This document shows, one piece after another, positions 1 through 64,000 of a stretch of DNA of 64,000 bases. A model generated the notes under the pieces. That model was not told where the DNA came from. It worked only from the letters and a program-made list of their open reading frames with translations, and did no database searches. The first letter of the stretch is position 1; each line of letters begins with the position of its first letter. Made by a program: the position numbers and the translations under genes. Source of the DNA: a virus. Its lineage: Duplodnaviria > Heunggongvirae > Uroviricota > Caudoviricetes. Location of the stretch: the IMG/VR virus record IMGVR_UViG_3300043399_000700, one strand, 5' to 3'.

Positions 1-462
1 TTTAACACGCCATAAGTGCGGCAACCAAGTTTGGCTAAAACCTTCGGAAGCAAAAGCAGCATCTTGAATTACATAATATTTTGGAAGTGCTTTTGGAATC
101 GCTTGATTAAGAGGATTGTAATCTCGTAAGTTTGGCAATTCTAATACGTCACCGGCCATGAGTTTACGACCAAACTCGGCAATCATTTTGTTATAGTGGA
201 ATGTAATAAACAATGTATCATTGTTCAAAAACAATCCAAACTGACTTAGATCAAAGTCGATGTCTTGTTGGTTATATACACCGCGCATAACATAAACGTT
301 ATCATCGTAAACACGATCTCGGTTTTCGATTAGTAATAAATCTTCAACAAACAGCGGATTCTCATATGAGTATGCTGGTTGCGTAACATCGTTGGTAGTA
401 TCTTTGGGCTTTGGACCAAGATATTTGTGTACATAGAGGTCGACGCCGCCAACCTGATACAT
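1..462 (-). CDS. Partial CDS running off the left edge; hypothetical (possibly structural) protein. Met codon at 462-460; the frame stays open upstream to 549.
   Basis: Uninterrupted minus-strand reading frame from the window start to a Met at 462-460 (MYQVGGVDLYVHKYLGPKPKD...HLWRVK). It is absent from the ORF track because it is truncated by the window edge. Confidence 0.4.
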   Translation of the reverse strand, partial: MYQVGGVDLYVHKYLGPKPKDTTNDVTQPAYSYENPLFVEDLLLIENRDRVYDDNVYVMRGVYNQQDIDFDLSQFGLFLNNDTLFITFHYNKMIAEFGRKLMAGDVLELPNLRDYNPLNQAIPKALPKYYVIQDAAFASEGFSQTWLPHLWRVK

Positions 463-535
463 TTCGGCAATAGTGCGATCTAAAAAACGGTAGTCATTTT
501 GACGATTCGGGCGGTATAAAGAAAGGCGAGGAATT

Positions 536-1216
536 TTAATTCTCCTTTGCTAATTTTTTAGCAAGTTTATTTTTTTGCATAACAGCAGTTCGATGGGCGA
601 TTTCTTCTGTAGTCATCTTATACCCAAATCTCCCATTTTTGCTGCCGACACATTTTCTTTTCTCGATATGTTCGGTCGTTTGTTTTCTACCTTTAGTCGC
701 AATACTTTGTTTTTCTCGAGACTCTGCTGATCTTGTTTTACCGATCCTTGCTGCTGTTAATTTGGCAATATGTTCGGCTGTTTGTTTTCTTCCAAACAGA
801 GGACTTAATTCCCCGCGCCGACCGTACATAGGATTATTTTCCCCTTTAAACTTCTCGCTTTTAATTTTAGATCCGGTAGTTTTAATGTTCTCAAAAATTC
901 TTCCTGTTATTTTATAACGTTCTTGTCCGGTCCGTTCTCTGTATAACATACAACTAAATGCATTCCAAAGTTGATATTTTTGTTTACCAGACGATACCAT
1001 TTTGGTTAATAACCAATGAGCAATAAAATGCTCACGTGCTGTTAGATTAACTAAGTTATTGGGTTCGTCTGACCCCCCTAAACAACGTGGAATAATATGA
1101 TGTTTTTCGGTGTAAATATCATGTGACAATACCCTAATTAACGAACGGTTAACTAGTTGATTATACCACATAGAGTACTTGTTGTTTTCGAATATCATAA
1201 ACATATTTATCGGCAC
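536..1216 (-). CDS. HNH homing endonuclease with C-terminal NUMOD-like repeats
   Basis: HNH motif HHIIPRCLGGSDEPNNLVNLTAREH. Repeated GRKQT(A/T)EHI(A/E)K modules resemble NUMOD3 DNA-binding repeats. Antisense to its neighbours. Confidence 0.8.
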   Translation of the reverse strand: MPINMFMIFENNKYSMWYNQLVNRSLIRVLSHDIYTEKHHIIPRCLGGSDEPNNLVNLTAREHFIAHWLLTKMVSSGKQKYQLWNAFSCMLYRERTGQERYKITGRIFENIKTTGSKIKSEKFKGENNPMYGRRGELSPLFGRKQTAEHIAKLTAARIGKTRSAESREKQSIATKGRKQTTEHIEKRKCVGSKNGRFGYKMTTEEIAHRTAVMQKNKLAKKLAKEN

Positions 1217-1245
1217 TTGACTATAAAATTTTTAACCTGTATAAT
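1217..1245 (+). promoter_or_regulatory. sigma70-type promoter: TTGACT, 17-nt spacer, TGTATAAT
   Basis: -35 TTGACT at 1217-1222 and -10 TATAAT at 1240-1245, with exactly 17 nt between them, just upstream of the 1276 ORF. Confidence 0.6.
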
Positions 1246-1275
1246 TGACCGTATAAGTTAGTGCATGGAGAGCAT

Positions 1276-2421
1276 ATGAACGCAAAACCCAAAAAAACAG
1301 TAAAAATGCTGATGCCCAAAACCGCAGATGTAAAGTACACAGGTTTAGAGCCCGAATGGCCACAGATGCCTGACGCAGAAAAACGCCGTGGTGCAATGCT
1401 GAGCACCTTCAATTGGTACAACTACCATTATGGTAAAAAGGAAGCCAAGGAGTTTATTATTAGTTGGCTCGAACATCACGATCGTAGCAAGGACGCCAAA
1501 GCATTTAAAGCAGTACCTGAGCAAAATATCAGTTTGCCAGTGGCTTGGCTGTGCCGTATGAACGAAGTAGGTTTTGTGTTTAACGATGATGATCAAGCAA
1601 GTGTGGACAATTCGATTGCCGCCCTTATTGGTGCCAACAAAGCTGTTAAAAAAATAGTTGAAGCAGCAGAAACTGCGGCGCCGCGTGTAACTATTCAAGA
1701 TAGACTACGCGAAAAAGCCTTAGAATGTGCTGGCGAAATGGAAGGATTGTTTGATGAGTTTATGACTGCCGGATACAAAATGTCAGCAGACTACAAACCT
1801 ATTGTTGTAATTCGCAGCATGAATATTAGTCCGCAGCATGTTGGCGTGGTTGCTGAGTCGTTTAAAGCACGTTTATCGGAGATAGAAGAAGTTATTCTAG
1901 GTAAAGATGAACAACTACTAGAAGGCTATTCACATCTTAGCAAGGCACAACTTAAAAATATTGTTAAATTCTGCGAAACTGTAATCGGTGATTGCGGCAA
2001 CTATGTACAAATTAAAAAAGTTGAACGCAAACCACGTGCTAAAAAGGCAGTGAGCCCAGAAAAGCAAGCCAGCAAGTTTAAGTACCTTAAGGAATTTGCT
2101 GAACTTAAACTAACATCCGAGCATCCTGCTAAACTTGTCAACGCCAGTGAAGCATGGCTTTACGACACTAAAAAGCGTAAACTAATCCATGTGGTTGCTG
2201 ACCAACACGCAGGTACGTTTAGTGTTAAGAACTCGAGCATTATTGGGTTTGACACAGGTCAAAGCACACAAAAGACCTTGCGTAAGCCAGCAGAACAAAT
2301 CAAAGCACTAATGTCCAGTGGCAAACCTGCTGCTCGTAAAACTTATAAAGATATCAAGGCCACAGAAGTTAAGTTTAACGGACGTAGCAACGAAAACCTG
2401 ATCATCCTAAGGGCCTACTAA
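1276..2421 (+). CDS. Hypothetical protein
   Basis: Long ORF. GGAG lies 6 nt before the ATG at 1276. The track start at 1261 has no ribosome-binding site. Confidence 0.6.
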   Translation: MNAKPKKTVKMLMPKTADVKYTGLEPEWPQMPDAEKRRGAMLSTFNWYNYHYGKKEAKEFIISWLEHHDRSKDAKAFKAVPEQNISLPVAWLCRMNEVGFVFNDDDQASVDNSIAALIGANKAVKKIVEAAETAAPRVTIQDRLREKALECAGEMEGLFDEFMTAGYKMSADYKPIVVIRSMNISPQHVGVVAESFKARLSEIEEVILGKDEQLLEGYSHLSKAQLKNIVKFCETVIGDCGNYVQIKKVERKPRAKKAVSPEKQASKFKYLKEFAELKLTSEHPAKLVNASEAWLYDTKKRKLIHVVADQHAGTFSVKNSSIIGFDTGQSTQKTLRKPAEQIKALMSSGKPAARKTYKDIKATEVKFNGRSNENLIILRAY

Positions 2422-2459
2422 TTCATAAATACTGGGGTACACAAACGGAGTATCCCAGT

Positions 2460-3299
2460 ATGGCAGGCTTTCCAAACCCTAACGGTCAAAACACAGGCGC
2501 AAACCCTAAAGTTGTTTTAACTGATCAACACAACAACATACCAACCCCTACGCTCGATTCGCTCAAGCAAAGTTTAATTGAGTATGTTCGCCTACAACTT
2601 GGCGATCAGATCATTGACCTTGAATTAGACCAAGCACACTATGAAGCAGCATATCAAAAGACCTTGGGTACATATCGTCAACGTGCACAAAACGCTTACG
2701 AAGAAAGTTATAGTTTTTTAACTATGATCCAAGACGTAAACGTTTACACATTACCATCCGAAGTTCAAACCGTTAGACAAGTTTTTCGACGCACGATAGG
2801 AAACATGAATGGCCCGTTTAGTACTAGTTTCGATCCTTTTAGTTCAGCAACACTTAACACTTACCTACTTAACTACAACTACGCGGGTGGCCTGGCAACC
2901 TACGATTTCTACACTCAGTATGTAGAACTTGCTGCTCGTATGTTTGGTGGGTTTATTAACTACACTTGGAATCCGGTTACCAAACAACTTCAACTAATGC
3001 GAGATCCAAAGGGCTACGGTGAAGTTATTTTAATTTGGTCGTATAACTTAAAGCCAGAAATTACGCTATTAAGTGACTTCTTGATTGTACAATGGTTCCG
3101 TGACTACATGACAGCCGCTTGTAAGATGATAATTGGCGAAGCACGTGAAAAGTTTGCTAGTATTGCTGGTCCACAAGGTGGTACAAGCCTAAATGGTGCT
3201 GCTATGAAGTCTGAAGCACAAGCCATTATGGATAAGTTAATTGAAGATCTCAAACTATACGTCGACGGATCGCAGCCTCTAACTGTTGTAATTGGCTAA
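2460..3299 (+). CDS. Hypothetical protein
   Basis: 279-aa ORF with phage-like codon usage and a GGAG-like ribosome-binding site. Confidence 0.55.
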   Translation: MAGFPNPNGQNTGANPKVVLTDQHNNIPTPTLDSLKQSLIEYVRLQLGDQIIDLELDQAHYEAAYQKTLGTYRQRAQNAYEESYSFLTMIQDVNVYTLPSEVQTVRQVFRRTIGNMNGPFSTSFDPFSSATLNTYLLNYNYAGGLATYDFYTQYVELAARMFGGFINYTWNPVTKQLQLMRDPKGYGEVILIWSYNLKPEITLLSDFLIVQWFRDYMTAACKMIIGEAREKFASIAGPQGGTSLNGAAMKSEAQAIMDKLIEDLKLYVDGSQPLTVVIG

Positions 3300-3308
3300 T
3301 TACACAGG

Positions 3309-3337
3309 TTGACCTAAAATTCGGATTTTGCTATAAT
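3309..3337 (+). promoter_or_regulatory. Early-type sigma70 promoter: TTGACC, 17-nt spacer, TTTGCTATAAT (extended -10)
   Basis: TTGACC 3309-3314 and TATAAT 3332-3337 with a 17-nt spacer. Same architecture as the three promoters at 32870-33443. Confidence 0.7.
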
Positions 3338-3366
3338 ACAAACTTAGCAAACTTCTGGAGATTAGC

Positions 3367-3897
3367 GTGGCATCACATTTAATGATTGATATTGAGGGTT
3401 TGGCCACAGGCCCAGATGCTACCATTTTAACTATTGCTGCCCAAAGTTTTGATCCGTTTGGTGCGGGTTATTTGGATCGTCATTACTACGGTCGGGTTAC
3501 GACCGAAAGCCAAGAGAACCGAGCGATTGACGAAGGCACAGTAGCTTGGTGGGCTACGCAGCCTGACGAAGCCCGCGAAGAAGCACTAGGCGACGGGCCC
3601 GATCGTGTACCGCTTAAACAAGCATTAGAAGATCTTTATAAAATTGCTTGGCAGCACGATTTTATTTGGGCACAAGGGCCAACATACGATTGTAATATTT
3701 TAGAACACGCATTTAAGTCGTATAATATGGTGCTGCCTTGGAAGTTTTATCGTGTACGTGATAGCAGAACTGTAATTAGTTTATGGCCTGACTGTCCAAA
3801 GCCTCCTACAACTCACCATGCACTCGAGGATGTGCGTAAGCAAATTGATTTGCTACAAAAGACATTAAATCATTTGGGTGTCACAGACATCAGATAA
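3367..3897 (+). CDS. dexA: DnaQ/DEDDh-family 3'-5' exonuclease (T4 DexA-like), GTG start
   Basis: N-terminal MIDIEGLATGPDATILTIAAQSFDP (Exo I-like; compare T4 DexA IIDFET...AVIAFDP). C-terminal HHALEDV (Exo III H-x4-D). Confidence 0.7.
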   Translation: MASHLMIDIEGLATGPDATILTIAAQSFDPFGAGYLDRHYYGRVTTESQENRAIDEGTVAWWATQPDEAREEALGDGPDRVPLKQALEDLYKIAWQHDFIWAQGPTYDCNILEHAFKSYNMVLPWKFYRVRDSRTVISLWPDCPKPPTTHHALEDVRKQIDLLQKTLNHLGVTDIR

Positions 3898-3922
3898 TTA
3901 CTGCACAACTCGGAGAAAACAT

Positions 3923-4582
3923 ATGATCATTGGAATTTGTGGTTTTATTGGTAGTGGTAAAGATACAATAGCGGATTACTTAACTACTGAACACGGATTC
4001 CGACGAGACAGTTTTGCAGCAACACTTAAAGATGCGATTTCAATGATCTTTGGTTGGGACCGTGATCTACTAGAAGGGCGCACAAAATACAGTCGTGAAT
4101 GGCGCGAACAGCGCGACGAATGGTGGAGCGAACGCCTAGGGCGAGAAATTACACCACGTTTGATGTTACAGTTATGGGGCACAGAAGTTTGCCGTCGCGG
4201 GTTTCATAATGATATTTGGGTAGCAAGTTTAGAAAACAAAGTTCGTCAATCCAAGGACGATGTTGTTATTAGTGATTGCCGCTTTCCTAATGAAATTCAA
4301 GCAATCCGCAATCAAGGCGGTATTGTTATTCGTGTTGTTCGCGGACCAGAACCCGAATGGTATAAATCAGCACTAGATTATAATGCTGGTTTACAACGTT
4401 GCGGATGGGCACTGGGCAAAGACGCACTTGAAAAAGCAGGTGTACATGCTAGTGAATATTCTTGGGTAGGAACCGACTTTGATTATGTACTAAATAACAA
4501 CGGTTCAGTTGATGACCTATATCGCCAGGTTAGCGATCTTCTTCAAGGTCTCCACGCCGCCAAGGTAAGTCGAGCCGCGTAA
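3923..4582 (+). CDS. Deoxynucleoside monophosphate kinase (T4 gp1-like P-loop kinase)
   Basis: MIIGICGFIGSGKDTIADYL P-loop is typical of phage dNMP kinases. GGAG lies 6 nt before the ATG at 3923. Confidence 0.7.
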   Translation: MIIGICGFIGSGKDTIADYLTTEHGFRRDSFAATLKDAISMIFGWDRDLLEGRTKYSREWREQRDEWWSERLGREITPRLMLQLWGTEVCRRGFHNDIWVASLENKVRQSKDDVVISDCRFPNEIQAIRNQGGIVIRVVRGPEPEWYKSALDYNAGLQRCGWALGKDALEKAGVHASEYSWVGTDFDYVLNNNGSVDDLYRQVSDLLQGLHAAKVSRAA

Positions 4583-4880
4583 CTTCTACTGTACAGTTTA
4601 AGCAAATACTCTTTAAGTTATTTAGATTGCTGTTATTAAGATTGCCGTCGACATGATATACTAATGTTTGCGCAGTATGTTTTGCTCTAAACCCACAGCG
4701 ATCACAAACTAACTTCTTTTTATAACCAGCAAGTTGCCATCGAGGCTTTGCTGGTTTTTGTTTACGGCCACGTCGAATACATGGATCGCATTTTGATCTA
4801 TAGTACACACGGCCGTATTTGTGGTAAGCAATAGCACGAGGCCTTGTATTACAAACGCTGCATAAAGGACGTTTTTCCAT
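4530..4880 (-). CDS. Small Cys-rich HNH-type endonuclease-like protein
   Basis: HVDGNLNNSNLNNLKSICLNCT (H-DGN-N-N HNH core) plus several CxxC pairs. Antisense between the kinase and the sheath gene. Confidence 0.55.
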   Translation of the reverse strand: MEKRPLCSVCNTRPRAIAYHKYGRVYYRSKCDPCIRRGRKQKPAKPRWQLAGYKKKLVCDRCGFRAKHTAQTLVYHVDGNLNNSNLNNLKSICLNCTVEVTRLDLPWRRGDLEEDR

Positions 4881-4978
4881 ATAGGTATTTAAGCAAAACC
4901 TATATGTAGGTGCCTGTAACCACCCTGTTTTACCTGGTTCCGCTAAATATTAACAGCACTTTATAAAGGACCACAAAC

Positions 4979-7900
4979 ATGGCACTAGTTTCCCCAGGCG
5001 TACAGGTATCGATCATCGATGAATCAAATTACCTACCAGCCCCAATTAATTCAGTTCCGTTTATTTTATTAGCCACAGCACAAAATAAAGTAAGCGGTAG
5101 CGGTGTTGGCGTTGCAGCCGGCACTACCGCAGCTAACGCTAACAAGGTTTACTTAATCTCTAGTCAGCGCGATCTTGCTGCAACCTATGGTAATCCATTT
5201 TTCTATAAGACCTCTGCAGGTCAACCAATCAACGGTTACGAACTCAACGAGTACGGCTTACTTGCTGCTTACTCAGTTTTAGGTATTAGCAACCGTGCTT
5301 ATATTCAACGTGTAGACATTGATCTTGCTGAACTAGTCGGTAGTTTAACTCGCCCAACTGGAGAACCAAACAATGCCACATACTGGTTAGATACAGCCTC
5401 GACCGAGTGGGGCATTTTTGAATGGAGCTACACAACTAATGCATTTGCACTAAAAACTCCATTGGTTATTACTAGCTCAGACGATTTAAGTTCTGGAGTA
5501 CCTTTAGCATCTATCGGCAACATTGGTGATTATGCTGTTGTTACTGTTGGCTCAACTGCTGGTTCAGTTACAAGTAACCCAGTGTACTTTAAGTCTCCTG
5601 GTTTAACTGTGCCTGTAGTTGGCGGCACTCAAGAAATTGTTCCTGCTAACACTTGGGTTTTAGTAGGTAGCGACGAATGGAAGTTATCGTGGCCAACTGT
5701 AATTGGCACTGAGACTAATCCTGCATTTGTAGCCGGCAATAATTTCAACATTAATAAAGTATTGATTACTATTCCTGCTGACACTAGTGTTGAGGGTCTT
5801 GCCACCGAAATTAACGATGGTTTCCACTCAGACTTACCTGGTGTTTATGCTAATGTTGTTAATGGCAAACTAAACATTTATGCTAATAGTTTAGCATCGA
5901 ATGATGGTTCAACTGCTGACGGTAACGGCATTGTTGACTTAGAAGTTGGCAACACCGGTACTCCGTTAACTACAGCAGGTATCGTGCCTAATCTATATTA
6001 TGCTCCAGTTGTTCAACAAAGTCCAAACTATCAAGTTCCACAGTGGCGTTCGACTAGCCCACAACCACATCCAACCGGTTCTGTTTGGAATAAGACAACC
6101 AATGTTAACAACGGTGCAAACCTAGTTGTTAAGAAATACAGTTCAACACTAGGTTCGTGGATTACACAAAACTGCCAAATTTATGCTAACGATGCTTCTG
6201 CAAACAAAGCACTAGATCCAGCAGGCGGTGGCCGCAACATTGCAGCCGGTTCAACTTACGCACAGTATGATATAAATCAGGATAACACATTCACTTTACA
6301 ATTATTTGAGCGTGTTGCTTCTGGTCCAACAATTGTTACCGGCGATAACTCGAACCCATCATTTACCAATGGTAATCAATTTACAATCTCTTGGAGTGTT
6401 AAGAACTCTAACACAATGACCACACCAGTTACTGCTACACTTACTGGCACAACTGCTGCTGATTTTGCTGCTGCATGGTCTGCTGCTGTTGGTCCTAATA
6501 GCATTGTTACTTGTGCAGTTACAAGCACAGGTGCAATTCAAATTCAACACACTCAAGGTGGTGTAATTTATCTAGCAAACGTCGGGGTTGACACAGCACT
6601 ATTAGATGCAGGATTAAACAACACAGTTGTTGGCATTCGTGACGGCATTGGCGGTGAACTAGTTGTATCAGACTGGGTACTATTTGATTACACACCATCT
6701 GCTGCATCACCAGACCAAGATCCACAAGACGGTCGCAACTGGTATTATAGTGCAGTTGATCAAGTTGATATTATGATCAACAATGGCACTAGCTGGGTTG
6801 GCTACCAAACACTAAGCAGTGATGTTCGTGGTTTCAACTTAACACAAACTGACCCTGCTGGTCCGATTGTTAGCTCAGTGACACCAACTAAACAAAGTGA
6901 TGGTACAGATTTAGTTTACGGCGATCTATGGATTGATACTAGCGATTTAGAAGTTTATCCAGTTATCAAACGCTGGGAAAGCATTGCTGGTCAAGATCAG
7001 TGGGTGTTAATCGACAACGGCGATCGTACAACAGAAAACGGTATCTTGTTTGCTGATGCACGTTGGGCGCCAAACGGTGACACAGATCCTATTATGGATC
7101 CAATTCCAACAATTACCAGTTTACTAGTTAGCAGCTACTTAGATTTAGATGCTCCTGATTCAGCACTATATCCAGCTGGTACATTGTTATTCAACACACG
7201 CCGCAGCGGATACAATGTTAAGAGCTTCCAAGTTAACTACTTCAATGCAACTGACTTCCCAGATCAGTCATTGCCTACTGTAACTAACACATGGGTTAGC
7301 GTTTCTGGTTACATGGACAACGGTGCTCCATTTATGGGTCGCAAAGCAGTTCGTTCAATGGTAGTTGCTGCAATGAAGGCAGGCATTGATGCAAATCAAG
7401 AACTACGTGAAGAACAACGTCAGTTTAATCTAATTGCTGCACCAAATTACCCAGAACTAATGCCTAACATGGTTGCTCTAAATAACGAGCGCAATGATAC
7501 AGCATTTGTGGTTGGTGACTCGCCAATGCGTTTACCAGACACTGATACAGCTATTATTGTTTGGGGTACTAACGCATCAGGCGAAGGTAACGACAACGAA
7601 GATGGTCTAGTAACACATGACCCATACCTAGGTGTTTTCTATCCAAGTTGCCAAACAACCGATCTAAGTGGTTCAACAGTAGTACAACCACCGAGCCACA
7701 TGATGTTACGTACAATCATCCGTAACGACGAAGTGGCATTCCCATGGTTAGCACCAGCCGGTACACGCCGTGGTATTGTTGACAACGCATTCCAGTTAGG
7801 TTATGTAAATGGTCAAACTGGTGCTTTCGTACCGACAGCAGTACGTCAAGGTCTACGTGACACATTATACGAAAACCAAATCAACCCAATTACATATCTA

Positions 7901-8302
7901 CCAGGCGCTGGTATTGTTAACTACGGTAACAAGACTACTGCTGCTACAACAAGTGCAATGGATCGCATTAACGTAGCACGTTTAATCGCTTACTTACGTG
8001 GTCGACTACAAGCAATTGGTGCAAACTATGTATTTGAACCAAACGATCAGATTACACGTGATCAGATCACCAACGCTGTTTCTGGATTACTAAATGATCT
8101 AGTTACCAAGCGCGGTATTTACGACTACCTAGTAGTTTGTGATTTAAGCAACAACACCCCAGAGCGCATTGATGCTAATGAACTATGGGTCGATATTGCT
8201 ATCGAACCAGTCAAGGCTGTAGAATTCATCTACATTCCAGTTCGTATCAAGAACACTGGCGAGATTGCAGCAGGTCAAGTTGCTACAGCAGCTACAGTTT
8301 AA
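4979..8302 (+). CDS. Contractile tail sheath protein (T4 gp18 family, enlarged to 1107 aa)
   Basis: N-terminus MALVSPGVQV matches gp18 MTLLSPGIEL. The C-terminal block DRINVARLIAYLRG...YDYLVVCDLSNNTPERIDANE matches the gp18 C-terminal DRINVRRLFNML...YEYRVVCDTTNNTPSVIDRNE. Confidence 0.9.
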   Translation: MALVSPGVQVSIIDESNYLPAPINSVPFILLATAQNKVSGSGVGVAAGTTAANANKVYLISSQRDLAATYGNPFFYKTSAGQPINGYELNEYGLLAAYSVLGISNRAYIQRVDIDLAELVGSLTRPTGEPNNATYWLDTASTEWGIFEWSYTTNAFALKTPLVITSSDDLSSGVPLASIGNIGDYAVVTVGSTAGSVTSNPVYFKSPGLTVPVVGGTQEIVPANTWVLVGSDEWKLSWPTVIGTETNPAFVAGNNFNINKVLITIPADTSVEGLATEINDGFHSDLPGVYANVVNGKLNIYANSLASNDGSTADGNGIVDLEVGNTGTPLTTAGIVPNLYYAPVVQQSPNYQVPQWRSTSPQPHPTGSVWNKTTNVNNGANLVVKKYSSTLGSWITQNCQIYANDASANKALDPAGGGRNIAAGSTYAQYDINQDNTFTLQLFERVASGPTIVTGDNSNPSFTNGNQFTISWSVKNSNTMTTPVTATLTGTTAADFAAAWSAAVGPNSIVTCAVTSTGAIQIQHTQGGVIYLANVGVDTALLDAGLNNTVVGIRDGIGGELVVSDWVLFDYTPSAASPDQDPQDGRNWYYSAVDQVDIMINNGTSWVGYQTLSSDVRGFNLTQTDPAGPIVSSVTPTKQSDGTDLVYGDLWIDTSDLEVYPVIKRWESIAGQDQWVLIDNGDRTTENGILFADARWAPNGDTDPIMDPIPTITSLLVSSYLDLDAPDSALYPAGTLLFNTRRSGYNVKSFQVNYFNATDFPDQSLPTVTNTWVSVSGYMDNGAPFMGRKAVRSMVVAAMKAGIDANQELREEQRQFNLIAAPNYPELMPNMVALNNERNDTAFVVGDSPMRLPDTDTAIIVWGTNASGEGNDNEDGLVTHDPYLGVFYPSCQTTDLSGSTVVQPPSHMMLRTIIRNDEVAFPWLAPAGTRRGIVDNAFQLGYVNGQTGAFVPTAVRQGLRDTLYENQINPITYLPGAGIVNYGNKTTAATTSAMDRINVARLIAYLRGRLQAIGANYVFEPNDQITRDQITNAVSGLLNDLVTKRGIYDYLVVCDLSNNTPERIDANELWVDIAIEPVKAVEFIYIPVRIKNTGEIAAGQVATAATV

Positions 8303-8320
8303 CAGTCGTTAAACATAGAA

Positions 8321-8349
8321 AATTGGGGCTTAGGCCCCAATTTTTTTTG
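8321..8349 (+). terminator. Rho-independent terminator after the sheath gene
   Basis: GGGGC-TTAG-GCCCC hairpin followed by AATTTTTTTT. Confidence 0.7.
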
Positions 8350-8391
8350 GCCTCAGAGATAATAAATAATAGCATAATAGGAGATTACCAA

Positions 8392-9009
8392 ATGGCCGTT
8401 TCATCATTAACAAAAATGACAGTACCTTTAGCTAGTGACCAATCGAGTCCTACTCAAGGCCTGTTAATGCCAAAACTAAAGTATCGCTTCCGCGTTACTT
8501 TCTTAAATCTTGGCGTAAGCCAACCTACAACTGAATTAACTAAGCAAATTATGGATGCTACTCGTCCAAGCGTTAGTTTTGAGGAAATCGTCCTTGATAT
8601 CTATAACAGCAAGGTAAAACTAGCTGGTAAGCATTCATGGGAAGATTTAACAATAAACGTTCGTGACGATGCCGGCGGCCAAGTTACTAAGTTAGTTGGT
8701 GAACAGTTACAAAAGCAATTCGACTTCATGGAACAAGCAAGTGCTAGTTCGGGTATTGATTACAAATTTACTACAATCATTGAAATTCTTGATGGTGGTA
8801 ATGGCACATCAACCCCAACGGTTCTTGAAACTTGGGAAGTTTATGGTTGCTATCTAACATCAGTTAACTATAACGACTTAAATTACGGTGAAAGCGCACC
8901 AGTTACTATCACAATGAATGTCAAATTTGACAATGCACTACAAAGCCCAGTTGGCGCTGGCGTTGGTGCCGTTGTTGGTCGTACACTTGGCGACGTTGCA
9001 ACTGCTTAA
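8392..9009 (+). CDS. Tail tube protein (gp19-like)
   Basis: About 205 aa, directly after the sheath gene, with AGGAG 7 nt before the ATG at 8392. Positional and compositional similarity to the T4 tube protein. The track ORF start at 8185 overlaps the sheath gene and has no ribosome-binding site. Confidence 0.6.
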   Translation: MAVSSLTKMTVPLASDQSSPTQGLLMPKLKYRFRVTFLNLGVSQPTTELTKQIMDATRPSVSFEEIVLDIYNSKVKLAGKHSWEDLTINVRDDAGGQVTKLVGEQLQKQFDFMEQASASSGIDYKFTTIIEILDGGNGTSTPTVLETWEVYGCYLTSVNYNDLNYGESAPVTITMNVKFDNALQSPVGAGVGAVVGRTLGDVATA

Positions 9010-9020
9010 TAGGACTTTTT

Positions 9021-10205
9021 ATGTCGTGGGGTAATGACTTTTTACAAGGCGTTGGTGCGGGCTTTTTACAGACTGCGTATCTTAAAGATTACACCCATGC
9101 TAGTAAGACATTCGTAAGTGATAATTACGCACTAGCCCCACGATACAAATTCTTATTCAGCGTTTATTTTACGCTTAATACTGTAGAGATTCCTCAACTA
9201 GCACAGGTGTTTAGTTCGGGAGATCGTTACAACATTGGTATTATGGTAAAGAATATTCAGTTACCTAGTTACCAAATGGATGTTGAAGAAATGAATCAGT
9301 ACAATCGCAAACGTCTGATTCAGAAAAAGGTTAATTATCAGCCTGCAAGTGTCGTATTTCACGATGACGGCAATGATTTAATTCGTAATCTTTGGTATAA
9401 CTATTTTGCTTATTACTACAAAGACCCAGCACAAGACTATTGGATGACAGCTACCAATGGTTCGCTGGGTCAAAGTGGTACAGGCGATCCTAAGTATAAT
9501 TACAACGGCCGTGATATTTACAATGATGTGCGCACTACTAACGACTGGGGCTATATTGGCGAAAGTTATTGGGATGGCACAAGTAGTTACAGCGGTAAAC
9601 CACCGTTTTTCAAAGACATTACAATCTTTGGTTTAAACCAACATCAATTTGCAGCATACACAATGATTAATCCATTGATCACTGAATGGCGTCATGACAC
9701 CTATGACTATTCAGAAGGTGGTGGTACAATGGAACACAACATGACTATTCGTTATGAAACAGTTAAGTACTACCAAGGTAGTTTAACTGGATCGTATCCT
9801 GATCGCAATGCCAAGGGCTTTGCTGACCCAGCACACTACGATACAATTAAAAGTCCGCTTGCTCGAGGCGGCAGTACTCGCAGCGTCCTTGGTCCTGGAG
9901 GTGCGGTTGATACCATTGGTGGTATTATTAGCGATTTACAAAGTGGATCGGTTCTTGGACTTATTGGGGCGGCACAAAAAGCAGACGCCGCAAATCAAAC
10001 TTGGAAGGGTGCTAATTTAAAGAGTGTTGTGACCAACGAAGCACAATTGCTTGCACAGAATGTTATACGTAGTAGCTCGTTTTCGGGCGGTGTACGCCAA
10101 GCAGCTAACTATGCTGACGGATTCTTTTTCCCAAAAGTACCTGCAAATTCAGTAAATATTAATCCAACGCTGGTTAACCCAGCAACACTAAAACCAACAC
10201 CGTAA
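9021..10205 (+). CDS. Hypothetical tail/baseplate-associated structural protein
   Basis: 394-aa ORF immediately after the tube gene. Confidence 0.45.
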   Translation: MSWGNDFLQGVGAGFLQTAYLKDYTHASKTFVSDNYALAPRYKFLFSVYFTLNTVEIPQLAQVFSSGDRYNIGIMVKNIQLPSYQMDVEEMNQYNRKRLIQKKVNYQPASVVFHDDGNDLIRNLWYNYFAYYYKDPAQDYWMTATNGSLGQSGTGDPKYNYNGRDIYNDVRTTNDWGYIGESYWDGTSSYSGKPPFFKDITIFGLNQHQFAAYTMINPLITEWRHDTYDYSEGGGTMEHNMTIRYETVKYYQGSLTGSYPDRNAKGFADPAHYDTIKSPLARGGSTRSVLGPGGAVDTIGGIISDLQSGSVLGLIGAAQKADAANQTWKGANLKSVVTNEAQLLAQNVIRSSSFSGGVRQAANYADGFFFPKVPANSVNINPTLVNPATLKPTP

Positions 10206-10208
10206 ATT

Positions 10209-10568
10209 ATGTCAACTGTAAATTATGTAACTCCTAGCCTCGACCGTACTGTAAGAATCTTTGATGAATTTTACAAGTATGATACTGTGGTCAATGAAAA
10301 CGAATATGACGTAGTCTATGCTTTTTTTAAATCAGTGTTTGCTGAAGAATTAGCAGCCAAGAATTTTACAATTTCGTTGTTTCAAGTTGCTGATCAGTCT
10401 CAAATTCCTGTACTAGAGCTATTAGCTCAAATACGAGATCAAGACCAATTGCAATTAACTGCAACTCTAGCATACTATCTTAACAATCTAAGAAGTAATG
10501 CAACATTACTAGGGCTTAGTGCTCCTGTAGTGCCAAACTATTATGCTGCCCGTAACGTATTACCATGA
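10209..10568 (+). CDS. Hypothetical protein
   Basis: ORF closely packed with its neighbours (ATGA overlap with the next gene). Confidence 0.5.
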   Translation: MSTVNYVTPSLDRTVRIFDEFYKYDTVVNENEYDVVYAFFKSVFAEELAAKNFTISLFQVADQSQIPVLELLAQIRDQDQLQLTATLAYYLNNLRSNATLLGLSAPVVPNYYAARNVLP

Positions 10569-10996
10569 GCAAATTTGCACAAGGCATATTTGAAGTAAAA
10601 AACCCGCAGAAGTATGTAGGCAAAGGTAAGCCCAGATACCGCTCAGGTTGGGAATGGACCTTTATGCAGTTTTGCGACAACAATGACAGCATACTTCAGT
10701 GGGCTAGCGAAAGTGTGGCTATACCGTATCGCAATCCTATAACTGGCAAAATGACACAGTACATACCTGACTTCTTAGTTCAGTATCGTACTAAAGCCAA
10801 TCAAGTAGTAACAGAACTTATTGAAATTAAACCCAAGAAGCAAAGTGTAATTGAAAGCAAAGCAAGCCAGCGTGATAAAGCAATTGTGGCTGTGAACTAT
10901 GCTAAATGGGATGCTGCCCAAAAGTGGGCACGCCGTAACGGACTAGTGTTCCGTGTAATTACCGAAGACGATATATTCAGAAACGGCAAAAAGTAA
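10565..10996 (+). CDS. Conserved phage hypothetical protein
   Basis: 143-aa ORF; I could not assign it to a known family by eye. Confidence 0.5.
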   Translation: MSKFAQGIFEVKNPQKYVGKGKPRYRSGWEWTFMQFCDNNDSILQWASESVAIPYRNPITGKMTQYIPDFLVQYRTKANQVVTELIEIKPKKQSVIESKASQRDKAIVAVNYAKWDAAQKWARRNGLVFRVITEDDIFRNGKK

Positions 10997-11012
10997 TGCG
11001 ATAAATATTCGC

Positions 11013-11501
11013 ATGACTAAGAAACTAGAAGAATTGTTTGATTTACCCCAAAACGACGATGATGTTGTGGATCCAGCACCTGATTTTGCTGGAGAAACAA
11101 TACCCGATCTTACTACCACATTAGATAGCCTTGATAAAATTGAGTCGGCATTGCCTGCGGTACGGGGCCTAGAAGCCAGCGACAGCGAAATGGATGCACT
11201 AGCCAAAAAAGCCAGTGACAGTTTTGACGACCTAATGGACTTGGGCATGAACGTAGATAGCCGCTATGCTAGCGAAATTTTTGCTGTAGCCAGTTCAATG
11301 CTTGGACATGCTATTACAGCCAAGACTGCTAAACTTAACAAAAAGTTAAAAATGATTGACTTACAACTTAAGAAAGCAAAATTAGATGCTGACCTTAATG
11401 ATGGCGATGGTCCTACAAAAACAGGCACGGGCGTGGTAATTGATCGCAACGAATTATTAGCAAAATTAGCAAACCGAGACCAGTCAAACAAGGCTGATTA
11501 G
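11013..11501 (+). CDS. Hypothetical acidic protein
   Basis: 162-aa ORF with an acidic N-terminal half. Confidence 0.5.
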   Translation: MTKKLEELFDLPQNDDDVVDPAPDFAGETIPDLTTTLDSLDKIESALPAVRGLEASDSEMDALAKKASDSFDDLMDLGMNVDSRYASEIFAVASSMLGHAITAKTAKLNKKLKMIDLQLKKAKLDADLNDGDGPTKTGTGVVIDRNELLAKLANRDQSNKAD

Positions 11502-11527
11502 GTAAATATGCTATAGAGGATCCAAAT

Positions 11528-12130
11528 ATGAAAACTTTAGCCGAATACTTAGTAGAGTCGCGTCAAACCTACGATTACCGCATTAAATTCGCCGGTGATG
11601 TAGATGCAGACTTTCTAGCAAAATTCAAAAAGCAACTTGAGCAGTTTGACGTTATTAAAATGTCACAACCTAAGACTACTCCAGTTAAAAAAGAACTTCT
11701 CGACTTTCCGAAGTTTCCAAATGAAAGCGAAACATTCATCGATGTAAGTTTTAACTATCCAGCAATCCCGCCACAGATTGTACAAATGGTACAACTACTT
11801 GGCTTTGACCCAAATCGTGTGTTAATGCAAGACCGTAAGTATGCTGAGAAACTTGATCAAGAACGTGATACACAAGAAAAAGAAAGCAAGAATCTTTTAA
11901 CAGATACAAACTATCCTGCTCCTAACAAAGAGCAACAAGAGCAAAGTGCAGACTACGGTGCTGACCCCTATGGTCATGCTGTGCTAAAGAACGCATATCG
12001 CAGCGACTTTACTGTTGCTGGCGGTAAGACACCAAAGGCTAAAACAACTAACGACTACCCAATGGGTGACACAAGTCCAGTTGGCACAAAGCAAAACAAG
12101 ATCCCTACACCAAAGAGCTTTGCTCGCTAA
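11528..12130 (+). CDS. Hypothetical protein
   Basis: 200-aa ORF. Confidence 0.5.
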   Translation: MKTLAEYLVESRQTYDYRIKFAGDVDADFLAKFKKQLEQFDVIKMSQPKTTPVKKELLDFPKFPNESETFIDVSFNYPAIPPQIVQMVQLLGFDPNRVLMQDRKYAEKLDQERDTQEKESKNLLTDTNYPAPNKEQQEQSADYGADPYGHAVLKNAYRSDFTVAGGKTPKAKTTNDYPMGDTSPVGTKQNKIPTPKSFAR

Positions 12131-12140
12131 GGAATAGACT

Positions 12141-15086
12141 ATGAACAACATGTACAAAATTTTAGAATCGTTTAACAGCCTAACACCAGAGACAAAAGTA
12201 GTCGAGGCTAAAACCACAGATCCTGAACTACAAAAAATCGCACACAACTATCCTCGCGAAGTTAAGTTACTAATTCAAACTGGCGATTTTGACAAGGATC
12301 TATATTCAGCATTGTTTGATTACTACAACGGCCTAGGTGAAATGCCTTATGGCGTTGCCAAAGCACGTGACGGCGATCCTTATGAATGGATCTTCCAACG
12401 CTTTACCAACGACATGGGCCTAGATAGTCCACTAAGCAATGTTGGTCAAGATGCTGGCCTAGGTTTAGACAAGGCTATCCAAGGTGTTGAAGAAGAAATG
12501 GGCACATACGGTGCTATGGCCGGTCAAGGCATGGGCTATGGTAGCATTACCGAAGGCTCGGCAGACTTTTATCGAGAGTTGCGTGACCTTGTTGAAGGCA
12601 AAAAGTCAAAGCCTGACTTTTTAGACGTCGACAAAGATGGCAACAAAAAAGAGCCTTTCAAGAAGGCAGTCAAGGACAAGCAAGTTGACGAATCCTTGAC
12701 TAGTGTTGAATTAGACGAAGGTGTTAATAGATTTACACCAAAAGATATTAAATCTGCAATTAATTATAAAAATGCTGCTGGTCCAATTTGGAAAGTAACG
12801 CCAAGTGGGTCAGTCAGAATCACCGCAATGAATGCAGATGTTACTGCGCTCAATAAGATTTTATCTCGTCCATTAGCAAGTCAAGAAGACTGGGATATGT
12901 TAAAAAAGCAAATGCGAGTAGAGATTTTGAAAAAAAATGCAGGAAGCGCAATTGCTGAAGCCAAGCCTGACTTCCTAGACGTTGACAAGGATGGCAACAA
13001 GAAAGAGCCTTTCAAGAAGGCTATTAAGGATAAAAAAGTTAATGAAATGGATTATGGTGGCGGCAGAAGTCCGCACGGCGGCCACAATCTTCCAAGAGAC
13101 GCAGAAGATCAACCTGGACCACAGGTTACAGTAAATCCACAAAAAGCAAAAGATGCTAAAAAAGATATAGAGGATCAATTAACTAAAGCGTTTCAAAATC
13201 AACCAGTAAAGCAAAATGTTGGAGGCAAAAAAGTCAGCGAAGCAGCCGCCGAGAACCCATACCAACAACGTATCCTTGATGCTAATAAAGCAGACTTAGA
13301 AGAATTCTTAAAGACTGGTTACCTAGATACAACTAGTGACTTGTACTATCAAATGTACGAATACTATGCTAACCAAATGGATCCAAAAGTTCGTCGTAAT
13401 CAAGATGCACAGTATGATTTTATCACTGGTAAGATCCGCGAAATTGCTGGCGTTAACGAAGCCCGCGGCGATGATTGGGATTTCAGCGACTTACCACCAG
13501 AGCCAACAACACGTAAGATTGCTGGCAAGCGTTACGGCGGTTCAGCACAAGTTGATGAACCAGAAGATGACGAAGATGATAGCAAGCCAGGTGTTAAGGC
13601 TGCTAAAAAGCGTGGTCGCCCAGCAGGCACCAAACGTGCTATTGGTGCCAAAGGCCCAACAGGCAAGAGCAAACTTCTTAAGAAGGGTGCTATCAAAGAG
13701 GGCGACGACGAAGGCGTTGACATGGTTAAGTTAGCCAAGGTTATTGCTTCGTGCACAAGCCCTGAGCAACTTGAAGTTGCTAAGAAGATGGCTAAAAACT
13801 TTTTAGGCAAGCACCGTGCATCGGGTGACGATTTTAGAGTTAGTGCATTTAAAAACGACATGGATCGTGAAAGATCAGTAAAGCGTGATCTTGGTGCTAA
13901 AGCCAAGAGCCTAAGTGCAGAACCAGTTGCTGAAAAGGCCCCCCCTGGCGCCAAAGCAGAACGTATGGTCAAGGGTATTAAGAAGTCATTGAGCAAAGAC
14001 GGTCACCTAAGTGACAAGGACAAAGCAATTGCTTATGCTACCACATGGAAAGCACACAAGCAAGGCAAAGTTGAAGAAGAAGCCGGTGTTGAAGAAGAAT
14101 CAACAGGCGACGAATCTAAAGAATCACGCCAAGCAGCAAAAAGTATCTATCACATGCTTTATGATGCTAACGCCGCTGACTGGAAAGATCTAGGTTACAC
14201 CCCAGTGGATGTTAGAAATTTAACTAAAGTAGCAGAGATGTTTAAAGTTGGTAAGCCCAAAGCAGCACGTCAACTAGCATTCAAAGCTGGCATTAGCGAT
14301 TTAGTTGACGAAATACTCAAAGGCAACTGGGTCGGTGCAGAGTTAGAAGAAGAATCAACAGGCGACTACTCTGCTAAAAAGGCACGTGCCGGTAAAGACA
14401 TTGGCAAGCCAGGCAAGAACTTTGAAAAGATTGCTAAGTCAGCAGGTAAAAAGTATGGCAGCAAAGAACGTGGTGAAAAGGTTGCTGGTGCAGTATTAGC
14501 AAAACTACGTGGCAAGAACGAAAGCAAGGACGAAGAACAAGTTGAAGAAACAACTTGTGCCGGTTCAGTTGCTCCAAGTGTTGCTGCTCCTAAGAAAGCA
14601 AGTGCTGGTGGTTATCAGTTTGGCAAGGGTGTTTACGAAAGCATTAACAGCCAAGTAGAAAAAATGATTGTCGAGGGCATGAGCATCAATGTAAACGTCG
14701 ACAGCAATGGTCAAAAGAGCATTAACGTTAGTGCTACTGATGAAGATGCTGACAAGCTAGCAGAAATTTTAAAGATGGCTGGTATTGCTGGCGGCGGTGT
14801 TCCTGCAGTACAGGAAGCACAATGTTGCGAAGCATGTGGCACAAACCCATGCGAATGTTCAATGGTTGAAGAATCAAATGAACTAGCCAACGGCCCAGAC
14901 GAAGAATACGCAGACACAGACATGCTAACAAACAAACTAGCCGGTGGTTTAAACAAACCTAAGACAACCGTTGCAGGTAATGGTCAAACTACTGTTCCTG
15001 TTACTGCTGTTCAAGTTAAGGAAAGCCAAGAAGTTGCAAAGATCGAAAACAGTCTTTGGAACTTGTTTAAAGCATTTAAGAAGTAA
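12141..15086 (+). CDS. Large Lys/Glu-rich protein with internal repeats (possible internal virion or ejection protein)
   Basis: 981 aa. Near-identical 28-aa repeats KPDFLDVDKDGNKKEPFKKA(V/I)KDK at about 12607 and 12964 (DxDxDG Ca-binding-like motif). Two EEESTGD repeats and a Cys-rich C-terminus. Confidence 0.6.
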   Translation: MNNMYKILESFNSLTPETKVVEAKTTDPELQKIAHNYPREVKLLIQTGDFDKDLYSALFDYYNGLGEMPYGVAKARDGDPYEWIFQRFTNDMGLDSPLSNVGQDAGLGLDKAIQGVEEEMGTYGAMAGQGMGYGSITEGSADFYRELRDLVEGKKSKPDFLDVDKDGNKKEPFKKAVKDKQVDESLTSVELDEGVNRFTPKDIKSAINYKNAAGPIWKVTPSGSVRITAMNADVTALNKILSRPLASQEDWDMLKKQMRVEILKKNAGSAIAEAKPDFLDVDKDGNKKEPFKKAIKDKKVNEMDYGGGRSPHGGHNLPRDAEDQPGPQVTVNPQKAKDAKKDIEDQLTKAFQNQPVKQNVGGKKVSEAAAENPYQQRILDANKADLEEFLKTGYLDTTSDLYYQMYEYYANQMDPKVRRNQDAQYDFITGKIREIAGVNEARGDDWDFSDLPPEPTTRKIAGKRYGGSAQVDEPEDDEDDSKPGVKAAKKRGRPAGTKRAIGAKGPTGKSKLLKKGAIKEGDDEGVDMVKLAKVIASCTSPEQLEVAKKMAKNFLGKHRASGDDFRVSAFKNDMDRERSVKRDLGAKAKSLSAEPVAEKAPPGAKAERMVKGIKKSLSKDGHLSDKDKAIAYATTWKAHKQGKVEEEAGVEEESTGDESKESRQAAKSIYHMLYDANAADWKDLGYTPVDVRNLTKVAEMFKVGKPKAARQLAFKAGISDLVDEILKGNWVGAELEEESTGDYSAKKARAGKDIGKPGKNFEKIAKSAGKKYGSKERGEKVAGAVLAKLRGKNESKDEEQVEETTCAGSVAPSVAAPKKASAGGYQFGKGVYESINSQVEKMIVEGMSINVNVDSNGQKSINVSATDEDADKLAEILKMAGIAGGGVPAVQEAQCCEACGTNPCECSMVEESNELANGPDEEYADTDMLTNKLAGGLNKPKTTVAGNGQTTVPVTAVQVKESQEVAKIENSLWNLFKAFKK

Positions 15087-15088
15087 TA

Positions 15089-15463
15089 ATGCGAGCAGCG
15101 GAGTTCATCACTGAGGCCAGCGAAGCCAAGGTATCTAAGAGATACCAGCAAGCAACTCGCGGTCTTAACTGGTTCAGTGATGGTGAACGCTGGAACACTG
15201 ACTACGTTGGGTATCGTTTGGGAATGGCAGTGGCCTGCGCCGACGGTGTTAACCCCATTGAAATGGACGCCAAGAGTTGGATAGGCAAAGGTAAAACAGC
15301 ACATCCTTATACTAAGGAAGAGCAGGCTATGCTTAAACAAGCATACGAAGTCGCCGGCGCATCTTATAAAGATCTAAACCATGGTGACATGGACAGTGAA
15401 GAACTTAAATCGACTAACAATGTTAGTCCAGTAAAACCGTTCAAAGGTTACCGACGTCGATGA
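15089..15463 (+). CDS. Small protein, paralog A of a tandem pair
   Basis: Starts MRAAEFI and ends SPVKPFKGYRRR. Paralogous to the next ORF. Confidence 0.55.
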   Translation: MRAAEFITEASEAKVSKRYQQATRGLNWFSDGERWNTDYVGYRLGMAVACADGVNPIEMDAKSWIGKGKTAHPYTKEEQAMLKQAYEVAGASYKDLNHGDMDSEELKSTNNVSPVKPFKGYRRR

Positions 15464-15846
15464 GAGCACGTGAGTTTATTGTAGAACAAAAAGATCTAGA
15501 TCCAGAATACAAGGATCCTATGCAATGGACTTTTACTATTCCTGGATTATCGGCAGCAGATCCTTATAACAATTATCGATTTGGTGTGGCTATTGCTCGA
15601 GCACGTAGCGATCAAGCCACAGATGATGTTAATAATTTTCGCCCAGACTGGTCTCCAGAAACAGCATTTGGCGAACACGGTGTAGTTGTTGGAATGAACT
15701 CTGGTATTGAAAAAGTAATCGACCAGGCACTTAAAATGACCAACACACCTGGCGGCAAAAAACTAGTATCGAGTCCTAAAAGCGAAGAACCGTCGTTTGT
15801 TACATCAACAAGCCCAGTAAAACCGTTCAAAGGTTACCCACGTTAA
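15460..15846 (+). CDS. Small protein, paralog B of a tandem pair
   Basis: Starts MRAREFI and ends SPVKPFKGYPR. ATGA overlap with paralog A. Confidence 0.55.
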   Translation: MRAREFIVEQKDLDPEYKDPMQWTFTIPGLSAADPYNNYRFGVAIARARSDQATDDVNNFRPDWSPETAFGEHGVVVGMNSGIEKVIDQALKMTNTPGGKKLVSSPKSEEPSFVTSTSPVKPFKGYPR

Positions 15847-15875
15847 CAAAATAACGTACAGCCATAAATATTATT

Positions 15876-16127
15876 ATGGCACTACCACCTACCCCTTCTG
15901 GATACGATAACTGGAATCAGTATATTACTGATAATGCTCCTGCCCTTATGGCAAGCCAAGGACTAACATTTCAGCAAGCCAAAGCAAGTATTAAGTTACT
16001 TGATGTAGCAATGCCTATTAGACAAGATGTTGGTACTCCAAGTTATAGAATTTACAACGAATTTACTACCTGGGCAGATAGAACAGTTGCTCCAACTCTT
16101 GGACGCCCTTGGAAATCTGAATCATAA
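15876..16127 (+). CDS. Hypothetical protein
   Basis: 83-aa ORF with a TAATG overlap with the following tail-fibre-like gene. Confidence 0.45.
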   Translation: MALPPTPSGYDNWNQYITDNAPALMASQGLTFQQAKASIKLLDVAMPIRQDVGTPSYRIYNEFTTWADRTVAPTLGRPWKSES

Positions 16128-17131
16128 TGCCTACTCCTCCACCATGGCTTGATATTACTGGCATTAGCCGGGCAGCAATGAAGGACAATGCCCAGGTTAA
16201 TGCAGCGCAGTATGATGGCAACGCTCGTCCAGCAGAATTAGTAGTAGAACAAAACACACTACAACTATATGTCGGCGACAACAACGGAAATTTAGTATTG
16301 TTAGCCACACCTGCAGGTGCACCGGCTAATGTTGCTGTTTACGACGAAGGCAACCTATTAACCAGCACAGTCACAAGTTTTAATTTTGTTGGCGATGGTG
16401 TAACTGCCACTGCCGGACTTGACAATGCAGTTACCGTTACCGTTCCATCAACTATTTCTCAGTTATACAACGGTGCTTATTATGCCGATGGTACAACTAC
16501 ACTAACTGCTGGCATTAACTCAAACAGCACCACACCTATTGCAGTAGCATCAACTGCGCCATTTGCTAACAGTGGCTATATTAGAATTGGTGCCGAAGTT
16601 ATTCGTTATACCGGTAAGACAGCCACAACATTCACAGGCATTACACGTGGGCAAGCAGGATCAAATGGATCAACACACAATACTGGTGCTGGCGTTGGTG
16701 CTGCACAAGTTGTTGCTGTAGGCACATCTGCAACAGTTTTAATTGATACTGTTGTAATGCAAAACGGTATGTCGTTAAATACTGCCACAGGTGAGGTTAC
16801 ATTACAACATAGCGGTCGTTATAACTTTCAGTTTAGCGTACAAAGTGAATGTTACGGCAACGATGTTGACGACACAGTAGTATGGTTTGCACTAAATGGT
16901 AATACTATAAACAATACCGCAAGTTACAGCACAATACAAGGTACTCATGGCGGCCGTCCGGGTAGCAACATTATCACCGTTAATGTTTTCTTAGATTTAT
17001 CGGCCAACGATGTAATATCGCTAAAGTGGGCGTCACTAGGCGGCACTACTGCTATTACTACAATTCCCCCATCCAATAACATTATTCCAATATCACCTGG
17101 CGTAATTCTTACCGTTAATCGAGTTTACTAA
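16127..17131 (+). CDS. Tail fibre / receptor-binding-like protein
   Basis: Gly/Thr/Ala/Asn-rich with repetitive beta-strand-like segments (SGYIRIGAEVIRYTGKTATTFTGITRGQAGS). Confidence 0.45.
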   Translation: MPTPPPWLDITGISRAAMKDNAQVNAAQYDGNARPAELVVEQNTLQLYVGDNNGNLVLLATPAGAPANVAVYDEGNLLTSTVTSFNFVGDGVTATAGLDNAVTVTVPSTISQLYNGAYYADGTTTLTAGINSNSTTPIAVASTAPFANSGYIRIGAEVIRYTGKTATTFTGITRGQAGSNGSTHNTGAGVGAAQVVAVGTSATVLIDTVVMQNGMSLNTATGEVTLQHSGRYNFQFSVQSECYGNDVDDTVVWFALNGNTINNTASYSTIQGTHGGRPGSNIITVNVFLDLSANDVISLKWASLGGTTAITTIPPSNNIIPISPGVILTVNRVY

Positions 17132-17132
17132 A

Positions 17133-17567
17133 TTGAATCAACTTTTCTTAGCACTGGCGCTATTGCCATCAATGTCTTTTGCAGACAAAGCACCACAAGG
17201 TGTTGCATACCCTGCAGAAATTATTAAAGTTACTGATGGTGACACAGTGGTTATTGCTGCACCTTATTTGCCAGCACCACTAAAGCCACAATTGGCCGTT
17301 AGAATCTTCGGCGTTGATACACCCGAAAAAGGTTCTCGCGCTAAGTGCACAGCCGAAGATTCTAAAGGCCAAGCAGCATCAAAGTTTACTACTAAAGCAG
17401 TTAAACAATCAACTAAACAACAAGTTGTCATTTATGATTGGGATAAGTACGGTGGTCGTGTATTAGGTGATGTTATTTTAAATGGCCAAAGTCTACGAAC
17501 AATGTTAATTCAAAACGGATATGCCCGAGAATACTATGGTGAAGCTAAAAAATCTTGGTGTCAGTAA
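17133..17567 (+). CDS. Secreted staphylococcal-nuclease (thermonuclease, SNase) family nuclease with a signal peptide
   Basis: Signal peptide MNQLFLALALLPSMSFA. TDGDTVV...RIFGVDTPEKG, DKYGGRVLG and QNGYAREYY align with the SNase DGDT / RLLLVDTPE / DKYGRGLAYIY / RQGLAKVAY blocks. Confidence 0.75.
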   Translation: MNQLFLALALLPSMSFADKAPQGVAYPAEIIKVTDGDTVVIAAPYLPAPLKPQLAVRIFGVDTPEKGSRAKCTAEDSKGQAASKFTTKAVKQSTKQQVVIYDWDKYGGRVLGDVILNGQSLRTMLIQNGYAREYYGEAKKSWCQ

Positions 17568-18622
17568 TACCAAAACATATGAAGATATTAGTTTGTTCAA
17601 CTGCCGAAACACAGCACTGGAAGTATTTTTTAAATCATTTTGACATTGATTACCAGTTGATTGATTTATATGATGCAGATCAGCAGAGATTTTACTTGCC
17701 GATAACAGAGTCTGATACAATATTAATAACTGATTACATTATTCTTGACCAGTTGTATCGATATTCAAAAACAGATATTATAGAATACACCAAGCACAAT
17801 AAATTATTGATAGTTGCTAATGCTGATTCGCCTGTGCTTTTTTACAAAGACATAGACAAGTGGCAACAACTTGATACACTAGTTTCACATAACTCATTAT
17901 GGTTTGTGCTTGAATGTTCTTGTTTCTCCCACTCGTTAACAAATATACAAGTAGATTTTGATTCCGAGTCGAAATTTTTTGATATAATTGAACAACGTCT
18001 AAGTTTGAAAATTAACAAACAGTTAACCAAAGATTTTTTGCTTATGCTTGCCCGCGAAGATGCAACACGCACTTACTTGTGGGAGCAACTGCAATCAAGA
18101 AATTTAACATCCAATGCTGTTGCATTTTATCATAAAAATGCTGGAGGAAATCCTGATTTTGTTTTTAATGGCAACACCGGGCATCAATTTGTGTGGCAAA
18201 AAAGTTTAATTCCGTGCATTGATTTTTATAGTTCGTGTGCTTTTGAGATTGTTGCCGAAACAATAACTGATCGCGTTTGCTGGTTTACAGAAAAAACTAT
18301 CAGACCAATTGCTGGAAAAACGCCGTTTGTAACATTAGCTGCACCTGGTGCGCTCAACGAGTTACGCAAACTTGGGTTTAAGACATTTGGTAGTTATATT
18401 AATGAATCTTACGATCTGGAATTAGACGTTGTAAAACGCACTGATATGATTGTTAATGTTGTTGCAGATATTGTTAACAATGGCGCCATAGAGTTTGCTA
18501 AAGCAACGCAGAATATTACAGAACATAATTGGAATAGGCTCCTTGAGTTAAAAGGAGCCTATGCATATCACAAAGATTTAAAATTTTTCGACTTATTAAC
18601 TAAGCTGAACGCTTTGTATTAG
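17555..18622 (+). CDS. Hypothetical protein
   Basis: 355-aa ORF; start uncertain (alternative ATG at 17579). Confidence 0.45.
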   Translation: MVSVIPKHMKILVCSTAETQHWKYFLNHFDIDYQLIDLYDADQQRFYLPITESDTILITDYIILDQLYRYSKTDIIEYTKHNKLLIVANADSPVLFYKDIDKWQQLDTLVSHNSLWFVLECSCFSHSLTNIQVDFDSESKFFDIIEQRLSLKINKQLTKDFLLMLAREDATRTYLWEQLQSRNLTSNAVAFYHKNAGGNPDFVFNGNTGHQFVWQKSLIPCIDFYSSCAFEIVAETITDRVCWFTEKTIRPIAGKTPFVTLAAPGALNELRKLGFKTFGSYINESYDLELDVVKRTDMIVNVVADIVNNGAIEFAKATQNITEHNWNRLLELKGAYAYHKDLKFFDLLTKLNALY

Positions 18623-19151
18623 TTACTATCGGTTCGTTTTTCAAACCAAGATATGTTGCCCAACTTGGGTGACGAACATGTGTGAATGTATCTTTAATGC
18701 TATTTACTAAGTTCCAGTAACTCGGACGGAATGGTTCGTGAATTGGACGCCAATATTTGCTGCCTTTAGCAGAGTTACATGCCTTGCAAGCACTCACACA
18801 GTTTTCCCAAGAAGTACGGCCACCATCGCTACGTGGAACAACGTGGTCCACAGTTAGTTGTTTTGGCTCAAACGTTTCGCCGCAGTACTGACATTGGTAC
18901 AAGTCACGTAAAAACAAATGCTGACGACTAAATCGTGCATGTTTGCCTTTACCGAAGCCTTTCTTTGTTACAGCCACAGCGGGTACTCGCATACTAATGC
19001 TTGAACTGTGTACGACCCAATCGTCGTGCCATTCAATAACTTGGATGCGATCTAAGAAAAATAGTTTAATAGCAGTTTGCCAGTCGATTGTCGATAACGG
19101 TAAAAAGTTTACTGGTTGATAATCTGGCGCTAAAATTAATGTGTCGCTCAT
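18600..19151 (-). CDS. HNH endonuclease
   Basis: CQYCGETFEPKQLTVDHVVPRSDGGRTSWENCVSACKACNSAKG is a canonical HNH/Zn-finger motif. Antisense, directly upstream of the terminase gene. Confidence 0.8.
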   Translation of the reverse strand: MSDTLILAPDYQPVNFLPLSTIDWQTAIKLFFLDRIQVIEWHDDWVVHSSSISMRVPAVAVTKKGFGKGKHARFSRQHLFLRDLYQCQYCGETFEPKQLTVDHVVPRSDGGRTSWENCVSACKACNSAKGSKYWRPIHEPFRPSYWNLVNSIKDTFTHVRHPSWATYLGLKNEPIVTNTKRSA

Positions 19152-19189
19152 TTTAGATATTTATTGTGAGTTAACGGCTAAGTAAATGT

Positions 19190-20761
19190 ATGTCAAAATC
19201 ACTTGAAGGCGTTTTAATTAAACAACCGCACCGTTCGTTTCACTACACGGACGAGCAAATACAAGAATTTGCTTTGTGTGCGGATCCTGTTACCGGTCCA
19301 CGATATTTCATGGACAATTTCTTTTATATACAGCATCCTCTTAGAGGCAAGATGCAGTACCATCCCTATGAATTTCAGGATAGGCTAATAGAAACATATC
19401 ATAATTATAGATTCTCTATAAGCATGATGCCAAGACAAACGGGCAAATCTACATCGGCTGCTGGGTACTTACTTTGGTATGGAATGTTTGTACCCGATTC
19501 GACTATTTTGGTTGCGGCACACAAATATTTAGGTGCACAGGAAATTATGCAGCGTATTCGTTATGCTTATGAAGCATGCCCGGACCATATTCGAGCAGGT
19601 GTTGTAAGTTATAACAAAGGATCAATTGATTTCGACAACGGGTCACGTATTGTTAGCCAAACAACCACAGAAAATACCGGCCGGGGTATGTCTATTTCAC
19701 TATTATACTGTGACGAGTTTGCGTTTGTGCGTCCGAACATTGCCACAGAATTTTGGACATCAATTACGCCTACACTAGCAACTGGTGGTAAGGCAATTAT
19801 TACATCCACTCCTAACTCCGACGAAGACCAATTTGCATTAATTTGGAAAAGTGCGTTAAAGTGTGAAGATGAATTTGGTAATCCAACTGAGGTTGGAGTC
19901 AATGGATTTAAAGCATATCGTAGTTTTTGGAAAGAGCACCCAGACCGCGATGAACAATGGGCAACACAGCAACGTGCTATTCTGGGTGAAGAACGTTTTC
20001 GTCGAGAAATGGACTGCGAGTTCATTATTAACGACGAAACACTGATTGCTCCTACTAAACTTATTGACTTATTTCCAACTGAACCACTATACAAAACAGG
20101 ACAAGTGCGTTGGTTTAAAAGGCCAGAGCCTAACAAGTTCTACACAGTTGCTCTAGACCCGAGTTTGGGCACTGGCGGTGACGCTGCTGCTATACAAGTA
20201 TTTGAAGCCAACACCACAATTCAAGTTGCAGAATGGCGTCATAACCGTACTACCATTCCCGAGCAGATCCGCATCCTTGCTGATATTTGCCGACATATCA
20301 ACGACACGGTTAAAGATTCAAAGAGCATTTACTATTCCGTGGAAAACAATACAATTGGCGAAGCAGCACTGATTTCTATTGCTGAATACGGTGAAGAAAA
20401 TATCCAAGGATATTTTTTAAGTGACAACTCAGTAGTTAGTTCCGGCGGCAAACGATATCGTAAGGGATTTAACACTACAAACAAGTCTAAACTTGCTGCG
20501 TGTGCTAAACTTAAAAATCTAATCGAAACTAATCGTATGCAGATTAACAGTCAAAGTTTAATCTCGGAACTCAAGGGCTTCGTAGCAATGGGTACAAGTT
20601 ATGCTGCCAAACCCGGCGAAACTGACGATTTAGTAATGGCCACAGTACTAACAGTTCGTATGCTACAAATACTACAAACTTACCACCAAGAATTAGATAG
20701 CCAAATCAAAGATCACAATGATATTACAATCGAGCCAATGCCGTTTGTAGCAATATTCTAA
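19190..20761 (+). CDS. Terminase large subunit (gp17-like)
   Basis: Walker A-like MMPRQTGKSTSAAGY and Walker B LLYCDEF. 523 aa with a C-terminal nuclease-sized domain. Confidence 0.75.
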   Translation: MSKSLEGVLIKQPHRSFHYTDEQIQEFALCADPVTGPRYFMDNFFYIQHPLRGKMQYHPYEFQDRLIETYHNYRFSISMMPRQTGKSTSAAGYLLWYGMFVPDSTILVAAHKYLGAQEIMQRIRYAYEACPDHIRAGVVSYNKGSIDFDNGSRIVSQTTTENTGRGMSISLLYCDEFAFVRPNIATEFWTSITPTLATGGKAIITSTPNSDEDQFALIWKSALKCEDEFGNPTEVGVNGFKAYRSFWKEHPDRDEQWATQQRAILGEERFRREMDCEFIINDETLIAPTKLIDLFPTEPLYKTGQVRWFKRPEPNKFYTVALDPSLGTGGDAAAIQVFEANTTIQVAEWRHNRTTIPEQIRILADICRHINDTVKDSKSIYYSVENNTIGEAALISIAEYGEENIQGYFLSDNSVVSSGGKRYRKGFNTTNKSKLAACAKLKNLIETNRMQINSQSLISELKGFVAMGTSYAAKPGETDDLVMATVLTVRMLQILQTYHQELDSQIKDHNDITIEPMPFVAIF

Positions 20762-20774
20762 TAAATACTATACT

Positions 20775-22097
20775 ATGAGCACAAATAACAACGACGCACA
20801 ACAACTATATGACCTACTGGTTGCCAAAGATTTTGAGCCAGAAACCCTAGATAAAACAGGTAAGCCTACTACAGATCCTGGCTCGTCTGATATCTTTAGT
20901 TTTGACTATAAAACTGCGAACCAGGACTATGGTACTGTTGTTATCGTGCTTGACAACGAACAAAATCTTGAAGTTTACTTTGGCGACAACCTTGGCAAGA
21001 CCATGGAAGAAGCAGACCGCAAAGAATGGTATGACTTCTTGTACCAATTGCGTATGTTTGCCAAGCGCAATCTATTAACTTTTAGTCTAAATAATTTAGC
21101 ACGCCTAAAGTTTAACATGAAGACCATGGCTGCTCTTAAAGAAAGCCGTTTGTTCGAAGGCTATTACGGCACCCGTAAAACAAGTTACTCAGATCAACCT
21201 AAGAAAACCAAGATTGTTATCAAACACAACCGCCCACTGGGTGAAGGCGAAGCACGTTTCCGTCATATTGAGAGTGTGTTTGTTGAAACATCTGAAGGTG
21301 AACGTTTTAAACTACCATTTACCAAACTAGTTGGAGCCAAAGCAATGGCACGCCATGTAAGCGAAGGTGGCACACCATACGATGCTTTTGGCCAGCACAT
21401 TGCCGAAATGGTCAACGAAATGAATACTCTTAGCAGTTTCATTCGTGCTGCTAAACACAAGAACTACGACGGTGAGGCAGCGCACATGTTAGATTCGGCA
21501 GTACGCCATTATGCTGATCTAAAGCGTAAAGCCAAACACATGATTAGCCAACGCGGCTATCGTCAAACTCTAGATGAGTTTGATCCAGCAACAATTACGC
21601 CTGCCGACGAAGCAGTTGAAACCATTCGTAGTTTGTTTACACAACAAAGCCTCGATCCACGTATTGAAGGTGCACTACCTATTTTGGTTAAGATTCAAAA
21701 GACCGAACCCGCTGATGAATTTGAATCATGGGCCGAACGTGTAACCGAAGGTACCTGGGCATTACCTGACAACAAGGAAGCACAAGTTGAGTTAAACAGA
21801 TTAATGTCACAGCCTGTAGCAGTGGGTCCAGATGCAACCAACGCCACTGAATTGTTATATGATATTGTTGGCGATGACAAGTTATTTGATATCTTAGGTG
21901 CTCTTGCTGACCAAGATCCAGATGCTAATATTTGGGATAATGCAGCCGTTGTTAATCGATTAAAAGAACTAGGTATTGATACTAGCGTAATTACTAACCC
22001 ACAACAAGCTGAACCTAATCTAACCGAACCAAACGAACCTCCAGTTATGGAATCTGATGAGTTAGACTTTATACGCACTTTAGCAAATATTAAATGA
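20775..22097 (+). CDS. Hypothetical protein (possibly portal, by position after the terminase gene)
   Basis: 440-aa ORF immediately downstream of the terminase gene. No diagnostic motif recognised. Confidence 0.3.
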   Translation: MSTNNNDAQQLYDLLVAKDFEPETLDKTGKPTTDPGSSDIFSFDYKTANQDYGTVVIVLDNEQNLEVYFGDNLGKTMEEADRKEWYDFLYQLRMFAKRNLLTFSLNNLARLKFNMKTMAALKESRLFEGYYGTRKTSYSDQPKKTKIVIKHNRPLGEGEARFRHIESVFVETSEGERFKLPFTKLVGAKAMARHVSEGGTPYDAFGQHIAEMVNEMNTLSSFIRAAKHKNYDGEAAHMLDSAVRHYADLKRKAKHMISQRGYRQTLDEFDPATITPADEAVETIRSLFTQQSLDPRIEGALPILVKIQKTEPADEFESWAERVTEGTWALPDNKEAQVELNRLMSQPVAVGPDATNATELLYDIVGDDKLFDILGALADQDPDANIWDNAAVVNRLKELGIDTSVITNPQQAEPNLTEPNEPPVMESDELDFIRTLANIK

Positions 22098-22654
22098 GCG
22101 TAGAGCAACTTAGTAACCAAGTTTGGCAAGTTACTGACTTCTTTTCAAAAGAACGTTTTCAGTATATCCGAGATTCCTATCGTAAAAGTCGCCAAGCATT
22201 TACAATGCAATATGACAATCGAATACTTACTCCTTGGTCTGATAGCCCAGAATTGCAGGCAGTAGTACAAGAAGAAACCGAACGTGTAAGTTCAATTGTA
22301 GGTCGAGCACTTGCACCACAAGTTGGTTACATAAGCATCGATCTTTCGGGCACAAGATTAATGATGCACCGATTGCACCCGGACATTTATGTGCAACTAA
22401 ACATTTGTATGGGGGACGCTGTAACATACGACATGGGGTATTCGTATTGTGTTGATGCAGACATTAACGAGAATTCGGAAATCGACTATACTCCCAAGCG
22501 GCCGATATACCCACATGATTGTGTAACTACACAATATGTTCCAAACCTAGCTAGCGTATATCTAAGCGAACCTCGTAGTTTTGTTGGCATGCTCAAACTC
22601 ATTCCACCAAATACCGTTCGCGAAGTTTTAGTACTAAGTTATACTCGCGCTTAA
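22094..22654 (+). CDS. Hypothetical protein
   Basis: 186-aa ORF. Confidence 0.45.
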   Translation: MSVEQLSNQVWQVTDFFSKERFQYIRDSYRKSRQAFTMQYDNRILTPWSDSPELQAVVQEETERVSSIVGRALAPQVGYISIDLSGTRLMMHRLHPDIYVQLNICMGDAVTYDMGYSYCVDADINENSEIDYTPKRPIYPHDCVTTQYVPNLASVYLSEPRSFVGMLKLIPPNTVREVLVLSYTRA

Positions 22655-22681
22655 ACGGCAAACAAAATCTCCTAAAGTCTA

Positions 22682-22709
22682 TTGACACGCTAAATATCTA
22701 TGCTACACT
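22682..22709 (+). promoter_or_regulatory. Putative sigma70 promoter upstream of the gp32 gene: TTGACA, 16-nt spacer, TGCTACACT
   Basis: TTGACA 22682-22687 and TACACT 22704-22709 with a TG extension, in a 125-bp intergenic gap. The leader is about 70 nt. Confidence 0.4.
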
Positions 22710-22780
22710 ATGTTCATGGTGCTAGCATTTAGGCATATTTTTAGGCACTACAACTAAGACCATCTTAAGGAGAAAACATT

Positions 22781-23785
22781 ATGGCATCTTTAGCAGAAAT
22801 CCGCGCACGTCTACAAGCCGCAGAGACCAAGCAAGGCGGAAACCAATACAGCGGCGATAACGCAATTTACCCACACTGGAACATTAACGAAGGCGATAAC
22901 GTTACCATTCGTTTCCTTCCTGATGGGGATTCAAAGAATACATTTTTCTGGGTTGAACGAGCAATGATCAAATTGCCATTCAACGGCATCAAGGGAGAAA
23001 TGGATAGTAAGCAAGTTACTGTTCAGGTTCCTTGTGTTGAAATGTGGGGCGAAGCTTGTCCAATCCTAGCCGAAGTTCGCACTTGGTTCAAAGACAAGTC
23101 GCTAGAAGATATGGGTCGTAAGTACTGGAAAAAGCGTAGCTACCTAATGCAAGGTTTTGTACGCGAAAACCCACTAAACGAAGATAAAACCCCAGAAAAC
23201 CCAATCCGTCGTTTTATTATTAGTCCACAGGTATTCCAAATCATCAAGTCTAGCCTAATGGATCCAGAACTTGAAGAACTACCAACTGACTATATGCGTG
23301 GTCTAGATTTCCGTATTAGTAAGACATCAAAGGGTGGTTATGCTGACTACTCAACTTCCAAGTGGGCTCGCAAGGAATCAGCATTAACAGAAGCCGAAGC
23401 CGCAGCAATCGAAGCGCATGGTTTGTTCAACTTAGCAGACTTCCTACCTAAGAAGCCAACTGACGTTGAACTAAAGGTAATGAAGGAAATGTTTGAAGCA
23501 TCAGTTGATGGCATGCCATATGATGCAGAACGTTGGGGACAATACTATCGTCCCGCAGGTGTAGCAGCACCAGCAGGCGCCGCCGCCGCAACCGAATCAG
23601 CACCAAAGGCAGCACCAGCAGCAGCACCAGCGTCTGCCCCAGCAGCAAGTTCGTTTGACGACGATGTTCCTTTTGAACCAGATGCTCCTGCCGAAGCCGC
23701 AGCACCAGTAGAAGCACCAAAGGCATCGGGTCAAAATGCTCAAGATATCTTGGCAATGATTCGCAGCCGTCAAAACAAGCAATAA
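22781..23785 (+). CDS. ssDNA-binding protein (T4 gp32 family)
   Basis: GDNVTIRFLPDGDSKN matches gp32 GQAVIRFLPSKNDE. Cys/His Zn site (VPCVEMWGEACP). Ala/Pro-rich linker and acidic C-terminal tail (SSFDDDVPFEPDAP). Confidence 0.85.
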   Translation: MASLAEIRARLQAAETKQGGNQYSGDNAIYPHWNINEGDNVTIRFLPDGDSKNTFFWVERAMIKLPFNGIKGEMDSKQVTVQVPCVEMWGEACPILAEVRTWFKDKSLEDMGRKYWKKRSYLMQGFVRENPLNEDKTPENPIRRFIISPQVFQIIKSSLMDPELEELPTDYMRGLDFRISKTSKGGYADYSTSKWARKESALTEAEAAAIEAHGLFNLADFLPKKPTDVELKVMKEMFEASVDGMPYDAERWGQYYRPAGVAAPAGAAAATESAPKAAPAAAPASAPAASSFDDDVPFEPDAPAEAAAPVEAPKASGQNAQDILAMIRSRQNKQ

Positions 23786-23824
23786 TAAGTATGGAGGGTA
23801 TGCAAAGCGTATCCTCCAATTATT

Positions 23825-24637
23825 ATGAATGTAAAAATTACGTTTGACACTGGGTTTGAGTTAACAGTTAAATTACTCGATAATGCGTTTGTTGATCGCT
23901 GGTCAAAATTGCTAGCAACTGAGCTTGAACGAAATAGTTTGCTACAAGATGACACTTATTCGTATTTTAATACACAAGAACAAGCACAACAAAAGTTAAA
24001 AGAAGCAATTGTAACTGTTAATGGATTCTTAAAAACAGAATTCATAGCACTACCTACTGCACTGGATTTTGCCAATCCTGAGTTCTATAACGAACTTCAC
24101 GTTCAATTTGAAAGATTGGCCGGCCCGGATTGGGATAAGCCCACAAGGTTGATGATAATAGCTCCTGAGCATGTTAAGCTAGCAGTAAGACATATCAATC
24201 GTTATTGCCATCGACTAGAAATACAACCATACAAGGTTGAACCTTTGATGCGTGTAGAATTTAATACCATCGAACGTACATTGCTTGAACCCGAAGACTA
24301 CGAGTTATTTGACGATTACTATAATAAAACTGACATTGTTTTGCTCGACTACTCAACACTAGGAAAATCCTTGTTTGAATGTTATCAAGACAACTTAACC
24401 CCAGACTATGCAGGTTTGAAAATACAAAAACACTATTCTTCAAATTTTATTTTGAAGTTTGGCGAATCAACTTATTTGCGTCCTATAGATGGTTACAAAG
24501 ATTGGTTAAGTTCTCACAACCTAACAAATCTACCAAAGTCGGCTTTTGGGCACATTAAACTCGGTGAAATTGTAGAGAAGAATTCGTTGCAGTCGGTTCA
24601 AGAAACTGCTAAAATACTAAACATTAGATTGGAGTAA
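23825..24637 (+). CDS. Hypothetical protein
   Basis: 270-aa ORF. Confidence 0.5.
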   Translation: MNVKITFDTGFELTVKLLDNAFVDRWSKLLATELERNSLLQDDTYSYFNTQEQAQQKLKEAIVTVNGFLKTEFIALPTALDFANPEFYNELHVQFERLAGPDWDKPTRLMIIAPEHVKLAVRHINRYCHRLEIQPYKVEPLMRVEFNTIERTLLEPEDYELFDDYYNKTDIVLLDYSTLGKSLFECYQDNLTPDYAGLKIQKHYSSNFILKFGESTYLRPIDGYKDWLSSHNLTNLPKSAFGHIKLGEIVEKNSLQSVQETAKILNIRLE

Positions 24638-24640
24638 ATC

Positions 24641-25705
24641 ATGGCTAAACCATTTGACGTAAGCAAGTTTAGAAAAGAAATTACCAAGTCAATTGACGGA
24701 CTGTCGATTGGTTTTAACGATCCAACAGACTGGATCTCAACAGGCAACTATGCCCTTAACTATTTGATCAGCGGCGATTTTCACAAAGGTATTCCGTTGG
24801 GCAAGGTAACTGTATTTGCTGGAGACTCGGGTGCAGGTAAGTCTTATATCTGCTCAGGTAATATTGTTAAACATGCACAAGAACAAGGCATCTTTGTTGT
24901 GCTAATCGATACAGAAAACGCACTCGACGAAGATTGGCTAAAAGCACTAGGTGTTGATACCAGCGAAAGCAAATTGCTTAAACTGTCAATGGCAATGATC
25001 GATGACGTTGCAAAAACAATCTCAACATTTATGTCGGACTACAAAGCATTGCCCGAAGGCGAACGTCCTAAGGTTATGTTTGTTATCGACTCTCTAGGTA
25101 TGTTACTAACGCCCACAGATGTTAATCAATTTGACGCAGGTGAAATGAAGGGCGACTTAGGTCGTAAGCCTAAAGCACTAACAGCACTAGTTCGTAACTG
25201 TGTTAATATGTTTGGTTCGTATAACGTGGGCATGGTAGTTACCAACCACACATACGCATCGCAAGACATGTTTGATCCAGACGACAAGATCTCAGGCGGC
25301 CAAGGTTTTATCTACGCATCAAGTATTGTTGTTGCTATGAAGAAACTAAAACTCAAAGAAGATGAGGATGGTAACAAAGTATCGGACGTCATGGGTATTC
25401 GTGCAGCATGTAAAGTAATGAAAACACGTTATGCTAAACCGTTTGAAGGTGTGCAAGTTAAAATTCCATATGAAACAGGTATGAATCCTTACTCGGGTCT
25501 GACTGATCTTGCTGAAAAGAAAGGCCTACTCAAGAAGGACGGTAACCGATTGATGTTTATTACATCCGACGGTGAGATTATCAAGCAGTTCCGCAAGGCC
25601 TGGGAATCAAATGAAGATGGTTGCTTGGACAAGGTAATGGCTGATTTTAAAAATCAGAAAGAAACGGTAAGTACTGCTGAATCAGAATCAGAAACAGAGG
25701 AGTGA
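24641..25705 (+). CDS. uvsX: UvsX/RecA-family recombinase
   Basis: GKVTVFAGDSGAGKSYI Walker A in a RecA/UvsX-like context. 354 aa. Confidence 0.85.
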   Translation: MAKPFDVSKFRKEITKSIDGLSIGFNDPTDWISTGNYALNYLISGDFHKGIPLGKVTVFAGDSGAGKSYICSGNIVKHAQEQGIFVVLIDTENALDEDWLKALGVDTSESKLLKLSMAMIDDVAKTISTFMSDYKALPEGERPKVMFVIDSLGMLLTPTDVNQFDAGEMKGDLGRKPKALTALVRNCVNMFGSYNVGMVVTNHTYASQDMFDPDDKISGGQGFIYASSIVVAMKKLKLKEDEDGNKVSDVMGIRAACKVMKTRYAKPFEGVQVKIPYETGMNPYSGLTDLAEKKGLLKKDGNRLMFITSDGEIIKQFRKAWESNEDGCLDKVMADFKNQKETVSTAESESETEE

Positions 25706-25709
25706 TACT

Positions 25710-25964
25710 ATGACTGTTGATTTAGCAAGTGTAATTTGGTCTGAAGTAAAATCGTTTATTCCGTCAATTGACCGCCAAGAAGCAGCAGAGATTGTTGTAA
25801 GCGTATTGGTTGATCACGATGTTGACATCGAAGACATCCGTCAAGAGTTCAAAGGTGATTCAGACATTAAAAAGGCCTTAGCTCAGTATGTTAAGGATCA
25901 TGAAGAAGATGAAGAAGATGACGACGATGATTACTACGATGAGGACGAAGACGAGGACTACTAA
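25710..25964 (+). CDS. Small protein with an extreme poly-acidic C-terminus
   Basis: Ends HEEDEEDDDDDYYDEDEDEDY. Confidence 0.5.
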   Translation: MTVDLASVIWSEVKSFIPSIDRQEAAEIVVSVLVDHDVDIEDIRQEFKGDSDIKKALAQYVKDHEEDEEDDDDDYYDEDEDEDY

Positions 25965-26416
25965 TGTGGTATAGTCGAGTAGTAGCTAATATCGGTGCAA
26001 TTCCAGATTTTATTGCACACTATGAACACGAACTCAACGGCGCTAAAAATGAATGCCGTATTGGTGGGTTTGTAGAGCGTAATATCAAGGAATTGCCCGG
26101 TATCACCGAGCACAGATTTAATCAGCTTCAAGAGATTGAAGCTGTGCTCAATTATCTTAATATTCAATTGCGTAAGATACGCCGTAAGCATTTTCAAAAG
26201 TATCTTGAGAACTACGCACGAGCACTGACTAGCCGAGATGCTGAAAAGTATGTTGATGGCGAAGATGAAGTCATTGACTTTGAAACAATTATTAACGAAG
26301 TGGCATTGTTGCGCAATAAATGGCTAGGCATTATGAAGGGCCTTGATGCCAAACAATGGCAAATGGGACATATTGTTAGATTACGTACAGCAGGAATGGA
26401 AGATATACAAGTATGA
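25964..26416 (+). CDS. Hypothetical protein
   Basis: 150-aa ORF with a TAATG overlap. Confidence 0.45.
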   Translation: MWYSRVVANIGAIPDFIAHYEHELNGAKNECRIGGFVERNIKELPGITEHRFNQLQEIEAVLNYLNIQLRKIRRKHFQKYLENYARALTSRDAEKYVDGEDEVIDFETIINEVALLRNKWLGIMKGLDAKQWQMGHIVRLRTAGMEDIQV

Positions 26417-27435
26417 CGTATCGCATTGCATTCCATGAGGGAGTGCTGTGGTACTCTGCTTGGCTCGATATAAATTCTGGAATACTTAGGTCGCCTGGTA
26501 TTGGCGAAATAGTCATTAATGATCTAAGCAATGACAATATTAGTGTTAGCGATGTGTCTAATTATCGTTGGTTCGTTGATCTCAAACCCGAAGGAATCAG
26601 CGCAGAAGATTTAAAATACTTGCATGAGTTTCTAACATCGCATGGGTTAGATTCTAATAACTTTCGTGTGGCTTTTAGTTGTGTTGAAGATGTAACTAAA
26701 TTGCCATACCCTGCAATCACTATTACAAATAGACTAATCCACAACGGCAATTGGCTCGAAAATCTACAAGCTCAAAATATACATTGGCGAGAGTTGCCAA
26801 TGACTCATAAGTTTGTGTGTCTAATGCGTAGACCTAGTATCGGCCGCGCACATTTAACCAAAAGGCTACACGCTAATTTTGCCAAGGAAGATATGATTCT
26901 AACATTTGGTACCAGCGGCAGTCGCACAAGTCAAGAAATAGAAAATGTGGTAAAACCGCATTCAGTTCCGATTGTTGTTGACCAACCTGACGTTGATAGA
27001 GTAACTCAACATCGGATATCTCACGATTTGTTTTATCGTGCACCAGTAAACTTGATTGTTGAAAGTTCTAGTCAGATTGATCCTGGTGTATGGCGCAGCA
27101 TATTTGTAACAGAAAAGTCATTTAAAGCATTAGCATGGTATCAATTTCCATTATGGTATGCTGTACCGGGTCTGGTTGCTGAAGTTCGCCGACAAGGGTA
27201 CGATGTATTTGATGATTTGTTTGAAAATCATTATTACGACAGCATACAAGATCCGTGGGTGCGAATGACTCAAGTTATATTATTACTCAAACGGGTAGTT
27301 AAGCAAGACCTAAATGTTCTACGAGAACAACTATGGGATAGATTAGAATCTAATGCCACTCGAATTGTAAATGTACACCACGAAACCAAAATAACACACG
27401 GCAATATGATTAATGAGTTATTGGCTCGCGAATAA
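26413..27435 (+). CDS. Hypothetical protein
   Basis: 340-aa ORF with an ATGA overlap. Confidence 0.45.
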   Translation: MTYRIAFHEGVLWYSAWLDINSGILRSPGIGEIVINDLSNDNISVSDVSNYRWFVDLKPEGISAEDLKYLHEFLTSHGLDSNNFRVAFSCVEDVTKLPYPAITITNRLIHNGNWLENLQAQNIHWRELPMTHKFVCLMRRPSIGRAHLTKRLHANFAKEDMILTFGTSGSRTSQEIENVVKPHSVPIVVDQPDVDRVTQHRISHDLFYRAPVNLIVESSSQIDPGVWRSIFVTEKSFKALAWYQFPLWYAVPGLVAEVRRQGYDVFDDLFENHYYDSIQDPWVRMTQVILLLKRVVKQDLNVLREQLWDRLESNATRIVNVHHETKITHGNMINELLARE

Positions 27436-27456
27436 TGTACGTAGATAAATATCCGC

Positions 27457-28221
27457 ATGAAAAAGATTGTTTTAGTAACCGGCGGATTTGATCCGATACA
27501 CTCAGGCCATTTGGCACTACTTAAAGCAGCACGTGATTTAGGTGATATCCTAGTAGTAGGAGCCAACTCAGATGATTGGCTAACTCGTAAAAAGGGCGCA
27601 CCATTTATGCCATTGCGAGAACGTACGGCTGTACTTCGTGCACTTGCTGGTGTAGATTTTGTTATTGATTTTAATGATTCGGACGGCAGCGCCAAGCATG
27701 CTATTTGGATGGTACGTCAGAGCTACCCTCAAGACAAGATTATTTTTGCCAACGGTGGCGACCGCACCAACGAAAACATTCCAGAAATGGACGTTGTCGA
27801 TGACAACCTAGAATTTCATTTTGGTGTCGGCGGCTTTGCCAAAACAAATAGCTCATCTTGGATTCTTCAAGAATGGAAAGCACCTAAAACAGAGCGTCCA
27901 TGGGGCTACTATCGTGTCCTGCACAATTTACCGGGAATTAAAGTCAAAGAACTAACCATTGATCCGGGTCAGCGGTTAAGCATGCAAAAGCACCAACATC
28001 GTAACGAGTTATGGTTAGTGTCTGAAGGTAAGTGCATTGTTGACAAATGCATGGACAGTGGATATATGATGCCGGGCACATCGCTAGATACACACACAAC
28101 AATTAAAATTCCAGCAGGCGAATGGCACCAATTAATTAATCCCTACGACACACCTTGTAAGATTGTGGAAATACAGTACGGCACCGAGTGTGAAGAAGAT
28201 GATATCGAACGCCGCGAATAA
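27457..28221 (+). CDS. Sugar-phosphate nucleotidyltransferase (cytidylyltransferase-like HIGH motif) fused to a C-terminal cupin domain
   Basis: N-terminus MKKIVLVTGGFDPIHSGHLALLKAA (HxGH nucleotidyltransferase, RfaE-II/TagD-like). C-terminus ELWLVSEGKCIVD...IKIPAGEWHQLINP is a cupin beta-barrel signature. Confidence 0.65.
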   Translation: MKKIVLVTGGFDPIHSGHLALLKAARDLGDILVVGANSDDWLTRKKGAPFMPLRERTAVLRALAGVDFVIDFNDSDGSAKHAIWMVRQSYPQDKIIFANGGDRTNENIPEMDVVDDNLEFHFGVGGFAKTNSSSWILQEWKAPKTERPWGYYRVLHNLPGIKVKELTIDPGQRLSMQKHQHRNELWLVSEGKCIVDKCMDSGYMMPGTSLDTHTTIKIPAGEWHQLINPYDTPCKIVEIQYGTECEEDDIERRE

Positions 28222-28229
28222 GGGTATAA

Positions 28230-28985
28230 GTGAAAGCGTTTGTAATATACCTTAAAGGTAAAGAACACAGCGAACGTCAAGCACATCAAATGCTTGACCA
28301 ATTGCAAGAGTGGAACATTGATGCAAGTTTGTTTCCCGGAACGCAAGGGGATGACGCAAGTTCGATGGCAAATAAAGGAAAGAAAACACTTTATCCTTTT
28401 AGTATTAAAAGCAAGGAACTAACAGATCTTGATTTACAAAAGTATATCAAGCCTGAACTGTACGAAACGTTCATTCAAAACCATCATTATATTATACACG
28501 AGAGACATCGAATCTCCGACGAAGATGTTGGAAAAATGTCAAGACCTGGGGTCATTGGTTGTTTTTATAGCCATTACCGGTTATGGGAAAAGTGTACAGA
28601 ACTCGACGAACCGATAATGATCTTTGAAGATGACGTTAAGTTTTATCGAAATTACTTGCCTGTTGAGTTTGAGGATGTTCTGATATTATCGCTGGGTAAA
28701 AAATCATTTAAAAACGAACCTTATAAGACTTATTTAGAGTCGCCCTGTGCACCGCCTCAGGCAGTTCCGTGGAAAAATGCTAGCATGCCGGGCACATCGG
28801 GGTACGCAATTACACCTCGGGCTGCATCGGGATTAGTAAAAACTTATCGATATTATTGGTGCCCGTCGGACAATGCGATTAATCAGTTTGTATGTAAGAT
28901 ACAAATACATAATCATCTAATGGGAAGACACACATTGCCAAACGAAGGTAACATTTCAATGACTAAATCAAAGGATTGGGATTGA
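28230..28985 (+). CDS. Glycosyltransferase family 25-like protein (GTG start)
   Basis: MKAFVIYLKGKEHSERQAHQ resembles the GT25 N-terminus (MK-YVINL-R--DRR). Size is about 250 aa. Confidence 0.45.
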   Translation: MKAFVIYLKGKEHSERQAHQMLDQLQEWNIDASLFPGTQGDDASSMANKGKKTLYPFSIKSKELTDLDLQKYIKPELYETFIQNHHYIIHERHRISDEDVGKMSRPGVIGCFYSHYRLWEKCTELDEPIMIFEDDVKFYRNYLPVEFEDVLILSLGKKSFKNEPYKTYLESPCAPPQAVPWKNASMPGTSGYAITPRAASGLVKTYRYYWCPSDNAINQFVCKIQIHNHLMGRHTLPNEGNISMTKSKDWD

Positions 28986-29896
28986 TGAAGGTAGGGATTT
29001 TTTACAGCTCAATTAGTAATCCTGGAAAGTTTTCTAACAAAGTTATGTTAATGGATAACTTTGCCCGTGGAGTAAAAAAACACAACGACGAAGTAATAAA
29101 TTATAGCGACAACTCATTGCCTCAAAACAACTTAAATGTTGGATTTGTTTTAGGTTACACACTTGAAGATAATTTTCGTAAGAAGATCATTAATGCGTTA
29201 CGTGCATCCGAGACTCCACAAGTGTTTGTTGACAGTAATATTCTACACTATGCTCGTAAGGAACACGAGTGGCATCGTTACAGTTTAAATAGCGTATACC
29301 CCAACGATGGTGTTTATTTTTTTCGCGATTTAGACACAAACAAATGGGATCACTATAGTGCTTGGCATAACACTACAATGAAACCGTGGCGCAACGAAGG
29401 AAATCATATTGTGATATTTGCACAACGTCCTAAAGGATGGAACATGTTTGGTAATGACCAGGACAAATGGCTTAATCGTGCAATTGAAAAAATAATGACG
29501 ATCACAGATCGCCCTGTTGTTGTGCGTATGCACCCCGGCGATGGGGCTCGCCAAAAGCAAATAGATAAATTACAAAAAACGTTCGGCAATAAAATTTTAG
29601 TATCGGACAAAGATAATATTCGCGACGATCTTAAAAATTGCTGGGCAACAGTTGGATATAACTCAACACCCAATGTTGTTGCTGCTATCGAAGGTGTACC
29701 GTGTTATGTTGAAGATCCTGTCCACAGTTGGGCAGCAGATGTTGCATTTACAGATTTAAAAAAATTAGTAAATCCGCCTTTGGTGGACAGAGAATCTTGG
29801 ATTCATAAAATCGCAAACATCCATTGGTCCAACGAAGAAGTTAGGCGTGGCGATCTTTGGGAAGCAATCAAGTACTATATTTCTTCTTCTCGTTAA
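28985..29896 (+). CDS. Putative glycosyltransferase, paralog 1 (TDRP-VVR-HP motif family)
   Basis: Shares AQ...W...I..I..TDRP(V/I)VVR.HP, NS.P.V.AAIE and (E/Q)W..(I/T)....(V/T)...E(V/I)RRG blocks with the ORF at 30787. ATGA overlap with the upstream gene. Confidence 0.45.
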   Translation: MKVGIFYSSISNPGKFSNKVMLMDNFARGVKKHNDEVINYSDNSLPQNNLNVGFVLGYTLEDNFRKKIINALRASETPQVFVDSNILHYARKEHEWHRYSLNSVYPNDGVYFFRDLDTNKWDHYSAWHNTTMKPWRNEGNHIVIFAQRPKGWNMFGNDQDKWLNRAIEKIMTITDRPVVVRMHPGDGARQKQIDKLQKTFGNKILVSDKDNIRDDLKNCWATVGYNSTPNVVAAIEGVPCYVEDPVHSWAADVAFTDLKKLVNPPLVDRESWIHKIANIHWSNEEVRRGDLWEAIKYYISSSR

Positions 29897-30686
29897 GAAA
29901 CAATTCGTGATCTTTACGAGTACCTTTGGCTGTCCATATAAAGCTATCGGGTTTCATATTCCAGTCAATGAAGTTCTCTGAAAGTTGATGCCAGTTGTAT
30001 TTAGGTACTGATTGTTCTAATAAATCTTGATCTAATCCCCAGTATATGTAATTGGAAACAAACTTTGATCGCAAAGAATTTGCGTAAGTTTGTATAAACA
30101 TATTAGCAGCAGCACCGGGATTTAGGTATAGTCCCCCAGCCATAAAACGAGCACGTTTCCCTTCGACTCGGTGTATGTAAAAATCGCAATTGTTTTCTAA
30201 ATTATGCCATCGACGTCGAACTACCGCATCAACGTCGATAGCAAATGCACCTTGACTTTGGTACATTTCTGCTAGCCTAAAAAATCTAGCACAGGCAAAA
30301 TATGTTTTTTGCAATCTATGTAAAAGATTTTTGTCATTGCCTTTGCCCATTGCATTATGTGTACGTTCGTATTCTGACTTTGCTGGTTCTTTGGTAGGCA
30401 CTTCAATAAATCTATCTGCTGCACGATCAAACTGTTCAGCCGCAATTATTTCCCAACTAACTGACACATTCAATTTTTCGCATAGCTCTAATTGTTTAGA
30501 TAATGGATTGAAGATATGTATGTGTAACGGTAAGTCAGTATTGCGTTTGATACTGTTAATCAATGGCGGCGCAAATTCATCAAAGTAGTCTGAATCACAT
30601 GCGGTGTATATAAAAAACTCTTCTGGAGGTTTATTTCCTTGCACTTCGGATATAATCATGGTTAAATATTTAGTGATTAAAAGCAT
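29868..30686 (-). CDS. Putative GT-A-like glycosyltransferase (antisense within the cluster)
   Basis: 272 aa. FIYTACDSDYFDEF resembles an acidic-rich nucleotide-sugar binding (DxD-like) segment. The only minus-strand gene in this block. Confidence 0.35.
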   Translation of the reverse strand: MLLITKYLTMIISEVQGNKPPEEFFIYTACDSDYFDEFAPPLINSIKRNTDLPLHIHIFNPLSKQLELCEKLNVSVSWEIIAAEQFDRAADRFIEVPTKEPAKSEYERTHNAMGKGNDKNLLHRLQKTYFACARFFRLAEMYQSQGAFAIDVDAVVRRRWHNLENNCDFYIHRVEGKRARFMAGGLYLNPGAAANMFIQTYANSLRSKFVSNYIYWGLDQDLLEQSVPKYNWHQLSENFIDWNMKPDSFIWTAKGTRKDHELFLNEKKKYST

Positions 30687-30786
30687 AGCATACTTTCCTT
30701 CTTCTTGCGCAAGAAACTCTACAGAGCCATTGGATTCCTTTTTAGACAGTTGTCGGGGATTTGGTATTCAAACCCAAGAAAATTCA

Positions 30787-31530
30787 ATGGACGCAGACGC
30801 AGCAGTTATTTGGTCTGTGTTATGGCACGGCAGATTAAAGCCTAACCAAGCAGTTTACGAACATTACCGTAGCCAAAATAAGCCTGTAGTTGTTATGGAC
30901 GTTGGTGCACTATATCGTGGGCGAACCTGGAAGATTGCAGTTAATAATATAAATGCATTAGGCTATTATGGTCACCAAACAAATTTAGATTACGACCGCC
31001 CTCGTAAATTAAGACTGTCGATGGCTACACAAATTGGTCGCGGTAGCTCTATACTTGTTGCTGCTCAACATAGAAACAGTTTACAAACTCAATGTTTAAC
31101 CAGCATTGAGGATTGGATCACACAAAACATAAATGAAATTAAAAAATACACCGACCGCCCTATTGTAGTAAGGCCGCACCCTCGATCGCCTTTAAATTCA
31201 AACTTTGTTCCAAAGTTTGCTTTTATCGAAAAGCCGGAACAAATACGTGGTACTTACGATAATTTTGACTTGCGCTTTGACTATCATGCTGTAATAAATT
31301 ACAACAGCGGACCTGGCGTACAAGCAGCCATTGAAGATTGTCCTACTATAGTTGATAATTCGAGCTTGGCATATCCGGTAAGCATTAAAATGAATCAGAT
31401 TGAAAATCCGCCCAAAGTGGATAGAGAGCAGTGGTTTGTAGAAATAACACATACTGAATACACAGTTGACGAGATACGCAGAGGATCATGGATAAACAGA
31501 TTAGAACCAGCATTGACTGTGCCTGCGTAA
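30787..31530 (+). CDS. Putative glycosyltransferase, paralog 2 (TDRP-VVR-HP motif family)
   Basis: Paralog of the ORF at 28985. The track start at 30604 overlaps the antisense gene; ATG 30787 (MDADAAV) is preferred. Confidence 0.45.
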   Translation: MDADAAVIWSVLWHGRLKPNQAVYEHYRSQNKPVVVMDVGALYRGRTWKIAVNNINALGYYGHQTNLDYDRPRKLRLSMATQIGRGSSILVAAQHRNSLQTQCLTSIEDWITQNINEIKKYTDRPIVVRPHPRSPLNSNFVPKFAFIEKPEQIRGTYDNFDLRFDYHAVINYNSGPGVQAAIEDCPTIVDNSSLAYPVSIKMNQIENPPKVDREQWFVEITHTEYTVDEIRRGSWINRLEPALTVPA

Positions 31531-32213
31531 TACACGACACTTTATATTCTTGGGAGTATGTTGAAAAATTGCATCGTGGTTTGCAACGTAATTTAAGCAT
31601 ACCTGTGCGATTGCATGTTTACACCGAAGAACAACGGAGCGTTCCTGATTCAATGACAAAGCATGTACTCGACGAATGGTCTGGCATTCGAGGTCCTAAA
31701 CGTAGTTGGTGGTACAAACTACAACTTTTTAACACTGGTAAATTTGCAGGCGATTTGCTTTATTTTGATTTAGACACAGTGATCACAGGAAACATTGACT
31801 GGATCTGGCAATTGCCTACAGAGCATTTTTGGGCACTAAAAGATTTTCAATACTTGTATAGAAAAAATCTTACTAAGATTAACTCGAGCGTGATGTGGTT
31901 CAATAATACACGCTGGCAAAACATATACAATAACATTAATCTAGACAAACTTAAAACAGCTAGTAAGCACTACGGTGATCAAGACTACATTTTTGAAAAT
32001 GTGCCTTTGCATAATATACGTTACCTAGCTCAGCATCGTGTTAATAGTTGGCGATGGCAAGCGCACGACGGCGGCTGGGATTTTGCTGGTAAAAAGCCCG
32101 TTGCACCTGGGTTGGGAACAAAACTTGATCCTGACGTAAGCATATTAGTATTCCATGGTAGCCCAAAACCACATGAAATTCACGATAAATTAGTGAACAA
32201 ACACTGGCTCTAG
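31488..32213 (+). CDS. GT8-like (DxD) nucleotide-diphospho-sugar glycosyltransferase
   Basis: WWYKLQLFN...GDLLYFDLDTVITGNIDWIWQ resembles the GT8 'K..L.......D..LYLD.D.iv' block. GAGGA ribosome-binding site before the ATG at 31488. Confidence 0.5.
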   Translation: MDKQIRTSIDCACVIHDTLYSWEYVEKLHRGLQRNLSIPVRLHVYTEEQRSVPDSMTKHVLDEWSGIRGPKRSWWYKLQLFNTGKFAGDLLYFDLDTVITGNIDWIWQLPTEHFWALKDFQYLYRKNLTKINSSVMWFNNTRWQNIYNNINLDKLKTASKHYGDQDYIFENVPLHNIRYLAQHRVNSWRWQAHDGGWDFAGKKPVAPGLGTKLDPDVSILVFHGSPKPHEIHDKLVNKHWL

Positions 32214-32221
32214 TATAAATA
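32214..32221 (+). promoter_or_regulatory. T4-late-promoter-like TATAAATA box
   Basis: Exact TATAAATA octamer in the gap upstream of the structural-like ORF at 32336, but 115 nt from the ATG. Confidence 0.25.
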
Positions 32222-32335
32222 TCTATAGAAGATTGTGGTCGCAGTTACAATCAATTAAATCTAATTCCGGGTTGTGCTACATTTTTTGATGGCTTGCCTT
32301 ATACTGTGAATTTAATATTTTGAGGAAAAAATATC

Positions 32336-32830
32336 ATGGCAAAAATGACAAGAAAATTGCAATTTACAGGTAGTGTAATGAGCTCACCTGCTGCTGCAAC
32401 AGTTTTGTTAAATGGTGTTGAACTTTATAGCGGTCAAATTGGCGTAGGACAACCTATTGATGTCCCTGGCGTAGAACTATTTGTCCTAGAATATCAAGGT
32501 GAAGAGACCGTTGAAGAGACCGTTGCTGTAACTATTTCGATTACTTCTGGCGTGGCTAAAATTGCCACCACACAAACAGAAGTTCAAGGAGAAGGCGGTA
32601 CCGGTGTTGAGTGGGCACTACCTTGGGGCAACGGCAACGACGGCCGTACACAAATCCTAATCAATGGCTTGCCTCCAGAGTGGCCTCCAACACCTGTTAC
32701 TCCAATGCCCGGCGGCACACCAGAAAATCCAGACTGGTCGGGTTGGGCATTTGATGTTTCGGCAGGCGAAACTATAACTTTTGAATATTTGGTTTTACCA
32801 TATATGAGAGTTCCTACTGTTACAGAATAA
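32336..32830 (+). CDS. Hypothetical (probably virion) protein
   Basis: 164-aa ORF followed by a strong terminator. Confidence 0.5.
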   Translation: MAKMTRKLQFTGSVMSSPAAATVLLNGVELYSGQIGVGQPIDVPGVELFVLEYQGEETVEETVAVTISITSGVAKIATTQTEVQGEGGTGVEWALPWGNGNDGRTQILINGLPPEWPPTPVTPMPGGTPENPDWSGWAFDVSAGETITFEYLVLPYMRVPTVTE

Positions 32831-32837
32831 TAGTAAC

Positions 32838-32867
32838 AAAACCCCGCCCAAAGCGGGGTTTTTTATT
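32838..32867 (+). terminator. Rho-independent terminator (CCCCGC-CCAAA-GCGGGG then TTTTTTATT)
   Basis: Perfect 6-bp GC stem and T-run. It directly abuts the next promoter and shares the GGTTTTTTATTGG tail with the terminator at 52098. Confidence 0.8.
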
Positions 32868-32869
32868 GG

Positions 32870-32898
32870 TTGACCAATAATTACCATTTTGCTATAAT
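32870..32898 (+). promoter_or_regulatory. Early promoter copy 1: TTGACC, 17-nt spacer, TTTGCTATAAT
   Basis: TTGACC 32870-32875 and TATAAT 32893-32898 with extended -10 TG. Confidence 0.8.
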
Positions 32899-32930
32899 TT
32901 GGTTATAGTAAGTACACAGGAGTTGGCAAA

Positions 32931-33086
32931 ATGAGCAACGGTGAAATATTAGATAAGATTGATTCTACAATCGACGAATTAGATCGTTTAATTAATCAAT
33001 TAACTATTCCAAATAAAAAAGATTTAACTCAGCAATTATATGATTTCTTTGCTGTTGTTGAACAACGTGTAGAAGAAAACTTTTAA
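32931..33086 (+). CDS. Tiny early ORF (51 aa, acidic/helical)
   Basis: AGGAG 9 nt before the ATG. MSNGEILDKIDSTIDELDRLINQL... Not in the ORF track (under 60 aa). Confidence 0.45.
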   Translation: MSNGEILDKIDSTIDELDRLINQLTIPNKKDLTQQLYDFFAVVEQRVEENF

Positions 33087-33087
33087 T

Positions 33088-33198
33088 ATGAATACAATAT
33101 ATTGGATATTATCGGGTCTTAGTATATTGTGTATTATAGGGTTAATTGCCGAATCTATTGCTATAATACGTGAGCACAACAAGACCAAACAAGGTTGA
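33088..33198 (+). CDS. Tiny early membrane ORF (36 aa, single transmembrane segment)
   Basis: MNTIYWILSGLSILCIIGLIAESIAIIREHNKTKQG. Its TGA stop overlaps the next -35 box (GGTTGACCAG). Confidence 0.4.
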   Translation: MNTIYWILSGLSILCIIGLIAESIAIIREHNKTKQG

Positions 33199-33223
33199 CC
33201 AGAAATAGCCATTTTGCTATAAT
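33195..33223 (+). promoter_or_regulatory. Early promoter copy 2: TTGACC, 17-nt spacer, TTTGCTATAAT
   Basis: TTGACC 33195-33200 and TATAAT 33218-33223. Confidence 0.8.
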
Positions 33224-33253
33224 ATGGGTATAGTGAATAACAAGGAGTTGGGA

Positions 33254-33418
33254 ATGAATCAAAGAAATTTAAATCAAGCAATGGATTTGCTTTGGGATCT
33301 TTGGCACGAACTACCCAACGATCACCCTGACTTCGACGAGCTAGATTCTTCATTTGAAGCAGCCTGGAATAACCTACAGCATGTCAACAATACTTTGGAT
33401 TGGAATGGCAACGGTTGA
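33254..33418 (+). CDS. Small early acidic protein (54 aa)
   Basis: AGGAG before the ATG at 33254. MNQRNLNQAMDLLWDLWHELPNDHPDFDELDSSFEAAWNNLQHVNNTLDWNGNG. Its stop again sits in GGTTGACCAG. Confidence 0.5.
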   Translation: MNQRNLNQAMDLLWDLWHELPNDHPDFDELDSSFEAAWNNLQHVNNTLDWNGNG

Positions 33419-33443
33419 CCAGTAATTCTGACTTTGCTATAAT
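33415..33443 (+). promoter_or_regulatory. Early promoter copy 3: TTGACC, 17-nt spacer, CTTTGCTATAAT
   Basis: TTGACC 33415-33420 and TATAAT 33438-33443. Confidence 0.8.
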
Positions 33444-33477
33444 ACTACTATCATAACAAAACAAGGACGGGCTAGAC

Positions 33478-34491
33478 ATGAGTACTGTTAAGATCCTTAA
33501 GGGCACTTATCGTAATCAACCAGTGAACGATGTAACGTTTACATTGGTCAAAGGGTTCCAAACTGGCGCCAAAGGCGGCTATGTTACAGTTGACTCTAAT
33601 GGCTATTTTGGCCCAGAGTTTACTAATGTACGCATCCGTGTTGATGACATCAACGATGTAGAATTTACTACAGAAAGCGTACCTGCTCAAAATTTTGTAG
33701 CACCTGTGGCACACCACGAAACCGACGAAGAAGTTATTGAACGCATTGGTCGTCGTTTTTCAATCCTTGACGACATGACTCGTGCTGCTATTGCTGGCGA
33801 CATTCGTGCAATGATTGTTGTAGGCCCTCCGGGCGTAGGCAAGTCATATGGTGTAGAAGCACAATTGGACCGCGCCGGCTTGTTTGACAACATCAGCGCC
33901 AAGCGTCCGCGCTACGAAGTTATCAAAGGCGCAATGACCCCAATTGGTCTATATGCAACCTTGTACAAGTATTCGGATCCACGCAACGTCTTAGTCTTTG
34001 ATGACTGTGACAGCATTTTGCTTGACGACATTGCCCTTAACATTCTCAAGGCTGCACTAGACTCGGGCAAGAAGCGTAAGATTCACTGGAATTCGGACAG
34101 TTCATTGCTGCGCCGCGAAGGTGTGCCTAACTACTTTGAGTTCAAGGGTTCGGTGATCTTTATTACCAACCTTAAGTTTGACAACCTTAAGTCTAAAAAA
34201 CTGCAAGATCACTTGGATGCGCTGCAAAGCCGTTGTCACTTCTTGGACCTTACACTCAACACCATGCGCGACAAGTTCTTGCGTATCAAGCAAATCCACT
34301 TGCAAGGCGAACTGTTCCGTGATTATAACTTCGAGAAAAACGAACCCGAAGAGATCATGGATTTTATGTACGTTAACCGCGAACGCCTGCGTGAAATGAG
34401 CCTGCGTATGGCACTTAAGATTGCTGACCTTATCAAAGTGTCAGACAATTGGAAGATGCTTGCTGAAAACACTTGCATGAAGGCTGCCTAA
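33478..34491 (+). CDS. AAA+ ATPase (early gene) with a roughly 100-aa N-terminal domain
   Basis: Walker A GPPGVGKS, Walker B VLVFDDCD, sensor-1 FITN, and SR arginine-finger candidates. Confidence 0.7.
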   Translation: MSTVKILKGTYRNQPVNDVTFTLVKGFQTGAKGGYVTVDSNGYFGPEFTNVRIRVDDINDVEFTTESVPAQNFVAPVAHHETDEEVIERIGRRFSILDDMTRAAIAGDIRAMIVVGPPGVGKSYGVEAQLDRAGLFDNISAKRPRYEVIKGAMTPIGLYATLYKYSDPRNVLVFDDCDSILLDDIALNILKAALDSGKKRKIHWNSDSSLLRREGVPNYFEFKGSVIFITNLKFDNLKSKKLQDHLDALQSRCHFLDLTLNTMRDKFLRIKQIHLQGELFRDYNFEKNEPEEIMDFMYVNRERLREMSLRMALKIADLIKVSDNWKMLAENTCMKAA

Positions 34492-34492
34492 C

Positions 34493-34846
34493 ATGGCTGG
34501 TTACGCATTAATTCGCCGAATCAAACACCTAGAAGAACAGTTGGATAAACTGGGTATGCGCTGGGGTGCTAACAAATACGGTATGACAGGCTATGACAAT
34601 GGCGACACACTAACAGTTATTCCCAAGGAAGGTTGCTTGCCGCATTTCGCTCGCGATGCTGAACTGTTTACAGGCACCATTGAGGGCTTGCAACTTTGGC
34701 TACAAGGTATTGATTGGGCCCGGCGTTACGACATTATTCTGGGTTTGCAAACAGAACAACGCCGCGCCCGTGCCGAGCAAAACGAGCACAACAAGCAACT
34801 AATGAAACATCTTAAGGATGAAAAAATAGAGGTAATCAATGATTAG
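34493..34846 (+). CDS. Hypothetical protein
   Basis: 117-aa ORF with a TAATG overlap. Confidence 0.45.
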   Translation: MAGYALIRRIKHLEEQLDKLGMRWGANKYGMTGYDNGDTLTVIPKEGCLPHFARDAELFTGTIEGLQLWLQGIDWARRYDIILGLQTEQRRARAEQNEHNKQLMKHLKDEKIEVIND

Positions 34847-35015
34847 AATTATTCTAGCATTCTTGTTTGTATTTGGTTTGTTTTACTTTGGTATTGATGC
34901 GTTCCGTCATTTGACTGGACGTGAAAAGTGGGATCTAACCAAACTAATCGGTTATAGTTTAATCTGTGCTGTGCTAACTGTAGTTGCCCTTGCTGTTTTT
35001 GTTTACGCATTTTAA
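34839..35015 (+). CDS. Small two-transmembrane-segment protein (58 aa)
   Basis: MIRIILAFLFVFGLFYFGIDAF...LICAVLTVVALAVFVYAF. Not in the ORF track. Confidence 0.4.
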   Translation: MIRIILAFLFVFGLFYFGIDAFRHLTGREKWDLTKLIGYSLICAVLTVVALAVFVYAF

Positions 35016-35024
35016 AGGAAAATC

Positions 35025-35828
35025 ATGAAAAAGAATATCGCTCTTACCCTTGTTGCCGCTGCTGTACTGGCCACAGGCTGTACTCGTATTGAAACTGGTA
35101 CTGTTGGCCTGCGTGTTGATATGAGCAAGCAGGTTCAGCAACAAGAACTTCAAGCAGGTACTTGGAATCAAACTATTGTTGGTGATGTGCTAGTATTCCC
35201 AGTACGCAGCATTCAAGTCGCTTGGAACAACTTGACTCCGCAGACTGCTGATAACTCTACGCTCAAAGACTTTGACGTAGCAATGGTCTATGACATCAAT
35301 CCAACCTCTGTATCGGATATTTGGACTAACCAAAGCCGTAGTTTCCATACTTACGATACCAAGCACAGCGATTGGTACTTGATGCACAACTATATGAGCC
35401 AACTGCTCAACTCAGCAACTGTCAAGGCTGTGCGTAAGTACAATGCTCTAAGCGTAGCAGACAACCGTGGCAACATCGAAGTCGATGTCAAGTCGTTTGT
35501 TGACCAAATGCTTAAAGAAGAAAACTTGGACAAGGCTATTACTGTAAGCCAAGTTCGTGTTGCTAACGCCACACCAGCAGATGATATTGTTGCTGCTGCT
35601 AATGCTGCTGTTCGTGCACAAAGCGATCTAAAGACCAAACAAGTCGAAGTTGAAATCGCCAAGCAAGAAGCACAGCGTATCCAAACGCTAAACGCAAACT
35701 CGCAGGCTATTCCGTATATGCAAGCAATGGCTAATATGGAAATTGCCAAAGCAGTTCGCGAAGGCAAGGTCACTACTATTGTCATTCCAGCAGACTTCAA
35801 GGGTATGCTTAACGTAGGCAAACAGTAA
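35025..35828 (+). CDS. Lipoprotein, possibly SPFH/band-7-like
   Basis: Signal peptide plus lipobox LATGC. The Ala/Gln-rich helical C-terminal region (QVEVEIAKQEAQRIQTLNAN) is reminiscent of SPFH proteins. Confidence 0.4.
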   Translation: MKKNIALTLVAAAVLATGCTRIETGTVGLRVDMSKQVQQQELQAGTWNQTIVGDVLVFPVRSIQVAWNNLTPQTADNSTLKDFDVAMVYDINPTSVSDIWTNQSRSFHTYDTKHSDWYLMHNYMSQLLNSATVKAVRKYNALSVADNRGNIEVDVKSFVDQMLKEENLDKAITVSQVRVANATPADDIVAAANAAVRAQSDLKTKQVEVEIAKQEAQRIQTLNANSQAIPYMQAMANMEIAKAVREGKVTTIVIPADFKGMLNVGKQ

Positions 35829-36094
35829 TGAACGAACGAATCCAAGAACTACACCAGCAAGCAAAAGACTTTATTAACGAAGTATCTGACCGTGACGGCG
35901 TATATCAGGGTAAAGAGTATATGCAGGCAGTTAGAGAAAAGTTTGCCGAGTTGATTGTTCGTGAATGTATTGCAGAGCTGGAAACAAGCAAACGCTGTGA
36001 TCCTTATACAGGCGATTTGTTTACGTGCGAATACAATGATTGCCTCGATGATCAAATTGCAATGTTAAAAGAAGAATTTGGAGTTACACGATGA
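35828..36094 (+). CDS. MNERI(K/Q)E-family small protein, tandem paralog 1
   Basis: MNERIQELHQQAKDF...KFAELIVRECIAELE...EEFGVTR. Confidence 0.5.
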   Translation: MNERIQELHQQAKDFINEVSDRDGVYQGKEYMQAVREKFAELIVRECIAELETSKRCDPYTGDLFTCEYNDCLDDQIAMLKEEFGVTR

Positions 36095-36303
36095 ACGAAC
36101 GAATTAAAGAACTATCAATGCAAGCACACCGATATGCTAACTACCAACAATTAGACCCTACACAGTTTGTGTTGGATATTTTCGAGGAAAAGTTTGTTGA
36201 GTTGCTTGTTCAGGAGTGTGTTGAAACGCTAGGAACATATGAAAATACATGGACTCACGAAGAAAAAATGAATCTATTGAAGAAACATTTCGGAGTTGAA
36301 TGA
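36091..36303 (+). CDS. MNERIKE-family small protein, tandem paralog 2
   Basis: MNERIKELSMQAHRY...KFVELLVQECVETL...HFGVE. Confidence 0.5.
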   Translation: MNERIKELSMQAHRYANYQQLDPTQFVLDIFEEKFVELLVQECVETLGTYENTWTHEEKMNLLKKHFGVE

Positions 36304-36545
36304 TGAACGAACGAATTAAAGAAATCGCCAAACAGGCTAGACTAATCTATCTGTATGACTATGATGCAGATGGACATGCAATGGTTTGCAGTGAGAAAGA
36401 TATCAAAAAGTTCGCCGAGTTGATTGTTCGGGAATGTGCTGACTTTGTAAGTAGCAAAGCAGGTCTTCAAAGTGGTTTAGGTATCAAGACCATGCTCAAA
36501 GTTACAGGCGAACAGCTAAAAGAACACTTCGGAGTTGAAGAATGA
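36300..36545 (+). CDS. MNERIKE-family small protein, tandem paralog 3
   Basis: MMNERIKEIAKQARL...KFAELIVRECADFV...HFGVEE. Confidence 0.5.
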   Translation: MMNERIKEIAKQARLIYLYDYDADGHAMVCSEKDIKKFAELIVRECADFVSSKAGLQSGLGIKTMLKVTGEQLKEHFGVEE

Positions 36546-36811
36546 AACAGCGTGGATTTACCTTAATCGAAGCAGTAGTCATTATATGCATTATAATGAT
36601 CCTGGCTGCGGTTGCTGTGCCTGTGTTCACAGGTAAAATGAGTACTGCTGGTATCACATATGGTGTTAATGGTGTAACCGAAAGCCGCTGCATTGAAGGC
36701 TACAAGTTTGTTATCGGATCAGATGGTAATGCTCGTCAGATTCTAAATGAACTGGGCAAAGGTGTGCGCTGTGATACTGTTATTAACGAACCCTCAATGA
36801 GTAGACCATAA
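36542..36811 (+). CDS. Type IV prepilin/pseudopilin-like protein
   Basis: MKQRG|FTLIEAVVIICIIMILAAVAVPVF is a class-III prepilin leader with the G/F cleavage site, Glu+5 and a hydrophobic alpha1 helix. A C-terminal Cys pair (RCIEG...GVRC) fits the pilin D-region. Confidence 0.65.
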   Translation: MKQRGFTLIEAVVIICIIMILAAVAVPVFTGKMSTAGITYGVNGVTESRCIEGYKFVIGSDGNARQILNELGKGVRCDTVINEPSMSRP

Positions 36812-36993
36812 TGAAACAATTAATCGAAGTAGTACTAGTAATGATTTATAATCTTGCAATTCTAGCAGGCGCAAGTTATCTGTATGTAATGCACGATGTT
36901 AGTGGCTGGATCTTTTTACTGCCATTGATTTTTGCTGCTAGTTGGAACACTAACAAGAAGGACGAAAACGATGACACAGGATCCACTTATTGA
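36811..36993 (+). CDS. Small two-transmembrane-segment protein
   Basis: MKQLIEVVLVMIYNLAILAGASYLYV...WIFLLPLIFAASW. Confidence 0.4.
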   Translation: MKQLIEVVLVMIYNLAILAGASYLYVMHDVSGWIFLLPLIFAASWNTNKKDENDDTGSTY

Positions 36994-37201
36994 GCAACTG
37001 GTAATTGAGCGCATGGGTCAGATGTATCATGACTATGCTCAAGCACTTAAAGACTTAAACGATATCAGATCCGGTCAGACAGTAGTAATCCCTGCTAACA
37101 TGGAACATGCTAAGTTTATGGTTGTTATGGGTCAGCACTACATTAACCAAACACACAAGATAACATTTGACGCATTAACAAAGGAATATCAAAATGGTTG
37201 A
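36971..37201 (+). CDS. Hypothetical protein
   Basis: ATG at 36971 with AGGA upstream. The track start at 36932 lacks a ribosome-binding site. Confidence 0.4.
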   Translation: MTQDPLIEQLVIERMGQMYHDYAQALKDLNDIRSGQTVVIPANMEHAKFMVVMGQHYINQTHKITFDALTKEYQNG

Positions 37202-37397
37202 ACTAGAAAAACTAAAGTTTCGAATTGAAACAGTAGAAGCCGCAATTGCTGCATGTAGGACAGCAGTTACAGTTGAGCGCAAAATGGCCACAGAAAAGCA
37301 TCTAAACGGTCATCTAACTAACGCCCTACAGGAACTAGAAAAGGTAAAGAAGCATGTGGAAGATCTCGTGCACCGCGCTGAAGCACAAGGTAATTGA
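37194..37397 (+). CDS. Small coiled-coil protein
   Basis: 67-aa helical ORF. Confidence 0.4.
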   Translation: MVELEKLKFRIETVEAAIAACRTAVTVERKMATEKHLNGHLTNALQELEKVKKHVEDLVHRAEAQGN

Positions 37398-37519
37398 ACA
37401 TCAATTTGAACTATATGCTGTTATAGTAGCACTTTTTCTACTATCCAGATAGTTATCGATATATACGTTTGTAGTAACCCGAATTGTCATCATAGTCTAG
37501 CTCCTAGATAATTCGGTTT

Positions 37520-37548
37520 GTGGCGTCAGCAATGGCGCCACTTTTTTT
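37520..37548 (+). terminator. Putative rho-independent terminator abutting the next promoter
   Basis: GTGGCG...CGCCAC stem with a 10-nt loop followed by CTTTTTTT. The T-run merges into the TTGACT -35 box. Confidence 0.45.
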
Positions 37549-37575
37549 GACTTTTGCTTCACAAGTGTCTATAAT
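37547..37575 (+). promoter_or_regulatory. sigma70 consensus promoter (TTGACT, 17-nt spacer, TATAAT) 7 nt upstream of the uvsW ATG
   Basis: TTGACT 37547-37552 and TATAAT 37570-37575. The predicted transcription start is at or next to the ATG at 37583. Confidence 0.65.
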
Positions 37576-37582
37576 TACTACA

Positions 37583-39052
37583 ATGAAGACAGCCCGACTT
37601 ATTATCAAAGACGAAGTTAATGTAAAGATCGAAGGATTGGATCTCGACTGTCGTCGCAAACTCGTAAACACATTCAAGTACGACATTCCTTATGCTCGCT
37701 ACCTTCCAGCAGTTCGTTTAGGGCGTTGGGACGGCAAAGCACAATTTTTTCAGTTAGGTGGTAGCACTTACACAAACTTGCTACCAGAAATACTGCCTAT
37801 ACTAGAACAATATGGCTATGATATTGAACTCGAAGACCTGCGCGAGTATCAGACTACCTTTGAGTTTACACCAATCAAAGAAGATACATTTGCACATATT
37901 ACATGGCCCAAAGGCCATCCCGAAGCAGGCAAGCCTATACTGTTTCGAGATTATCAAATTGAAATCGTAAACAACTTCTTAGAAAACCCACAATGCTTGC
38001 AGGAAATTGCCACAGGTGCAGGCAAGACATTAATGACCGCAGCATTGAGTCATTGTGTTGAACCCTATGGGCGCAGCATTGTTATTGTACCTAACAAAAG
38101 TCTAGTAACGCAAACAGAAAAAGACTATCGCAACTTGGAACTTGATGTAGGTGTGTACTTTGGCGATCGCAAAGAGTGGGGCAAGACGCATACTATTTGC
38201 ACATGGCAAAGCCTAAACGTGCTACTAAAGAATACCAAGTCGGGTGTAGCAGATTGTACTATCGGCGATTTCTTAGAAGATGTTGTGTGCGTAATGGTTG
38301 ATGAAGTACACATGGCCAAAGCCGAAGCACTTAAAACTCTGCTAACCAGCGTAATGGCCGAAGTGCCTATTCGTTGGGGGCTAACAGGTACTATTCCCAA
38401 AGAAATGTTTGAGTTCCAGGCATTACATGTTAGTCTTGGTCCAGTTATCAATAAACTAGCCGCAAGCGAACTACAAGAGCGCGGCGTGCTAGCCAATTGC
38501 CATGTAAACATTGTGCAGTTAGTAGATCACGTAGAATACAAGGACTATCAAAGCGAACTTAAATACCTATTAGAAGAGTCGGGCCGATTAGACACCATGG
38601 CTAGTCTAATTCAACAAGTAAACGAAACTGGTAACACACTAGTTTTAGTTGACCGTGTGGCAGCAGGACAAGCACTGGTCGAACGCTTGGGCGAACGTGC
38701 TGTGTTTGTTTCGGGCGCAACCAAAGGAACAGAAAGACAAGATCATTATGATGAGGTGGCAGAAACAAACGATAAGATCATTGTGGCAACTTATGGCGTT
38801 GCCGCTGTTGGTATTAATATCCCCCGTATTTTTAATTTGGTTCTTATTGAGCCTGGTAAGAGCTTTGTTAGAGTCATTCAGTCGATCGGTCGTGGCATTC
38901 GTAAAGCAGAAGACAAAGACTTTGTTCAAATCTGGGACGTAACTTCAACTTGTAAGTTTGCCAAACGGCACTTAACCAAACGCAAGGCTTACTACAAAGA
39001 AGCCAACTATCCCTTTACTCAAGAAAAACTCGAATGGATGAAAATTAAGTAA
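37583..39052 (+). CDS. uvsW: UvsW-like SF2 (DEVH-box) DNA helicase
   Basis: The N-terminus aligns with T4 UvsW (VKIEGLDLDCRRKLVNTF...GRWDGKAQFF vs VRIDCEESTFHELRDFF...GNWDGRIRLL). Motif I ATGAGKT, motif II MVDEVH, motif VI QSIGRGIR. Confidence 0.85.
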   Translation: MKTARLIIKDEVNVKIEGLDLDCRRKLVNTFKYDIPYARYLPAVRLGRWDGKAQFFQLGGSTYTNLLPEILPILEQYGYDIELEDLREYQTTFEFTPIKEDTFAHITWPKGHPEAGKPILFRDYQIEIVNNFLENPQCLQEIATGAGKTLMTAALSHCVEPYGRSIVIVPNKSLVTQTEKDYRNLELDVGVYFGDRKEWGKTHTICTWQSLNVLLKNTKSGVADCTIGDFLEDVVCVMVDEVHMAKAEALKTLLTSVMAEVPIRWGLTGTIPKEMFEFQALHVSLGPVINKLAASELQERGVLANCHVNIVQLVDHVEYKDYQSELKYLLEESGRLDTMASLIQQVNETGNTLVLVDRVAAGQALVERLGERAVFVSGATKGTERQDHYDEVAETNDKIIVATYGVAAVGINIPRIFNLVLIEPGKSFVRVIQSIGRGIRKAEDKDFVQIWDVTSTCKFAKRHLTKRKAYYKEANYPFTQEKLEWMKIK

Positions 39053-39654
39053 TGGGCATGCCTTGTAAACAACTTCCGTATTTTGAGAATCTACTAGATT
39101 GGAATACGCCTGACTTAATGGTACTTGAAATTGGTTCTGATCGCGGCGAAGGCAGTACCAGTGATTTATATGCTATTGCATCCTCGCACAATATCCAAGT
39201 AACCACAGTTGATGTTGATGATTGGTCTAATCGTCATAGCAATAACTTGTGCATTAATTACGAAATCTATAGATCCGGTAGTGCATGGTGCGCAGAAGTT
39301 TTGCCCACACTCAATAAAAAAATCAAAATACTTTACTTAGATAATTTTGATTGGACATGGAACGAAGCAGAACCCAACGAAATGATTGTTAAGCAACAAG
39401 CAGACTATCGCACACGTGGTGTTATTATGAACAACTTTAACTGCGTTCAAGAACACTTGATGCAAACAATGTATTGCTTGCCCTACATGGACAACAACTG
39501 TTTGATTATTTGTGACGATACATGGAAGTGCCCGACCCTAGGAATTTACATAGGTAAGTGCGGCCCGGCGGTACACTATTTGGTTCAGCAAGGGTTTATT
39601 ATCTTATATTCAGATAATTGCGGAGTCATTTTGGGCAGGAACCTCTTGCATTAG
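39052..39654 (+). CDS. Class I SAM-dependent methyltransferase-like protein
   Basis: MVLEIGSDRGEGST (motif I, LEiG.g.G) followed by acidic motif II VTTVDVDDW. About 200 aa. Confidence 0.45.
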   Translation: MGMPCKQLPYFENLLDWNTPDLMVLEIGSDRGEGSTSDLYAIASSHNIQVTTVDVDDWSNRHSNNLCINYEIYRSGSAWCAEVLPTLNKKIKILYLDNFDWTWNEAEPNEMIVKQQADYRTRGVIMNNFNCVQEHLMQTMYCLPYMDNNCLIICDDTWKCPTLGIYIGKCGPAVHYLVQQGFIILYSDNCGVILGRNLLH

Positions 39655-39680
39655 TAGTAAAATCTATATACAATTATATC

Positions 39681-40181
39681 ATGAGAATATTAACTTTAGA
39701 CAACGTTTCATACAACCTAGATACGCTCCCGGAAGAAATTGATGATATGCGTTTTGCTATACTCGACAATTCGGATCCAAGTGCACCTGACTACCATTAC
39801 ATTCCACTGATCTTTTTAGAATCTTTTAATAGTCCTGCACTTGTACTGCAAATCGGAAAACAGCGTATTCGCATGCCTATTGATTGGCAAATACTAATCG
39901 GCGAACCGGACCTAGGTGATTTAGAAATGCTACCATTGACATCTATCAACGATCGAGGATTTAAAGCATTTCAGTTCAACCCGCTTAGTAGCTTCAGACC
40001 GAGTTTCCTGCCCATCGAAATAGTAGATGTTTATCACGATGTGGCTTGGTATGCACCGAAACTTAAAAACGGCCAAATGTTAGCAATTCCTTTGGATGAT
40101 TCAGAAAAACCAGACTGTGTGTATTTTGTCAAGGACATTAGTCGTAACTGCGAAATCGTTGACTACAACAGAGCGTGGTAA
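39681..40181 (+). CDS. Hypothetical protein
   Basis: ATG at 39681 (MRILTLD). Confidence 0.4.
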   Translation: MRILTLDNVSYNLDTLPEEIDDMRFAILDNSDPSAPDYHYIPLIFLESFNSPALVLQIGKQRIRMPIDWQILIGEPDLGDLEMLPLTSINDRGFKAFQFNPLSSFRPSFLPIEIVDVYHDVAWYAPKLKNGQMLAIPLDDSEKPDCVYFVKDISRNCEIVDYNRAW

Positions 40182-40948
40182 TGTCTAGGTTGGTAGCCGG
40201 AGGATGTAGTTGCACACGGCATTGCTGGCCTACGTGGGCAGATTATCTCGGGCAACATTTTGATTCCTATATTAACACAGCTAATGGTGGAGCAGACAAT
40301 GCTACTATTGCTAGAAACATAATCGACACCGCACAAGCCGGTGATGTTGTAGTAGTACAATGGACTGGATTTGATCGGTTTAATTTGTTTTATGATCATG
40401 TACCTCCAAAGTATCATTACATAGACGCATATAACTCTCATAAATTAATTGTAGAGCAATGCGGAATGACGCAAGAGAATGTACAAGGTTCTTGGCAATA
40501 CAACGGTACATTAGCAAACAATAAACTTTTTTTAAAACACTTTTACAGTCCTATTGAGCGTTTTAGAAATACTCTAGATTCGGTTCGTTCTGTTGTAATG
40601 CACAGTAAACTAACAGGATACAAGTTGTATAATTTTACCATGACTAATTGGTTCCTTGGTGAAATCGAGTCGAAGATAGACCAAAGATTAATAGTAATGC
40701 ATCAGCGAGAAAAGTTTCCAAACTTTTATTTGAAAAACAATTTATTGGCTGTTAGGGATCAAATCGGATATCAACCAATAACACACAAATATTGTACACC
40801 GGGTATCGACTCACATCCTCAGCCATGGGTCAATTGGGTTTGGTTAAAAGAACATATTGCTCCAACTATTGGCGTTGAACTTGACTTGTCGATGGAAGAT
40901 CAAGTAAAATTAGATCAACAGCGGGTAATAAACGGAGACATTGATTAA
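40181..40948 (+). CDS. SGNH/GDSL-like hydrolase, paralog 1 (GGCSCT variant)
   Basis: N-terminal block RLVAGGCSCT. About 250 aa. Paralogous to the ORFs at 44087 and 45821. Confidence 0.4.
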   Translation: MSRLVAGGCSCTRHCWPTWADYLGQHFDSYINTANGGADNATIARNIIDTAQAGDVVVVQWTGFDRFNLFYDHVPPKYHYIDAYNSHKLIVEQCGMTQENVQGSWQYNGTLANNKLFLKHFYSPIERFRNTLDSVRSVVMHSKLTGYKLYNFTMTNWFLGEIESKIDQRLIVMHQREKFPNFYLKNNLLAVRDQIGYQPITHKYCTPGIDSHPQPWVNWVWLKEHIAPTIGVELDLSMEDQVKLDQQRVINGDID

Positions 40949-40949
40949 A

Positions 40950-41396
40950 ATGGATAAGTTAAGCATTGGCAACGAAATGATGCAGTTAGATCGTAAGAAC
41001 CGTGAGTTCTACGACAGTCTAACGGAAGAAGAACGCAAGAAGTTTTCCAACTACTTAATGCTACGTTGGGGATCTAGCGTACAAGGTGCTGAAGAATTAC
41101 AATCGTACTATGTACAAAGTTGCAACCATTACTTGAACAAACACTTTTTTGCTATTAACAAGCATCCTAAACTACAATGGCTGTGTGCTACTGCAATTAG
41201 TCCTAACATGGGCACATTTAAGCACCAGTGGATTGCTCCTAAAAAGAAAGAAGCAGGATCTAACGAAGTTAAGAAAGCATTAATGGAGGCCATGCCTGCA
41301 ATGAAGGCCGATGACATTAACACACTAAGCAAGTTAATCACAAAGAAAGAACTCAAGGAGTGGTTGCGTGAGCACGGACACGCTGACAAAGACTGA
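40950..41396 (+). CDS. Hypothetical protein
   Basis: ATG at 40950 two nucleotides after the upstream TAA. Confidence 0.4.
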   Translation: MDKLSIGNEMMQLDRKNREFYDSLTEEERKKFSNYLMLRWGSSVQGAEELQSYYVQSCNHYLNKHFFAINKHPKLQWLCATAISPNMGTFKHQWIAPKKKEAGSNEVKKALMEAMPAMKADDINTLSKLITKKELKEWLREHGHADKD

Positions 41397-42066
41397 ATAT
41401 CGCTGTAAGTACTGCGACAAAGCATTTGCCCGCGAGTCAACACTTGCGGTACACATGTGCGAGCCCAAACGTAGGTATTCAGAGCAAAGCGAAAAAGGTG
41501 TGCAAATAGGTTTACAGGCCTATTTGCGTTTCTACGAAATAACACAAGGATCGGCCAAACTAAAAACGTTTGATGATTTTGCTAAGTCTGCATACTATCG
41601 TGCGTTTGTAAAGTTTGGACGCCATTGTGTTGCTATTAACGCTATTAACATTGCTGAGTTTATTAACTGGATAATCAAACAAAACAAAAAACTAGATTAC
41701 TGGTGTCAGGAAAAGATCTACTTGGAGTATCTAGCATATTACTTGCGTCACGAAGCAGTTAGTGATGCATTAGGGAGAGCAATTGAATATGGTATCAAAT
41801 GGTCGGAAAAAACTGGACACCCGGCAAACGACTTTTTACGGTTTGGCAACGACAACGCTATTGCTTTTGCTATTAGTACTGGTCGTATTAGTCCATGGGT
41901 AGTTTATAACTGCGAGTCAGGACAGCATTACTTAGAGCGTATGAACGGTGAGCAAAGTGCCATTATTTGGCCCGTGGTGGATCCGGACTTTTGGTCTAAG
42001 AAGTTTCACGATTATCTAGCAGATCAAGAGTACGCCAAAGAAATACTAAAGCAGGCAGGCTGGTAA
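41368..42066 (+). CDS. C2HC zinc-finger-containing protein (GTG start)
   Basis: YRCKYCDKAFARESTLAVHMC = C-x2-C-x12-H-x-C. AAGGAG ribosome-binding site before the GTG at 41368. Confidence 0.45.
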   Translation: MSTDTLTKTEYRCKYCDKAFARESTLAVHMCEPKRRYSEQSEKGVQIGLQAYLRFYEITQGSAKLKTFDDFAKSAYYRAFVKFGRHCVAINAINIAEFINWIIKQNKKLDYWCQEKIYLEYLAYYLRHEAVSDALGRAIEYGIKWSEKTGHPANDFLRFGNDNAIAFAISTGRISPWVVYNCESGQHYLERMNGEQSAIIWPVVDPDFWSKKFHDYLADQEYAKEILKQAGW

Positions 42067-42632
42067 TGAGCGCAGATATTGATTTAGATTTCGCCGATAG
42101 AGAGCAAGCAATAAAACTAGTGCATTGTACGCCTGCGATGCAAGTAACCGACGGTAAAATACGCCGCCATAATTCGGGTGTGTATGTAACAGATATTCCT
42201 TATGATCCTGTTAACCAATGCGCTGCTATAGATTACGAACAAGCAGAACAGCGTGGTTATTTTAAACTAGACTTTCTTAACATGAGTGTGTATCAGTTAA
42301 TTAAAAGTCCAGAGCACTATGAAGAAATGTTAGATTTAACACCGCCGTGGAGTCGGCTATGGCAAGATCCAGAATGGGTCAAGCAGTTAGTACATGTTGG
42401 CAATTACCCTGAGCTACTAGCAGCAATGAAACCTGATTCAATTCCACGTATGGCAGCGTTTATTAGTATTATTCGCCCTGGCAAAGCACATTTACAGCGC
42501 AAGCCCTGGGACGAAGTGTTTACTAGTGTTTGGGATGGTGATGATAGCCGTGGGTTTGTGTTTAAAAAATCTCATAGCCTTAGCTACGCAATGCTTGTCA
42601 CCTTACACATGAATCTATTAGCAGAAAAATAG
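42066..42632 (+). CDS. Hypothetical protein
   Basis: 188-aa ORF with a TAATG overlap. Confidence 0.45.
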   Translation: MSADIDLDFADREQAIKLVHCTPAMQVTDGKIRRHNSGVYVTDIPYDPVNQCAAIDYEQAEQRGYFKLDFLNMSVYQLIKSPEHYEEMLDLTPPWSRLWQDPEWVKQLVHVGNYPELLAAMKPDSIPRMAAFISIIRPGKAHLQRKPWDEVFTSVWDGDDSRGFVFKKSHSLSYAMLVTLHMNLLAEK

Positions 42633-42682
42633 CAGTAAGGGTATGAAAAGTAGCATCACTCTTAATGAACCGCTAGACTTAA

Positions 42683-43060
42683 CTACTCCACACGGCGAAC
42701 TAAAGTAATTGACTTACGCTTGGATTTTTTACGAGCTAAATCAATTAAACTACAGCAAGGCCCGTGTAGGATTTCCAAATCCTTGTTGATAAATGTACGC
42801 AAAAACGGGCGAAATACTTCCCACTCGTTTTTCAAGAAAATATTAATGGGTATTGACCTATTACTTTCCCACCACCAAATATTAGCAAGTTCTACAAACA
42901 GTTTCTTTAGTTCTGCACTTTGTATGTTACCAAAGTCGTAGATAGTTGTAACCGTGTCGTCACGGTTTTGCACAATTCCTATGTACTCATTACCGGCATA
43001 ACTGCAAAAAGTTATAAAAGGGTAACGCTCGGCTATTTTTGTAAAAATTTCTGAACCCAT
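42683..43060 (-). CDS. Hypothetical protein (lone antisense gene)
   Basis: 125-aa minus-strand ORF filling an otherwise non-coding gap between + strand genes. Confidence 0.4.
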   Translation of the reverse strand: MGSEIFTKIAERYPFITFCSYAGNEYIGIVQNRDDTVTTIYDFGNIQSAELKKLFVELANIWWWESNRSIPINIFLKNEWEVFRPFLRTFINKDLEILHGPCCSLIDLARKKSKRKSITLVRRVE

Positions 43061-43085
43061 AAATAGTTGTTAAAGGGAATAACGA

Positions 43086-44090
43086 ATGTATTCAACCACG
43101 GTTTATTTATATCAACAAAAGCATCAGGTAATTTTGATTGACACCAGTGGTGTAGGCGAAGCATTCACACGGAGGTACGCACCAGTGTATAGTAAAAAGT
43201 TAACAATTAACAAAGGCGTTGACAACGTAATTTTATTTGAGTTTGTCAATCAAGATCAGAAACCTGTAAATGTTTCGGGGTCTAGTTTTGTATTTCGTGT
43301 GCTTAATCAAGAGGGCACTGATGTACTATACACCAAAGACATGGAAGTCTTAAACGCACAGTATGGGCGTGTTAAAGTTGTTGTTAACCGTGAGGACTTT
43401 GTAAGCATTGAAGCACAACCAGCAGGCTGGTCAATTGTGCGCAAATCAGGTGTGCTTGTTGAGCCCATAATGGTTGACGACTATGCTGCTGCACGTGGCA
43501 TGGTTGACGTTGTGGACAGCGTATATCCACAATTTGAATCAAGCCAAAACATGACTATTCCCACAAATTTAGAACCAAGTGCCGGAAATCCTAATCGCAG
43601 CCATACATCAGAGGTATATACTGCTGGTTCCGAGTTAGTTACATTCCAATTGGATTTTGACAACTTTACTGGCAATATTATTGCCCAAGGCTCTGATAGC
43701 TATTTAGGTCCTTGGTACAACATTGGTAATCAGCGTACATATACAAGCCGTAGTGAGCGTGATCATTTCAATGTTGAAGGCCGCCACAACTGGTTGCGTT
43801 TTGAATACAACCAATGGGGCACTGGTGCTGCTGCTAACATCACAGTTGGTGAAACCGGTGGGCAGGTTACTAGTATTAACCTAACAGGCGCAGGCAATAA
43901 CTGGTACGGTGTCACAACTCCGCGTGTAACTATTCAAGGGGTTGGTACCGGTGCAACAGCAAATGCCACTGCTGCTAATGCTTCGGTAACGTCGATTACT
44001 CTAGACTCAGGCGGCGAAGGATATGTTCCAAGTATGCAACCAAATGTAGTAATCGATCAAGGTGCAATTACTCATATTATCTATAGATGA
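43086..44090 (+). CDS. Hypothetical, possibly structural, protein with an Ig-like C-terminal region
   Basis: C-terminal GQVTSINLTGAGNNWYGVTTPRVTIQGVGTGATANATAANASVTSITLDSGGEGY is repeat/Ig-like. Confidence 0.4.
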   Translation: MYSTTVYLYQQKHQVILIDTSGVGEAFTRRYAPVYSKKLTINKGVDNVILFEFVNQDQKPVNVSGSSFVFRVLNQEGTDVLYTKDMEVLNAQYGRVKVVVNREDFVSIEAQPAGWSIVRKSGVLVEPIMVDDYAAARGMVDVVDSVYPQFESSQNMTIPTNLEPSAGNPNRSHTSEVYTAGSELVTFQLDFDNFTGNIIAQGSDSYLGPWYNIGNQRTYTSRSERDHFNVEGRHNWLRFEYNQWGTGAAANITVGETGGQVTSINLTGAGNNWYGVTTPRVTIQGVGTGATANATAANASVTSITLDSGGEGYVPSMQPNVVIDQGAITHIIYR

Positions 44091-44845
44091 CAATTACAAA
44101 ACTTGTAGCATTTGGATGTTCCTGGACATTTGGTGACGAACTAGTTGATCCACACTTAGCAGAACTTGAAGCAGAAAACCTAGAAAAATACGGGCAGATC
44201 AAAGATCATTATGACGCCAATGCCCCTTACAGACTTGATCACGGTTACCCAGGATTAGTAGCCAAACACTATGGTTTAGAATTGCACAACATGGCTTTCC
44301 CGGGATCGAGTTTGGAAAGCATGCGGTGGAATCTTATGTGGTATCTCAAAGGCGGCATGCCCAAGGATGTGCTATTTCTAGTTGGGCTAACAGATGCTAC
44401 TCGTATGAGTTGGTTTAATCCTAACCATTATATTAGTAAAAAGGATCCTCCTTGGAATCGCCATATGCACGGCACATGGTTAACACAGGACAATCCTGAT
44501 ATTGATCAGAACTGGTACACATTGCAAAAAACTTGGTTAGGTATGAGCTACCACCGAGATTGGGCTGAGTTCAACTTTGCTCAAACTATTAACTTATTTG
44601 ACCAAGCGTCAAGTCGTTACGGAATTCCTGTAATACAGTTTAACGTATTGTCCAATAACTATGCGCCAACTTGTCCAACTCTAGTCTACCCAGGTACAGA
44701 CTTTAGAGCCATATTAAATGCCAAACAAAAAGAATTCGGTAAAACCTATTTTGCTCAAGGTGGGCACCCAAACGAGCAGGGTCACCGAATCATTGCAGAT
44801 CACTTGATTGAACACATAAAGTATAGTAAAATATTAGAATGTTAG
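44087..44845 (+). CDS. SGNH/GDSL-like hydrolase, paralog 2
   Basis: Block I KLVAFGCSWTFGDE. Block V-like QGGHPNEQGHRIIADHLI (DG-HPN-G...iA). Confidence 0.5.
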   Translation: MTITKLVAFGCSWTFGDELVDPHLAELEAENLEKYGQIKDHYDANAPYRLDHGYPGLVAKHYGLELHNMAFPGSSLESMRWNLMWYLKGGMPKDVLFLVGLTDATRMSWFNPNHYISKKDPPWNRHMHGTWLTQDNPDIDQNWYTLQKTWLGMSYHRDWAEFNFAQTINLFDQASSRYGIPVIQFNVLSNNYAPTCPTLVYPGTDFRAILNAKQKEFGKTYFAQGGHPNEQGHRIIADHLIEHIKYSKILEC

Positions 44846-45828
44846 ACATTCTAAGTTACTTGCCGGGTAAGCGTAAGCAGTCTAGTTCGGGCTGGATTAG
44901 TTTTAATGCACCTTGCTGTGTACACAATGGCGAAAACGCTGACAAGCGATCACGTGGTGGCCTAAAGGTCACCGAACAGGGTTGGAGTTATCATTGCTTT
45001 AACTGTAACTATACCGCAAGTTTTACCCTAGGACGCACATTAAGTTTAAAAGCACGTAGGCTGCTACAGTGGCTAGGTGTTGACACCAACGACATTGAAC
45101 GCATTAATTTAGAAAGTCTTAAGCATAAAAGCATTGCTGGCATTATTGATAGCCGCAAGACGTTTGAAGCATTAGCAGATATTAAGTTCGAAGAAAGTCC
45201 CTTACCTGATACTGAAATTAAGTTCGTTGGACCTGAAGATCAACTCCATTGGGATTATATACAGAGTCGGTGTGTGCCCGACGGATATCCGTTTATGATG
45301 CGCACCTACGATGACGGTGTTCACTGGACTCGTCCGCATGTTATCGTTCCGTTTACACACAATGATGTCTTAGTAGGACATAGTTGCAGATTTTTAGATG
45401 GTAAGTCACCCAAGTATATTAATGATATGCAGCCGGGTTATGTGTTTGGCACAGACTTGCAACACGACGACTGGCAGTATGCTATTGTTGTTGAGGGTTT
45501 ATTTGATGCGCTGTCAATTAACGGACTAGCAGTAATGCACAACACAGTAAATGACGCACAAGCTAGACTAATACGTAGTTTAGGTAAAGAAGTCGTTGTT
45601 GTGCCTGATCAAGATTTGCCAGGACTAGAACTAATAGATCGCGCTGTAGAATTAAATTGGGCAGTGAGTATTCCGCCCTGGCCCGATGACATCAAAGATG
45701 TAAACGATGCAGTACAGCGATATGGGCGTGTTGCAACATTATTAAGTATCCTTGAGCACAAACAAACAAGTAAGATTAAAATTGAACTTGCTCGCCGCGA
45801 CTTAAAGCGTAGGTTAAGCCATGAATAA
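44839..45828 (+). CDS. DNA primase (zinc-ribbon plus TOPRIM)
   Basis: Zn ribbon CCVHNG...YHCFNCNY. TOPRIM VVVEGLFDALS...VVVVPDQDLPG with the conserved E and DxD. Confidence 0.75.
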   Translation: MLDILSYLPGKRKQSSSGWISFNAPCCVHNGENADKRSRGGLKVTEQGWSYHCFNCNYTASFTLGRTLSLKARRLLQWLGVDTNDIERINLESLKHKSIAGIIDSRKTFEALADIKFEESPLPDTEIKFVGPEDQLHWDYIQSRCVPDGYPFMMRTYDDGVHWTRPHVIVPFTHNDVLVGHSCRFLDGKSPKYINDMQPGYVFGTDLQHDDWQYAIVVEGLFDALSINGLAVMHNTVNDAQARLIRSLGKEVVVVPDQDLPGLELIDRAVELNWAVSIPPWPDDIKDVNDAVQRYGRVATLLSILEHKQTSKIKIELARRDLKRRLSHE

Positions 45829-46534
45829 AATATACTTTACTGGATGCTCGATTACTGCAGGACAAGGTTTTGAGTTTGAGCGCAATGATTTGCAAATTTA
45901 TCCTAATTTAGTGTGCGCAGAATATCAAGTTACATGTATCAACCAAGCCGAAGGCGGATCAGATAATCACAAAATTTTTATAAAGACGGCCAAAGCCATT
46001 ATGGACCACCAAGCAGACGTTTATGTGGTACAGTGGTCGGCATTGCATCGGCATTGGTTGTATCCTGCACCCAATAAGGGCATTTACCTAGGATCGCACA
46101 TAGAAGAATCACCTTTAAAGTCCTTTATTACTCAATATCAGTTGTTAAATCACGATTATAACAATATAATGACTGTTATTGATTACACAAGAATACTAGA
46201 AAACCTGGCACAATCAAATTTTAGACGAGTTGTTTTTGTCAATGGTATGATACCTTGGACCGAAGATTTACTAACACAAAAGGATTACGGACTGTATGCA
46301 CAAGAATTATTCAAAGACTTGGACAACAACGAAGTTGACGATTTTAAAAATAGACTAGCCAATAATTTAGAATTAGTTAATTGGTCTTTGTGGGCTAATC
46401 CATGGTCCAGCATAATGGCCATGCAACAAGACAACGCACCATTGGACAATCATCCGGGCGCCAAAACGCACGAGCAAGTTGCTCGCAAGGTAATTACTGT
46501 ACTAGATCAACTCGACGAACAACAATATGACTGA
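45821..46534 (+). CDS. SGNH/GDSL-like hydrolase, paralog 3
   Basis: Block I KIYFTGCSITAGQG. Block V-like DNHPGAKTHEQVARKV. Confidence 0.5.
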   Translation: MNKIYFTGCSITAGQGFEFERNDLQIYPNLVCAEYQVTCINQAEGGSDNHKIFIKTAKAIMDHQADVYVVQWSALHRHWLYPAPNKGIYLGSHIEESPLKSFITQYQLLNHDYNNIMTVIDYTRILENLAQSNFRRVVFVNGMIPWTEDLLTQKDYGLYAQELFKDLDNNEVDDFKNRLANNLELVNWSLWANPWSSIMAMQQDNAPLDNHPGAKTHEQVARKVITVLDQLDEQQYD

Positions 46535-56614: not shown

Positions 56615-56931
56615 TTACACTAACCGAAAAGGCAGCAATGAAGGTAAAGGTTCAATTAATGAACCGTGATCGAGGATACGGAATCCGTATTGGTGTGCGA
56701 ACAACCGGATGTTCTGGCATGGCCTATTTGCTAGAGTATGTAGATCAAGTTGACCCAAATGACTTGTGTTTCTGGAATCATGGTGTTAACATATACGTTA
56801 ACCCTCAGCACTTGCCATACTTAGATGGGCTAGTAATGGACTGGAAACGCGAAGGATTAAACGAAGGCTTTGCTTTTGAAAATCCCAATGTGCGTGATGA
56901 ATGTGGATGCGGTAGCAGCTTCACCGTTTAA
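56611..56931 (+). CDS. iscA: A-type Fe-S carrier, IscA-like
   Basis: [23 protein letters not shown]...[26 protein letters not shown] closely matches IscA. Confidence 0.8.
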
Positions 56932-56998
56932 AATCCTAAAGCAAAAAAATCTAAGGTTTTTTCTGCTAATGGATAAATAAAGCAGTGGAGGAAACTAT

Positions 56999-57607
56999 AT
57001 GTTTTTATACGAAACAAAAGAAACAAAAGAGTATTCGAGAAAAAGTAAGTACGGTAAGTTAATGTCGTACATCCGTTCAAAAACGCTCACCCACTGGGAA
57101 TGCGATAAGTGTGGCACAGAGTTTACAAAAGTAAGAAACGGCAAGTACGATACTACTGCGAAATCTTTTTGTAGCAAGTGTATATCTAAAATAGGGCTGC
57201 ATAAACTAGCAAACGAGGCTAGCTATGATAAAAAAGTTAAAAGCACCCTTAGTAAACGCTCTGGGCAAGTAATAATTGCAAAAGACGGGTACCCGGAGGT
57301 GTATATTGGCAAGGATTACCCATACCGTAACGGGGGTTACACTTGTATCCGTGAACATGTGTTTGTAATGGAAACTTTCTTAGAGCGTAGACTTACTAAG
57401 GGTGAGATCGTGCATCATATCGACGGTAATAAAAGAAATAATCATCTTAGTAACTTGTTCTTAACTACGGTTGCAGAACACAACAAGTTACATGCTGAGT
57501 CCGAAAGTATCATTTTTGAACTAGTTAAGATGGGAGTGGTAGAATTCAATAGAGATACTGGTAGATACCAGTTACAGAAAGAAAAAATTGTACAATCACA
57601 AATTTGA
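56999..57607 (+). CDS. HNH homing endonuclease
   Basis: IVHHIDGNKRNNHLSNLFLTTVAEHNKLH HNH core. N-terminal CDKCG...CSKC zinc ribbon. Confidence 0.75.
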   Translation: MFLYETKETKEYSRKSKYGKLMSYIRSKTLTHWECDKCGTEFTKVRNGKYDTTAKSFCSKCISKIGLHKLANEASYDKKVKSTLSKRSGQVIIAKDGYPEVYIGKDYPYRNGGYTCIREHVFVMETFLERRLTKGEIVHHIDGNKRNNHLSNLFLTTVAEHNKLHAESESIIFELVKMGVVEFNRDTGRYQLQKEKIVQSQI

Positions 57608-58301
57608 CTACCAACCACTAAGCAGGGAAACCGTTGGCGGACAGCGTCTTTATGCTACACCCGACGGTCTTAGGTTACCTAGCGTAACTACTATTTTAGA
57701 TCGCACTAAACCCGAAGAGAAAAAGAAAGCCTTAAATGAGTGGCGCAAGCGTGTAGGTGTAGAAAAGGCACAGCAAATTACCACTGAGGCTGCAAACCGC
57801 GGCACTCGTATGCACAGTTACTTAGAACATTATGTGCTTACAGGCGAATTAAAAGAACGTGGGTCGAATCCCTTTTCGTGGCCTAGTCACGCTATGGCTC
57901 AAGAAGTTATTAATAAAGGTCTTGTTAAAGTTGACGAGTTCTGGGGCGTAGAAATCCCACTTTATTTTCCTGGCATTTACGCTGGAACAACTGATGGTGC
58001 TGGCATTCATTTAAATGAACAGGCTATATTAGACTACAAGCAAACAAATAAGCCTAAAAAGAAAGAATGGATTGAAGATTATTTCATGCAATTGTGCGCT
58101 TATGCTGAAGCACACAATGAAGTCTATGGCACTAATATTCGCAAAGGCGTGATATTAATGTGTGTTAAACCTGATGTTGATGCTGAATTTAATATTCTTA
58201 AAGATCCTGAATACCAAGAGTTTGTGCTCGAGGGCGCAGAATACGAAAAATACCGCAGCATGTGGTGGGACCGCGTCGAACAATACTATCTATCAATCTA
58301 G
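57588..58301 (+). CDS. PD-(D/E)XK superfamily nuclease-like protein
   Basis: GTTDGAGIH...AILDYKQ fits motif II D and motif III (D/E)-x-K. 237 aa. Confidence 0.4.
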   Translation: MYNHKFDYQPLSRETVGGQRLYATPDGLRLPSVTTILDRTKPEEKKKALNEWRKRVGVEKAQQITTEAANRGTRMHSYLEHYVLTGELKERGSNPFSWPSHAMAQEVINKGLVKVDEFWGVEIPLYFPGIYAGTTDGAGIHLNEQAILDYKQTNKPKKKEWIEDYFMQLCAYAEAHNEVYGTNIRKGVILMCVKPDVDAEFNILKDPEYQEFVLEGAEYEKYRSMWWDRVEQYYLSI

Positions 58302-58327
58302 GTAAATACGTGATCGGAGATAGATAG

Positions 58328-59902
58328 ATGGCTATTGTACAGATTTCACGTATTACACAGCGCAAAGGCTTAGCAGAAAACCTACCACAGCTAGCCGGTG
58401 GCGAGCTAGGTTGGGCAATCGACGACCGCAGACTATACATTGGTAATGGCACACTCGCTGAGGGTGCGCCAATGATTGGCAACACAGAAGTTTTAACAGA
58501 ATATTCCGATATTCTTGCGTTATCGAGCTCATACACATACAAAGGTGATGCTGCTGGGTACACAGTAGAAACAGGTCCAACAGCCAGTGATCCGGTTACT
58601 CGAACACTACAAGCAGTTTTTGATGATTATGCGTCGATCAAAGACTTTGGTGCTGTAGGTGATGGTGAAACCGACGACACCGCAGCAATTAATCGCGCAT
58701 TATACCAACTATACTGCCGTGATACTAATACTGCAATTCGTCGTAGTTTATTTTTCCCAGCGGGCACATATCGTATTACAGATACATTACTAATTCCACC
58801 TTATGCCTGTTTAATTGGTGAGGGTGCTGACAGTTCGATTATTGTATTAGACGCTGGGTCAGCGGCTGAATATGTTCTTCGTACCACAGATAGTTTACAA
58901 CAAACCGGAGAGAACATTGGTAGCAACGGTGCAGTTGTTCCTCAGTTAGTTAACTTATCTAACATGGCTTTTTCAACCGAAAAAGTCAGTGACATTTTTC
59001 TATTAGAAGATGTTGTACAAGTGCGCACACAAAATTGTAACTTTTATGGTCCTTATACAACAACAACATTAACTTCAGCAGCCGACGATGTTGCATGCGT
59101 TCGCTATAAGAGCAATGCGTTTGTGACCAGTGATGTTATATTTGATGGTTGCCACTTTTATAAAATGATTTACGCCACTTCTTGCGATTTACAAATCCAA
59201 GGCGTGGTATTCACTAATTCAAAATTTAGCACATTATATCAAGGCGTGGTACTTGGCACAGGCACCGTTGTCAATGGTGGCCCAGTGGGTCTAAGAGTTA
59301 CACAAAGTTTATTTGATAATATTGCGTATGAAGGTATTATTTTCGGCAATGTTCAACTTAATGTGTCGGGATACAATATTTTCTTAGACGTGGGCAACGA
59401 ATTCCAAGGTGCAGGTTCTCCATCGTCGTCGGTTATTGAAATTCAAAACAACAATAATGTATCTGTTGGTGATATGTTCGAGCGTAGTAGCGCGGACAAT
59501 ATTGCTGTACCACGCATTAATCTTAATAACCAACAAGCATTTGCACTAGACAACGGCGAACGTTATAAGTTTGGTAGTTATAACCGAGAAGCTGGCGGCA
59601 GCCAATTCTTATACGATGCTGCTGTTGACACAGAAATTTTCAGCGTAAACTCAAATCAAGTCAATAATGCTTTTATTATGGAATATCGTTTTCAAAGTTC
59701 AATAACAAACTATATTCGTTATGGCCGCATGACTGTTGTTGGCACAGATGGTGCAGGTGTGCTATCGTTTAACGACGACTATACCGAAAACGGTACTGCT
59801 GGAATCACACTTATTCCGAGCATAAGTGGTGCTAACATTGTTATAAGTTATACTGCACCTGCAGACGAAGGTTATTTCTCTTGGTCATTGAGTCACTTCT
59901 AA
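58328..59902 (+). CDS. Tailspike / polysaccharide depolymerase with a pectate-lyase-type beta-helix
   Basis: DFGAVGDGETDDTAAINRAL is the hallmark N-cap of pectate-lyase-3 / tailspike beta-helices. Followed by repetitive beta-strand-rich sequence. 524 aa. Confidence 0.7.
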   Translation: MAIVQISRITQRKGLAENLPQLAGGELGWAIDDRRLYIGNGTLAEGAPMIGNTEVLTEYSDILALSSSYTYKGDAAGYTVETGPTASDPVTRTLQAVFDDYASIKDFGAVGDGETDDTAAINRALYQLYCRDTNTAIRRSLFFPAGTYRITDTLLIPPYACLIGEGADSSIIVLDAGSAAEYVLRTTDSLQQTGENIGSNGAVVPQLVNLSNMAFSTEKVSDIFLLEDVVQVRTQNCNFYGPYTTTTLTSAADDVACVRYKSNAFVTSDVIFDGCHFYKMIYATSCDLQIQGVVFTNSKFSTLYQGVVLGTGTVVNGGPVGLRVTQSLFDNIAYEGIIFGNVQLNVSGYNIFLDVGNEFQGAGSPSSSVIEIQNNNNVSVGDMFERSSADNIAVPRINLNNQQAFALDNGERYKFGSYNREAGGSQFLYDAAVDTEIFSVNSNQVNNAFIMEYRFQSSITNYIRYGRMTVVGTDGAGVLSFNDDYTENGTAGITLIPSISGANIVISYTAPADEGYFSWSLSHF

Positions 59903-59914
59903 TACGGGATTAAC

Positions 59915-60346
59915 GTGTGGCCGCAAAGCTATGAAGAACGTTTGGCTGCTTGGTGCCAACTTAGAGAAACAAACCAAACCAACGATTTAGAAACTGCACT
60001 CCTAGCAGTCAATGACTGGTGGCAGCAAGCCCCTATATCCAATTATTACTTGCATTGGGATGATCGCCGTAATTGGCCCGATCCTTGGGATCTTTTGGCT
60101 GACAACATTTACTGCAGTCTTGCAAAAGCACTAGGAATAGTTTATACTATTCACTTAATAGAACGTCCAGATATTCAAGATATGCAATTAGCACAGAGCC
60201 AAGATGGTAATGACAATTTAGTCCTGATCAACCAGGGAAAATATATATTGAATTGGGCCTGGGGCGAGATGTTAAATATCAGTTCAGAACATATCAGTAT
60301 TCGACGAACATTAGAAGCAAACGTAGTAACAAAAAATATACATTGA
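59915..60346 (+). CDS. Hypothetical protein
   Basis: 143-aa ORF directly upstream of nrdA. Confidence 0.4.
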   Translation: MWPQSYEERLAAWCQLRETNQTNDLETALLAVNDWWQQAPISNYYLHWDDRRNWPDPWDLLADNIYCSLAKALGIVYTIHLIERPDIQDMQLAQSQDGNDNLVLINQGKYILNWAWGEMLNISSEHISIRRTLEANVVTKNIH

Positions 60347-60353
60347 GGTAGCG

Positions 60354-62663
60354 ATGACACAAATATTAATTACCAAGCGTGGTGGACGCAAGGAGCCGCT
60401 TGATTTAGAAAAATTGCACAAAGTAGTATTTTGGGCCACTGAAGGAATAACTGGTGTAAGTGCAAGCCAAGTAGAAATTAAAAGCCATATTCAGTTTTAC
60501 CCAGGAATTACCACAGCAGACATTCAAGAAACATTGATCAAAAGTGCTGCTGATTTAATTTCAGAAGAAACACCGAATTATCAGTATGTTGCTGGACGAC
60601 TAGTAACATATCATTTACGCAAACAAGTCTATGGTAAGTTTCAACCTTGCCACATCTTAGAACTTGTTAAGAAAAATGTTGCAGCAGGTTTTTACGACAA
60701 GGAATTGCTAGAAGCATATTCAGAAGATGAGTGGGATCGCATTAACAGTTTTATTCGCCACGATCGTGACGAACAATTAACTTATGCTGCTATGGAACAG
60801 TTCCGCGGCAAGTACCTAGTACAAAACCGTGTGACCAAAGAAATCTTTGAAACACCGCAGGTTGCTTATGCGCTAATTGCTGCTACCTTATTCCAAAGTT
60901 ATCCACGTGAATCACGCATGATGTGGGTACGTGATTATTACGATGCTGTAAGCACACATCAGATCTCATTACCGACTCCAGTTATGGCAGGTGTGCGCAC
61001 ACCACAGCGTCAATTTAGTTCTTGTGTGTTAATTGAAACAGACGATAGCCTAGATTCAATTAATGCCACTGCTGCCAGCATTGTAAAATATGTTAGTCAG
61101 AAAGCAGGCATCGGCCTAGGCGCTGGACGTATTCGCGCACTAGGATCACCAATTCGCAACGGCGATGCTTATCACACAGGTGTAGTTCCTTTTTACAAGT
61201 TGTTCCAAGCCGCTACACGTAGTTGTTCACAAGGCGGTGTGCGCAATGGCGCTGCTACATTGTATTTCCCATTATGGCACTATGAAATTGAAGACCTAAT
61301 GGTTCTAAAGAACAACAAGGGCACCGAAGACAATCGTGTACGCCACATGGACTATGGTGTGCAGTTCAATAAACTAATGTATGAACGCTTACTAACCGGC
61401 GGCGACATTACACTATTCAGCCCACATGATGTTCCTGAAATGTACGAAGCATTTTTTGCTGATCAAGATCGTTTTAAAGAACTTTACGAAAAGGCAGAAA
61501 AGAACTCTAAGTTACGTAAGAAAACTGTCAAGGCCATTGACTTGTTCTCAGCATTTATGCAAGAGCGCAAAGACACAGGCCGCATTTACTTACAAAACGT
61601 TGACCATGCCAACACACACGGTTCGTTCAAGCCCGAAGTTGCACCAATCAAGCAGTCAAATCTTTGCTGCGAAATCGACTTGCCAACCAAGCCGCTAAAC
61701 GATATTCACGATGTTGAGGGCGAAATTGCTTTATGTACTCTAAGTGCCATTAACTGGGGTGTGTTCAAAGATCCTGAGGACATGGAAAAAGCATGTATCC
61801 TTGCAGTACGTGGTTTAGACGAACTACTAACATATCAAAGTTATCCTATCCTAGCAGCAGAGATTGCCACACGCAATCGCCGTCCGTTGGGCGTTGGTAT
61901 TATTAATTTTGCCTACTGGTTAGCCAAGAATGATCTGAGTTATAGTGATCCAGCAGCCTTAGAAGTCACAGACCGTTGGGCACAACACTGGTCATACTAC
62001 CTAATCAAAGCATCAGCAGACCTGGCCCGAGAAAAGGGCAAGTGCCCATTAAACGAACAAACCAAGTATGGTGATGGTATTCTTCCTGTAGACACATACA
62101 AGCGCGAAGTTGATGAACTTGTACCACACTCCGATGTAGTTGACTGGGTAGGACTACGTGAGCAACTAAAGGCCACAGGCATTCGCAACTCAACACTAAT
62201 GGCTCTAATGCCAGCAGAAACTTCGGCGCAGATCTCAAACTCAACTAATGGTGTTGAGCCGCCGCGCAGTTATGTTTCAATTAAGCAGTCTAAGGACGGC
62301 GTGCTCAAGCAAGTTGTTCCTGAGTTCCGTAAACTAAAGAACAAGTACGAACTACTGTGGAATCAAAAGTCACCTGAAGGTTATTTAAAACTAATGGCAA
62401 TCTTACAAAAGTACGTGGACCAAGGTATTTCGGTTAACACCAGTTACAACCCACAGTTCTTTGAAGATGAAAAGATTCCAATGAGTGAAATGCTCAAGCA
62501 CATGATTATGTTTTATAAGTATGGCGGCAAACAACTTTATTACTTTAATACCTATGATGGTTCGGGTGAATTAGATGTTGATCGCCTCGCAGGTAAAACA
62601 GTATTAGTTGAGTCTGTTCAACAACCAATTGAAGACGATGACTGCGAAAGTTGTAAAATCTAA
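60354..62663 (+). CDS. nrdA: Ribonucleoside-diphosphate reductase alpha subunit (class Ia NrdA)
   Basis: N-terminal ATP-cone-like segment. Active-site block SNLCCEI, a C-terminal CESCKI Cys pair and a Tyr-Tyr in YYFNTYD. 769 aa. Confidence 0.9.
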   Translation: MTQILITKRGGRKEPLDLEKLHKVVFWATEGITGVSASQVEIKSHIQFYPGITTADIQETLIKSAADLISEETPNYQYVAGRLVTYHLRKQVYGKFQPCHILELVKKNVAAGFYDKELLEAYSEDEWDRINSFIRHDRDEQLTYAAMEQFRGKYLVQNRVTKEIFETPQVAYALIAATLFQSYPRESRMMWVRDYYDAVSTHQISLPTPVMAGVRTPQRQFSSCVLIETDDSLDSINATAASIVKYVSQKAGIGLGAGRIRALGSPIRNGDAYHTGVVPFYKLFQAATRSCSQGGVRNGAATLYFPLWHYEIEDLMVLKNNKGTEDNRVRHMDYGVQFNKLMYERLLTGGDITLFSPHDVPEMYEAFFADQDRFKELYEKAEKNSKLRKKTVKAIDLFSAFMQERKDTGRIYLQNVDHANTHGSFKPEVAPIKQSNLCCEIDLPTKPLNDIHDVEGEIALCTLSAINWGVFKDPEDMEKACILAVRGLDELLTYQSYPILAAEIATRNRRPLGVGIINFAYWLAKNDLSYSDPAALEVTDRWAQHWSYYLIKASADLAREKGKCPLNEQTKYGDGILPVDTYKREVDELVPHSDVVDWVGLREQLKATGIRNSTLMALMPAETSAQISNSTNGVEPPRSYVSIKQSKDGVLKQVVPEFRKLKNKYELLWNQKSPEGYLKLMAILQKYVDQGISVNTSYNPQFFEDEKIPMSEMLKHMIMFYKYGGKQLYYFNTYDGSGELDVDRLAGKTVLVESVQQPIEDDDCESCKI

Positions 62664-62677
62664 CTATTGAGAAAACA

Positions 62678-63805
62678 ATGAGCGTTTTAAATTTAAAAAA
62701 GAATCGTGATCACACAAAAGCCACTGCCTTCCTGGATAAAGAAGGCAGCGTTGGCATGCAACGTTATGAAACAATGAAGTACAAGCAGTTTGACAAACTA
62801 ACTGACAAACAACTTGGCTTTTTTTGGCGTCCTGAGGAAGTTGATCTTGGACACGATAGCAAAGACTTTAAAGACCTAACACCGTACGAACAACATATCT
62901 TTACGTCAAACCTCAAGCGTCAAATTTTGTTAGACTCTGTGCAAGGTCGTAGTCCCAACCTAGCTTTTCTTCCAATGGTATCGCTACCTGAACTAGAAAC
63001 ATGGATTGAAACTTGGGCGTTTAACGAAACTATCCACAGTCGCAGTTACACACATATCATTCGTAACGTTTATCCTGACCCATCGAAGATCTTCGACGAA
63101 ATGTTAGACGTTGAGGAAATCGTTAATTGTGCACGTGACATTACCAAGTACTACGATGACTTAATCGAGTACTATGATTTTTATAAAGTATTAGGCCCCG
63201 GTAATCACACAGTCAATGGCAAGAATATCAGTATCAGTGAATACGATCTCAAGCGTAGACTATGGATGGCTGTTAACTCTGTAAACGCACTTGAAGGCAT
63301 TCGCTTTTACGTTTCGTTTGCTTGTTCATGGGCTTTTGCTGAACTCAAGAAGATGGAAGGCAACGCTAAGATTATTAAACTAATCTGCCGCGACGAAAAC
63401 CTACACTTAGCATTCACACAAAGTCTAATTAAGATCCTACCCAAGGATGATCCAGACTTTGCAAAAATTCAAGAAGAAACACGCAGCGAGTGTGCTGCTA
63501 TGTTTGAAGCAGCAGTTGAACAAGAAAAGGCCTGGGCACATTATTTGTTCAAAGATGGGTCAATGATCGGTCTTAACGAGCAATTGCTTTGCGACTATAT
63601 TGAATGGATCGCTCATAAGCGTATGAACGCAATAAGCCTGCCACACAAGTACAAAGGCGGTTCGGATCCGTTACCTTGGGCTGCAAAATGGATTGCTGGT
63701 GCAGAAGTACAAGTTGCACCACAAGAAACGGAAATTTCGTCTTATATCATTGGTGGCACCAAGCAAGACGTAGATTCAAACACATTCTCTGGACTAAGTT
63801 TATAA
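62678..63805 (+). CDS. nrdB: Ribonucleoside-diphosphate reductase beta subunit (NrdB)
   Basis: Di-iron ligand blocks NETIHSRSY and CRDENLH. 375 aa immediately after nrdA. Confidence 0.9.
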   Translation: MSVLNLKKNRDHTKATAFLDKEGSVGMQRYETMKYKQFDKLTDKQLGFFWRPEEVDLGHDSKDFKDLTPYEQHIFTSNLKRQILLDSVQGRSPNLAFLPMVSLPELETWIETWAFNETIHSRSYTHIIRNVYPDPSKIFDEMLDVEEIVNCARDITKYYDDLIEYYDFYKVLGPGNHTVNGKNISISEYDLKRRLWMAVNSVNALEGIRFYVSFACSWAFAELKKMEGNAKIIKLICRDENLHLAFTQSLIKILPKDDPDFAKIQEETRSECAAMFEAAVEQEKAWAHYLFKDGSMIGLNEQLLCDYIEWIAHKRMNAISLPHKYKGGSDPLPWAAKWIAGAEVQVAPQETEISSYIIGGTKQDVDSNTFSGLSL

Positions 63806-64000
63806 TGCTAACTGTTTACTCTAAGACACAATGTCCAAATTGTGTCCATGCTAAGAATTTCCTCACTGCCAAAGGCATTGAGTTTGAAGAAAAGAATATC
63901 GAAACTGACTACGAAGCACGTGAGTTTATTCTTGAAGAAGGGCATCGTAGTGTTCCGCAGATCTATTTAGGTGATAGATTATTTGTCGAAGGTGGCTGGG
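63805..64000 (+). CDS. Glutaredoxin/NrdH-like redoxin (partial, runs off the right edge)
   Basis: MLTVYSKTQCPNCVHAKNFLTAKGIEFEEKNI with a CPNC active site. TAATG overlap with nrdB. Confidence 0.7.
   Translation, partial: MLTVYSKTQCPNCVHAKNFLTAKGIEFEEKNIETDYEAREFILEEGHRSVPQIYLGDRLFVEGGW

Follow-up and report, generated by a model that had tools for sequence, protein, structure and literature searches.

A gene for a staphylococcal-nuclease-family protein with a conserved Sec-type leader in a probable freshwater myovirus

The nuclease gene and its product

The window—the whole 64,000-nucleotide stretch of viral DNA that was analysed—carries on its + strand, at 17133..17567, a 144-amino-acid open reading frame with a TTG start, with exactly the limits that an earlier note, made from the letters alone, had given for a homologue of staphylococcal nuclease (SNase). 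The JGI gene call uses the same start, the 99%-identical protein P0001 beginning LNQLF. No Shine-Dalgarno sequence is visible at the junction with the upstream gene, so that translation of the nuclease is likely coupled to that of its neighbour. In a relative with 96% identity (L006) both the TAAATTG junction and the TTG start are kept, with TTG in place of the internal ATG (M14). Values of dN/dS for the gene range from 0.07 to 0.14, the copy in L006 giving 0.07, and the gene is under purifying selection. The T4 late-promoter motif TATAAATA, a clue to the timing of expression, has two matches where 5.1 are expected, and none near the nuclease gene; generic sigma-70 and terminator scans returned results at chance level. 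The features of the locus are listed in Table 1.

Table 1. Coordinates of the nuclease gene and of the features that it encodes
Feature	Position	Strand	Basis
Nuclease of the SNase family, predicted to be exported; complete CDS (144 aa precursor + TAA stop)	17133..17567	+	ORF list, Pfam, PDB, Foldseek, dN/dS
Stop-start junction TAAATTG	17129..17135	+	TAA of the upstream gene, one base, then TTG of the nuclease
Predicted Sec-type signal peptide, residues 1-17, MNQLFLALALLPSMSFA then DK	17133..17183	+	hydrophobic core, AxA-type site, homologues
Predicted mature nuclease domain, residues 18-144, 127 aa, 13.9 kDa, pI 9.2	17184..17564	+	alignments, AlphaFold, Foldseek
D37 codon = SNase D21, Ca2+ ligand, in DGDT	17241..17243	+	alignments; same residue throughout A1 and A2
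Proline-rich insert A43-P-Y-L-P-A-P-L-K-P-Q53 between strands 2 and 3, six residues longer than in SNase	17259..17291	+	gap in the SNase alignment
R57 codon = SNase R35, catalytic, phosphate-binding	17301..17303	+	alignments
D62-T63-P64-E65 (DTPE) = SNase D40, T41 (Ca2+ ligands) and E43 (general base)	17316..17327	+	alignments
C72 codon, first invariant Cys, putative disulfide partner of C143	17346..17348	+	alignment A1
K105-Y106-G-G-R109 = SNase K84, Y85, R87 (substrate binding, catalysis), one-residue insertion	17445..17459	+	alignments
C143 codon, in the W-C motif at the C-terminus; may form a disulfide with C72	17559..17561	+	alignment A1, divergent representatives

The predicted protein matches the Pfam family PF00565 (SNase), scoring 49.3 bits (E-value 7.5e-13; gathering cut-off 21), and PHROG 452, 'endonuclease', with an E-value of 1.3e-18. 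A sequence search of the PDB matched 274 SNase chains (best E-value 3.6e-6), and BLASTP against wild-type SNase gave 33% identity over 112 residues. An AlphaFold model, built with an alignment designated A2, has a pLDDT of 87.9; when it was used as a Foldseek query the top 50 PDB matches were all SNase structures, with TM scores of 0.60–0.72. Matches to SNase crystal structures had TM scores of 0.64–0.70 and rmsd of 2.4–3 Å. The homology proposed in the earlier note is thus borne out by each of the Pfam, PDB, Foldseek and BLASTP comparisons. The named equivalogs NucI (NF047694; 40 bits versus 250) and EcnA (NF047969; 36.7 bits versus 180) were both rejected, and by these scores the protein is a relative of the two and a member of neither; a literature search on EcnA returned nothing relevant. 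Membership of a defence system was also rejected, the PADLOC match being only weak and to a generic SNc+LTD domain (E-value 1.9e-6).

An alignment of 27 sequences (A1), which includes distant phage homologues down to 29% identity, was used to examine the active site. The DGDT, R, VDTPE, DKYG and QNGYA blocks align with SNase as had been claimed, DGDT (D35–T38) being equivalent to SNase D19–T22. Residues D37, R57, D62, T63, E65, K105 and R109 are invariant across the 27 sequences, so that the equivalents of the catalytic Arg and Glu residues (R57, E65 and R109), on which the earlier reading turned, are all retained. Within the block QNGYAREYY, Y135 corresponds to SNase Y113. Of the counterparts of the nucleotide-binding residues, K105, Y106 and Y135 are present, Y106 often being F in close relatives, and the equivalent of Y115 is absent together with helix 3. 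The mature domain is an OB-fold SNase core that lacks this C-terminal helix. Within the proline-rich insert every sequence of A2 has P44, L46, P47, P49, L50 and P52, and related (F/W)(L/V)PxPL motifs are present in divergent representatives. Sequence comparison and the structural model together place the protein in the SNase/thermonuclease family with an intact active site; its dependence on Ca2+ and the type of product that it releases would be those of the family.

Leader peptide and paired cysteines

The hydrophobic core of the N-terminus spans residues 3–12 (LFLALALLP, Kyte-Doolittle values up to 2.64), with small residues at -3 and -1, and the predicted signal peptidase I cut falls after S-F-A and before D18. 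A leader of 17 residues is found in 96 of the 110 top homologues with the PQG anchor motif, the consensus being MKKLLLxLLxxPxLAFA followed by QK, and the commonest cut sites among the 110 homologues are AFA before QK and ALA before QK. Two K/R residues stand at the N-terminus in 100 of the 110; the window's copy begins M-N-Q, has no K/R there, and so lacks the positively charged n-region. Given the MNQ n-region and the TTG start, export of this copy may be less efficient. Among full-length divergent representatives the N-terminus is leader-like in 90 of 99, the shape being kept even in leaders of wholly different sequence. The leader codons differ from those of L006 by six synonymous changes and one non-synonymous change, and in the AlphaFold model the N-terminal helix is predicted with low confidence and detached from the nuclease domain. 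A lipoprotein precursor, to be cut by signal peptidase II, was rejected because residues 1–71 contain no Cys and hence no lipobox.

The N-terminus is thus a conserved Sec-type leader under purifying selection, as judged from the homologues and from the pattern of codon changes, and the cleavable signal described in the earlier note is supported. Because this leader is conserved, the nuclease is expected to work outside the cytoplasm, and we infer both export and the site of cleavage from it.

The mature protein has two invariant cysteines, C72 and C143. Every one of the 27 aligned sequences has C72, the homologues from Rhizobium and Sulfurimonas phages not excepted, and the two-Cys pattern is present in 94 of the 99 divergent representatives. 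The C-terminal tail, which carries C143, is modelled with pLDDT values of 84–89. A C72–C143 disulfide is a plausible reading of this conservation, and the paired cysteines suggest an extracytoplasmic, oxidising compartment.

Phage context and gene neighbourhoods

Genes for a tail sheath, tail tube, TerL, gp32-like SSB, UvsX-like and DnaB-like proteins and ribonucleotide reductase (RNR) are present in the window, which is probably part of a large freshwater myovirus of about 190 kb; relatives lie on viral contigs of 140–340 kb. A megablast search of 15000–21000 against GenBank phages gave no match, and there is therefore no close cultured relative. The clade to which the window's nuclease belongs comprises thousands of sequences, 68–99% identical, known only from freshwater metagenomes; the places in which relatives were sampled are freshwater plankton (metagenomes), lakes (MAGs) and a spring. 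The only close relatives in 'genomes' are in freshwater MAGs of mixed phyla, and these are probably mis-binned phage contigs. No tRNA genes, which might have assisted host assignment, are present in the window. Thermonuclease genes of plasmids match the nuclease at 28–37% identity. In phage metagenomes from fresh water this family is very large, IMG/VR holding at least 533 homologues, and it is already auto-annotated—a 99%-identical protein carries the JGI label "endonuclease YncB (thermonuclease family)"—and the present gene is an ordinary member of it.

A survey of 84 related loci revealed at least five unrelated types of nuclease neighbourhood, GH19 lysozyme and terminase-proximal types among them, and the position of the gene is not conserved. 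The order polB-NUC-UvsX-DnaB (NUC being the nuclease) is found in 10 loci, NrdB in 11 and NrdA in four; in a further type the nuclease lies between NrdB or a glycosyltransferase and SegE, and SegE-like homing endonucleases occur in 18 loci. One locus (L009) has NrdB, thioredoxin and ThyX upstream of the nuclease and PhoH two genes downstream. The gene directly follows RNR in the Rhizobium phages and DNA polymerase in the Sulfurimonas phage. A GH19 lysozyme-type gene adjoins it in 10 loci, and in the uncultured phage MW202675 it stands directly before 'chitinase A'. A lipoprotein gene directly follows it in four loci and is one of the next three genes in six; L011 and L088 each have a GH19 gene two genes further downstream. 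Neighbours of lysis, terminase-proximal and SegE types are as frequent as nucleotide-metabolism genes, and with neighbourhoods so heterogeneous the gene context does not single out nucleotide salvage as the function. No exported phosphatase was found beside the nuclease; the metallophosphoesterases that neighbour it in nine loci have no leader. Neighbours vary by lineage, and the idea that the nuclease and the gene after it form a conserved pair was rejected, the 355/347-amino-acid neighbour having no similarity to the 350-amino-acid neighbour in L007.

In the window the nuclease lies among structural, packaging and late-type genes rather than early genes. The product of the upstream gene (16127..17131) has PHROG tail fibre, baseplate or virion matches with E-values of 1e-7 to 3e-11, and a C1q-like match below threshold. 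Its description as tail-fibre-like therefore has modest matches behind it, but the adjacency itself carries little meaning, a fibre-like gene being upstream of the nuclease in only 4 of the 84 loci. The beta-helix protein reported at 58328 was recovered as an ORF at 58328..59902 with a pectate-lyase-like domain (PF12708, E-value 1.3e-21); it lies 41 kb from the nuclease and beside ribonucleotide reductase genes.

Possible roles and comparison with known systems

The best overall explanation, to which we give somewhat better than an even chance, is that the gene encodes a soluble, exported, non-specific nuclease that degrades DNA outside the cytoplasm, with salvage as the leading candidate for its pay-off; the molecular part of this account is highly probable. 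In a host with two membranes, such as the lipoprotein neighbours in related phages suggest, the exported precursor would reach the periplasm; in any other host it would reach the medium. The 17-residue leader would then be removed, and the basic domain of 127 residues would fold, probably pinned by the C72–C143 disulfide in place of the C-terminal helix of SNase. Both DNA and RNA would be cut by the SNase mechanism, in which D37, D62 and T63 would hold Ca2+, E65 would activate water, and R57 and R109 would stabilise the phosphate, leaving products with 3'-phosphates. Export would keep an enzyme that is non-specific for sugar and sequence away from the replicating and unpackaged DNA of the phage. 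With the enzyme outside the cytoplasm, its substrates would be extracytoplasmic nucleic acids—environmental DNA, DNA that arrives in the envelope from other phages or elements, and the host and unpackaged DNA that lysis sets free—and it would act as a soluble enzyme, not as a virion component. The likeliest benefit would be that extracytoplasmic nucleic acid is recycled to supply phage DNA synthesis with nucleotides, nucleosides and phosphate.

Such salvage is in line with the frequent ribonucleotide reductase, ThyX, PhoH and DNA polymerase neighbours, and we advance it tentatively as the main pay-off, at less than even confidence. It was the second suggestion of the earlier note, and it would fit the recurrent nucleotide-metabolism neighbours better than the biofilm role that the note preferred. 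SNase releases 3'-nucleotides, which need further phosphatases in the periplasm before they can pass the inner membrane, a consideration that weighs against salvage. Nucleases carried by mobile elements and active in the periplasm or extracellularly have been reviewed (PMC12378983); a literature search turned up no report of a virulent phage with an exported nuclease of the SNase type.

A second possibility, which we consider unlikely, is that the exported nuclease destroys the DNA of superinfecting phages or incoming elements in the envelope, as a counterpart of endonuclease I. The periplasmic location suggested by the leader and cysteines would suit this role, as would the placement of the nuclease within a polB-NUC-UvsX replication module in about 10 T4-like loci, since the replication module of T4 is expressed early, when exclusion functions act. 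Anderson and Eigner are said to have found in 1971 that the periplasmic endonuclease I of E. coli degrades the excluded DNA of superinfecting T-even phages. Superinfecting-phage DNA in the periplasm belongs to T4 biology (PMC8385771), and there are documented cases of prophages and ICEs whose exported DNases destroy incoming DNA (PMC12378983). On the other hand, no neighbour of the nuclease was recognised as an exclusion gene (imm or sp analogue), and in the window the nuclease has structural and packaging genes for company and not early genes; the PADLOC match is weak and to a generic SNc domain. DNA in transit is, moreover, shielded by the ejection channel, and an extra blocking factor would be required to expose it.

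It is more doubtful still that the envelope-held enzyme serves after lysis, digesting viscous host and unpackaged DNA so that progeny, their own DNA being safe inside capsids, diffuse freely. Phage DNases active on lysis are the second hypothesis of a review (PMC9145820), and this role would agree with the GH19 neighbours in 10 loci, with 'chitinase A' in MW202675, with the downstream lipoprotein genes, and with the late-type genes to which the window's nuclease is linked. However, lysis genes are absent from the surroundings of many loci, sparse planktonic hosts would leave little DNA in which to become entangled, and release by lysis needs no signal peptide, so that export would then be self-protection only.

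Some of the exported DNase genes of Campylobacter jejuni are prophage-borne. The proposal that the nuclease and the beta-helix depolymerase together digest the eDNA and polysaccharide of a biofilm matrix, perhaps carried on the particle, draws on the predicted export and intact active site of the one and the pectate-lyase-like domain of the other, and exported DNases of C. jejuni RM1221 do remove biofilms (PMC4372405). We nevertheless regard it as very improbable. The two genes, at their 41 kb separation, are never found together in the survey, nothing connects them, and the fibre-like neighbour is as rare as noted above. The relatives come from lake and spring plankton, and a 2022 review reports no phage that actively pursues eDNA degradation (PMC9145820). 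A place in the virion is also unlikely, because Sec export would separate the protein from virion assembly in the cytoplasm; the nuclease is a stand-alone protein of 144 residues with a Sec leader, and has neither fusion to nor conserved linkage with structural genes.

SNase requires about 10 mM Ca2+ for full activity, and the cytoplasm has no such levels. With this high need unmet there, with the leader shape and AxA site kept over thousands of sequences and the leader under purifying selection, with an invariant Cys pair fitting an oxidising compartment, and with phage DNA equally exposed to a non-specific cytoplasmic enzyme, there is next to no likelihood that the hydrophobic N-terminus fails to direct export and that the protein degrades the host chromosome in the cytoplasm to feed phage DNA synthesis, even though this is the usual view of phage thermonuclease genes (PMC11981692), replication and RNR genes often adjoin the nuclease, and the window's leader has no positive n-region.

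Phage 'thermonucleases' are routinely read as cytoplasmic degraders of host DNA, and the conserved leader and paired cysteines of this family point instead to a site outside the cytoplasm, where other roles become plausible: turnover of lake eDNA and recycling of phosphorus, competition between phages, or clean-up at lysis. That abundant freshwater myoviruses use an envelope nuclease as a weapon, in superinfection breakdown, or as a harvester of nucleotides and phosphate from eDNA in phosphorus-poor lakes is a speculative possibility, which we think doubtful; if true, it would be a function so far undemonstrated in any virulent phage. The protein would also offer a compact secreted nuclease scaffold of 14 kDa with a probable disulfide. 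The value of the gene is that of a testable lead and not of a discovery.

Among known systems, one relative is the thermonuclease or micrococcal nuclease of S. aureus (Nuc, SNase; 1STN, 1EY0, 1SND), which shares the OB-fold, the Ca2+ ligands and the catalytic Arg/Glu/Arg, and is likewise made with a signal peptide and secreted. The phage protein differs from Nuc in having no propeptide, no C-terminal helix 3 and no Y115, in its six-residue-longer proline-rich loop (43–53), and in its two invariant Cys residues, where SNase has none; its carrier is a lytic-type myovirus and not a Gram-positive chromosome. Direct homologues are the PHROG 452/COG1525 members of Rhizobium phages RHph_TM30 and RHph_Y65 (gp211), Sulfurimonas phage SNW-1 and the uncultured phage MW202675, which are 29–54% identical to the nuclease and share its length, leader-like N-terminus, catalytic residues and two Cys.

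On other Gram-negative mobile DNA, Grohmann et al. are said to have described ParB of RP4 and related proteins in 1997 as Ca2+-dependent nucleases of the SNase family; these ParB-type plasmid proteins are distantly related to the phage protein, and their role is tied to plasmid maintenance. EndA of E. coli works in the periplasm as a non-specific nuclease and breaks down phage DNA that has become stranded in the envelope (superinfection breakdown of T-even phages); it is host-encoded and of unrelated fold, and any likeness to the phage nuclease would be a functional analogy only. The exported DNases of CJIE and ICE elements belong to other enzyme families (endonuclease I type or other). They reside on integrated elements, where the benefit is blocked transformation of a living lysogen, whereas the carrier here looks like a virulent large myovirus. 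CJIE1 Dns, the CJIE2/CJIE4 nucleases and IdeA/SxnA of Vibrio ICEs are nonetheless likewise mobile-element nucleases that act on exogenous DNA in the periplasm or outside the cell (PMC12378983), and the exported enzymes of C. jejuni remove eDNA biofilm as well (PMC4372405).

The nuclease and its predicted export signal

The product of the nuclease gene, whose TTG start lies one base past the TAA that ends the 334-aa gene before it (junction TAAATTG), matches Pfam PF00565 SNase (E-value 7.5e-13; 49.3 bits, gathering score 21), PHROG 452 'endonuclease' (E 1.3e-18) and 274 staphylococcal nuclease (SNase) chains in the PDB (best E 3.6e-6). A model made with AlphaFold from 30 homologues (mean pLDDT 87.9) was compared with the PDB using Foldseek, and all 50 of the 50 best matches are SNase, with TM-scores of 0.60-0.72 and rmsd values of 2.3-3.5 A, with the exception of one NMR model. 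The homology proposed in the earlier note is thus borne out by both sequence and fold, and the gene is a member of a known, already auto-annotated family. Whole-gene dN/dS is 0.07-0.14.

Residue equivalences were taken from HMMER and BLASTP alignments. The SNase Ca2+ ligands D21, D40 and T41 correspond to D37, D62 and T63 (precursor numbering), the catalytic residues R35, E43 (the general base) and R87 to R57, E65 and R109, and the substrate-binding residues K84, Y85 and Y113 to K105, Y106 and Y135. Apart from Y106 and Y135, these residues do not vary in an alignment of 27 sequences extending to homologues of Rhizobium phage (44% identity) and Sulfurimonas phage (29%), so there has been no loss of the catalytic Arg and Glu residues on which the reading of an intact nuclease depends. 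SNase has a C-terminal helix 3 and Y115, both of which the phage nuclease lacks, and its proline-rich loop (A43-Q53) exceeds that of SNase by six residues and is nearly invariant in the family. Unlike SNase, the phage nuclease has two family-invariant cysteines, one (C72) following DTPE and the other (C143) in the terminal W-C, and 94 of 99 full-length sequences representing the wider subfamily carry both; we infer from these sequences a C72-C143 disulfide that would pin the short C-terminal tail.

In 96 of the 110 best database matches having the PQG anchor motif the leader is 17 residues long, AFA/QK and ALA/QK being the commonest cut sites, and 100 of the 110 have two K/R at the N-terminal start, whereas a positive n-region is absent from the window's own leader. 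The nuclease leader has no lipobox cysteine. The N-terminus stays leader-shaped, even with unrelated sequence, at 80 IMG/VR loci and among 90 of 99 representatives of clusters formed at 50% identity. Against the 96%-identical copy at locus L006, the 17 leader codons differ by six synonymous changes and one non-synonymous change, the TTG start is common to both and L006 lacks the internal ATG at codon 14, from which we conclude that the leader is translated and constrained. The export signal is thus upheld as a predicted Sec-type leader, and the reading of the nuclease as a predicted exported, probably disulfide-bonded and putatively Ca2+-dependent non-specific enzyme is well supported.

The carrier phage and its relatives

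Among the products encoded in the window are a tail sheath of 1107 aa, whose unusual length suggests extra decoration domains, a tail tube protein, a T4-type large terminase, a gp32-like SSB, UvsX-like and DnaB-like proteins, helicases and a class I ribonucleotide reductase, and the 347-aa protein adjoining the nuclease has a 100%-identical JGI counterpart encoded on a contig of 192,074 bp. The element is therefore a large myovirus, probably of ~190 kb; a search of positions 15000-21000 against GenBank phages revealed no cultured phage close at the DNA level.

Features of the window (nucleotide positions, except for the signal peptide)
Position	Strand	Feature	Observations
4979-8302	+	Tail sheath	PHROG 10581, E 1e-206
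12141-15086	+	981-aa very charged protein	Duplicated KPDFLDVDKDGNKKEPFKKA(V/I)KDK motif; only weak PHROG matches, of unknown function; between tail genes and MRAxEF proteins
15089-15463	+	Small MRAxEF protein	MRAAEFITE start; paralogue of next; both end ..SPVKPFKGY(R/P)R
15460-15846	+	Small MRAxEF protein	MRAREFIVE start
16127-17131	+	Fibre-like protein	Residues 83-224 resemble large virion, baseplate and tail-fibre proteins; C-terminal C1q-like domain, sub-threshold (E 3.3e-4); no PDB sequence match
17133-17567	+	Nuclease	144 aa
Residues 1-17 of nuclease	+	Predicted signal peptide	MNQLFLALALLPSMSFA; hydrophobic core, S-F-A then D cut site
17579-18622	+	347-aa protein	Directly 3' of nuclease; no Pfam, PHROG, NCBIfam or PDB sequence match
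18600-19151	-	HNH endonuclease	PF01844, E 2.5e-18; between glycosyltransferase-like gene and large terminase; 3' end overlaps convergent gene by 23 bases
34839-35015		58-aa small hydrophobic membrane protein	Ahead of SPFH/Band 7 gene
35025-35828	+	SPFH/Band 7 domain protein	PF01145, E 1.8e-14; lipoprotein-like leader (..VLATGC)
36542-36811	+	89-aa protein, predicted type IV pilin or pseudopilin-like	Starts MKQRGFTLIEAVV, prepilin-type N-terminal methylation motif (PF07963, E 6.6e-6)
58328-59902	+	Beta-helix protein	PF12708 pectate-lyase-like, E 1.3e-21; weak Mtd_N-like N-terminus; tail-spike PHROG matches near 1e-8; adjoins ribonucleotide reductase genes, outside tail module

At least 7907 database sequences match the nuclease at E <= 1e-5; the best 120 of these are nearly all 143-145 aa long with 68-99% identity, many bearing the JGI label 'endonuclease YncB (thermonuclease family)'. 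There are 4069 clusters at E <= 1e-3 among 1.84 billion representatives, and at least 533 loci in IMG/VR. Only 12 GenBank phage records match (10 Rhizobium phage, one Sulfurimonas phage and one uncultured Florida-spring phage). In cellular genomes, close relatives are found only in freshwater MAGs of mixed phyla and most likely represent phage contigs assigned to the wrong bin; the genuine relatives in bacteria (Pontibacter, Desulfobacterales) have ~30-36% identity and plasmid relatives 28-37%. The consistency of the predicted export signal throughout a very abundant phage clade is a lead of modest interest that would be easy to test.

Gene neighbourhoods

ORFs were called in 84 loci, and three neighbours per side were clustered and the clusters labelled by Pfam. 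Several unrelated settings are observed: (i) DNA polymerase B, nuclease, UvsX and DnaB (10 loci, including 200-kb T4-like contigs); (ii) NrdB, an Fe-S protein, a glycosyltransferase or a small secreted protein, then the nuclease and a SegE-like GIY-YIG homing endonuclease (PF19835, E 2.5e-31); (iii) that of the window, with the small MRAxEF pair, sometimes the 334-aa fibre-like gene, the nuclease, one or two variable genes (HNH or radical SAM) and TerL, which lies at most three genes downstream in 8 loci; (iv) adjoining GH19 lysozyme-type genes (10 loci) or a following lipoprotein; and (v) other neighbourhoods. NrdB, thioredoxin and ThyX precede the nuclease in L009, with PhoH two genes downstream; it follows RNR in Rhizobium phages and DNA polymerase in the Sulfurimonas phage. 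The SegE gene is directly 3' in 16 loci and at most two genes away in 18 (gene +1 or +2 in L009, L012, L017, L018, L022, L024, L026, L031-L034, L039, L044, L046, L047, L049, L061 and L087), and may help the nuclease gene to spread or persist through co-conversion. Since the settings vary and the gene 3' of the nuclease is not conserved between them, the nuclease gene acts as a cassette of one gene, frequently with homing endonucleases next to it.

The window's HNH protein is probably a free-standing homing endonuclease, and HNH genes lie near the nuclease in 7 related loci. The confident model of the 347-aa product (pLDDT 93) weakly resembles GT-B glycosyltransferases (exostosin-like 3, GtfC/Gtf3 and alpha-1,3-fucosyltransferase; E 1e-4 to 1e-3, TM 0.35-0.40), and its T-E-K motif (T237-K239) is invariant and F236 nearly so; on these grounds it is probably a divergent glycosyltransferase.

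A ~155-aa protein with its own signal peptide lies directly upstream of the nuclease in L022, L032, L038, L039, L044, L046 and L087, and a ~135-aa lipoprotein with a clear lipobox lies 3' in L011, L053, L077 and L088 (+1), L028 (+2) and L042 (+3), sometimes followed by a GH19 lysozyme. Such exported neighbours could form a small envelope- or lysis-related cluster in some lineages.

Several unrelated proteins of related phages start with MRAxEF[IL]xE, among them proteins with a GH19 lysozyme domain (L036, L037), and MRAxEF proteins are also present in L006, L020, L023, L040, L048, L073, L075, L085 and L089; the small ones have no Pfam match. This N-terminus resembles the capsid-targeting sequence of T4 internal proteins (..EFIAE, cut by the prohead protease), a likeness that would make the proteins head-packaged and injected.

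Possible roles of the nuclease

Export would keep a non-specific nuclease off the phage's own DNA, so that the phage could afford one, and the extracytoplasmic space would provide Ca2+ and oxidising conditions. Incorporation into virions is unlikely for a Sec-exported protein, since virions assemble in the cytoplasm. As the gain to the phage we rank first the salvage of nucleic acid from outside the cytoplasm, given that genes of nucleotide metabolism adjoin the nuclease time and again in independent lineages; destruction of competing-phage DNA in the envelope ranks second and clean-up after lysis third. Last comes the biofilm role that the earlier note suggested for the nuclease and depolymerase-like ORF together: the latter is real but unlinked to the nuclease, and the nuclease relatives come from planktonic freshwater samples. 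The intact nuclease of that note, with its predicted export signal, stands; its biofilm link is not supported, and the adjacency to the fibre-like gene carries little meaning, that gene being upstream in only 4 of 84 loci.

The usual assumption for phage thermonuclease genes is that their products degrade host DNA (PMC11981692), and a 2022 review found no phage reported to actively degrade eDNA (PMC9145820). Exported DNases of prophages and ICEs are documented and block transformation (PMC12378983), and the C. jejuni enzymes clear biofilm as well (PMC4372405).

Follow-up and report, generated by a model that had tools for sequence, protein, structure and literature searches.

A hypervariable island of putative glycan-assembly genes in an uncultured jumbo myovirus

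Results

The window analysed here (a stretch of 64,000 nucleotides, IMG/VR record IMGVR_UViG_3300043399_000700) comes from an uncultured jumbo myovirus whose replication genes are of the T4 type and whose UvsX shares 68% identity with the UvsX proteins of Sinorhizobium phage Phosso, of Atu_ph07 and of the GAP32 group. Its gene block at 27457-32213 is real and belongs to a hypervariable island that related phages reshuffle. We tentatively propose that this island assembles glycans, building an acidic hetero-oligosaccharide on an acceptor other than DNA, for which our guess is a virion protein as the most likely candidate.

Each gene of the block is kept in tens of related contigs, homologous clusters number 856 for ORF4, 4302 for ORF6 and 442 for ORF5, and the AlphaFold models of a KpsS/KpsC-like protein and ORF5 are confident (pLDDT 84.8 and 93.7, respectively). 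Taken together, these results indicate that the block is more than a chance arrangement. The initial annotation had all the named genes on the right strands and with nearly right coordinates, but counted seven where there are six, the number to which its own gene list adds up. It also started the second paralog (ORF6) at 30787, which is corrected here to the GTG at 30673, since the longer reading is covered to 99% by homologues of 280-285 aa that have its N-terminus, MIKSIAYFP, in common with it. When 80 related contigs were compared, ORF1 and ORF8 proved to belong to the functional unit as well, which widens it to 26413-32830 (Table 1). All eight products are predicted to be soluble, with no membrane segment. 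The strong terminator-like hairpin that closes the island has a 10-11 bp stem with six G-C pairs and T runs flanking it on both strands, and three identical promoter-like sites come next after it.

Table 1. Features of the island (positions in the window)
Feature	Position	Strand	Length	Description
ORF1	26413..27435	+	340 aa	Separates ORF2 from the conserved 150-aa flank gene
ORF2	27457..28221	+	254 aa	Fusion of HIGH-type nucleotidyltransferase and type-II PMI cupin
ORF3	28230..28985	+	251 aa	GT25-family GT-A, E133-D-D
ORF4	28985..29896	+	303 aa	KpsS/KpsC-like modified GT-B protein
ORF5	29868..30659	-	263 aa	Antisense retaining-type GT-A, GT8/GT24/GT77 kind
ORF6	30673..31530	+	285 aa	Paralog of ORF4
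ORF7	31488..32213	+	241 aa	DxD GT-A-like transferase
ORF8	32336..32830	+	164 aa	Acidic protein
Hairpin	32838..32862			Bidirectional, intrinsic-terminator-like; closes the island

The location of the island is fixed, while its content is not. In all 44 related islands with both flanks it lies between uvsX, an 84-aa and a 150-aa gene on one side and AAA-ATPase/helicase genes on the other, and these 44 complete islands display 35 gene orders. The ORF4/ORF6 family is the sole universal component (44/44, one to five copies). The ORF3 GT25 gene is present in 33, the ORF2-type fusion in 30 and ORF1 in six of these islands. ORF1 shows 50-55% identity across eight related loci and gave no matches in family and structure searches; its 'ESS...TEK' motif looks GT10-like, but none of the searches supported this. 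ORF8 (pI 4.1, with a Pro/Thr-rich stretch) lies inside the terminator-bounded unit and is found in seven related loci, mostly those that also carry ORF1; family and phage protein searches yielded no match for it.

ORF2 had been described as a fusion of an HxGH nucleotidyltransferase with a cupin, and the domain searches bear this out (PF01467, 2.1e-13; PF01050, 5.8e-23, 81.7 bits against a cut-off of 23.6). Residues 1-140 form a HIGH-superfamily sugar-phosphate nucleotidyltransferase (H15-S-G-H18) and residues 144-254 a type-II phosphomannose-isomerase cupin, in which direct reading locates RPWG (147-150), H179-x-H181..E184 and P219-x-G-x-x-H224-x-x-x-N228. The protein also matched phrog_7878 (1e-27), TIGR02199 rfaE_dom_II (9e-22) and the C-terminus of TIGR01479 GMP_PMI (5e-21), the two latter below their equivalog cut-offs; in fact, it misses every equivalog cut-off in the TIGR family search. 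Its relatives in the PDB are ECT, HldC and TagD. With the bifunctional PMI-GMP enzymes ManC/AlgA it shares the C-terminal cupin (Pfam MannoseP_isomer) with intact metal ligands and, as in ManC, isomerase and nucleotidyltransferase logic on one chain, but a HIGH-superfamily domain takes the place of the GT-A-like NTP_transferase domain of ManC. This N-terminal domain resembles HldE domain II and HldC, HxGH included, whereas the kinase domain of HldE is absent. The nucleotides known for HIGH-family nucleotidyltransferases are ATP or CTP and not GTP, so that the tie between ORF2 and the GDP-mannose branch found in relatives (see below) is indirect.

For three further genes, the earlier annotations as GT25-like, antisense GT-A-like and GT8-like with a DxD were confirmed. 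ORF3 matches PF01755 (1.5e-19; 71 bits, cut-off 24) over profile positions 3-197 of 199, and its stop codon overlaps the start of ORF4 by 1 nt. For ORF5, Foldseek retrieved LARGE1, UGGT, LgtC, glycogenin and Skp1 alpha-GalT (1e-7 to 1e-6), and its D142-V-D144 is invariant among homologues; 5 of 37 family members match PF03407 and two PF01501. The gene is antisense to its neighbours in all 53 loci. In the window it shares 29 nt with the end of ORF4, and 13 nt lie between its start and that of ORF6. ORF7, which overlaps ORF6 by 43 nt, matches phrog_1962 ('glycosyltransferase', 3.3e-21), carries a DxD (D94-L-D96) that is invariant as DLD in 18 homologues, and gave a weak profile match to the GT77 Skp1 alpha-GalT around this motif (E 0.036). 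It is homologous to P1 PmgQ, and tblastn placed it with proteins of Pelagibacter phage Mosig, of Xanthomonas and Stenotrophomonas jumbo phages, and with P1 PmgQ/P7 HdmD.

ORF4 and ORF6 are paralogs, as initially noticed (BLASTP, 7e-18), and align over their full length, N-terminal domain included. The suspicion that their His-Pro block recalls KpsC/KpsS was substantiated by fold searches and profile alignment, in which KpsS was the best profile match (hhalign of the family against E. coli KpsS, E 6e-6). The motifs are D83, Q147 (QRPKG), R181-M-H183-P184 and N226-S227 in ORF4, and Q132 (QHRNS), R167-P-H169-P170 and N211-S212 in ORF6. In the alignment, Q147 corresponds to the Gln of QXXXD, G151 to the nucleophile Asp, RMHP to KHHP, NS to NS and D83 to Glu66 of KpsC-N, the roles of these residues being known from KpsS/KpsC-type enzymes (PMC12887879, PMC10148158). 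The family shares with the retaining beta-Kdo transferases KpsS/KpsC (GT107, Pfam Capsule_synth), WbbB (GT99) and KrkA (GT140) the CMP-binding (K/R)xHP motif (RxHP here), the carboxylate-binding Gln, the phosphate-binding NS pair and, at the Glu66 position, an acidic residue. The motif spacing is also close to that of KrkA (Gln to His, 38 residues in KrkA and 36 in the phage family; His to Ser, 44 in both; PMC12887879). In contrast, the Asp nucleophile, absolutely conserved in those enzymes, is Gly in ORF4 and in the family consensus and Ser in ORF6. The phage proteins also differ in being single modules of about 300 aa in tandem sets of one to five, and PF05159 did not match either of them at E <= 0.1. 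Because of the missing Asp they are not members of GT99/107/140, and we place them beside the KpsS/KpsC/WbbB/KrkA enzymes and outside those families. Their donor is probably a CMP-linked ulosonic acid, which they would transfer in a different way.

Without the Asp, catalysis may also have been lost, and ORF4 and ORF6 might be non-catalytic scaffolds or CMP sensors. Alternatively, by a TagF-like logic, they might be CDP-alcohol phosphotransferases that use a CDP-linked product of the cytidylyltransferase-like domain of ORF2 and release CMP. Indeed, the ORF2 N-terminal domain also matches glycerol-3-phosphate and ethanolamine-phosphate cytidylyltransferases, and the CMP bound by RxHP is the leaving group of CDP-alcohol donors as well. 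We find these possibilities quite improbable, since two paralog families with only about 20% identity have 15 invariant columns in common, a sign of strong purifying selection; among these columns is the Gln to which the carboxylate of the sugar binds in Kdo transferases (PMC12887879). The universal presence of the family in the islands likewise fits an essential catalytic step.

Related islands encode a GDP-mannose 4,6-dehydratase (7e-119), an RmlD-like reductase, a GT2, FkbM and other methyltransferases (small-molecule-type, O-methyltransferases), and a protein with a weak pyruvyl-transferase match. Elsewhere, the ORF4/ORF6 family is accompanied by methyltransferases and a sulfotransferase in Pelagibacter phage Mosig, comes directly after genes for the tail and tail fibres in Caulobacter phage CcrPW, and in a podovirus has the terminase and portal genes as neighbours. 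At this similarity it is essentially absent from bacterial genomes (two loci in 185,579 species genomes, of which the one examined has the phage gene context).

Discussion

The initial annotation offered DNA or host surface polysaccharide as the target. The DNA option has real precedent, but a non-DNA glycan seems likelier. On DNA, the island would write an oligosaccharide onto a hydroxylated pyrimidine, the first transferase acting on the base and the others extending the chain, for evasion of restriction and modification-dependent nucleases; such an arms race would explain the hypervariability. Phage clusters do attach Kdo, heptose, uronic acids and up to trisaccharides to 5hmC, and one of them requires a cytidylyltransferase-like enzyme (bioRxiv 10.1101/2023.12.21.572611). 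The poly-arabinosyl-5hoC clusters of RB69 and DLP3 comprise a sugar-phosphate isomerase, a nucleotidyltransferase and several glycosyltransferases (PMC13326640), and YerA41 carries about 1 kDa on T (PMC9023294). The island resembles these clusters, the 5mYOX-linked glycan clusters of Pyle et al. and that of T4 (alpha/beta-GT plus gp42) in joining several transferases to isomerase and nucleotidyltransferase supply genes, in its diversity between related phages and in adjoining uvsX within a T4-type replication block, as T4 beta-gt and gene 42 do. Moreover, a T4 gp1-like dNMP kinase gene, expected outside the window, was found inside it (3878-4582).

However, tblastn detected no ThyA/gp42-like gene in 3.08 Mb, made up of the 64-kb window and, from 240 related loci, the DNA within 10 kb of the island, of NrdB or of the dNMP kinase, and no Thymidylat_synt, TET/JBP or C5-methylase Pfam domain was found in the window or the annotated relative. 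Known DNA-modification pathways usually cluster with a ThyA-, TET- or C5-methylase-type enzyme, whereas no ThyA homologue, base-hydroxylating enzyme (5mYOX included) or C5-methylase appeared near the island. The known DNA glycosyltransferases have T4 beta-GT-like or GT4-like GT-B folds or JGT-like GT-A folds, while the ORF4/ORF6 fold matches are of the KpsC type and do not include T4 beta-GT within the best 50-60. The small-molecule-type methyltransferases, the dehydratase and the reductase of the relatives, that is, O-methylation and a 6-deoxyhexose pathway, also set the island apart, and no DNA precedent is known for them. Certain 4-bp palindromes are strongly avoided in the lineage, in a pattern specific to each member (for instance TGCA, 2 observed and 82 expected), which is weak evidence because the T4 control avoids GATC as well. 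We consider DNA an unlikely target.

Remodelling of the host envelope appears doubtful. In this scenario a membrane lipid or lipid A-core, on the inner side of the membrane, would receive the first sugars of a glycolipid from the KpsS/KpsC-like pair, the GT-A enzymes would extend it and host exporters would display it, masking receptors and thereby causing superinfection exclusion or reducing the loss of progeny on debris. The closest relatives of every transferase (KpsS/KpsC, WbbB, GT25 and the GT8 LgtC) act on LPS, LOS or capsule glycolipids, the nucleotidyltransferase of ORF2 is nearest to the ADP-heptose enzyme HldE domain II, the hypervariability is like that of O-antigen loci, and KpsS itself acts on phosphatidylglycerol (PMC12887879). 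Against this, none of the 125 island gene clusters examined encodes a flippase, ligase, transporter or membrane-anchored protein, and the near absence of the ORF4/ORF6 family, at the similarity searched, from bacterial genomes points the same way. Known phage serotype converters are membrane proteins of temperate phages, whereas the present phage is a lytic-type jumbo phage.

We return to a virion-protein glycan as our tentative preference. The gene content of the relatives (dehydratase, reductase, methyltransferases), the virion-gene neighbours elsewhere and the solubility of ORF1-8 count for a non-DNA glycan. Soluble cytoplasmic GT-A enzymes and methyltransferases, a GDP-mannose dehydratase with a reductase, no membrane machinery and clade-dependent gene content are likewise features of the virus-encoded glycosylation of chlorovirus capsids, mimivirus fibrils and mycobacteriophage capsids and tails. 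There, however, KpsS/C-like enzymes are not known, and the sequence of the present system gives no pointer to a glycoprotein acceptor. Two further points count against a virion acceptor: KpsS and KpsC have lipid-linked acceptors, and the island lies outside the structural block, among replication and recombination genes, where the DNA-sugar genes of T4 and RB69 also sit (PMC13326640).

That the block could both synthesise an NDP-sugar and carry out several transfers of it, as initially suggested, is a fair inference. We infer the donors, mechanism and order of action as follows. ORF2 would supply an activated manno-configured sugar, its cupin turning a ketose-6-phosphate into the corresponding aldose (Man-6-P from Fru-6-P, or the analogous heptose step) and its HIGH-type domain a sugar-1-phosphate into the NDP-sugar, with mutase or kinase steps left to host enzymes. 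Hexoses from NDP-sugars would be added by the three GT-A enzymes, namely the GT25, whose family normally inverts, and the two DxD enzymes, which are of the GT8/GT77 type and hence of a retaining kind. Through RxHP and Gln, ORF4 and ORF6 would bind a 2-keto-3-deoxy acid sugar in CMP-linked form, for example host CMP-Kdo or a nonulosonic acid. Because the Asp nucleophile is gone and the acidic base position (D83) is kept, they would probably transfer it in a direct displacement, with no covalent adduct of the enzyme in between. Assembly would proceed stepwise in the cytoplasm, on a non-DNA acceptor for which a virion protein, as in chloroviruses and mycobacteriophages, is our best guess, and would yield a short, acidic hetero-oligosaccharide, probably with a Kdo-like sugar. 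In the relatives, the product would additionally be O-methylated and contain a 6-deoxyhexose. Since the island of the window lacks a GT8-like gene carried by 43 of the 44 relatives, its product may differ from theirs.

Organization of the island and its phage setting

For ORF2-ORF7 of the sugar-transferase island (ORF1-ORF8, see Table), the ORF list of the window and a separate gene call, made on an identical contig of 5.4 kb, agree on the layout. The initial annotation had counted seven consecutive genes where both calls give six (ORF2-ORF7), and had started the second of two paralogs at 30787. This gene (ORF6) begins in fact at a GTG at 30673: homologues of 280-285 aa cover 99% of it with the same N-terminus, and with a start at 30787 it would lose 38 conserved residues. 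The overlap between ORF3 and ORF4 is 1 nt and that between ORF6 and ORF7 is 43 nt, while the antisense ORF5 is convergent with ORF4 (29-nt overlap) and divergent from ORF6, with 13 nt between them. A strong bidirectional terminator lies 3' of ORF8, and beyond it there are three promoter-like sites of identical sequence (TTGACC, 17 nt, TATAAT, with TG upstream), each preceding a small ORF or an AAA ATPase gene (33478). Since no comparable promoter was found within the island, ORF1-ORF8 appear to form the end of the uvsX transcription unit, with one gene added in antisense. No membrane segment occurs in any of the eight proteins, which places glycan assembly in the cytoplasm.

Features of the island and of the surrounding window
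Feature	Position	Strand	Remarks
Homing-endonuclease-type gene	536-1216		example of several
T4 gp1-like deoxynucleotide monophosphate kinase	3878-4582		PF21448, 1.7e-14
UvsX	24641-25705
ORF1	26413-27435	+	340 aa
ORF2	27457-28221	+	nucleotidyltransferase-cupin
ORF3	28230-28985	+	GT25
ORF4	28985-29896	+	KpsS/C-like
ORF5	29868-30659	-	GT-A fold (predicted)
ORF6	30673-31530	+	KpsS/C-like
ORF7	31488-32213	+	DxD glycosyltransferase
ORF8	32336-32830	+	164 aa
Bidirectional terminator	32838-32862		3' of ORF8
Promoter-like sites (three, identical)	32870-32898, 33195-33223, 33415-33443		directly after island terminator, start of next unit
Radical SAM protein	47923-49092		one of two in window
Class I ribonucleotide reductase	60354-63805

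The phage is an uncultured jumbo myovirus. The window genes lie almost entirely on the plus strand, and their products include terminase, tail sheath, gp32, a DnaB-type helicase, NrdAB and a T4 gp1-like dNMP kinase, the last of which had been expected outside the window. UvsX is 64-68% identical to that of Sinorhizobium phage Phosso, Agrobacterium phage Atu_ph07, Vibrio phage 2.275.O and the GAP32/CBB group. A megablast search of the island DNA against 50,697 phage records gave zero matches. A 192-kb JGI contig carries exact copies of ORF4 and ORF5, and an exact-protein look-up for sequence past the window led to contigs of 4.7-5.4 kb only. On a short contig whose NrdB is identical to that of the window (L087), the genes that come after NrdB (3334-4209, just past the 3' end of the window) encode a glutaredoxin and a PAAR-motif protein. 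Elsewhere in the window, several homing-endonuclease-type genes (NUMOD3, HNH, TnsA-like) are found in the first 25 kb, and one NifU-like and two IscA-like iron-sulphur assembly genes accompany two radical SAM proteins between about 39000 and 64000. A paper on a 'moraphage' (PMC12619734) was considered and set aside, as it concerns another lineage than the window phage.

A KpsS/C-like family without the canonical nucleophile

ORF4 and ORF6 are paralogous across their full length (at 90% identity, ORF4 has 856 homologous clusters and ORF6 has 4302) and define a family with 3640 representatives at 50% identity, of which 1872 score below 1e-10. The family corresponds to no Pfam, NCBIfam or PHROG model and to no PDB sequence, and neither protein gave any Pfam match at E <= 0.1, PF05159 (Capsule_synth) included. 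The His-Pro block of the two paralogs had been said to recall KpsC/KpsS-type capsule transferases, and this resemblance extends to the predicted fold: the top 26 Foldseek PDB matches of the ORF4 AlphaFold model (pLDDT 84.8, pTM 0.83) are exclusively retaining beta-Kdo transferases, with values of 15.2 for KpsC 2,4, 13.8 for WbbB, 13.7 for KpsC 2,7 and 13.3 for KrkA, as compared with 10.0 for the best ordinary GT-B and 8.6 for TagF. The aligned length is about 230 residues with those four enzymes and about 160 with ordinary GT-B. At the sequence level, KpsS was reached only by profile-to-sequence hhalign, in which KpsC and KpsS of E. coli CFT073 were compared with a profile built from 52 diverse members of the family (KpsS, E 5.9e-6, probability 85%; KpsC-C, E 3.7e-4; KpsC-N, E 3.6e-3). 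A shallow profile (A1) gave no match with KpsC-N, for which a diverse one (A3) was required.

It is known that the Asp of the QXXXD motif is the absolutely conserved covalent nucleophile of the beta-Kdo transferases, that the Gln of this motif binds the Kdo carboxylate, that the HP motif, common to the CMP-sialic-acid enzymes, binds CMP, and that Glu66 in the N-terminal domain of KpsC is the acidic general base (PMC10148158, PMC12887879). The KpsS, KpsC-N and KpsC-C alignments agree in placing the invariant Gln of the family (Q147 in ORF4, Q132 in ORF6) on the Gln of QXXXD. The nucleophile itself is absent: four positions further on, hhalign puts a Gly (ORF4 and the family consensus) or a Ser (ORF6) on the Asp of all three. 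The (K/R)xHP motif is present as R181-M-H183-P184 in ORF4 and R167-P-H169-P170 in ORF6; all three alignments place it on the (K/R)xHP motif, which is K-H-H-P in KpsS. It does not vary across 46 sequences, and its conservation among 52 diverse representatives is 90% or higher. Moreover, N226-S227 of ORF4 aligns with the NS of KpsS, and D83, a D/E in all aligned sequences, falls on KpsC-N Glu66 with an alignment probability of only 9%.

On the basis of these alignments, ORF4 and ORF6 are KpsS/KpsC homologues that keep a predicted donor-binding apparatus for a CMP-linked acid sugar. The canonical double-displacement chemistry is predicted to be closed to them, which would place them outside GT99/107/140, and they would transfer the sugar directly, as inverting enzymes. 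Alternatively, the nucleophile may be displaced or the activity may have been lost. The family is related to the mechanistically unusual beta-Kdo transferases but devoid of their nucleophile. In the literature we found no paper on nucleophile-less KpsS/C-like phage proteins, and the family appears to be new in this respect.

Accompanying enzymes

ORF2 is indeed the nucleotidyltransferase-cupin fusion proposed in the initial annotation. Its residues 1-140 are a HIGH-superfamily nucleotidyltransferase with the HxGH motif H15-S-G-H18 (PF01467, 2e-13, 51.1 bits for a cut-off of 21; phrog_7878, 1e-27). Among NCBIfam models, HldE domain II fits best (TIGR02199, 9e-22), although at 77.5 bits ORF2 is below the trusted cut-off of 181.5 for an ADP-heptose synthase equivalog, as it also is for TagD (TIGR01518, 39.5 bits versus 165.4); its PDB relatives are ECT, HldC and TagD. 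Residues 144-254 form a type-II phosphomannose isomerase/ManC cupin (PF01050, 6e-23, 81.7 bits for a cut-off of 23.6) that keeps the RPWG, HxH..E and PxGxxHxxxN motifs with the His/His/Glu/His metal ligands intact, with 75 bits versus the 373 set for a full ManC equivalog. This fusion appears to be a new enzyme architecture for making activated manno-type sugars.

The GT25-like and antisense GT-A-like genes were likewise corroborated. ORF3 is a full-length GT25 (PF01755, 1.5e-19, profile positions 3-197 of 199). Its GT25 core (residues 106-205) also matches phrog_61, a 689-position cyanophage family, and cyanophage proteins, all annotated as 2OG-Fe(II) oxygenase. This suggests the existence in cyanophages of putative hydroxylase-GT25 fusions, which recall the collagen lysyl hydroxylase/glycosyltransferase; no collagen-like repeats that could be a GT25 target were found across the window. 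ORF5 encodes a genuine protein, with 442 homologous clusters, an invariant D142-x-D144 (DVD) and a GT-A fold in its AlphaFold model (pLDDT 93.7), which Foldseek matches with retaining GT-A enzymes of GT8/GT24/GT77 (LARGE1, UGGT, LgtC, glycogenin and Skp1 alpha-GalT). A few of its relatives match PF03407 (5 of 37) or PF01501, and the window protein itself matched no family model. As for ORF7, described earlier as a GT8-like DxD transferase, the invariant D94-L-D96 and a match with phrog_1962 ('glycosyltransferase', 3e-21) uphold the DxD transferase, but its matches with GT8 and GT77 are only weak. Homologues of ORF7 occur in phages P1 (PmgQ) and P7 (HdmD), annotated as 'putative morphogenetic function', and in Xanthomonas and Stenotrophomonas jumbo phages. 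The Pfam, NCBIfam and PHROG searches gave no match for ORF1, ORF4, ORF5, ORF6 or ORF8, and PDB sequence and profile searches gave none for ORF1, ORF4, ORF5, ORF7 or the A1 profile. A GT10-like motif considered in ORF1 found no support in the searches.

Distribution and variability of the island

A scan of IMG/VR yielded 80 related loci. Both flanks were present for 44 islands. Wherever present, the upstream flank consisted of uvsX, an 84-aa gene and a 150-aa gene, and the other flank of the AAA ATPase and a DEAD-type helicase. The 44 islands displayed 35 gene orders, spanning 5.2-12.5 kb with 6-15 genes. All of them carried the KpsS/C-like family, in one to five copies and usually with two flanking the antisense ORF5, and 43 a GT8-like 228-aa gene located after the nucleotidyltransferase-cupin gene, of which the window island has no counterpart (27457-28985). 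GT25 was present in 33 islands, ORF5 in 32, the nucleotidyltransferase-cupin in 30 and ORF7 in 29. Accessory genes encode four kinds of SAM methyltransferase (including FkbM), GT2 and GT7-like transferases, an RmlD-like reductase, a GDP-mannose 4,6-dehydratase (7e-119), a radical SAM protein and a protein with a weak pyruvyl-transferase match. A 420-aa radical SAM gene adjoins uvsX in related islands. Median identity was 66% for both ORF4 and the flanking AAA ATPase.

Among cultured phages, the family turned up in three settings. Caulobacter jumbo phages carry it behind their tail-fibre genes, with an annotated sialyltransferase and a methyltransferase next to it. Pelagibacter phage Mosig has it grouped with glycosyltransferases, methyltransferases and a sulfotransferase, and in a freshwater podovirus it adjoins a TibC-like glycosyltransferase and terminase. 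When 185,579 bacterial species genomes were scanned with the A1 profile, only two loci were detected, both on MAG contigs. The first, on a 148-kb contig of a Haliscomenobacter MAG, has UvsX, nucleotidyltransferase-cupin, GT8 and AAA genes in the phage order, which makes it a phage contig that had been binned with Bacteroidota and gives a weak hint as to the host. The second is in a Lishizhenia MAG. Clusters of glycosyltransferase genes are already known from phages. The island resembles a bacterial O-antigen locus in that constantly reshuffled glycan genes occupy a fixed position, and for a widespread lineage of jumbo phages such O-antigen-like hypervariability at one fixed site appears to be new.

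Possible acceptors

The acceptor may be a virion or other protein, a reading that we hold tentatively. Analogies with giant viruses and mycobacteriophages would favour a virion protein, if thinly, and so does, also thinly, the tail-gene context in the Caulobacter phages. Attachment to the host envelope seems somewhat unlikely; the KpsS homology and LPS-type relatives lend thin support to an envelope glycolipid.

DNA we consider an unlikely acceptor. There are precedents for DNA glycosylation, and in T4 both beta-gt and gene 42 adjoin uvsX. However, no Thymidylat_synt, TET/JBP or C5-methylase Pfam domain occurs in the 64-kb window or in the annotated relative, and the T4 queries gp42, td, cd and frd had no tblastn match in 3.08 Mb, made up of the window and, from 240 related loci, the 10 kb on either side of the island, of NrdB and of the dNMP kinase. 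The T4 alpha-gt and beta-gt queries gave no matches either. With 5mYOX checked through Pfam within the window, no base-hydroxylating enzyme (a ThyA homologue, or a C5-methylase plus 5mYOX) was found near the island in the regions searched. In addition, the GT-B-like fold is KpsC-like and not beta-GT-like, and methylated and 6-deoxy sugars have, to our knowledge, no precedent on DNA. A more specific proposal, which we regard as distinctly improbable, is that the KpsS/KpsC-like proteins represent a novel type of DNA glycosyltransferase. In this proposal they would place a CMP-activated ulosonic acid on phage DNA, the GT-A enzymes would extend it to an acidic oligosaccharide, and the base would be hydroxylated by a non-ThyA/TET enzyme encoded elsewhere in the ~350-kb genome.

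We also counted palindromes in the whole window and in seven related loci (L010, L026, L048, L067, L077, L081 and L083). AGCT was the lowest of the 256 tetramers in the window (83 observed versus 244 expected, 0.34), TGCA was found twice in L081 where 82 were expected, and other related contigs were low in CGCG (0.16-0.33, several), GCGC (0.30) or AATT (0.45). Each member avoids a different 4-bp palindrome, in what looks like restriction-site avoidance. Because the T4 control also avoids GATC (0.30), such avoidance does not discriminate as a proxy for unmodified DNA, and we give it little weight.

Once identified, the acceptor would reveal either that jumbo phages of Gram-negative hosts glycosylate their virions, or a glycan of a new kind on DNA, or remodelling of the envelope directed by the phage. 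The ORF4/ORF6 family, very large, unannotated and essentially phage-specific, is likely a new glycosyltransferase family and could show how a double-displacement scaffold changes mechanism, and the island would mark an arms race that has gone unrecognised in a widespread aquatic lineage of jumbo phages.

Follow-up and report, generated by a model that had tools for sequence, protein, structure and literature searches.

A hyperplastic slot of repeated sigma-70-type promoters and micro-genes, probably shuffled at the promoter repeats, in an uncultured PA5oct-like jumbo phage

The early operon of phage T7 is headed by A1, A2 and A3, three strong promoters used by the host RNA polymerase (RNAP) and arrayed in tandem over a few hundred bp. 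T4-type phages carry promoter-early stem-loops (PeSLs) (Arbiol et al. 2010, PMC2839356; Comeau et al. 2014, PMC4122927). Lambdoid morons, discussed in the first of these studies (PMC2839356), are accessory genes that lie between conserved genes with a promoter and a terminator of their own. Pseudomonas phage PA5oct depends on host RNAP and is rifampicin-sensitive, and 32 promoters of the TTGAC/TATAATA type have been predicted in it at transcript starts determined by RNA-seq (Lood et al. 2020, PMC7318152).

Here, we analyse a locus in a 64,000-nucleotide stretch of viral DNA (IMG/VR record IMGVR_UViG_3300043399_000700, hereafter the window), which by its sequence belongs to an uncultured jumbo myovirus distantly related to PA5oct. 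Megablast of the locus against GenBank phage records found nothing at or above about 85% nucleotide identity, the level of a near match. It is likely, in our view, that cassettes made of a sigma-70-type promoter and micro-genes fill a hyperplastic slot here, and that recombination at the promoter repeats shuffles them.

A family of promoter-leader modules

The motif GGTTGACC-N12-TTTGC-TATAAT was located by reading of the sequence and by a pattern search of the window at 32870-32898, 33195-33223 and 33415-33443 (P1, P2 and P3, respectively; Table 1), where the first-pass annotation had indeed placed three copies of TTGACC, a 17-nt spacer and TATAAT. The pattern search also returned the fourth copy reported there, identical in format, at 3309-3337, and one-mismatch relatives (TTGACT, no TG) at 1217 and 37547. 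TTTGC directly precedes TATAAT in P1, P2, P3 and the 3309 copy. The hexamers of P1-P3 are TTGACA/TATAAT-like with a spacing within 17 +/- 1 bp; they match that consensus at 11 of 12 positions, the earlier count of 12 of 12 being a slight overstatement, and they possess in addition the TG of an extended -10 element (at -15/-14), as does the 3309 copy. Strong copies were found on the coding strand only, upstream of genes, in gene orientation and at a distance suitable for a promoter. Over a 62-nt unit comprising GG, -35, spacer, -10, leader and Shine-Dalgarno (SD) site, the three copies are 100, 81 and 66% identical, the second value being that of P2 to P1. Transcription is predicted to start near A32905 for P1 (leader of 26 nt, GGAG SD), near A33230 for P2 (24 nt, AAGGAG SD) and near A33450 for P3 (28 nt, AAGGA SD).

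Table 1 Features of the locus and further promoter sites in the window
Feature	Position	Strand	Details
Intrinsic terminator hairpin AAAACCCCGCCCAAAGCGGGGTTTT with T-run	32838..32862	+	10 pairs, 6 GC
Promoter cassette P1 (predicted)	32868..32930	+	GG; -35 TTGACC 32870-32875; 17-nt spacer; TG 32890-32891; -10 TATAAT 32893-32898
orf51, acidic, 51 aa	32931..33086	+	pI 4.2; codon LLR +30
orf36, hydrophobic, 36 aa	33088..33198	+	single predicted TM; hydrophobic 19-mer, KD(19) 2.23
Promoter cassette P2 (predicted)	33193..33253	+	GG; -35 TTGACC 33195-33200; TG 33215-33216; -10 TATAAT 33218-33223
orf54, acidic, 54 aa	33254..33418	+	pI 4.05; codon LLR +19 to +24
Promoter cassette P3 (predicted)	33413..33477	+	GG; -35 TTGACC 33415-33420; TG 33435-33436; -10 TATAAT 33438-33443
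Conserved P-loop/AAA-like ATPase, 337 aa	33478..34491	+	Walker A GPPGVGKS
Rest of predicted transcription unit	34493..37541	+	closing terminator 37520-37541
Fourth promoter copy, same family	3307..3337	+	upstream of exonuclease gene 3367-3897
Sigma-70-like promoter with TTTTGACT octamer	37547..37575	+	upstream of helicase gene
Sigma-70-like promoter TTGACT-N17-TATAAT, no TG	1217..1245	+	upstream of gene 1261-2421

A loose form of the motif has 6 matches in the window against 0.47 expected, and none of 100 dinucleotide shuffles reached 6 or more. A position weight matrix (PWM), trained on relatives only and with the window excluded, scores P1 at 41.5, P2 at 41.2, P3 at 37.8 and the 3309 copy at 36.1 bits, against a shuffle maximum of 13.6 bits. 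These values uphold the earlier statement that the signals are real, and the genome-wide motif search proposed with it, run here on the window, yields the same four strong copies. The sites at 37547 and 1217 are weaker: they are sigma-70-like, as had been noted, and are marginal on the PWM of the family to which they had been related (15.9 and 13.1 bits, respectively). Together, these results support P1-P3 as genuine promoter-type signals, predicted by analogy to be read with the housekeeping sigma factor of the host, whichever species that is. Early timing of P1-P3 would follow, again by analogy, from the sigma-70 consensus and the host-RNAP dependence of PA5oct; the temporal class of the region of the PA5oct ATPase homologue is not given in PMC7318152. 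The T4 late-promoter motif TATAAATA is not enriched in the window (2 sites versus 5 expected) and is of no help with temporal classes.

The same module is widespread. At least 120 IMG/VR stretches contain its exact motif (19 bases specified), and many of them belong to contigs 100-350 kb long. In a profile of 221 unique copies from related loci, TTGAC and TATAAT are invariant at a 17-nt spacing, the latter is followed by A, T(-17), T(-15) and G(-14) reach 68, 58 and 51%, and a pyrimidine-A at offset +34/+35, 6-7 nt past the -10, is conserved; upstream there is weak T enrichment only, from -11 to -3. The leader, from predicted start to start codon, measures 23-26 nt in 262 copies, and the ORF that follows a copy most closely is 91 aa long in the median. 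Because the related loci share ancestry, the counts and p-values given for stop overlaps, promoter similarity and the G/C association are inflated.

Some of this conservation lies outside the canonical elements, and we therefore weighed whether a phage-encoded sigma factor or co-factor might read the motif. The promoters would then form a class of middle type or specific to the phage, with a factor site composed of the GG before the -35, the C at -35 position 6, the AnAAAT spacer and the quasi-palindrome GGT.TG.ACC. Copies with G(-2) strongly tend to have C(+5) as well (odds ratio 15, for loci that are not independent), an association that also fits two promoter subfamilies related by descent. 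P1-P3 each have a second -10-like hexamer 11 nt downstream, but only 24% of related copies have one, which rules it out as a defining feature. All canonical sigma-70 determinants stand at canonical spacing, so that no extra factor is needed, and PA5oct, which has the same consensus, is host-RNAP dependent. A dedicated phage factor is, on this evidence, improbable; that the non-canonical positions or the second -10-like element add phage-specific control to host-read promoters, through factor binding or sigma-dependent pausing, is likewise a less likely reading.

More improbable still is that the repeats only resemble promoters and are in fact iterons bound by a protein, or a signal for recombination, replication or packaging. 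They are repeated, conserved past the hexamers and associated with rearrangement junctions (see below), as such elements would be. However, the spacing between copies is 220-325 bp, every copy is on the coding strand and stands a fixed 23-26 nt plus SD ahead of a start codon, and the profile is invariant precisely at the -35 and -10 hexamers with their 17-nt spacer. Rfam gave no match to them, nor to any family anywhere in the window.

The setting of P1 differs from that of P2 and P3. The terminator at 32838..32862 (dG -18.3, z -4.7 versus shuffles) closes the upstream unit, which comprises a glycosyltransferase-like gene and orf164, and abuts P1, whose upstream flank is the terminator T-run; a terminator immediately precedes the first promoter in relatives L039 and L049 also. 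The promoter at 37547 is similarly fused to the T-run of a preceding terminator (z -4.0), and its TTTTGACT octamer is found at 18 sites in relatives, these loci being related by descent. No significant hairpin was detected upstream of, in the core of or downstream of the P2, P3, 3309 and 1217 copies (segment z -1.6 to +1.6). The upstream flank of P2 and P3 is coding sequence of ordinary composition: with the preceding ORF extending into the -35, neither has a stem-loop or an AT-rich block. No + strand terminator-like site was found between 32862 and 37520, and the unit has terminators at 32838 and 37520 only. Downstream of the ATPase gene, it contains orf117, a 58-aa TM ORF, an SPFH/Band-7 lipoprotein, three tandem paralogous small genes, a prepilin-like 89-aa ORF and other small ORFs.

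Micro-genes and their stop codons

The ORF layout described in the first-pass annotation, a 51-aa acidic and a 36-aa single-transmembrane ORF, a 54-aa acidic ORF and then an AAA+ ATPase, was confirmed, at the coordinates given in Table 1. orf51 and orf54 are real genes under purifying selection, as indicated by their codon scores (Table 1) and by dN/dS values of 0.02-0.15. For orf51, which belongs to a small family with members of about 50 aa, close homologues are 86-90% identical and dN/dS is 0.07-0.15 for the more diverged pairs; for orf54, homologues are 85-94% identical and dN/dS is 0.02. orf36, which by its sequence is translationally coupled to orf51 via TAATATG, is intact in L086 (35 of 36 residues identical) and in L085 (about 55% identical, hydrophobicity kept). 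It is probably a gene, less certain than the other two because its dN/dS is about 0.45 and its codon score weak. The longer, 64-aa form of orf54 would start at 33224, which is within the -10 box and ahead of the predicted transcription start; this call is probably an error. A 105-aa minus-strand ORF (33036-33353) was discarded as a gene because of a weak codon score and an overlap with three supported + strand genes. Annotation thus gains three supported micro-ORFs, with the 64-aa call reduced to 54 aa.

Searches of Pfam and PHROG gave no match for orf51, orf36, orf54, orf117 or orf58. AF2 modelling predicts acidic helical-hairpin proteins for orf51 and orf54, each folded as a two-helix hairpin (pLDDT 91 and 85, respectively), for which Foldseek against the PDB returned generic helical hairpins only, all with E > 0.8. 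The two are not detectable paralogues (hhalign probability 0.2%). None of these results speaks for or against the host-takeover or anti-defence role that the first-pass annotation had suggested for such a locus.

The TGA stops of orf36 (33196-33198) and orf54 (33416-33418) are bases 2-4 of the TTGACC at 33195 and 33415. Both do lie inside the next -35 box, as had been pointed out, and this is unremarkable: TTGAC contains TGA, and so every ORF that enters it in that frame stops there (377 of 377 promoter copies have the TGA). Two stops out of two would fall in a -35 box by chance about 1 time in 9. In a second frame, the A-rich spacer holds TAA or TAG in about half of the copies. An ORF abutting the module would hence be closed either by the TGA in TTGAC or by the TAA/TAG in the spacer. 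With TGA automatic inside TTGAC, and with tight packing, the overlap is a by-product, and we rejected it as a regulatory device.

Cargo turnover around a conserved promoter

The ATPase gene anchors the variable slot, with P3 as its predicted conserved promoter. The protein belongs to PHROG 1250 (phrog_1250, E 6e-84), annotated NrdC.10 in Acinetobacter phage Acj9, and is 40% identical to PA5oct gp126 and 37% identical to Acj9 nrdC.10. It has its Walker A motif at residue 116 and a Walker B-like VLVFDD at 171, scores just under the Pfam AAA cut-off and has no solved relative by sequence. In all 69 relatives having enough upstream sequence, a promoter of the family lies 57-74 nt upstream of the ATPase start; up to 2 kb upstream, these 69 loci have one site (3 loci), two (44), three (14), four (6) or five (2).

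The genes ahead of this promoter are hypervariable. In 71 loci, at least 20 unrelated small-ORF families occupy the slot that separates the orf164-family gene from the ATPase, and the ORFs upstream of the ATPase fall into 133 families, 103 of them singletons; the modules flank ORFans in a hyperplastic region between conserved genes. A tblastn search with the window micro-ORFs found no homologue in 80 related loci. Since orf51 and orf54 do have close homologues elsewhere, we take this absence to reflect variable cargo rather than non-coding sequence. The conserved promoter in 69 of 69 relatives, the hypervariable cargo and the selection on orf51 and orf54 all speak for the repeated promoter-plus-small-gene cassette that the first-pass annotation had proposed.

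Indel and replacement junctions fall inside the repeated module in several comparisons. Firstly, L049 and L039 differ by a unit of roughly 302 bp (81-aa ORF, promoter, leader and SD), flanked by two promoter-leader repeats of about 60 nt that are 92% identical. Secondly, the window is homologous to L082 from 33193 onwards, precisely from the GG of P2, and to L085 from 32870, the first T of the P1 -35; orf54 is accompanied by different upstream cargo in L082, and by a different downstream gene in L083. Thirdly, L084 has an orf51 homologue, 86% identical, in a different genomic slot, with flanking core genes 38-58% identical. This slot is syntenic to that of the 1217 promoter and is expanded by three promoter cassettes, one of which carries the orf51 homologue behind a promoter of the same family. 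On sequence comparison, the L084 pattern is that of transfer, not of divergence.

Breakpoints ending at a promoter can simply mark the last conserved element; the L049/L039 indel and the L084 relocation are the only cases that do not fit easily with this. P1-P3 might instead be ordinary tandem strong promoters that serve expression only, providing high or graded early transcription. The variable cargo would then come from illegitimate indels and rapid divergence where genes are non-essential, and the breakpoints would be an artefact of the promoter being the sole conserved sequence. Tandem consensus promoters heading an early operon are a classical arrangement, and most promoter pairs are alike in consensus only. 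Against this, the L049/L039 indel is exactly one unit between near-identical repeats, orf51 in L084 is far better conserved than the core genes around it while occupying another slot behind a same-family promoter, and unrelated families fill the same slot. We regard expression alone as an unlikely account of the locus, though it is the most serious of the alternatives considered.

The explanation we favour is recombination at the promoter repeats, for which it speaks that copies are more alike within a genome than between genomes (0.46 versus 0.385, for loci that are not independent). It would have only short patches of homology to work on, because most within-genome pairs share little beyond the consensus: just 4% of them are at least 75% identical outside the hexamers. 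The slot would occupy the 5' end of a predicted transcription unit of roughly 4.7 kb, and each cassette would consist of a module of about 60 nt and one or two ORFan micro-genes, the module being a GG-TTGACC-N12-TTTGC-TATAAT promoter with a fixed leader of about 24 nt and an SD site. Upon DNA entry, host RNAP holoenzyme would initiate at P1, P2 and P3, as the consensus match and the rifampicin sensitivity of PA5oct lead us to infer. Since only P1 is preceded by a terminator and none lies between cassettes, nested, co-terminal transcripts are expected, with orf51 and orf36 read from P1, orf54 from P1 and P2, and the ATPase and downstream genes to 37520 from P1, P2 and P3. Start sites, promoter strength, timing and read-through are all predictions from sequence, and tandem promoters can occlude each other rather than add up. 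The window encodes a UvsX-like recombinase and a gp32-like single-stranded DNA-binding protein (SSB), and the promoter-leader repeats may act as homology patches for this recombination system of the phage itself, so that cassettes could be lost, duplicated or replaced, and could travel from one promoter-bearing slot to another and from phage to phage. Comparison of loci shows the outcomes of such shuffling; the recombination mechanism is suggested by analogy with the PeSLs of T4-type phages, for which it has been demonstrated.

A bolder and more tentative possibility, which we think doubtful as it stands, is that the promoter-leader module serves as the universal adaptor of an integron-like cassette exchange network across a large uncultured jumbo-phage clade. 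If so, micro-genes would hop among several promoter-bearing slots of one genome and between phages whose core genes are only 40-60% identical, the module providing a newcomer with transcription and a translation start, and the upstream ORF with built-in stops.

Comparison with known systems

Among cultured phages PA5oct is the closest relative, with 53% identity in the terminase and 40% in the ATPase, and it has GGTTGACT-N17-TATACT 67 nt upstream of its ATPase homologue. It differs in that its four small upstream ORFs, gp130-127, have no individual promoter at up to 1 mismatch, and no cassette-array or shuffling role has been described there.

With T7 A1/A2/A3, the locus shares three tandem promoters heading an operon; the T7 promoters, however, have no genes between them and are neither a dispersed repeat family nor a site of gene exchange. 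Like morons, the cassettes are accessory genes with their own promoter between conserved genes. Unlike the cassettes, morons are not bounded by a conserved repeated module, whereas the internal cassettes of the window lack the terminator that completes a moron, none being present between 32862 and 37520, and share one promoter-leader family.

The closest parallel is with PeSLs. In both systems, repeated strong sigma-70-like promoter modules flank ORFans in hyperplastic regions, indel and replacement junctions fall between the -35 and the ATG of the repeated module, the cassette carries its own expression signals, and a UvsX/gp32-type recombination system is encoded. P1, with a GC-rich hairpin directly upstream, resembles a full PeSL. 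Of the promoters in the window, only P1 (z -4.7) and the 37547 promoter (z -4.0) have the stem-loop, which P2, P3 and the 3309 and 1217 copies lack; nor do P2 and P3 have the AT-rich upstream block of PeSLs. Without stem-loops, the cassettes behind P2 and P3 would not be transcriptionally insulated. The -35 is also a canonical TTGACC here, accompanied by the TG of an extended -10, and the lineage is PA5oct-like jumbo, not Tevenvirinae. The PeSL class is further characterised by mini-circles excised during infection.

For practical purposes, GGTTGACC-N12-TTTGC-TATAAT with its 24-nt leader offers a handle for finding accessory micro-genes in metagenomes, where candidates for host interaction would be sought, and would also mark likely immediate-early transcription units in phages that are not yet cultivable. 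Promoter-mediated modular shuffling has so far been shown only in T4-like phages. If our reading holds, it extends to PA5oct-like jumbo phages, in a new variant that dispenses with insulating stem-loops and belongs to an abundant uncultured clade.

Promoter copies in the window and among relatives

Inspection of the sequence identified GG-TTGACC-N12-TTTGC-TATAAT three times in the array (promoters P1-P3), and a pattern search across the 64-kb window allowing up to one mismatch, as had been proposed, returned six sites, all on the plus strand, against 0.47 expected, a number reached in 0 of 100 shuffles. Three near-identical promoters, a further copy and a non-random signal, as described in the first-pass annotation, are thereby confirmed, but the consensus scanner gives the array copies 11 of 12 positions with a TG extended -10 and not the “12-of-12” match reported. 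The two more distant sites proposed as relatives (1217 and 37547) were recovered in the one-mismatch search but are only marginal on a PWM derived from the relatives with the window excluded; with this PWM, exactly four sites in the window, the GGTTGACC copies, score 36-41.5 bits, and no shuffle exceeds 13.6. The repeat reaches past the promoter: the three array copies are 100, 81 and 66% identical over 62 nt, a stretch that takes in the GG, the promoter, the leader and the Shine-Dalgarno (SD) sequence. A strong intrinsic terminator lies directly 5’ of P1; the next on the plus strand is at 37520, and a terminator scan of the window found none on that strand between cassettes.

Coordinates of the promoter array, its genes and neighbouring features
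Feature	Position	Strand	Remark
Fourth promoter copy	3309	+	same format as array copies
Variant site	1217	+	TTGACT, without TG
Variant site	37547	+	TTGACT, without TG
T4 late-promoter-like TATAAATA	32214-32221	+	
Terminator	32838-32862	+	
P1	-35 at 32870	+	array copy
P2	-35 at 33195	+	array copy; module GG at 33193
P3	-35 at 33415	+	array copy
Second -10-like hexamer	32904-32909	+	TATAGT
Second -10-like hexamer	33229-33234	+	TATAGT
Second -10-like hexamer	33449-33454	+	TATCAT
orf51	32931-33086	+	pI 4.2
orf36	33088-33198	+	one hydrophobic 19-mer
orf54 (54 aa)	33254-33418	+	pI 4.05
orf54, public JGI call (64 aa)	33224-33418	+	ATG inside -10 box
Antisense ORF	33036-33353	-	105 aa
ATPase	33478-34491	+	337 aa, P-loop
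SPFH/Band-7 lipoprotein	35025-35828	+	Pfam PF01145, PHROG 200
Three tandem paralogues	35828-36545	+	88, 70, 81 aa
Pilin-like ORF	36542-36811	+	89 aa
Radical-SAM-like genes	47923-49092, 54965-55870	+	weak PHROG matches

The comparison set comprised 80 IMG/VR loci found with the ATPase at 65-74% identity, several of them from contigs 150-340 kb long. TTGAC-N17-TATAAT lies 57-74 nt 5’ of the ATPase start in each of the 69 loci whose upstream sequence is long enough and, up to 2 kb upstream of this gene, one site is present in 3 loci, two in 44, three in 14, four in 6 and five in 2. PA5oct, the nearest cultured relative, carries GGTTGACT-N17-TATACT 67 nt 5’ of gp126, its ATPase homologue. In a frequency profile of 221 unique copies, TTGAC and TATAAT are invariant, the spacer is strictly 17 nt and A-rich in its proximal part, T(-17), T(-15)G(-14), an A behind the -10 and the GG ahead of the -35 are also conserved, and a pyrimidine-A step falls exactly 6-7 nt past the -10, the expected initiation position. 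The leader from predicted start to start codon measures 23-26 nt in 262 copies, and the exact motif with 19 specified bases occurs in at least 120 viral-contig stretches. Judged by sequence, the array sites belong to the extended -10 class of housekeeping-sigma promoters (“sigma-70” only by analogy), and the promoters form a clade-wide family.

Among the copies in the ATPase-linked loci (L002-L081), which are not independent sites, G two bases 5’ of the -35 is strongly associated with C at -35 position 6 (odds ratio 15), so that two types emerge: 87 sites have GGTTGACC, which reads as a quasi-palindrome (GGT.TG.ACC), and 18 have TTTTGACT. The window site at 37547 has the TTTTGACT octamer, joined to a terminator T-run. 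In P1-P3, a second -10-like hexamer starts 11 nt after the -10 start, over the predicted start site; a match of at least 5/6 at +11 is found in only 24% of the 221 related copies, yet this is the most enriched offset, and the hexamer could belong to the start-site context, form a weak promoter that overlaps the first, or act as a sigma-dependent pause element. One of the two TATAAATA motifs in the window is located between a glycosyltransferase-like gene and orf164 (the gene upstream of the P1 terminator), 115 nt ahead of the orf164 start; the motif is not enriched in the window (2 against 5 expected).

Micro-genes and the stop codons at their promoters

ORF calls recovered the acidic orf51, hydrophobic orf36, acidic orf54 and P-loop ATPase as first described. 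Codon-usage log-likelihoods are typical of true 50-codon gene segments for orf51 and orf54, and weak for orf36. Homologues share 94% and 85% identity with orf54 and 86-90% with orf51; dN/dS is 0.02 for orf54, 0.07-0.15 for orf51 (more diverged pairs) and ~0.45 for orf36, which is intact, hydrophobic and coupled in two relatives. At the level of sequence, orf51 and orf54 are shown to be real genes, and orf36 is probably one. The orf51 family is small, with 12 representative clusters of ~50-aa proteins. AlphaFold predicts two-helix hairpins for orf51 and orf54 (pLDDT 91 and 85); hhalign detected no kinship between them, Foldseek returned nothing informative from the PDB for either predicted structure, and the micro-ORFs have no family match in Pfam or PHROG. 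It is the 54-aa version of orf54 that has an SD, lies 3’ of the predicted start site and is kept in two loci found through micro-ORF homologues (L082 and L083). The antisense ORF across orf51, orf36 and orf54 has a weak codon score (0.19 per codon) and no support, and is probably spurious.

As had been noticed, orf36 and orf54 stop inside the next -35 box: their TGA forms bases 2-4 of TTGACC, which dictates a C-terminal Gly (GGT TGA). Because TTGAC contains TGA, one reading frame is closed in every promoter copy (377 of 377); a second is closed via the A-rich spacer in 47% and the third in 22%. Among 88 adjacent promoter pairs with an ORF between them, the upstream ORF stops at the -35 TGA in 19; 22 of the ORFs run into the spacer and end at +8 or +11, and 29 end 3-8 nt before the -35. 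The overlap would arise by chance in both of two cases with a probability of ~1 in 9. Given the built-in TGA and these counts, the overlap in the window is a product of tight packing against the promoter. Nothing speaks in favour of a regulatory device.

Variable cargo behind a repeated module

All 80 ATPase-linked loci lack orf51, orf36 and orf54. Clustering the ORFs upstream of the ATPase in 71 loci gave 133 families, 103 of them singletons, and at least 20 unrelated families stand behind promoters in the slot bounded by the ATPase and a conserved gene upstream, which is of the orf164 family or an alternative. Two of these loci, L049 and L039, are ~87% identical across the region and differ by one ~302-bp unit comprising an 81-aa ORF, promoter, leader and SD; two copies of the promoter-leader module flank it, too similar (92% identical) for the junction to be located inside the repeat. 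The window and L082 are homologous from 33193, the GG of P2, the cargo 5’ of that point being unrelated, while homology with L085 begins at 32870 and with L086 at the terminator. In L083, both the promoter spacer at orf54 and the gene downstream of it differ from those in the window. On the 58-kb contig L084, an orf51 homologue with a GGTTGACC promoter of its own occupies a different slot, syntenic with the window 1217 promoter; its 86% protein identity, against 38-58% for the flanking core genes, together with its location, indicates that this cassette was transferred and not vertically descended. Outside the hexamers, promoter-leader similarity is 0.46 within genomes versus 0.385 between genomes, which is only indicative since the loci are not independent. 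Together, these alignments show that cassettes are gained, lost and relocated with junctions in the repeated module. The expanded slot of L084 holds six small ORFs, one with a weak dCMP-deaminase-like match, and at its promoters at 3941, 4464 and 5522 the upstream ORF TGA lies inside the -35 box in 3/3.

Predicted early unit and known systems

Nearly all window genes lie on one strand, and PHROG matches include a 1107-aa tail sheath, large terminase, gp32-like SSB, UvsX-like recombinase, DnaB-type helicase and NrdAB. The two radical-SAM-like genes are in a region encoding a DnaB-like helicase and structural proteins. Megablast of the locus gave no nucleotide match to GenBank phages; identity to the Pseudomonas jumbo phage PA5oct is 53% for the terminase and 40% for the ATPase, which belongs to PHROG 1250 (function unknown) and is annotated nrdC.10 in Acinetobacter phage Acj9. 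PA5oct is blocked by rifampicin and depends on host RNA polymerase; 32 promoters with TTGAC and TATAATA motifs were predicted for it where transcripts start in RNA-seq data (PMC7318152), and the preprint counted 39.

Promoter-class signals with conservation and geometry, variable cargo and the lack of a terminator between cassettes are shown by the sequence comparisons. Host holoenzyme would start at P1-P3 at the onset of infection, and the transcripts would be nested and co-terminal, with a dosage that would increase in the direction of the ATPase and of the small genes that follow it over ~4 kb. P1-P3 might equally well occlude one another. The phage UvsX/gp32 system may recombine cassettes at short homology, as in the promoter-early stem-loops (PeSLs) of T4-type phages, where this was shown experimentally for RB49/phi1 (PMC2839356).

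The SPFH/Band-7 lipoprotein gene, with a lipobox-like N-terminus (LATGC), shares its unit with the ATPase. The three paralogues start MNERI(K/Q)E, end ...FGV(E/T), overlap at their stop/start codons and have no promoters of their own; from their sequences they represent, in contrast to the promoter cassettes, a gene family that has expanded locally. The 89-aa ORF starts MKQRGFTLIEAVV, with a leader and methylation motif (G/FTLIE) like those of type IV prepilins and then a hydrophobic helix, and would be a phage-encoded pilin-like protein in the predicted early operon containing the ATPase.

The promoter-cassette array is real and well explained. Strong promoters in tandem ahead of small ORFans are what one would expect of a large virulent phage. 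What carries the PeSL concept over to uncultured jumbo phages is the conservation of the module across the clade, together with the clean cassette indel and the transfer between slots; the promoter-leader module is also a practical motif with which their accessory genes can be mined. With T7 A1-A3 the array shares only the tandem arrangement, and its cassettes are not morons because they have no terminator of their own. The window phage and PA5oct have the promoter consensus in common, but the annotation of the PA5oct locus shows no cassette array. The window phage belongs to a different lineage from the PeSL phages and only P1 has the composite terminator-promoter form; the array works like one of PeSLs but, because P2 and P3 have neither the AT-rich block nor the stem-loop that define the family, it is not a full member.
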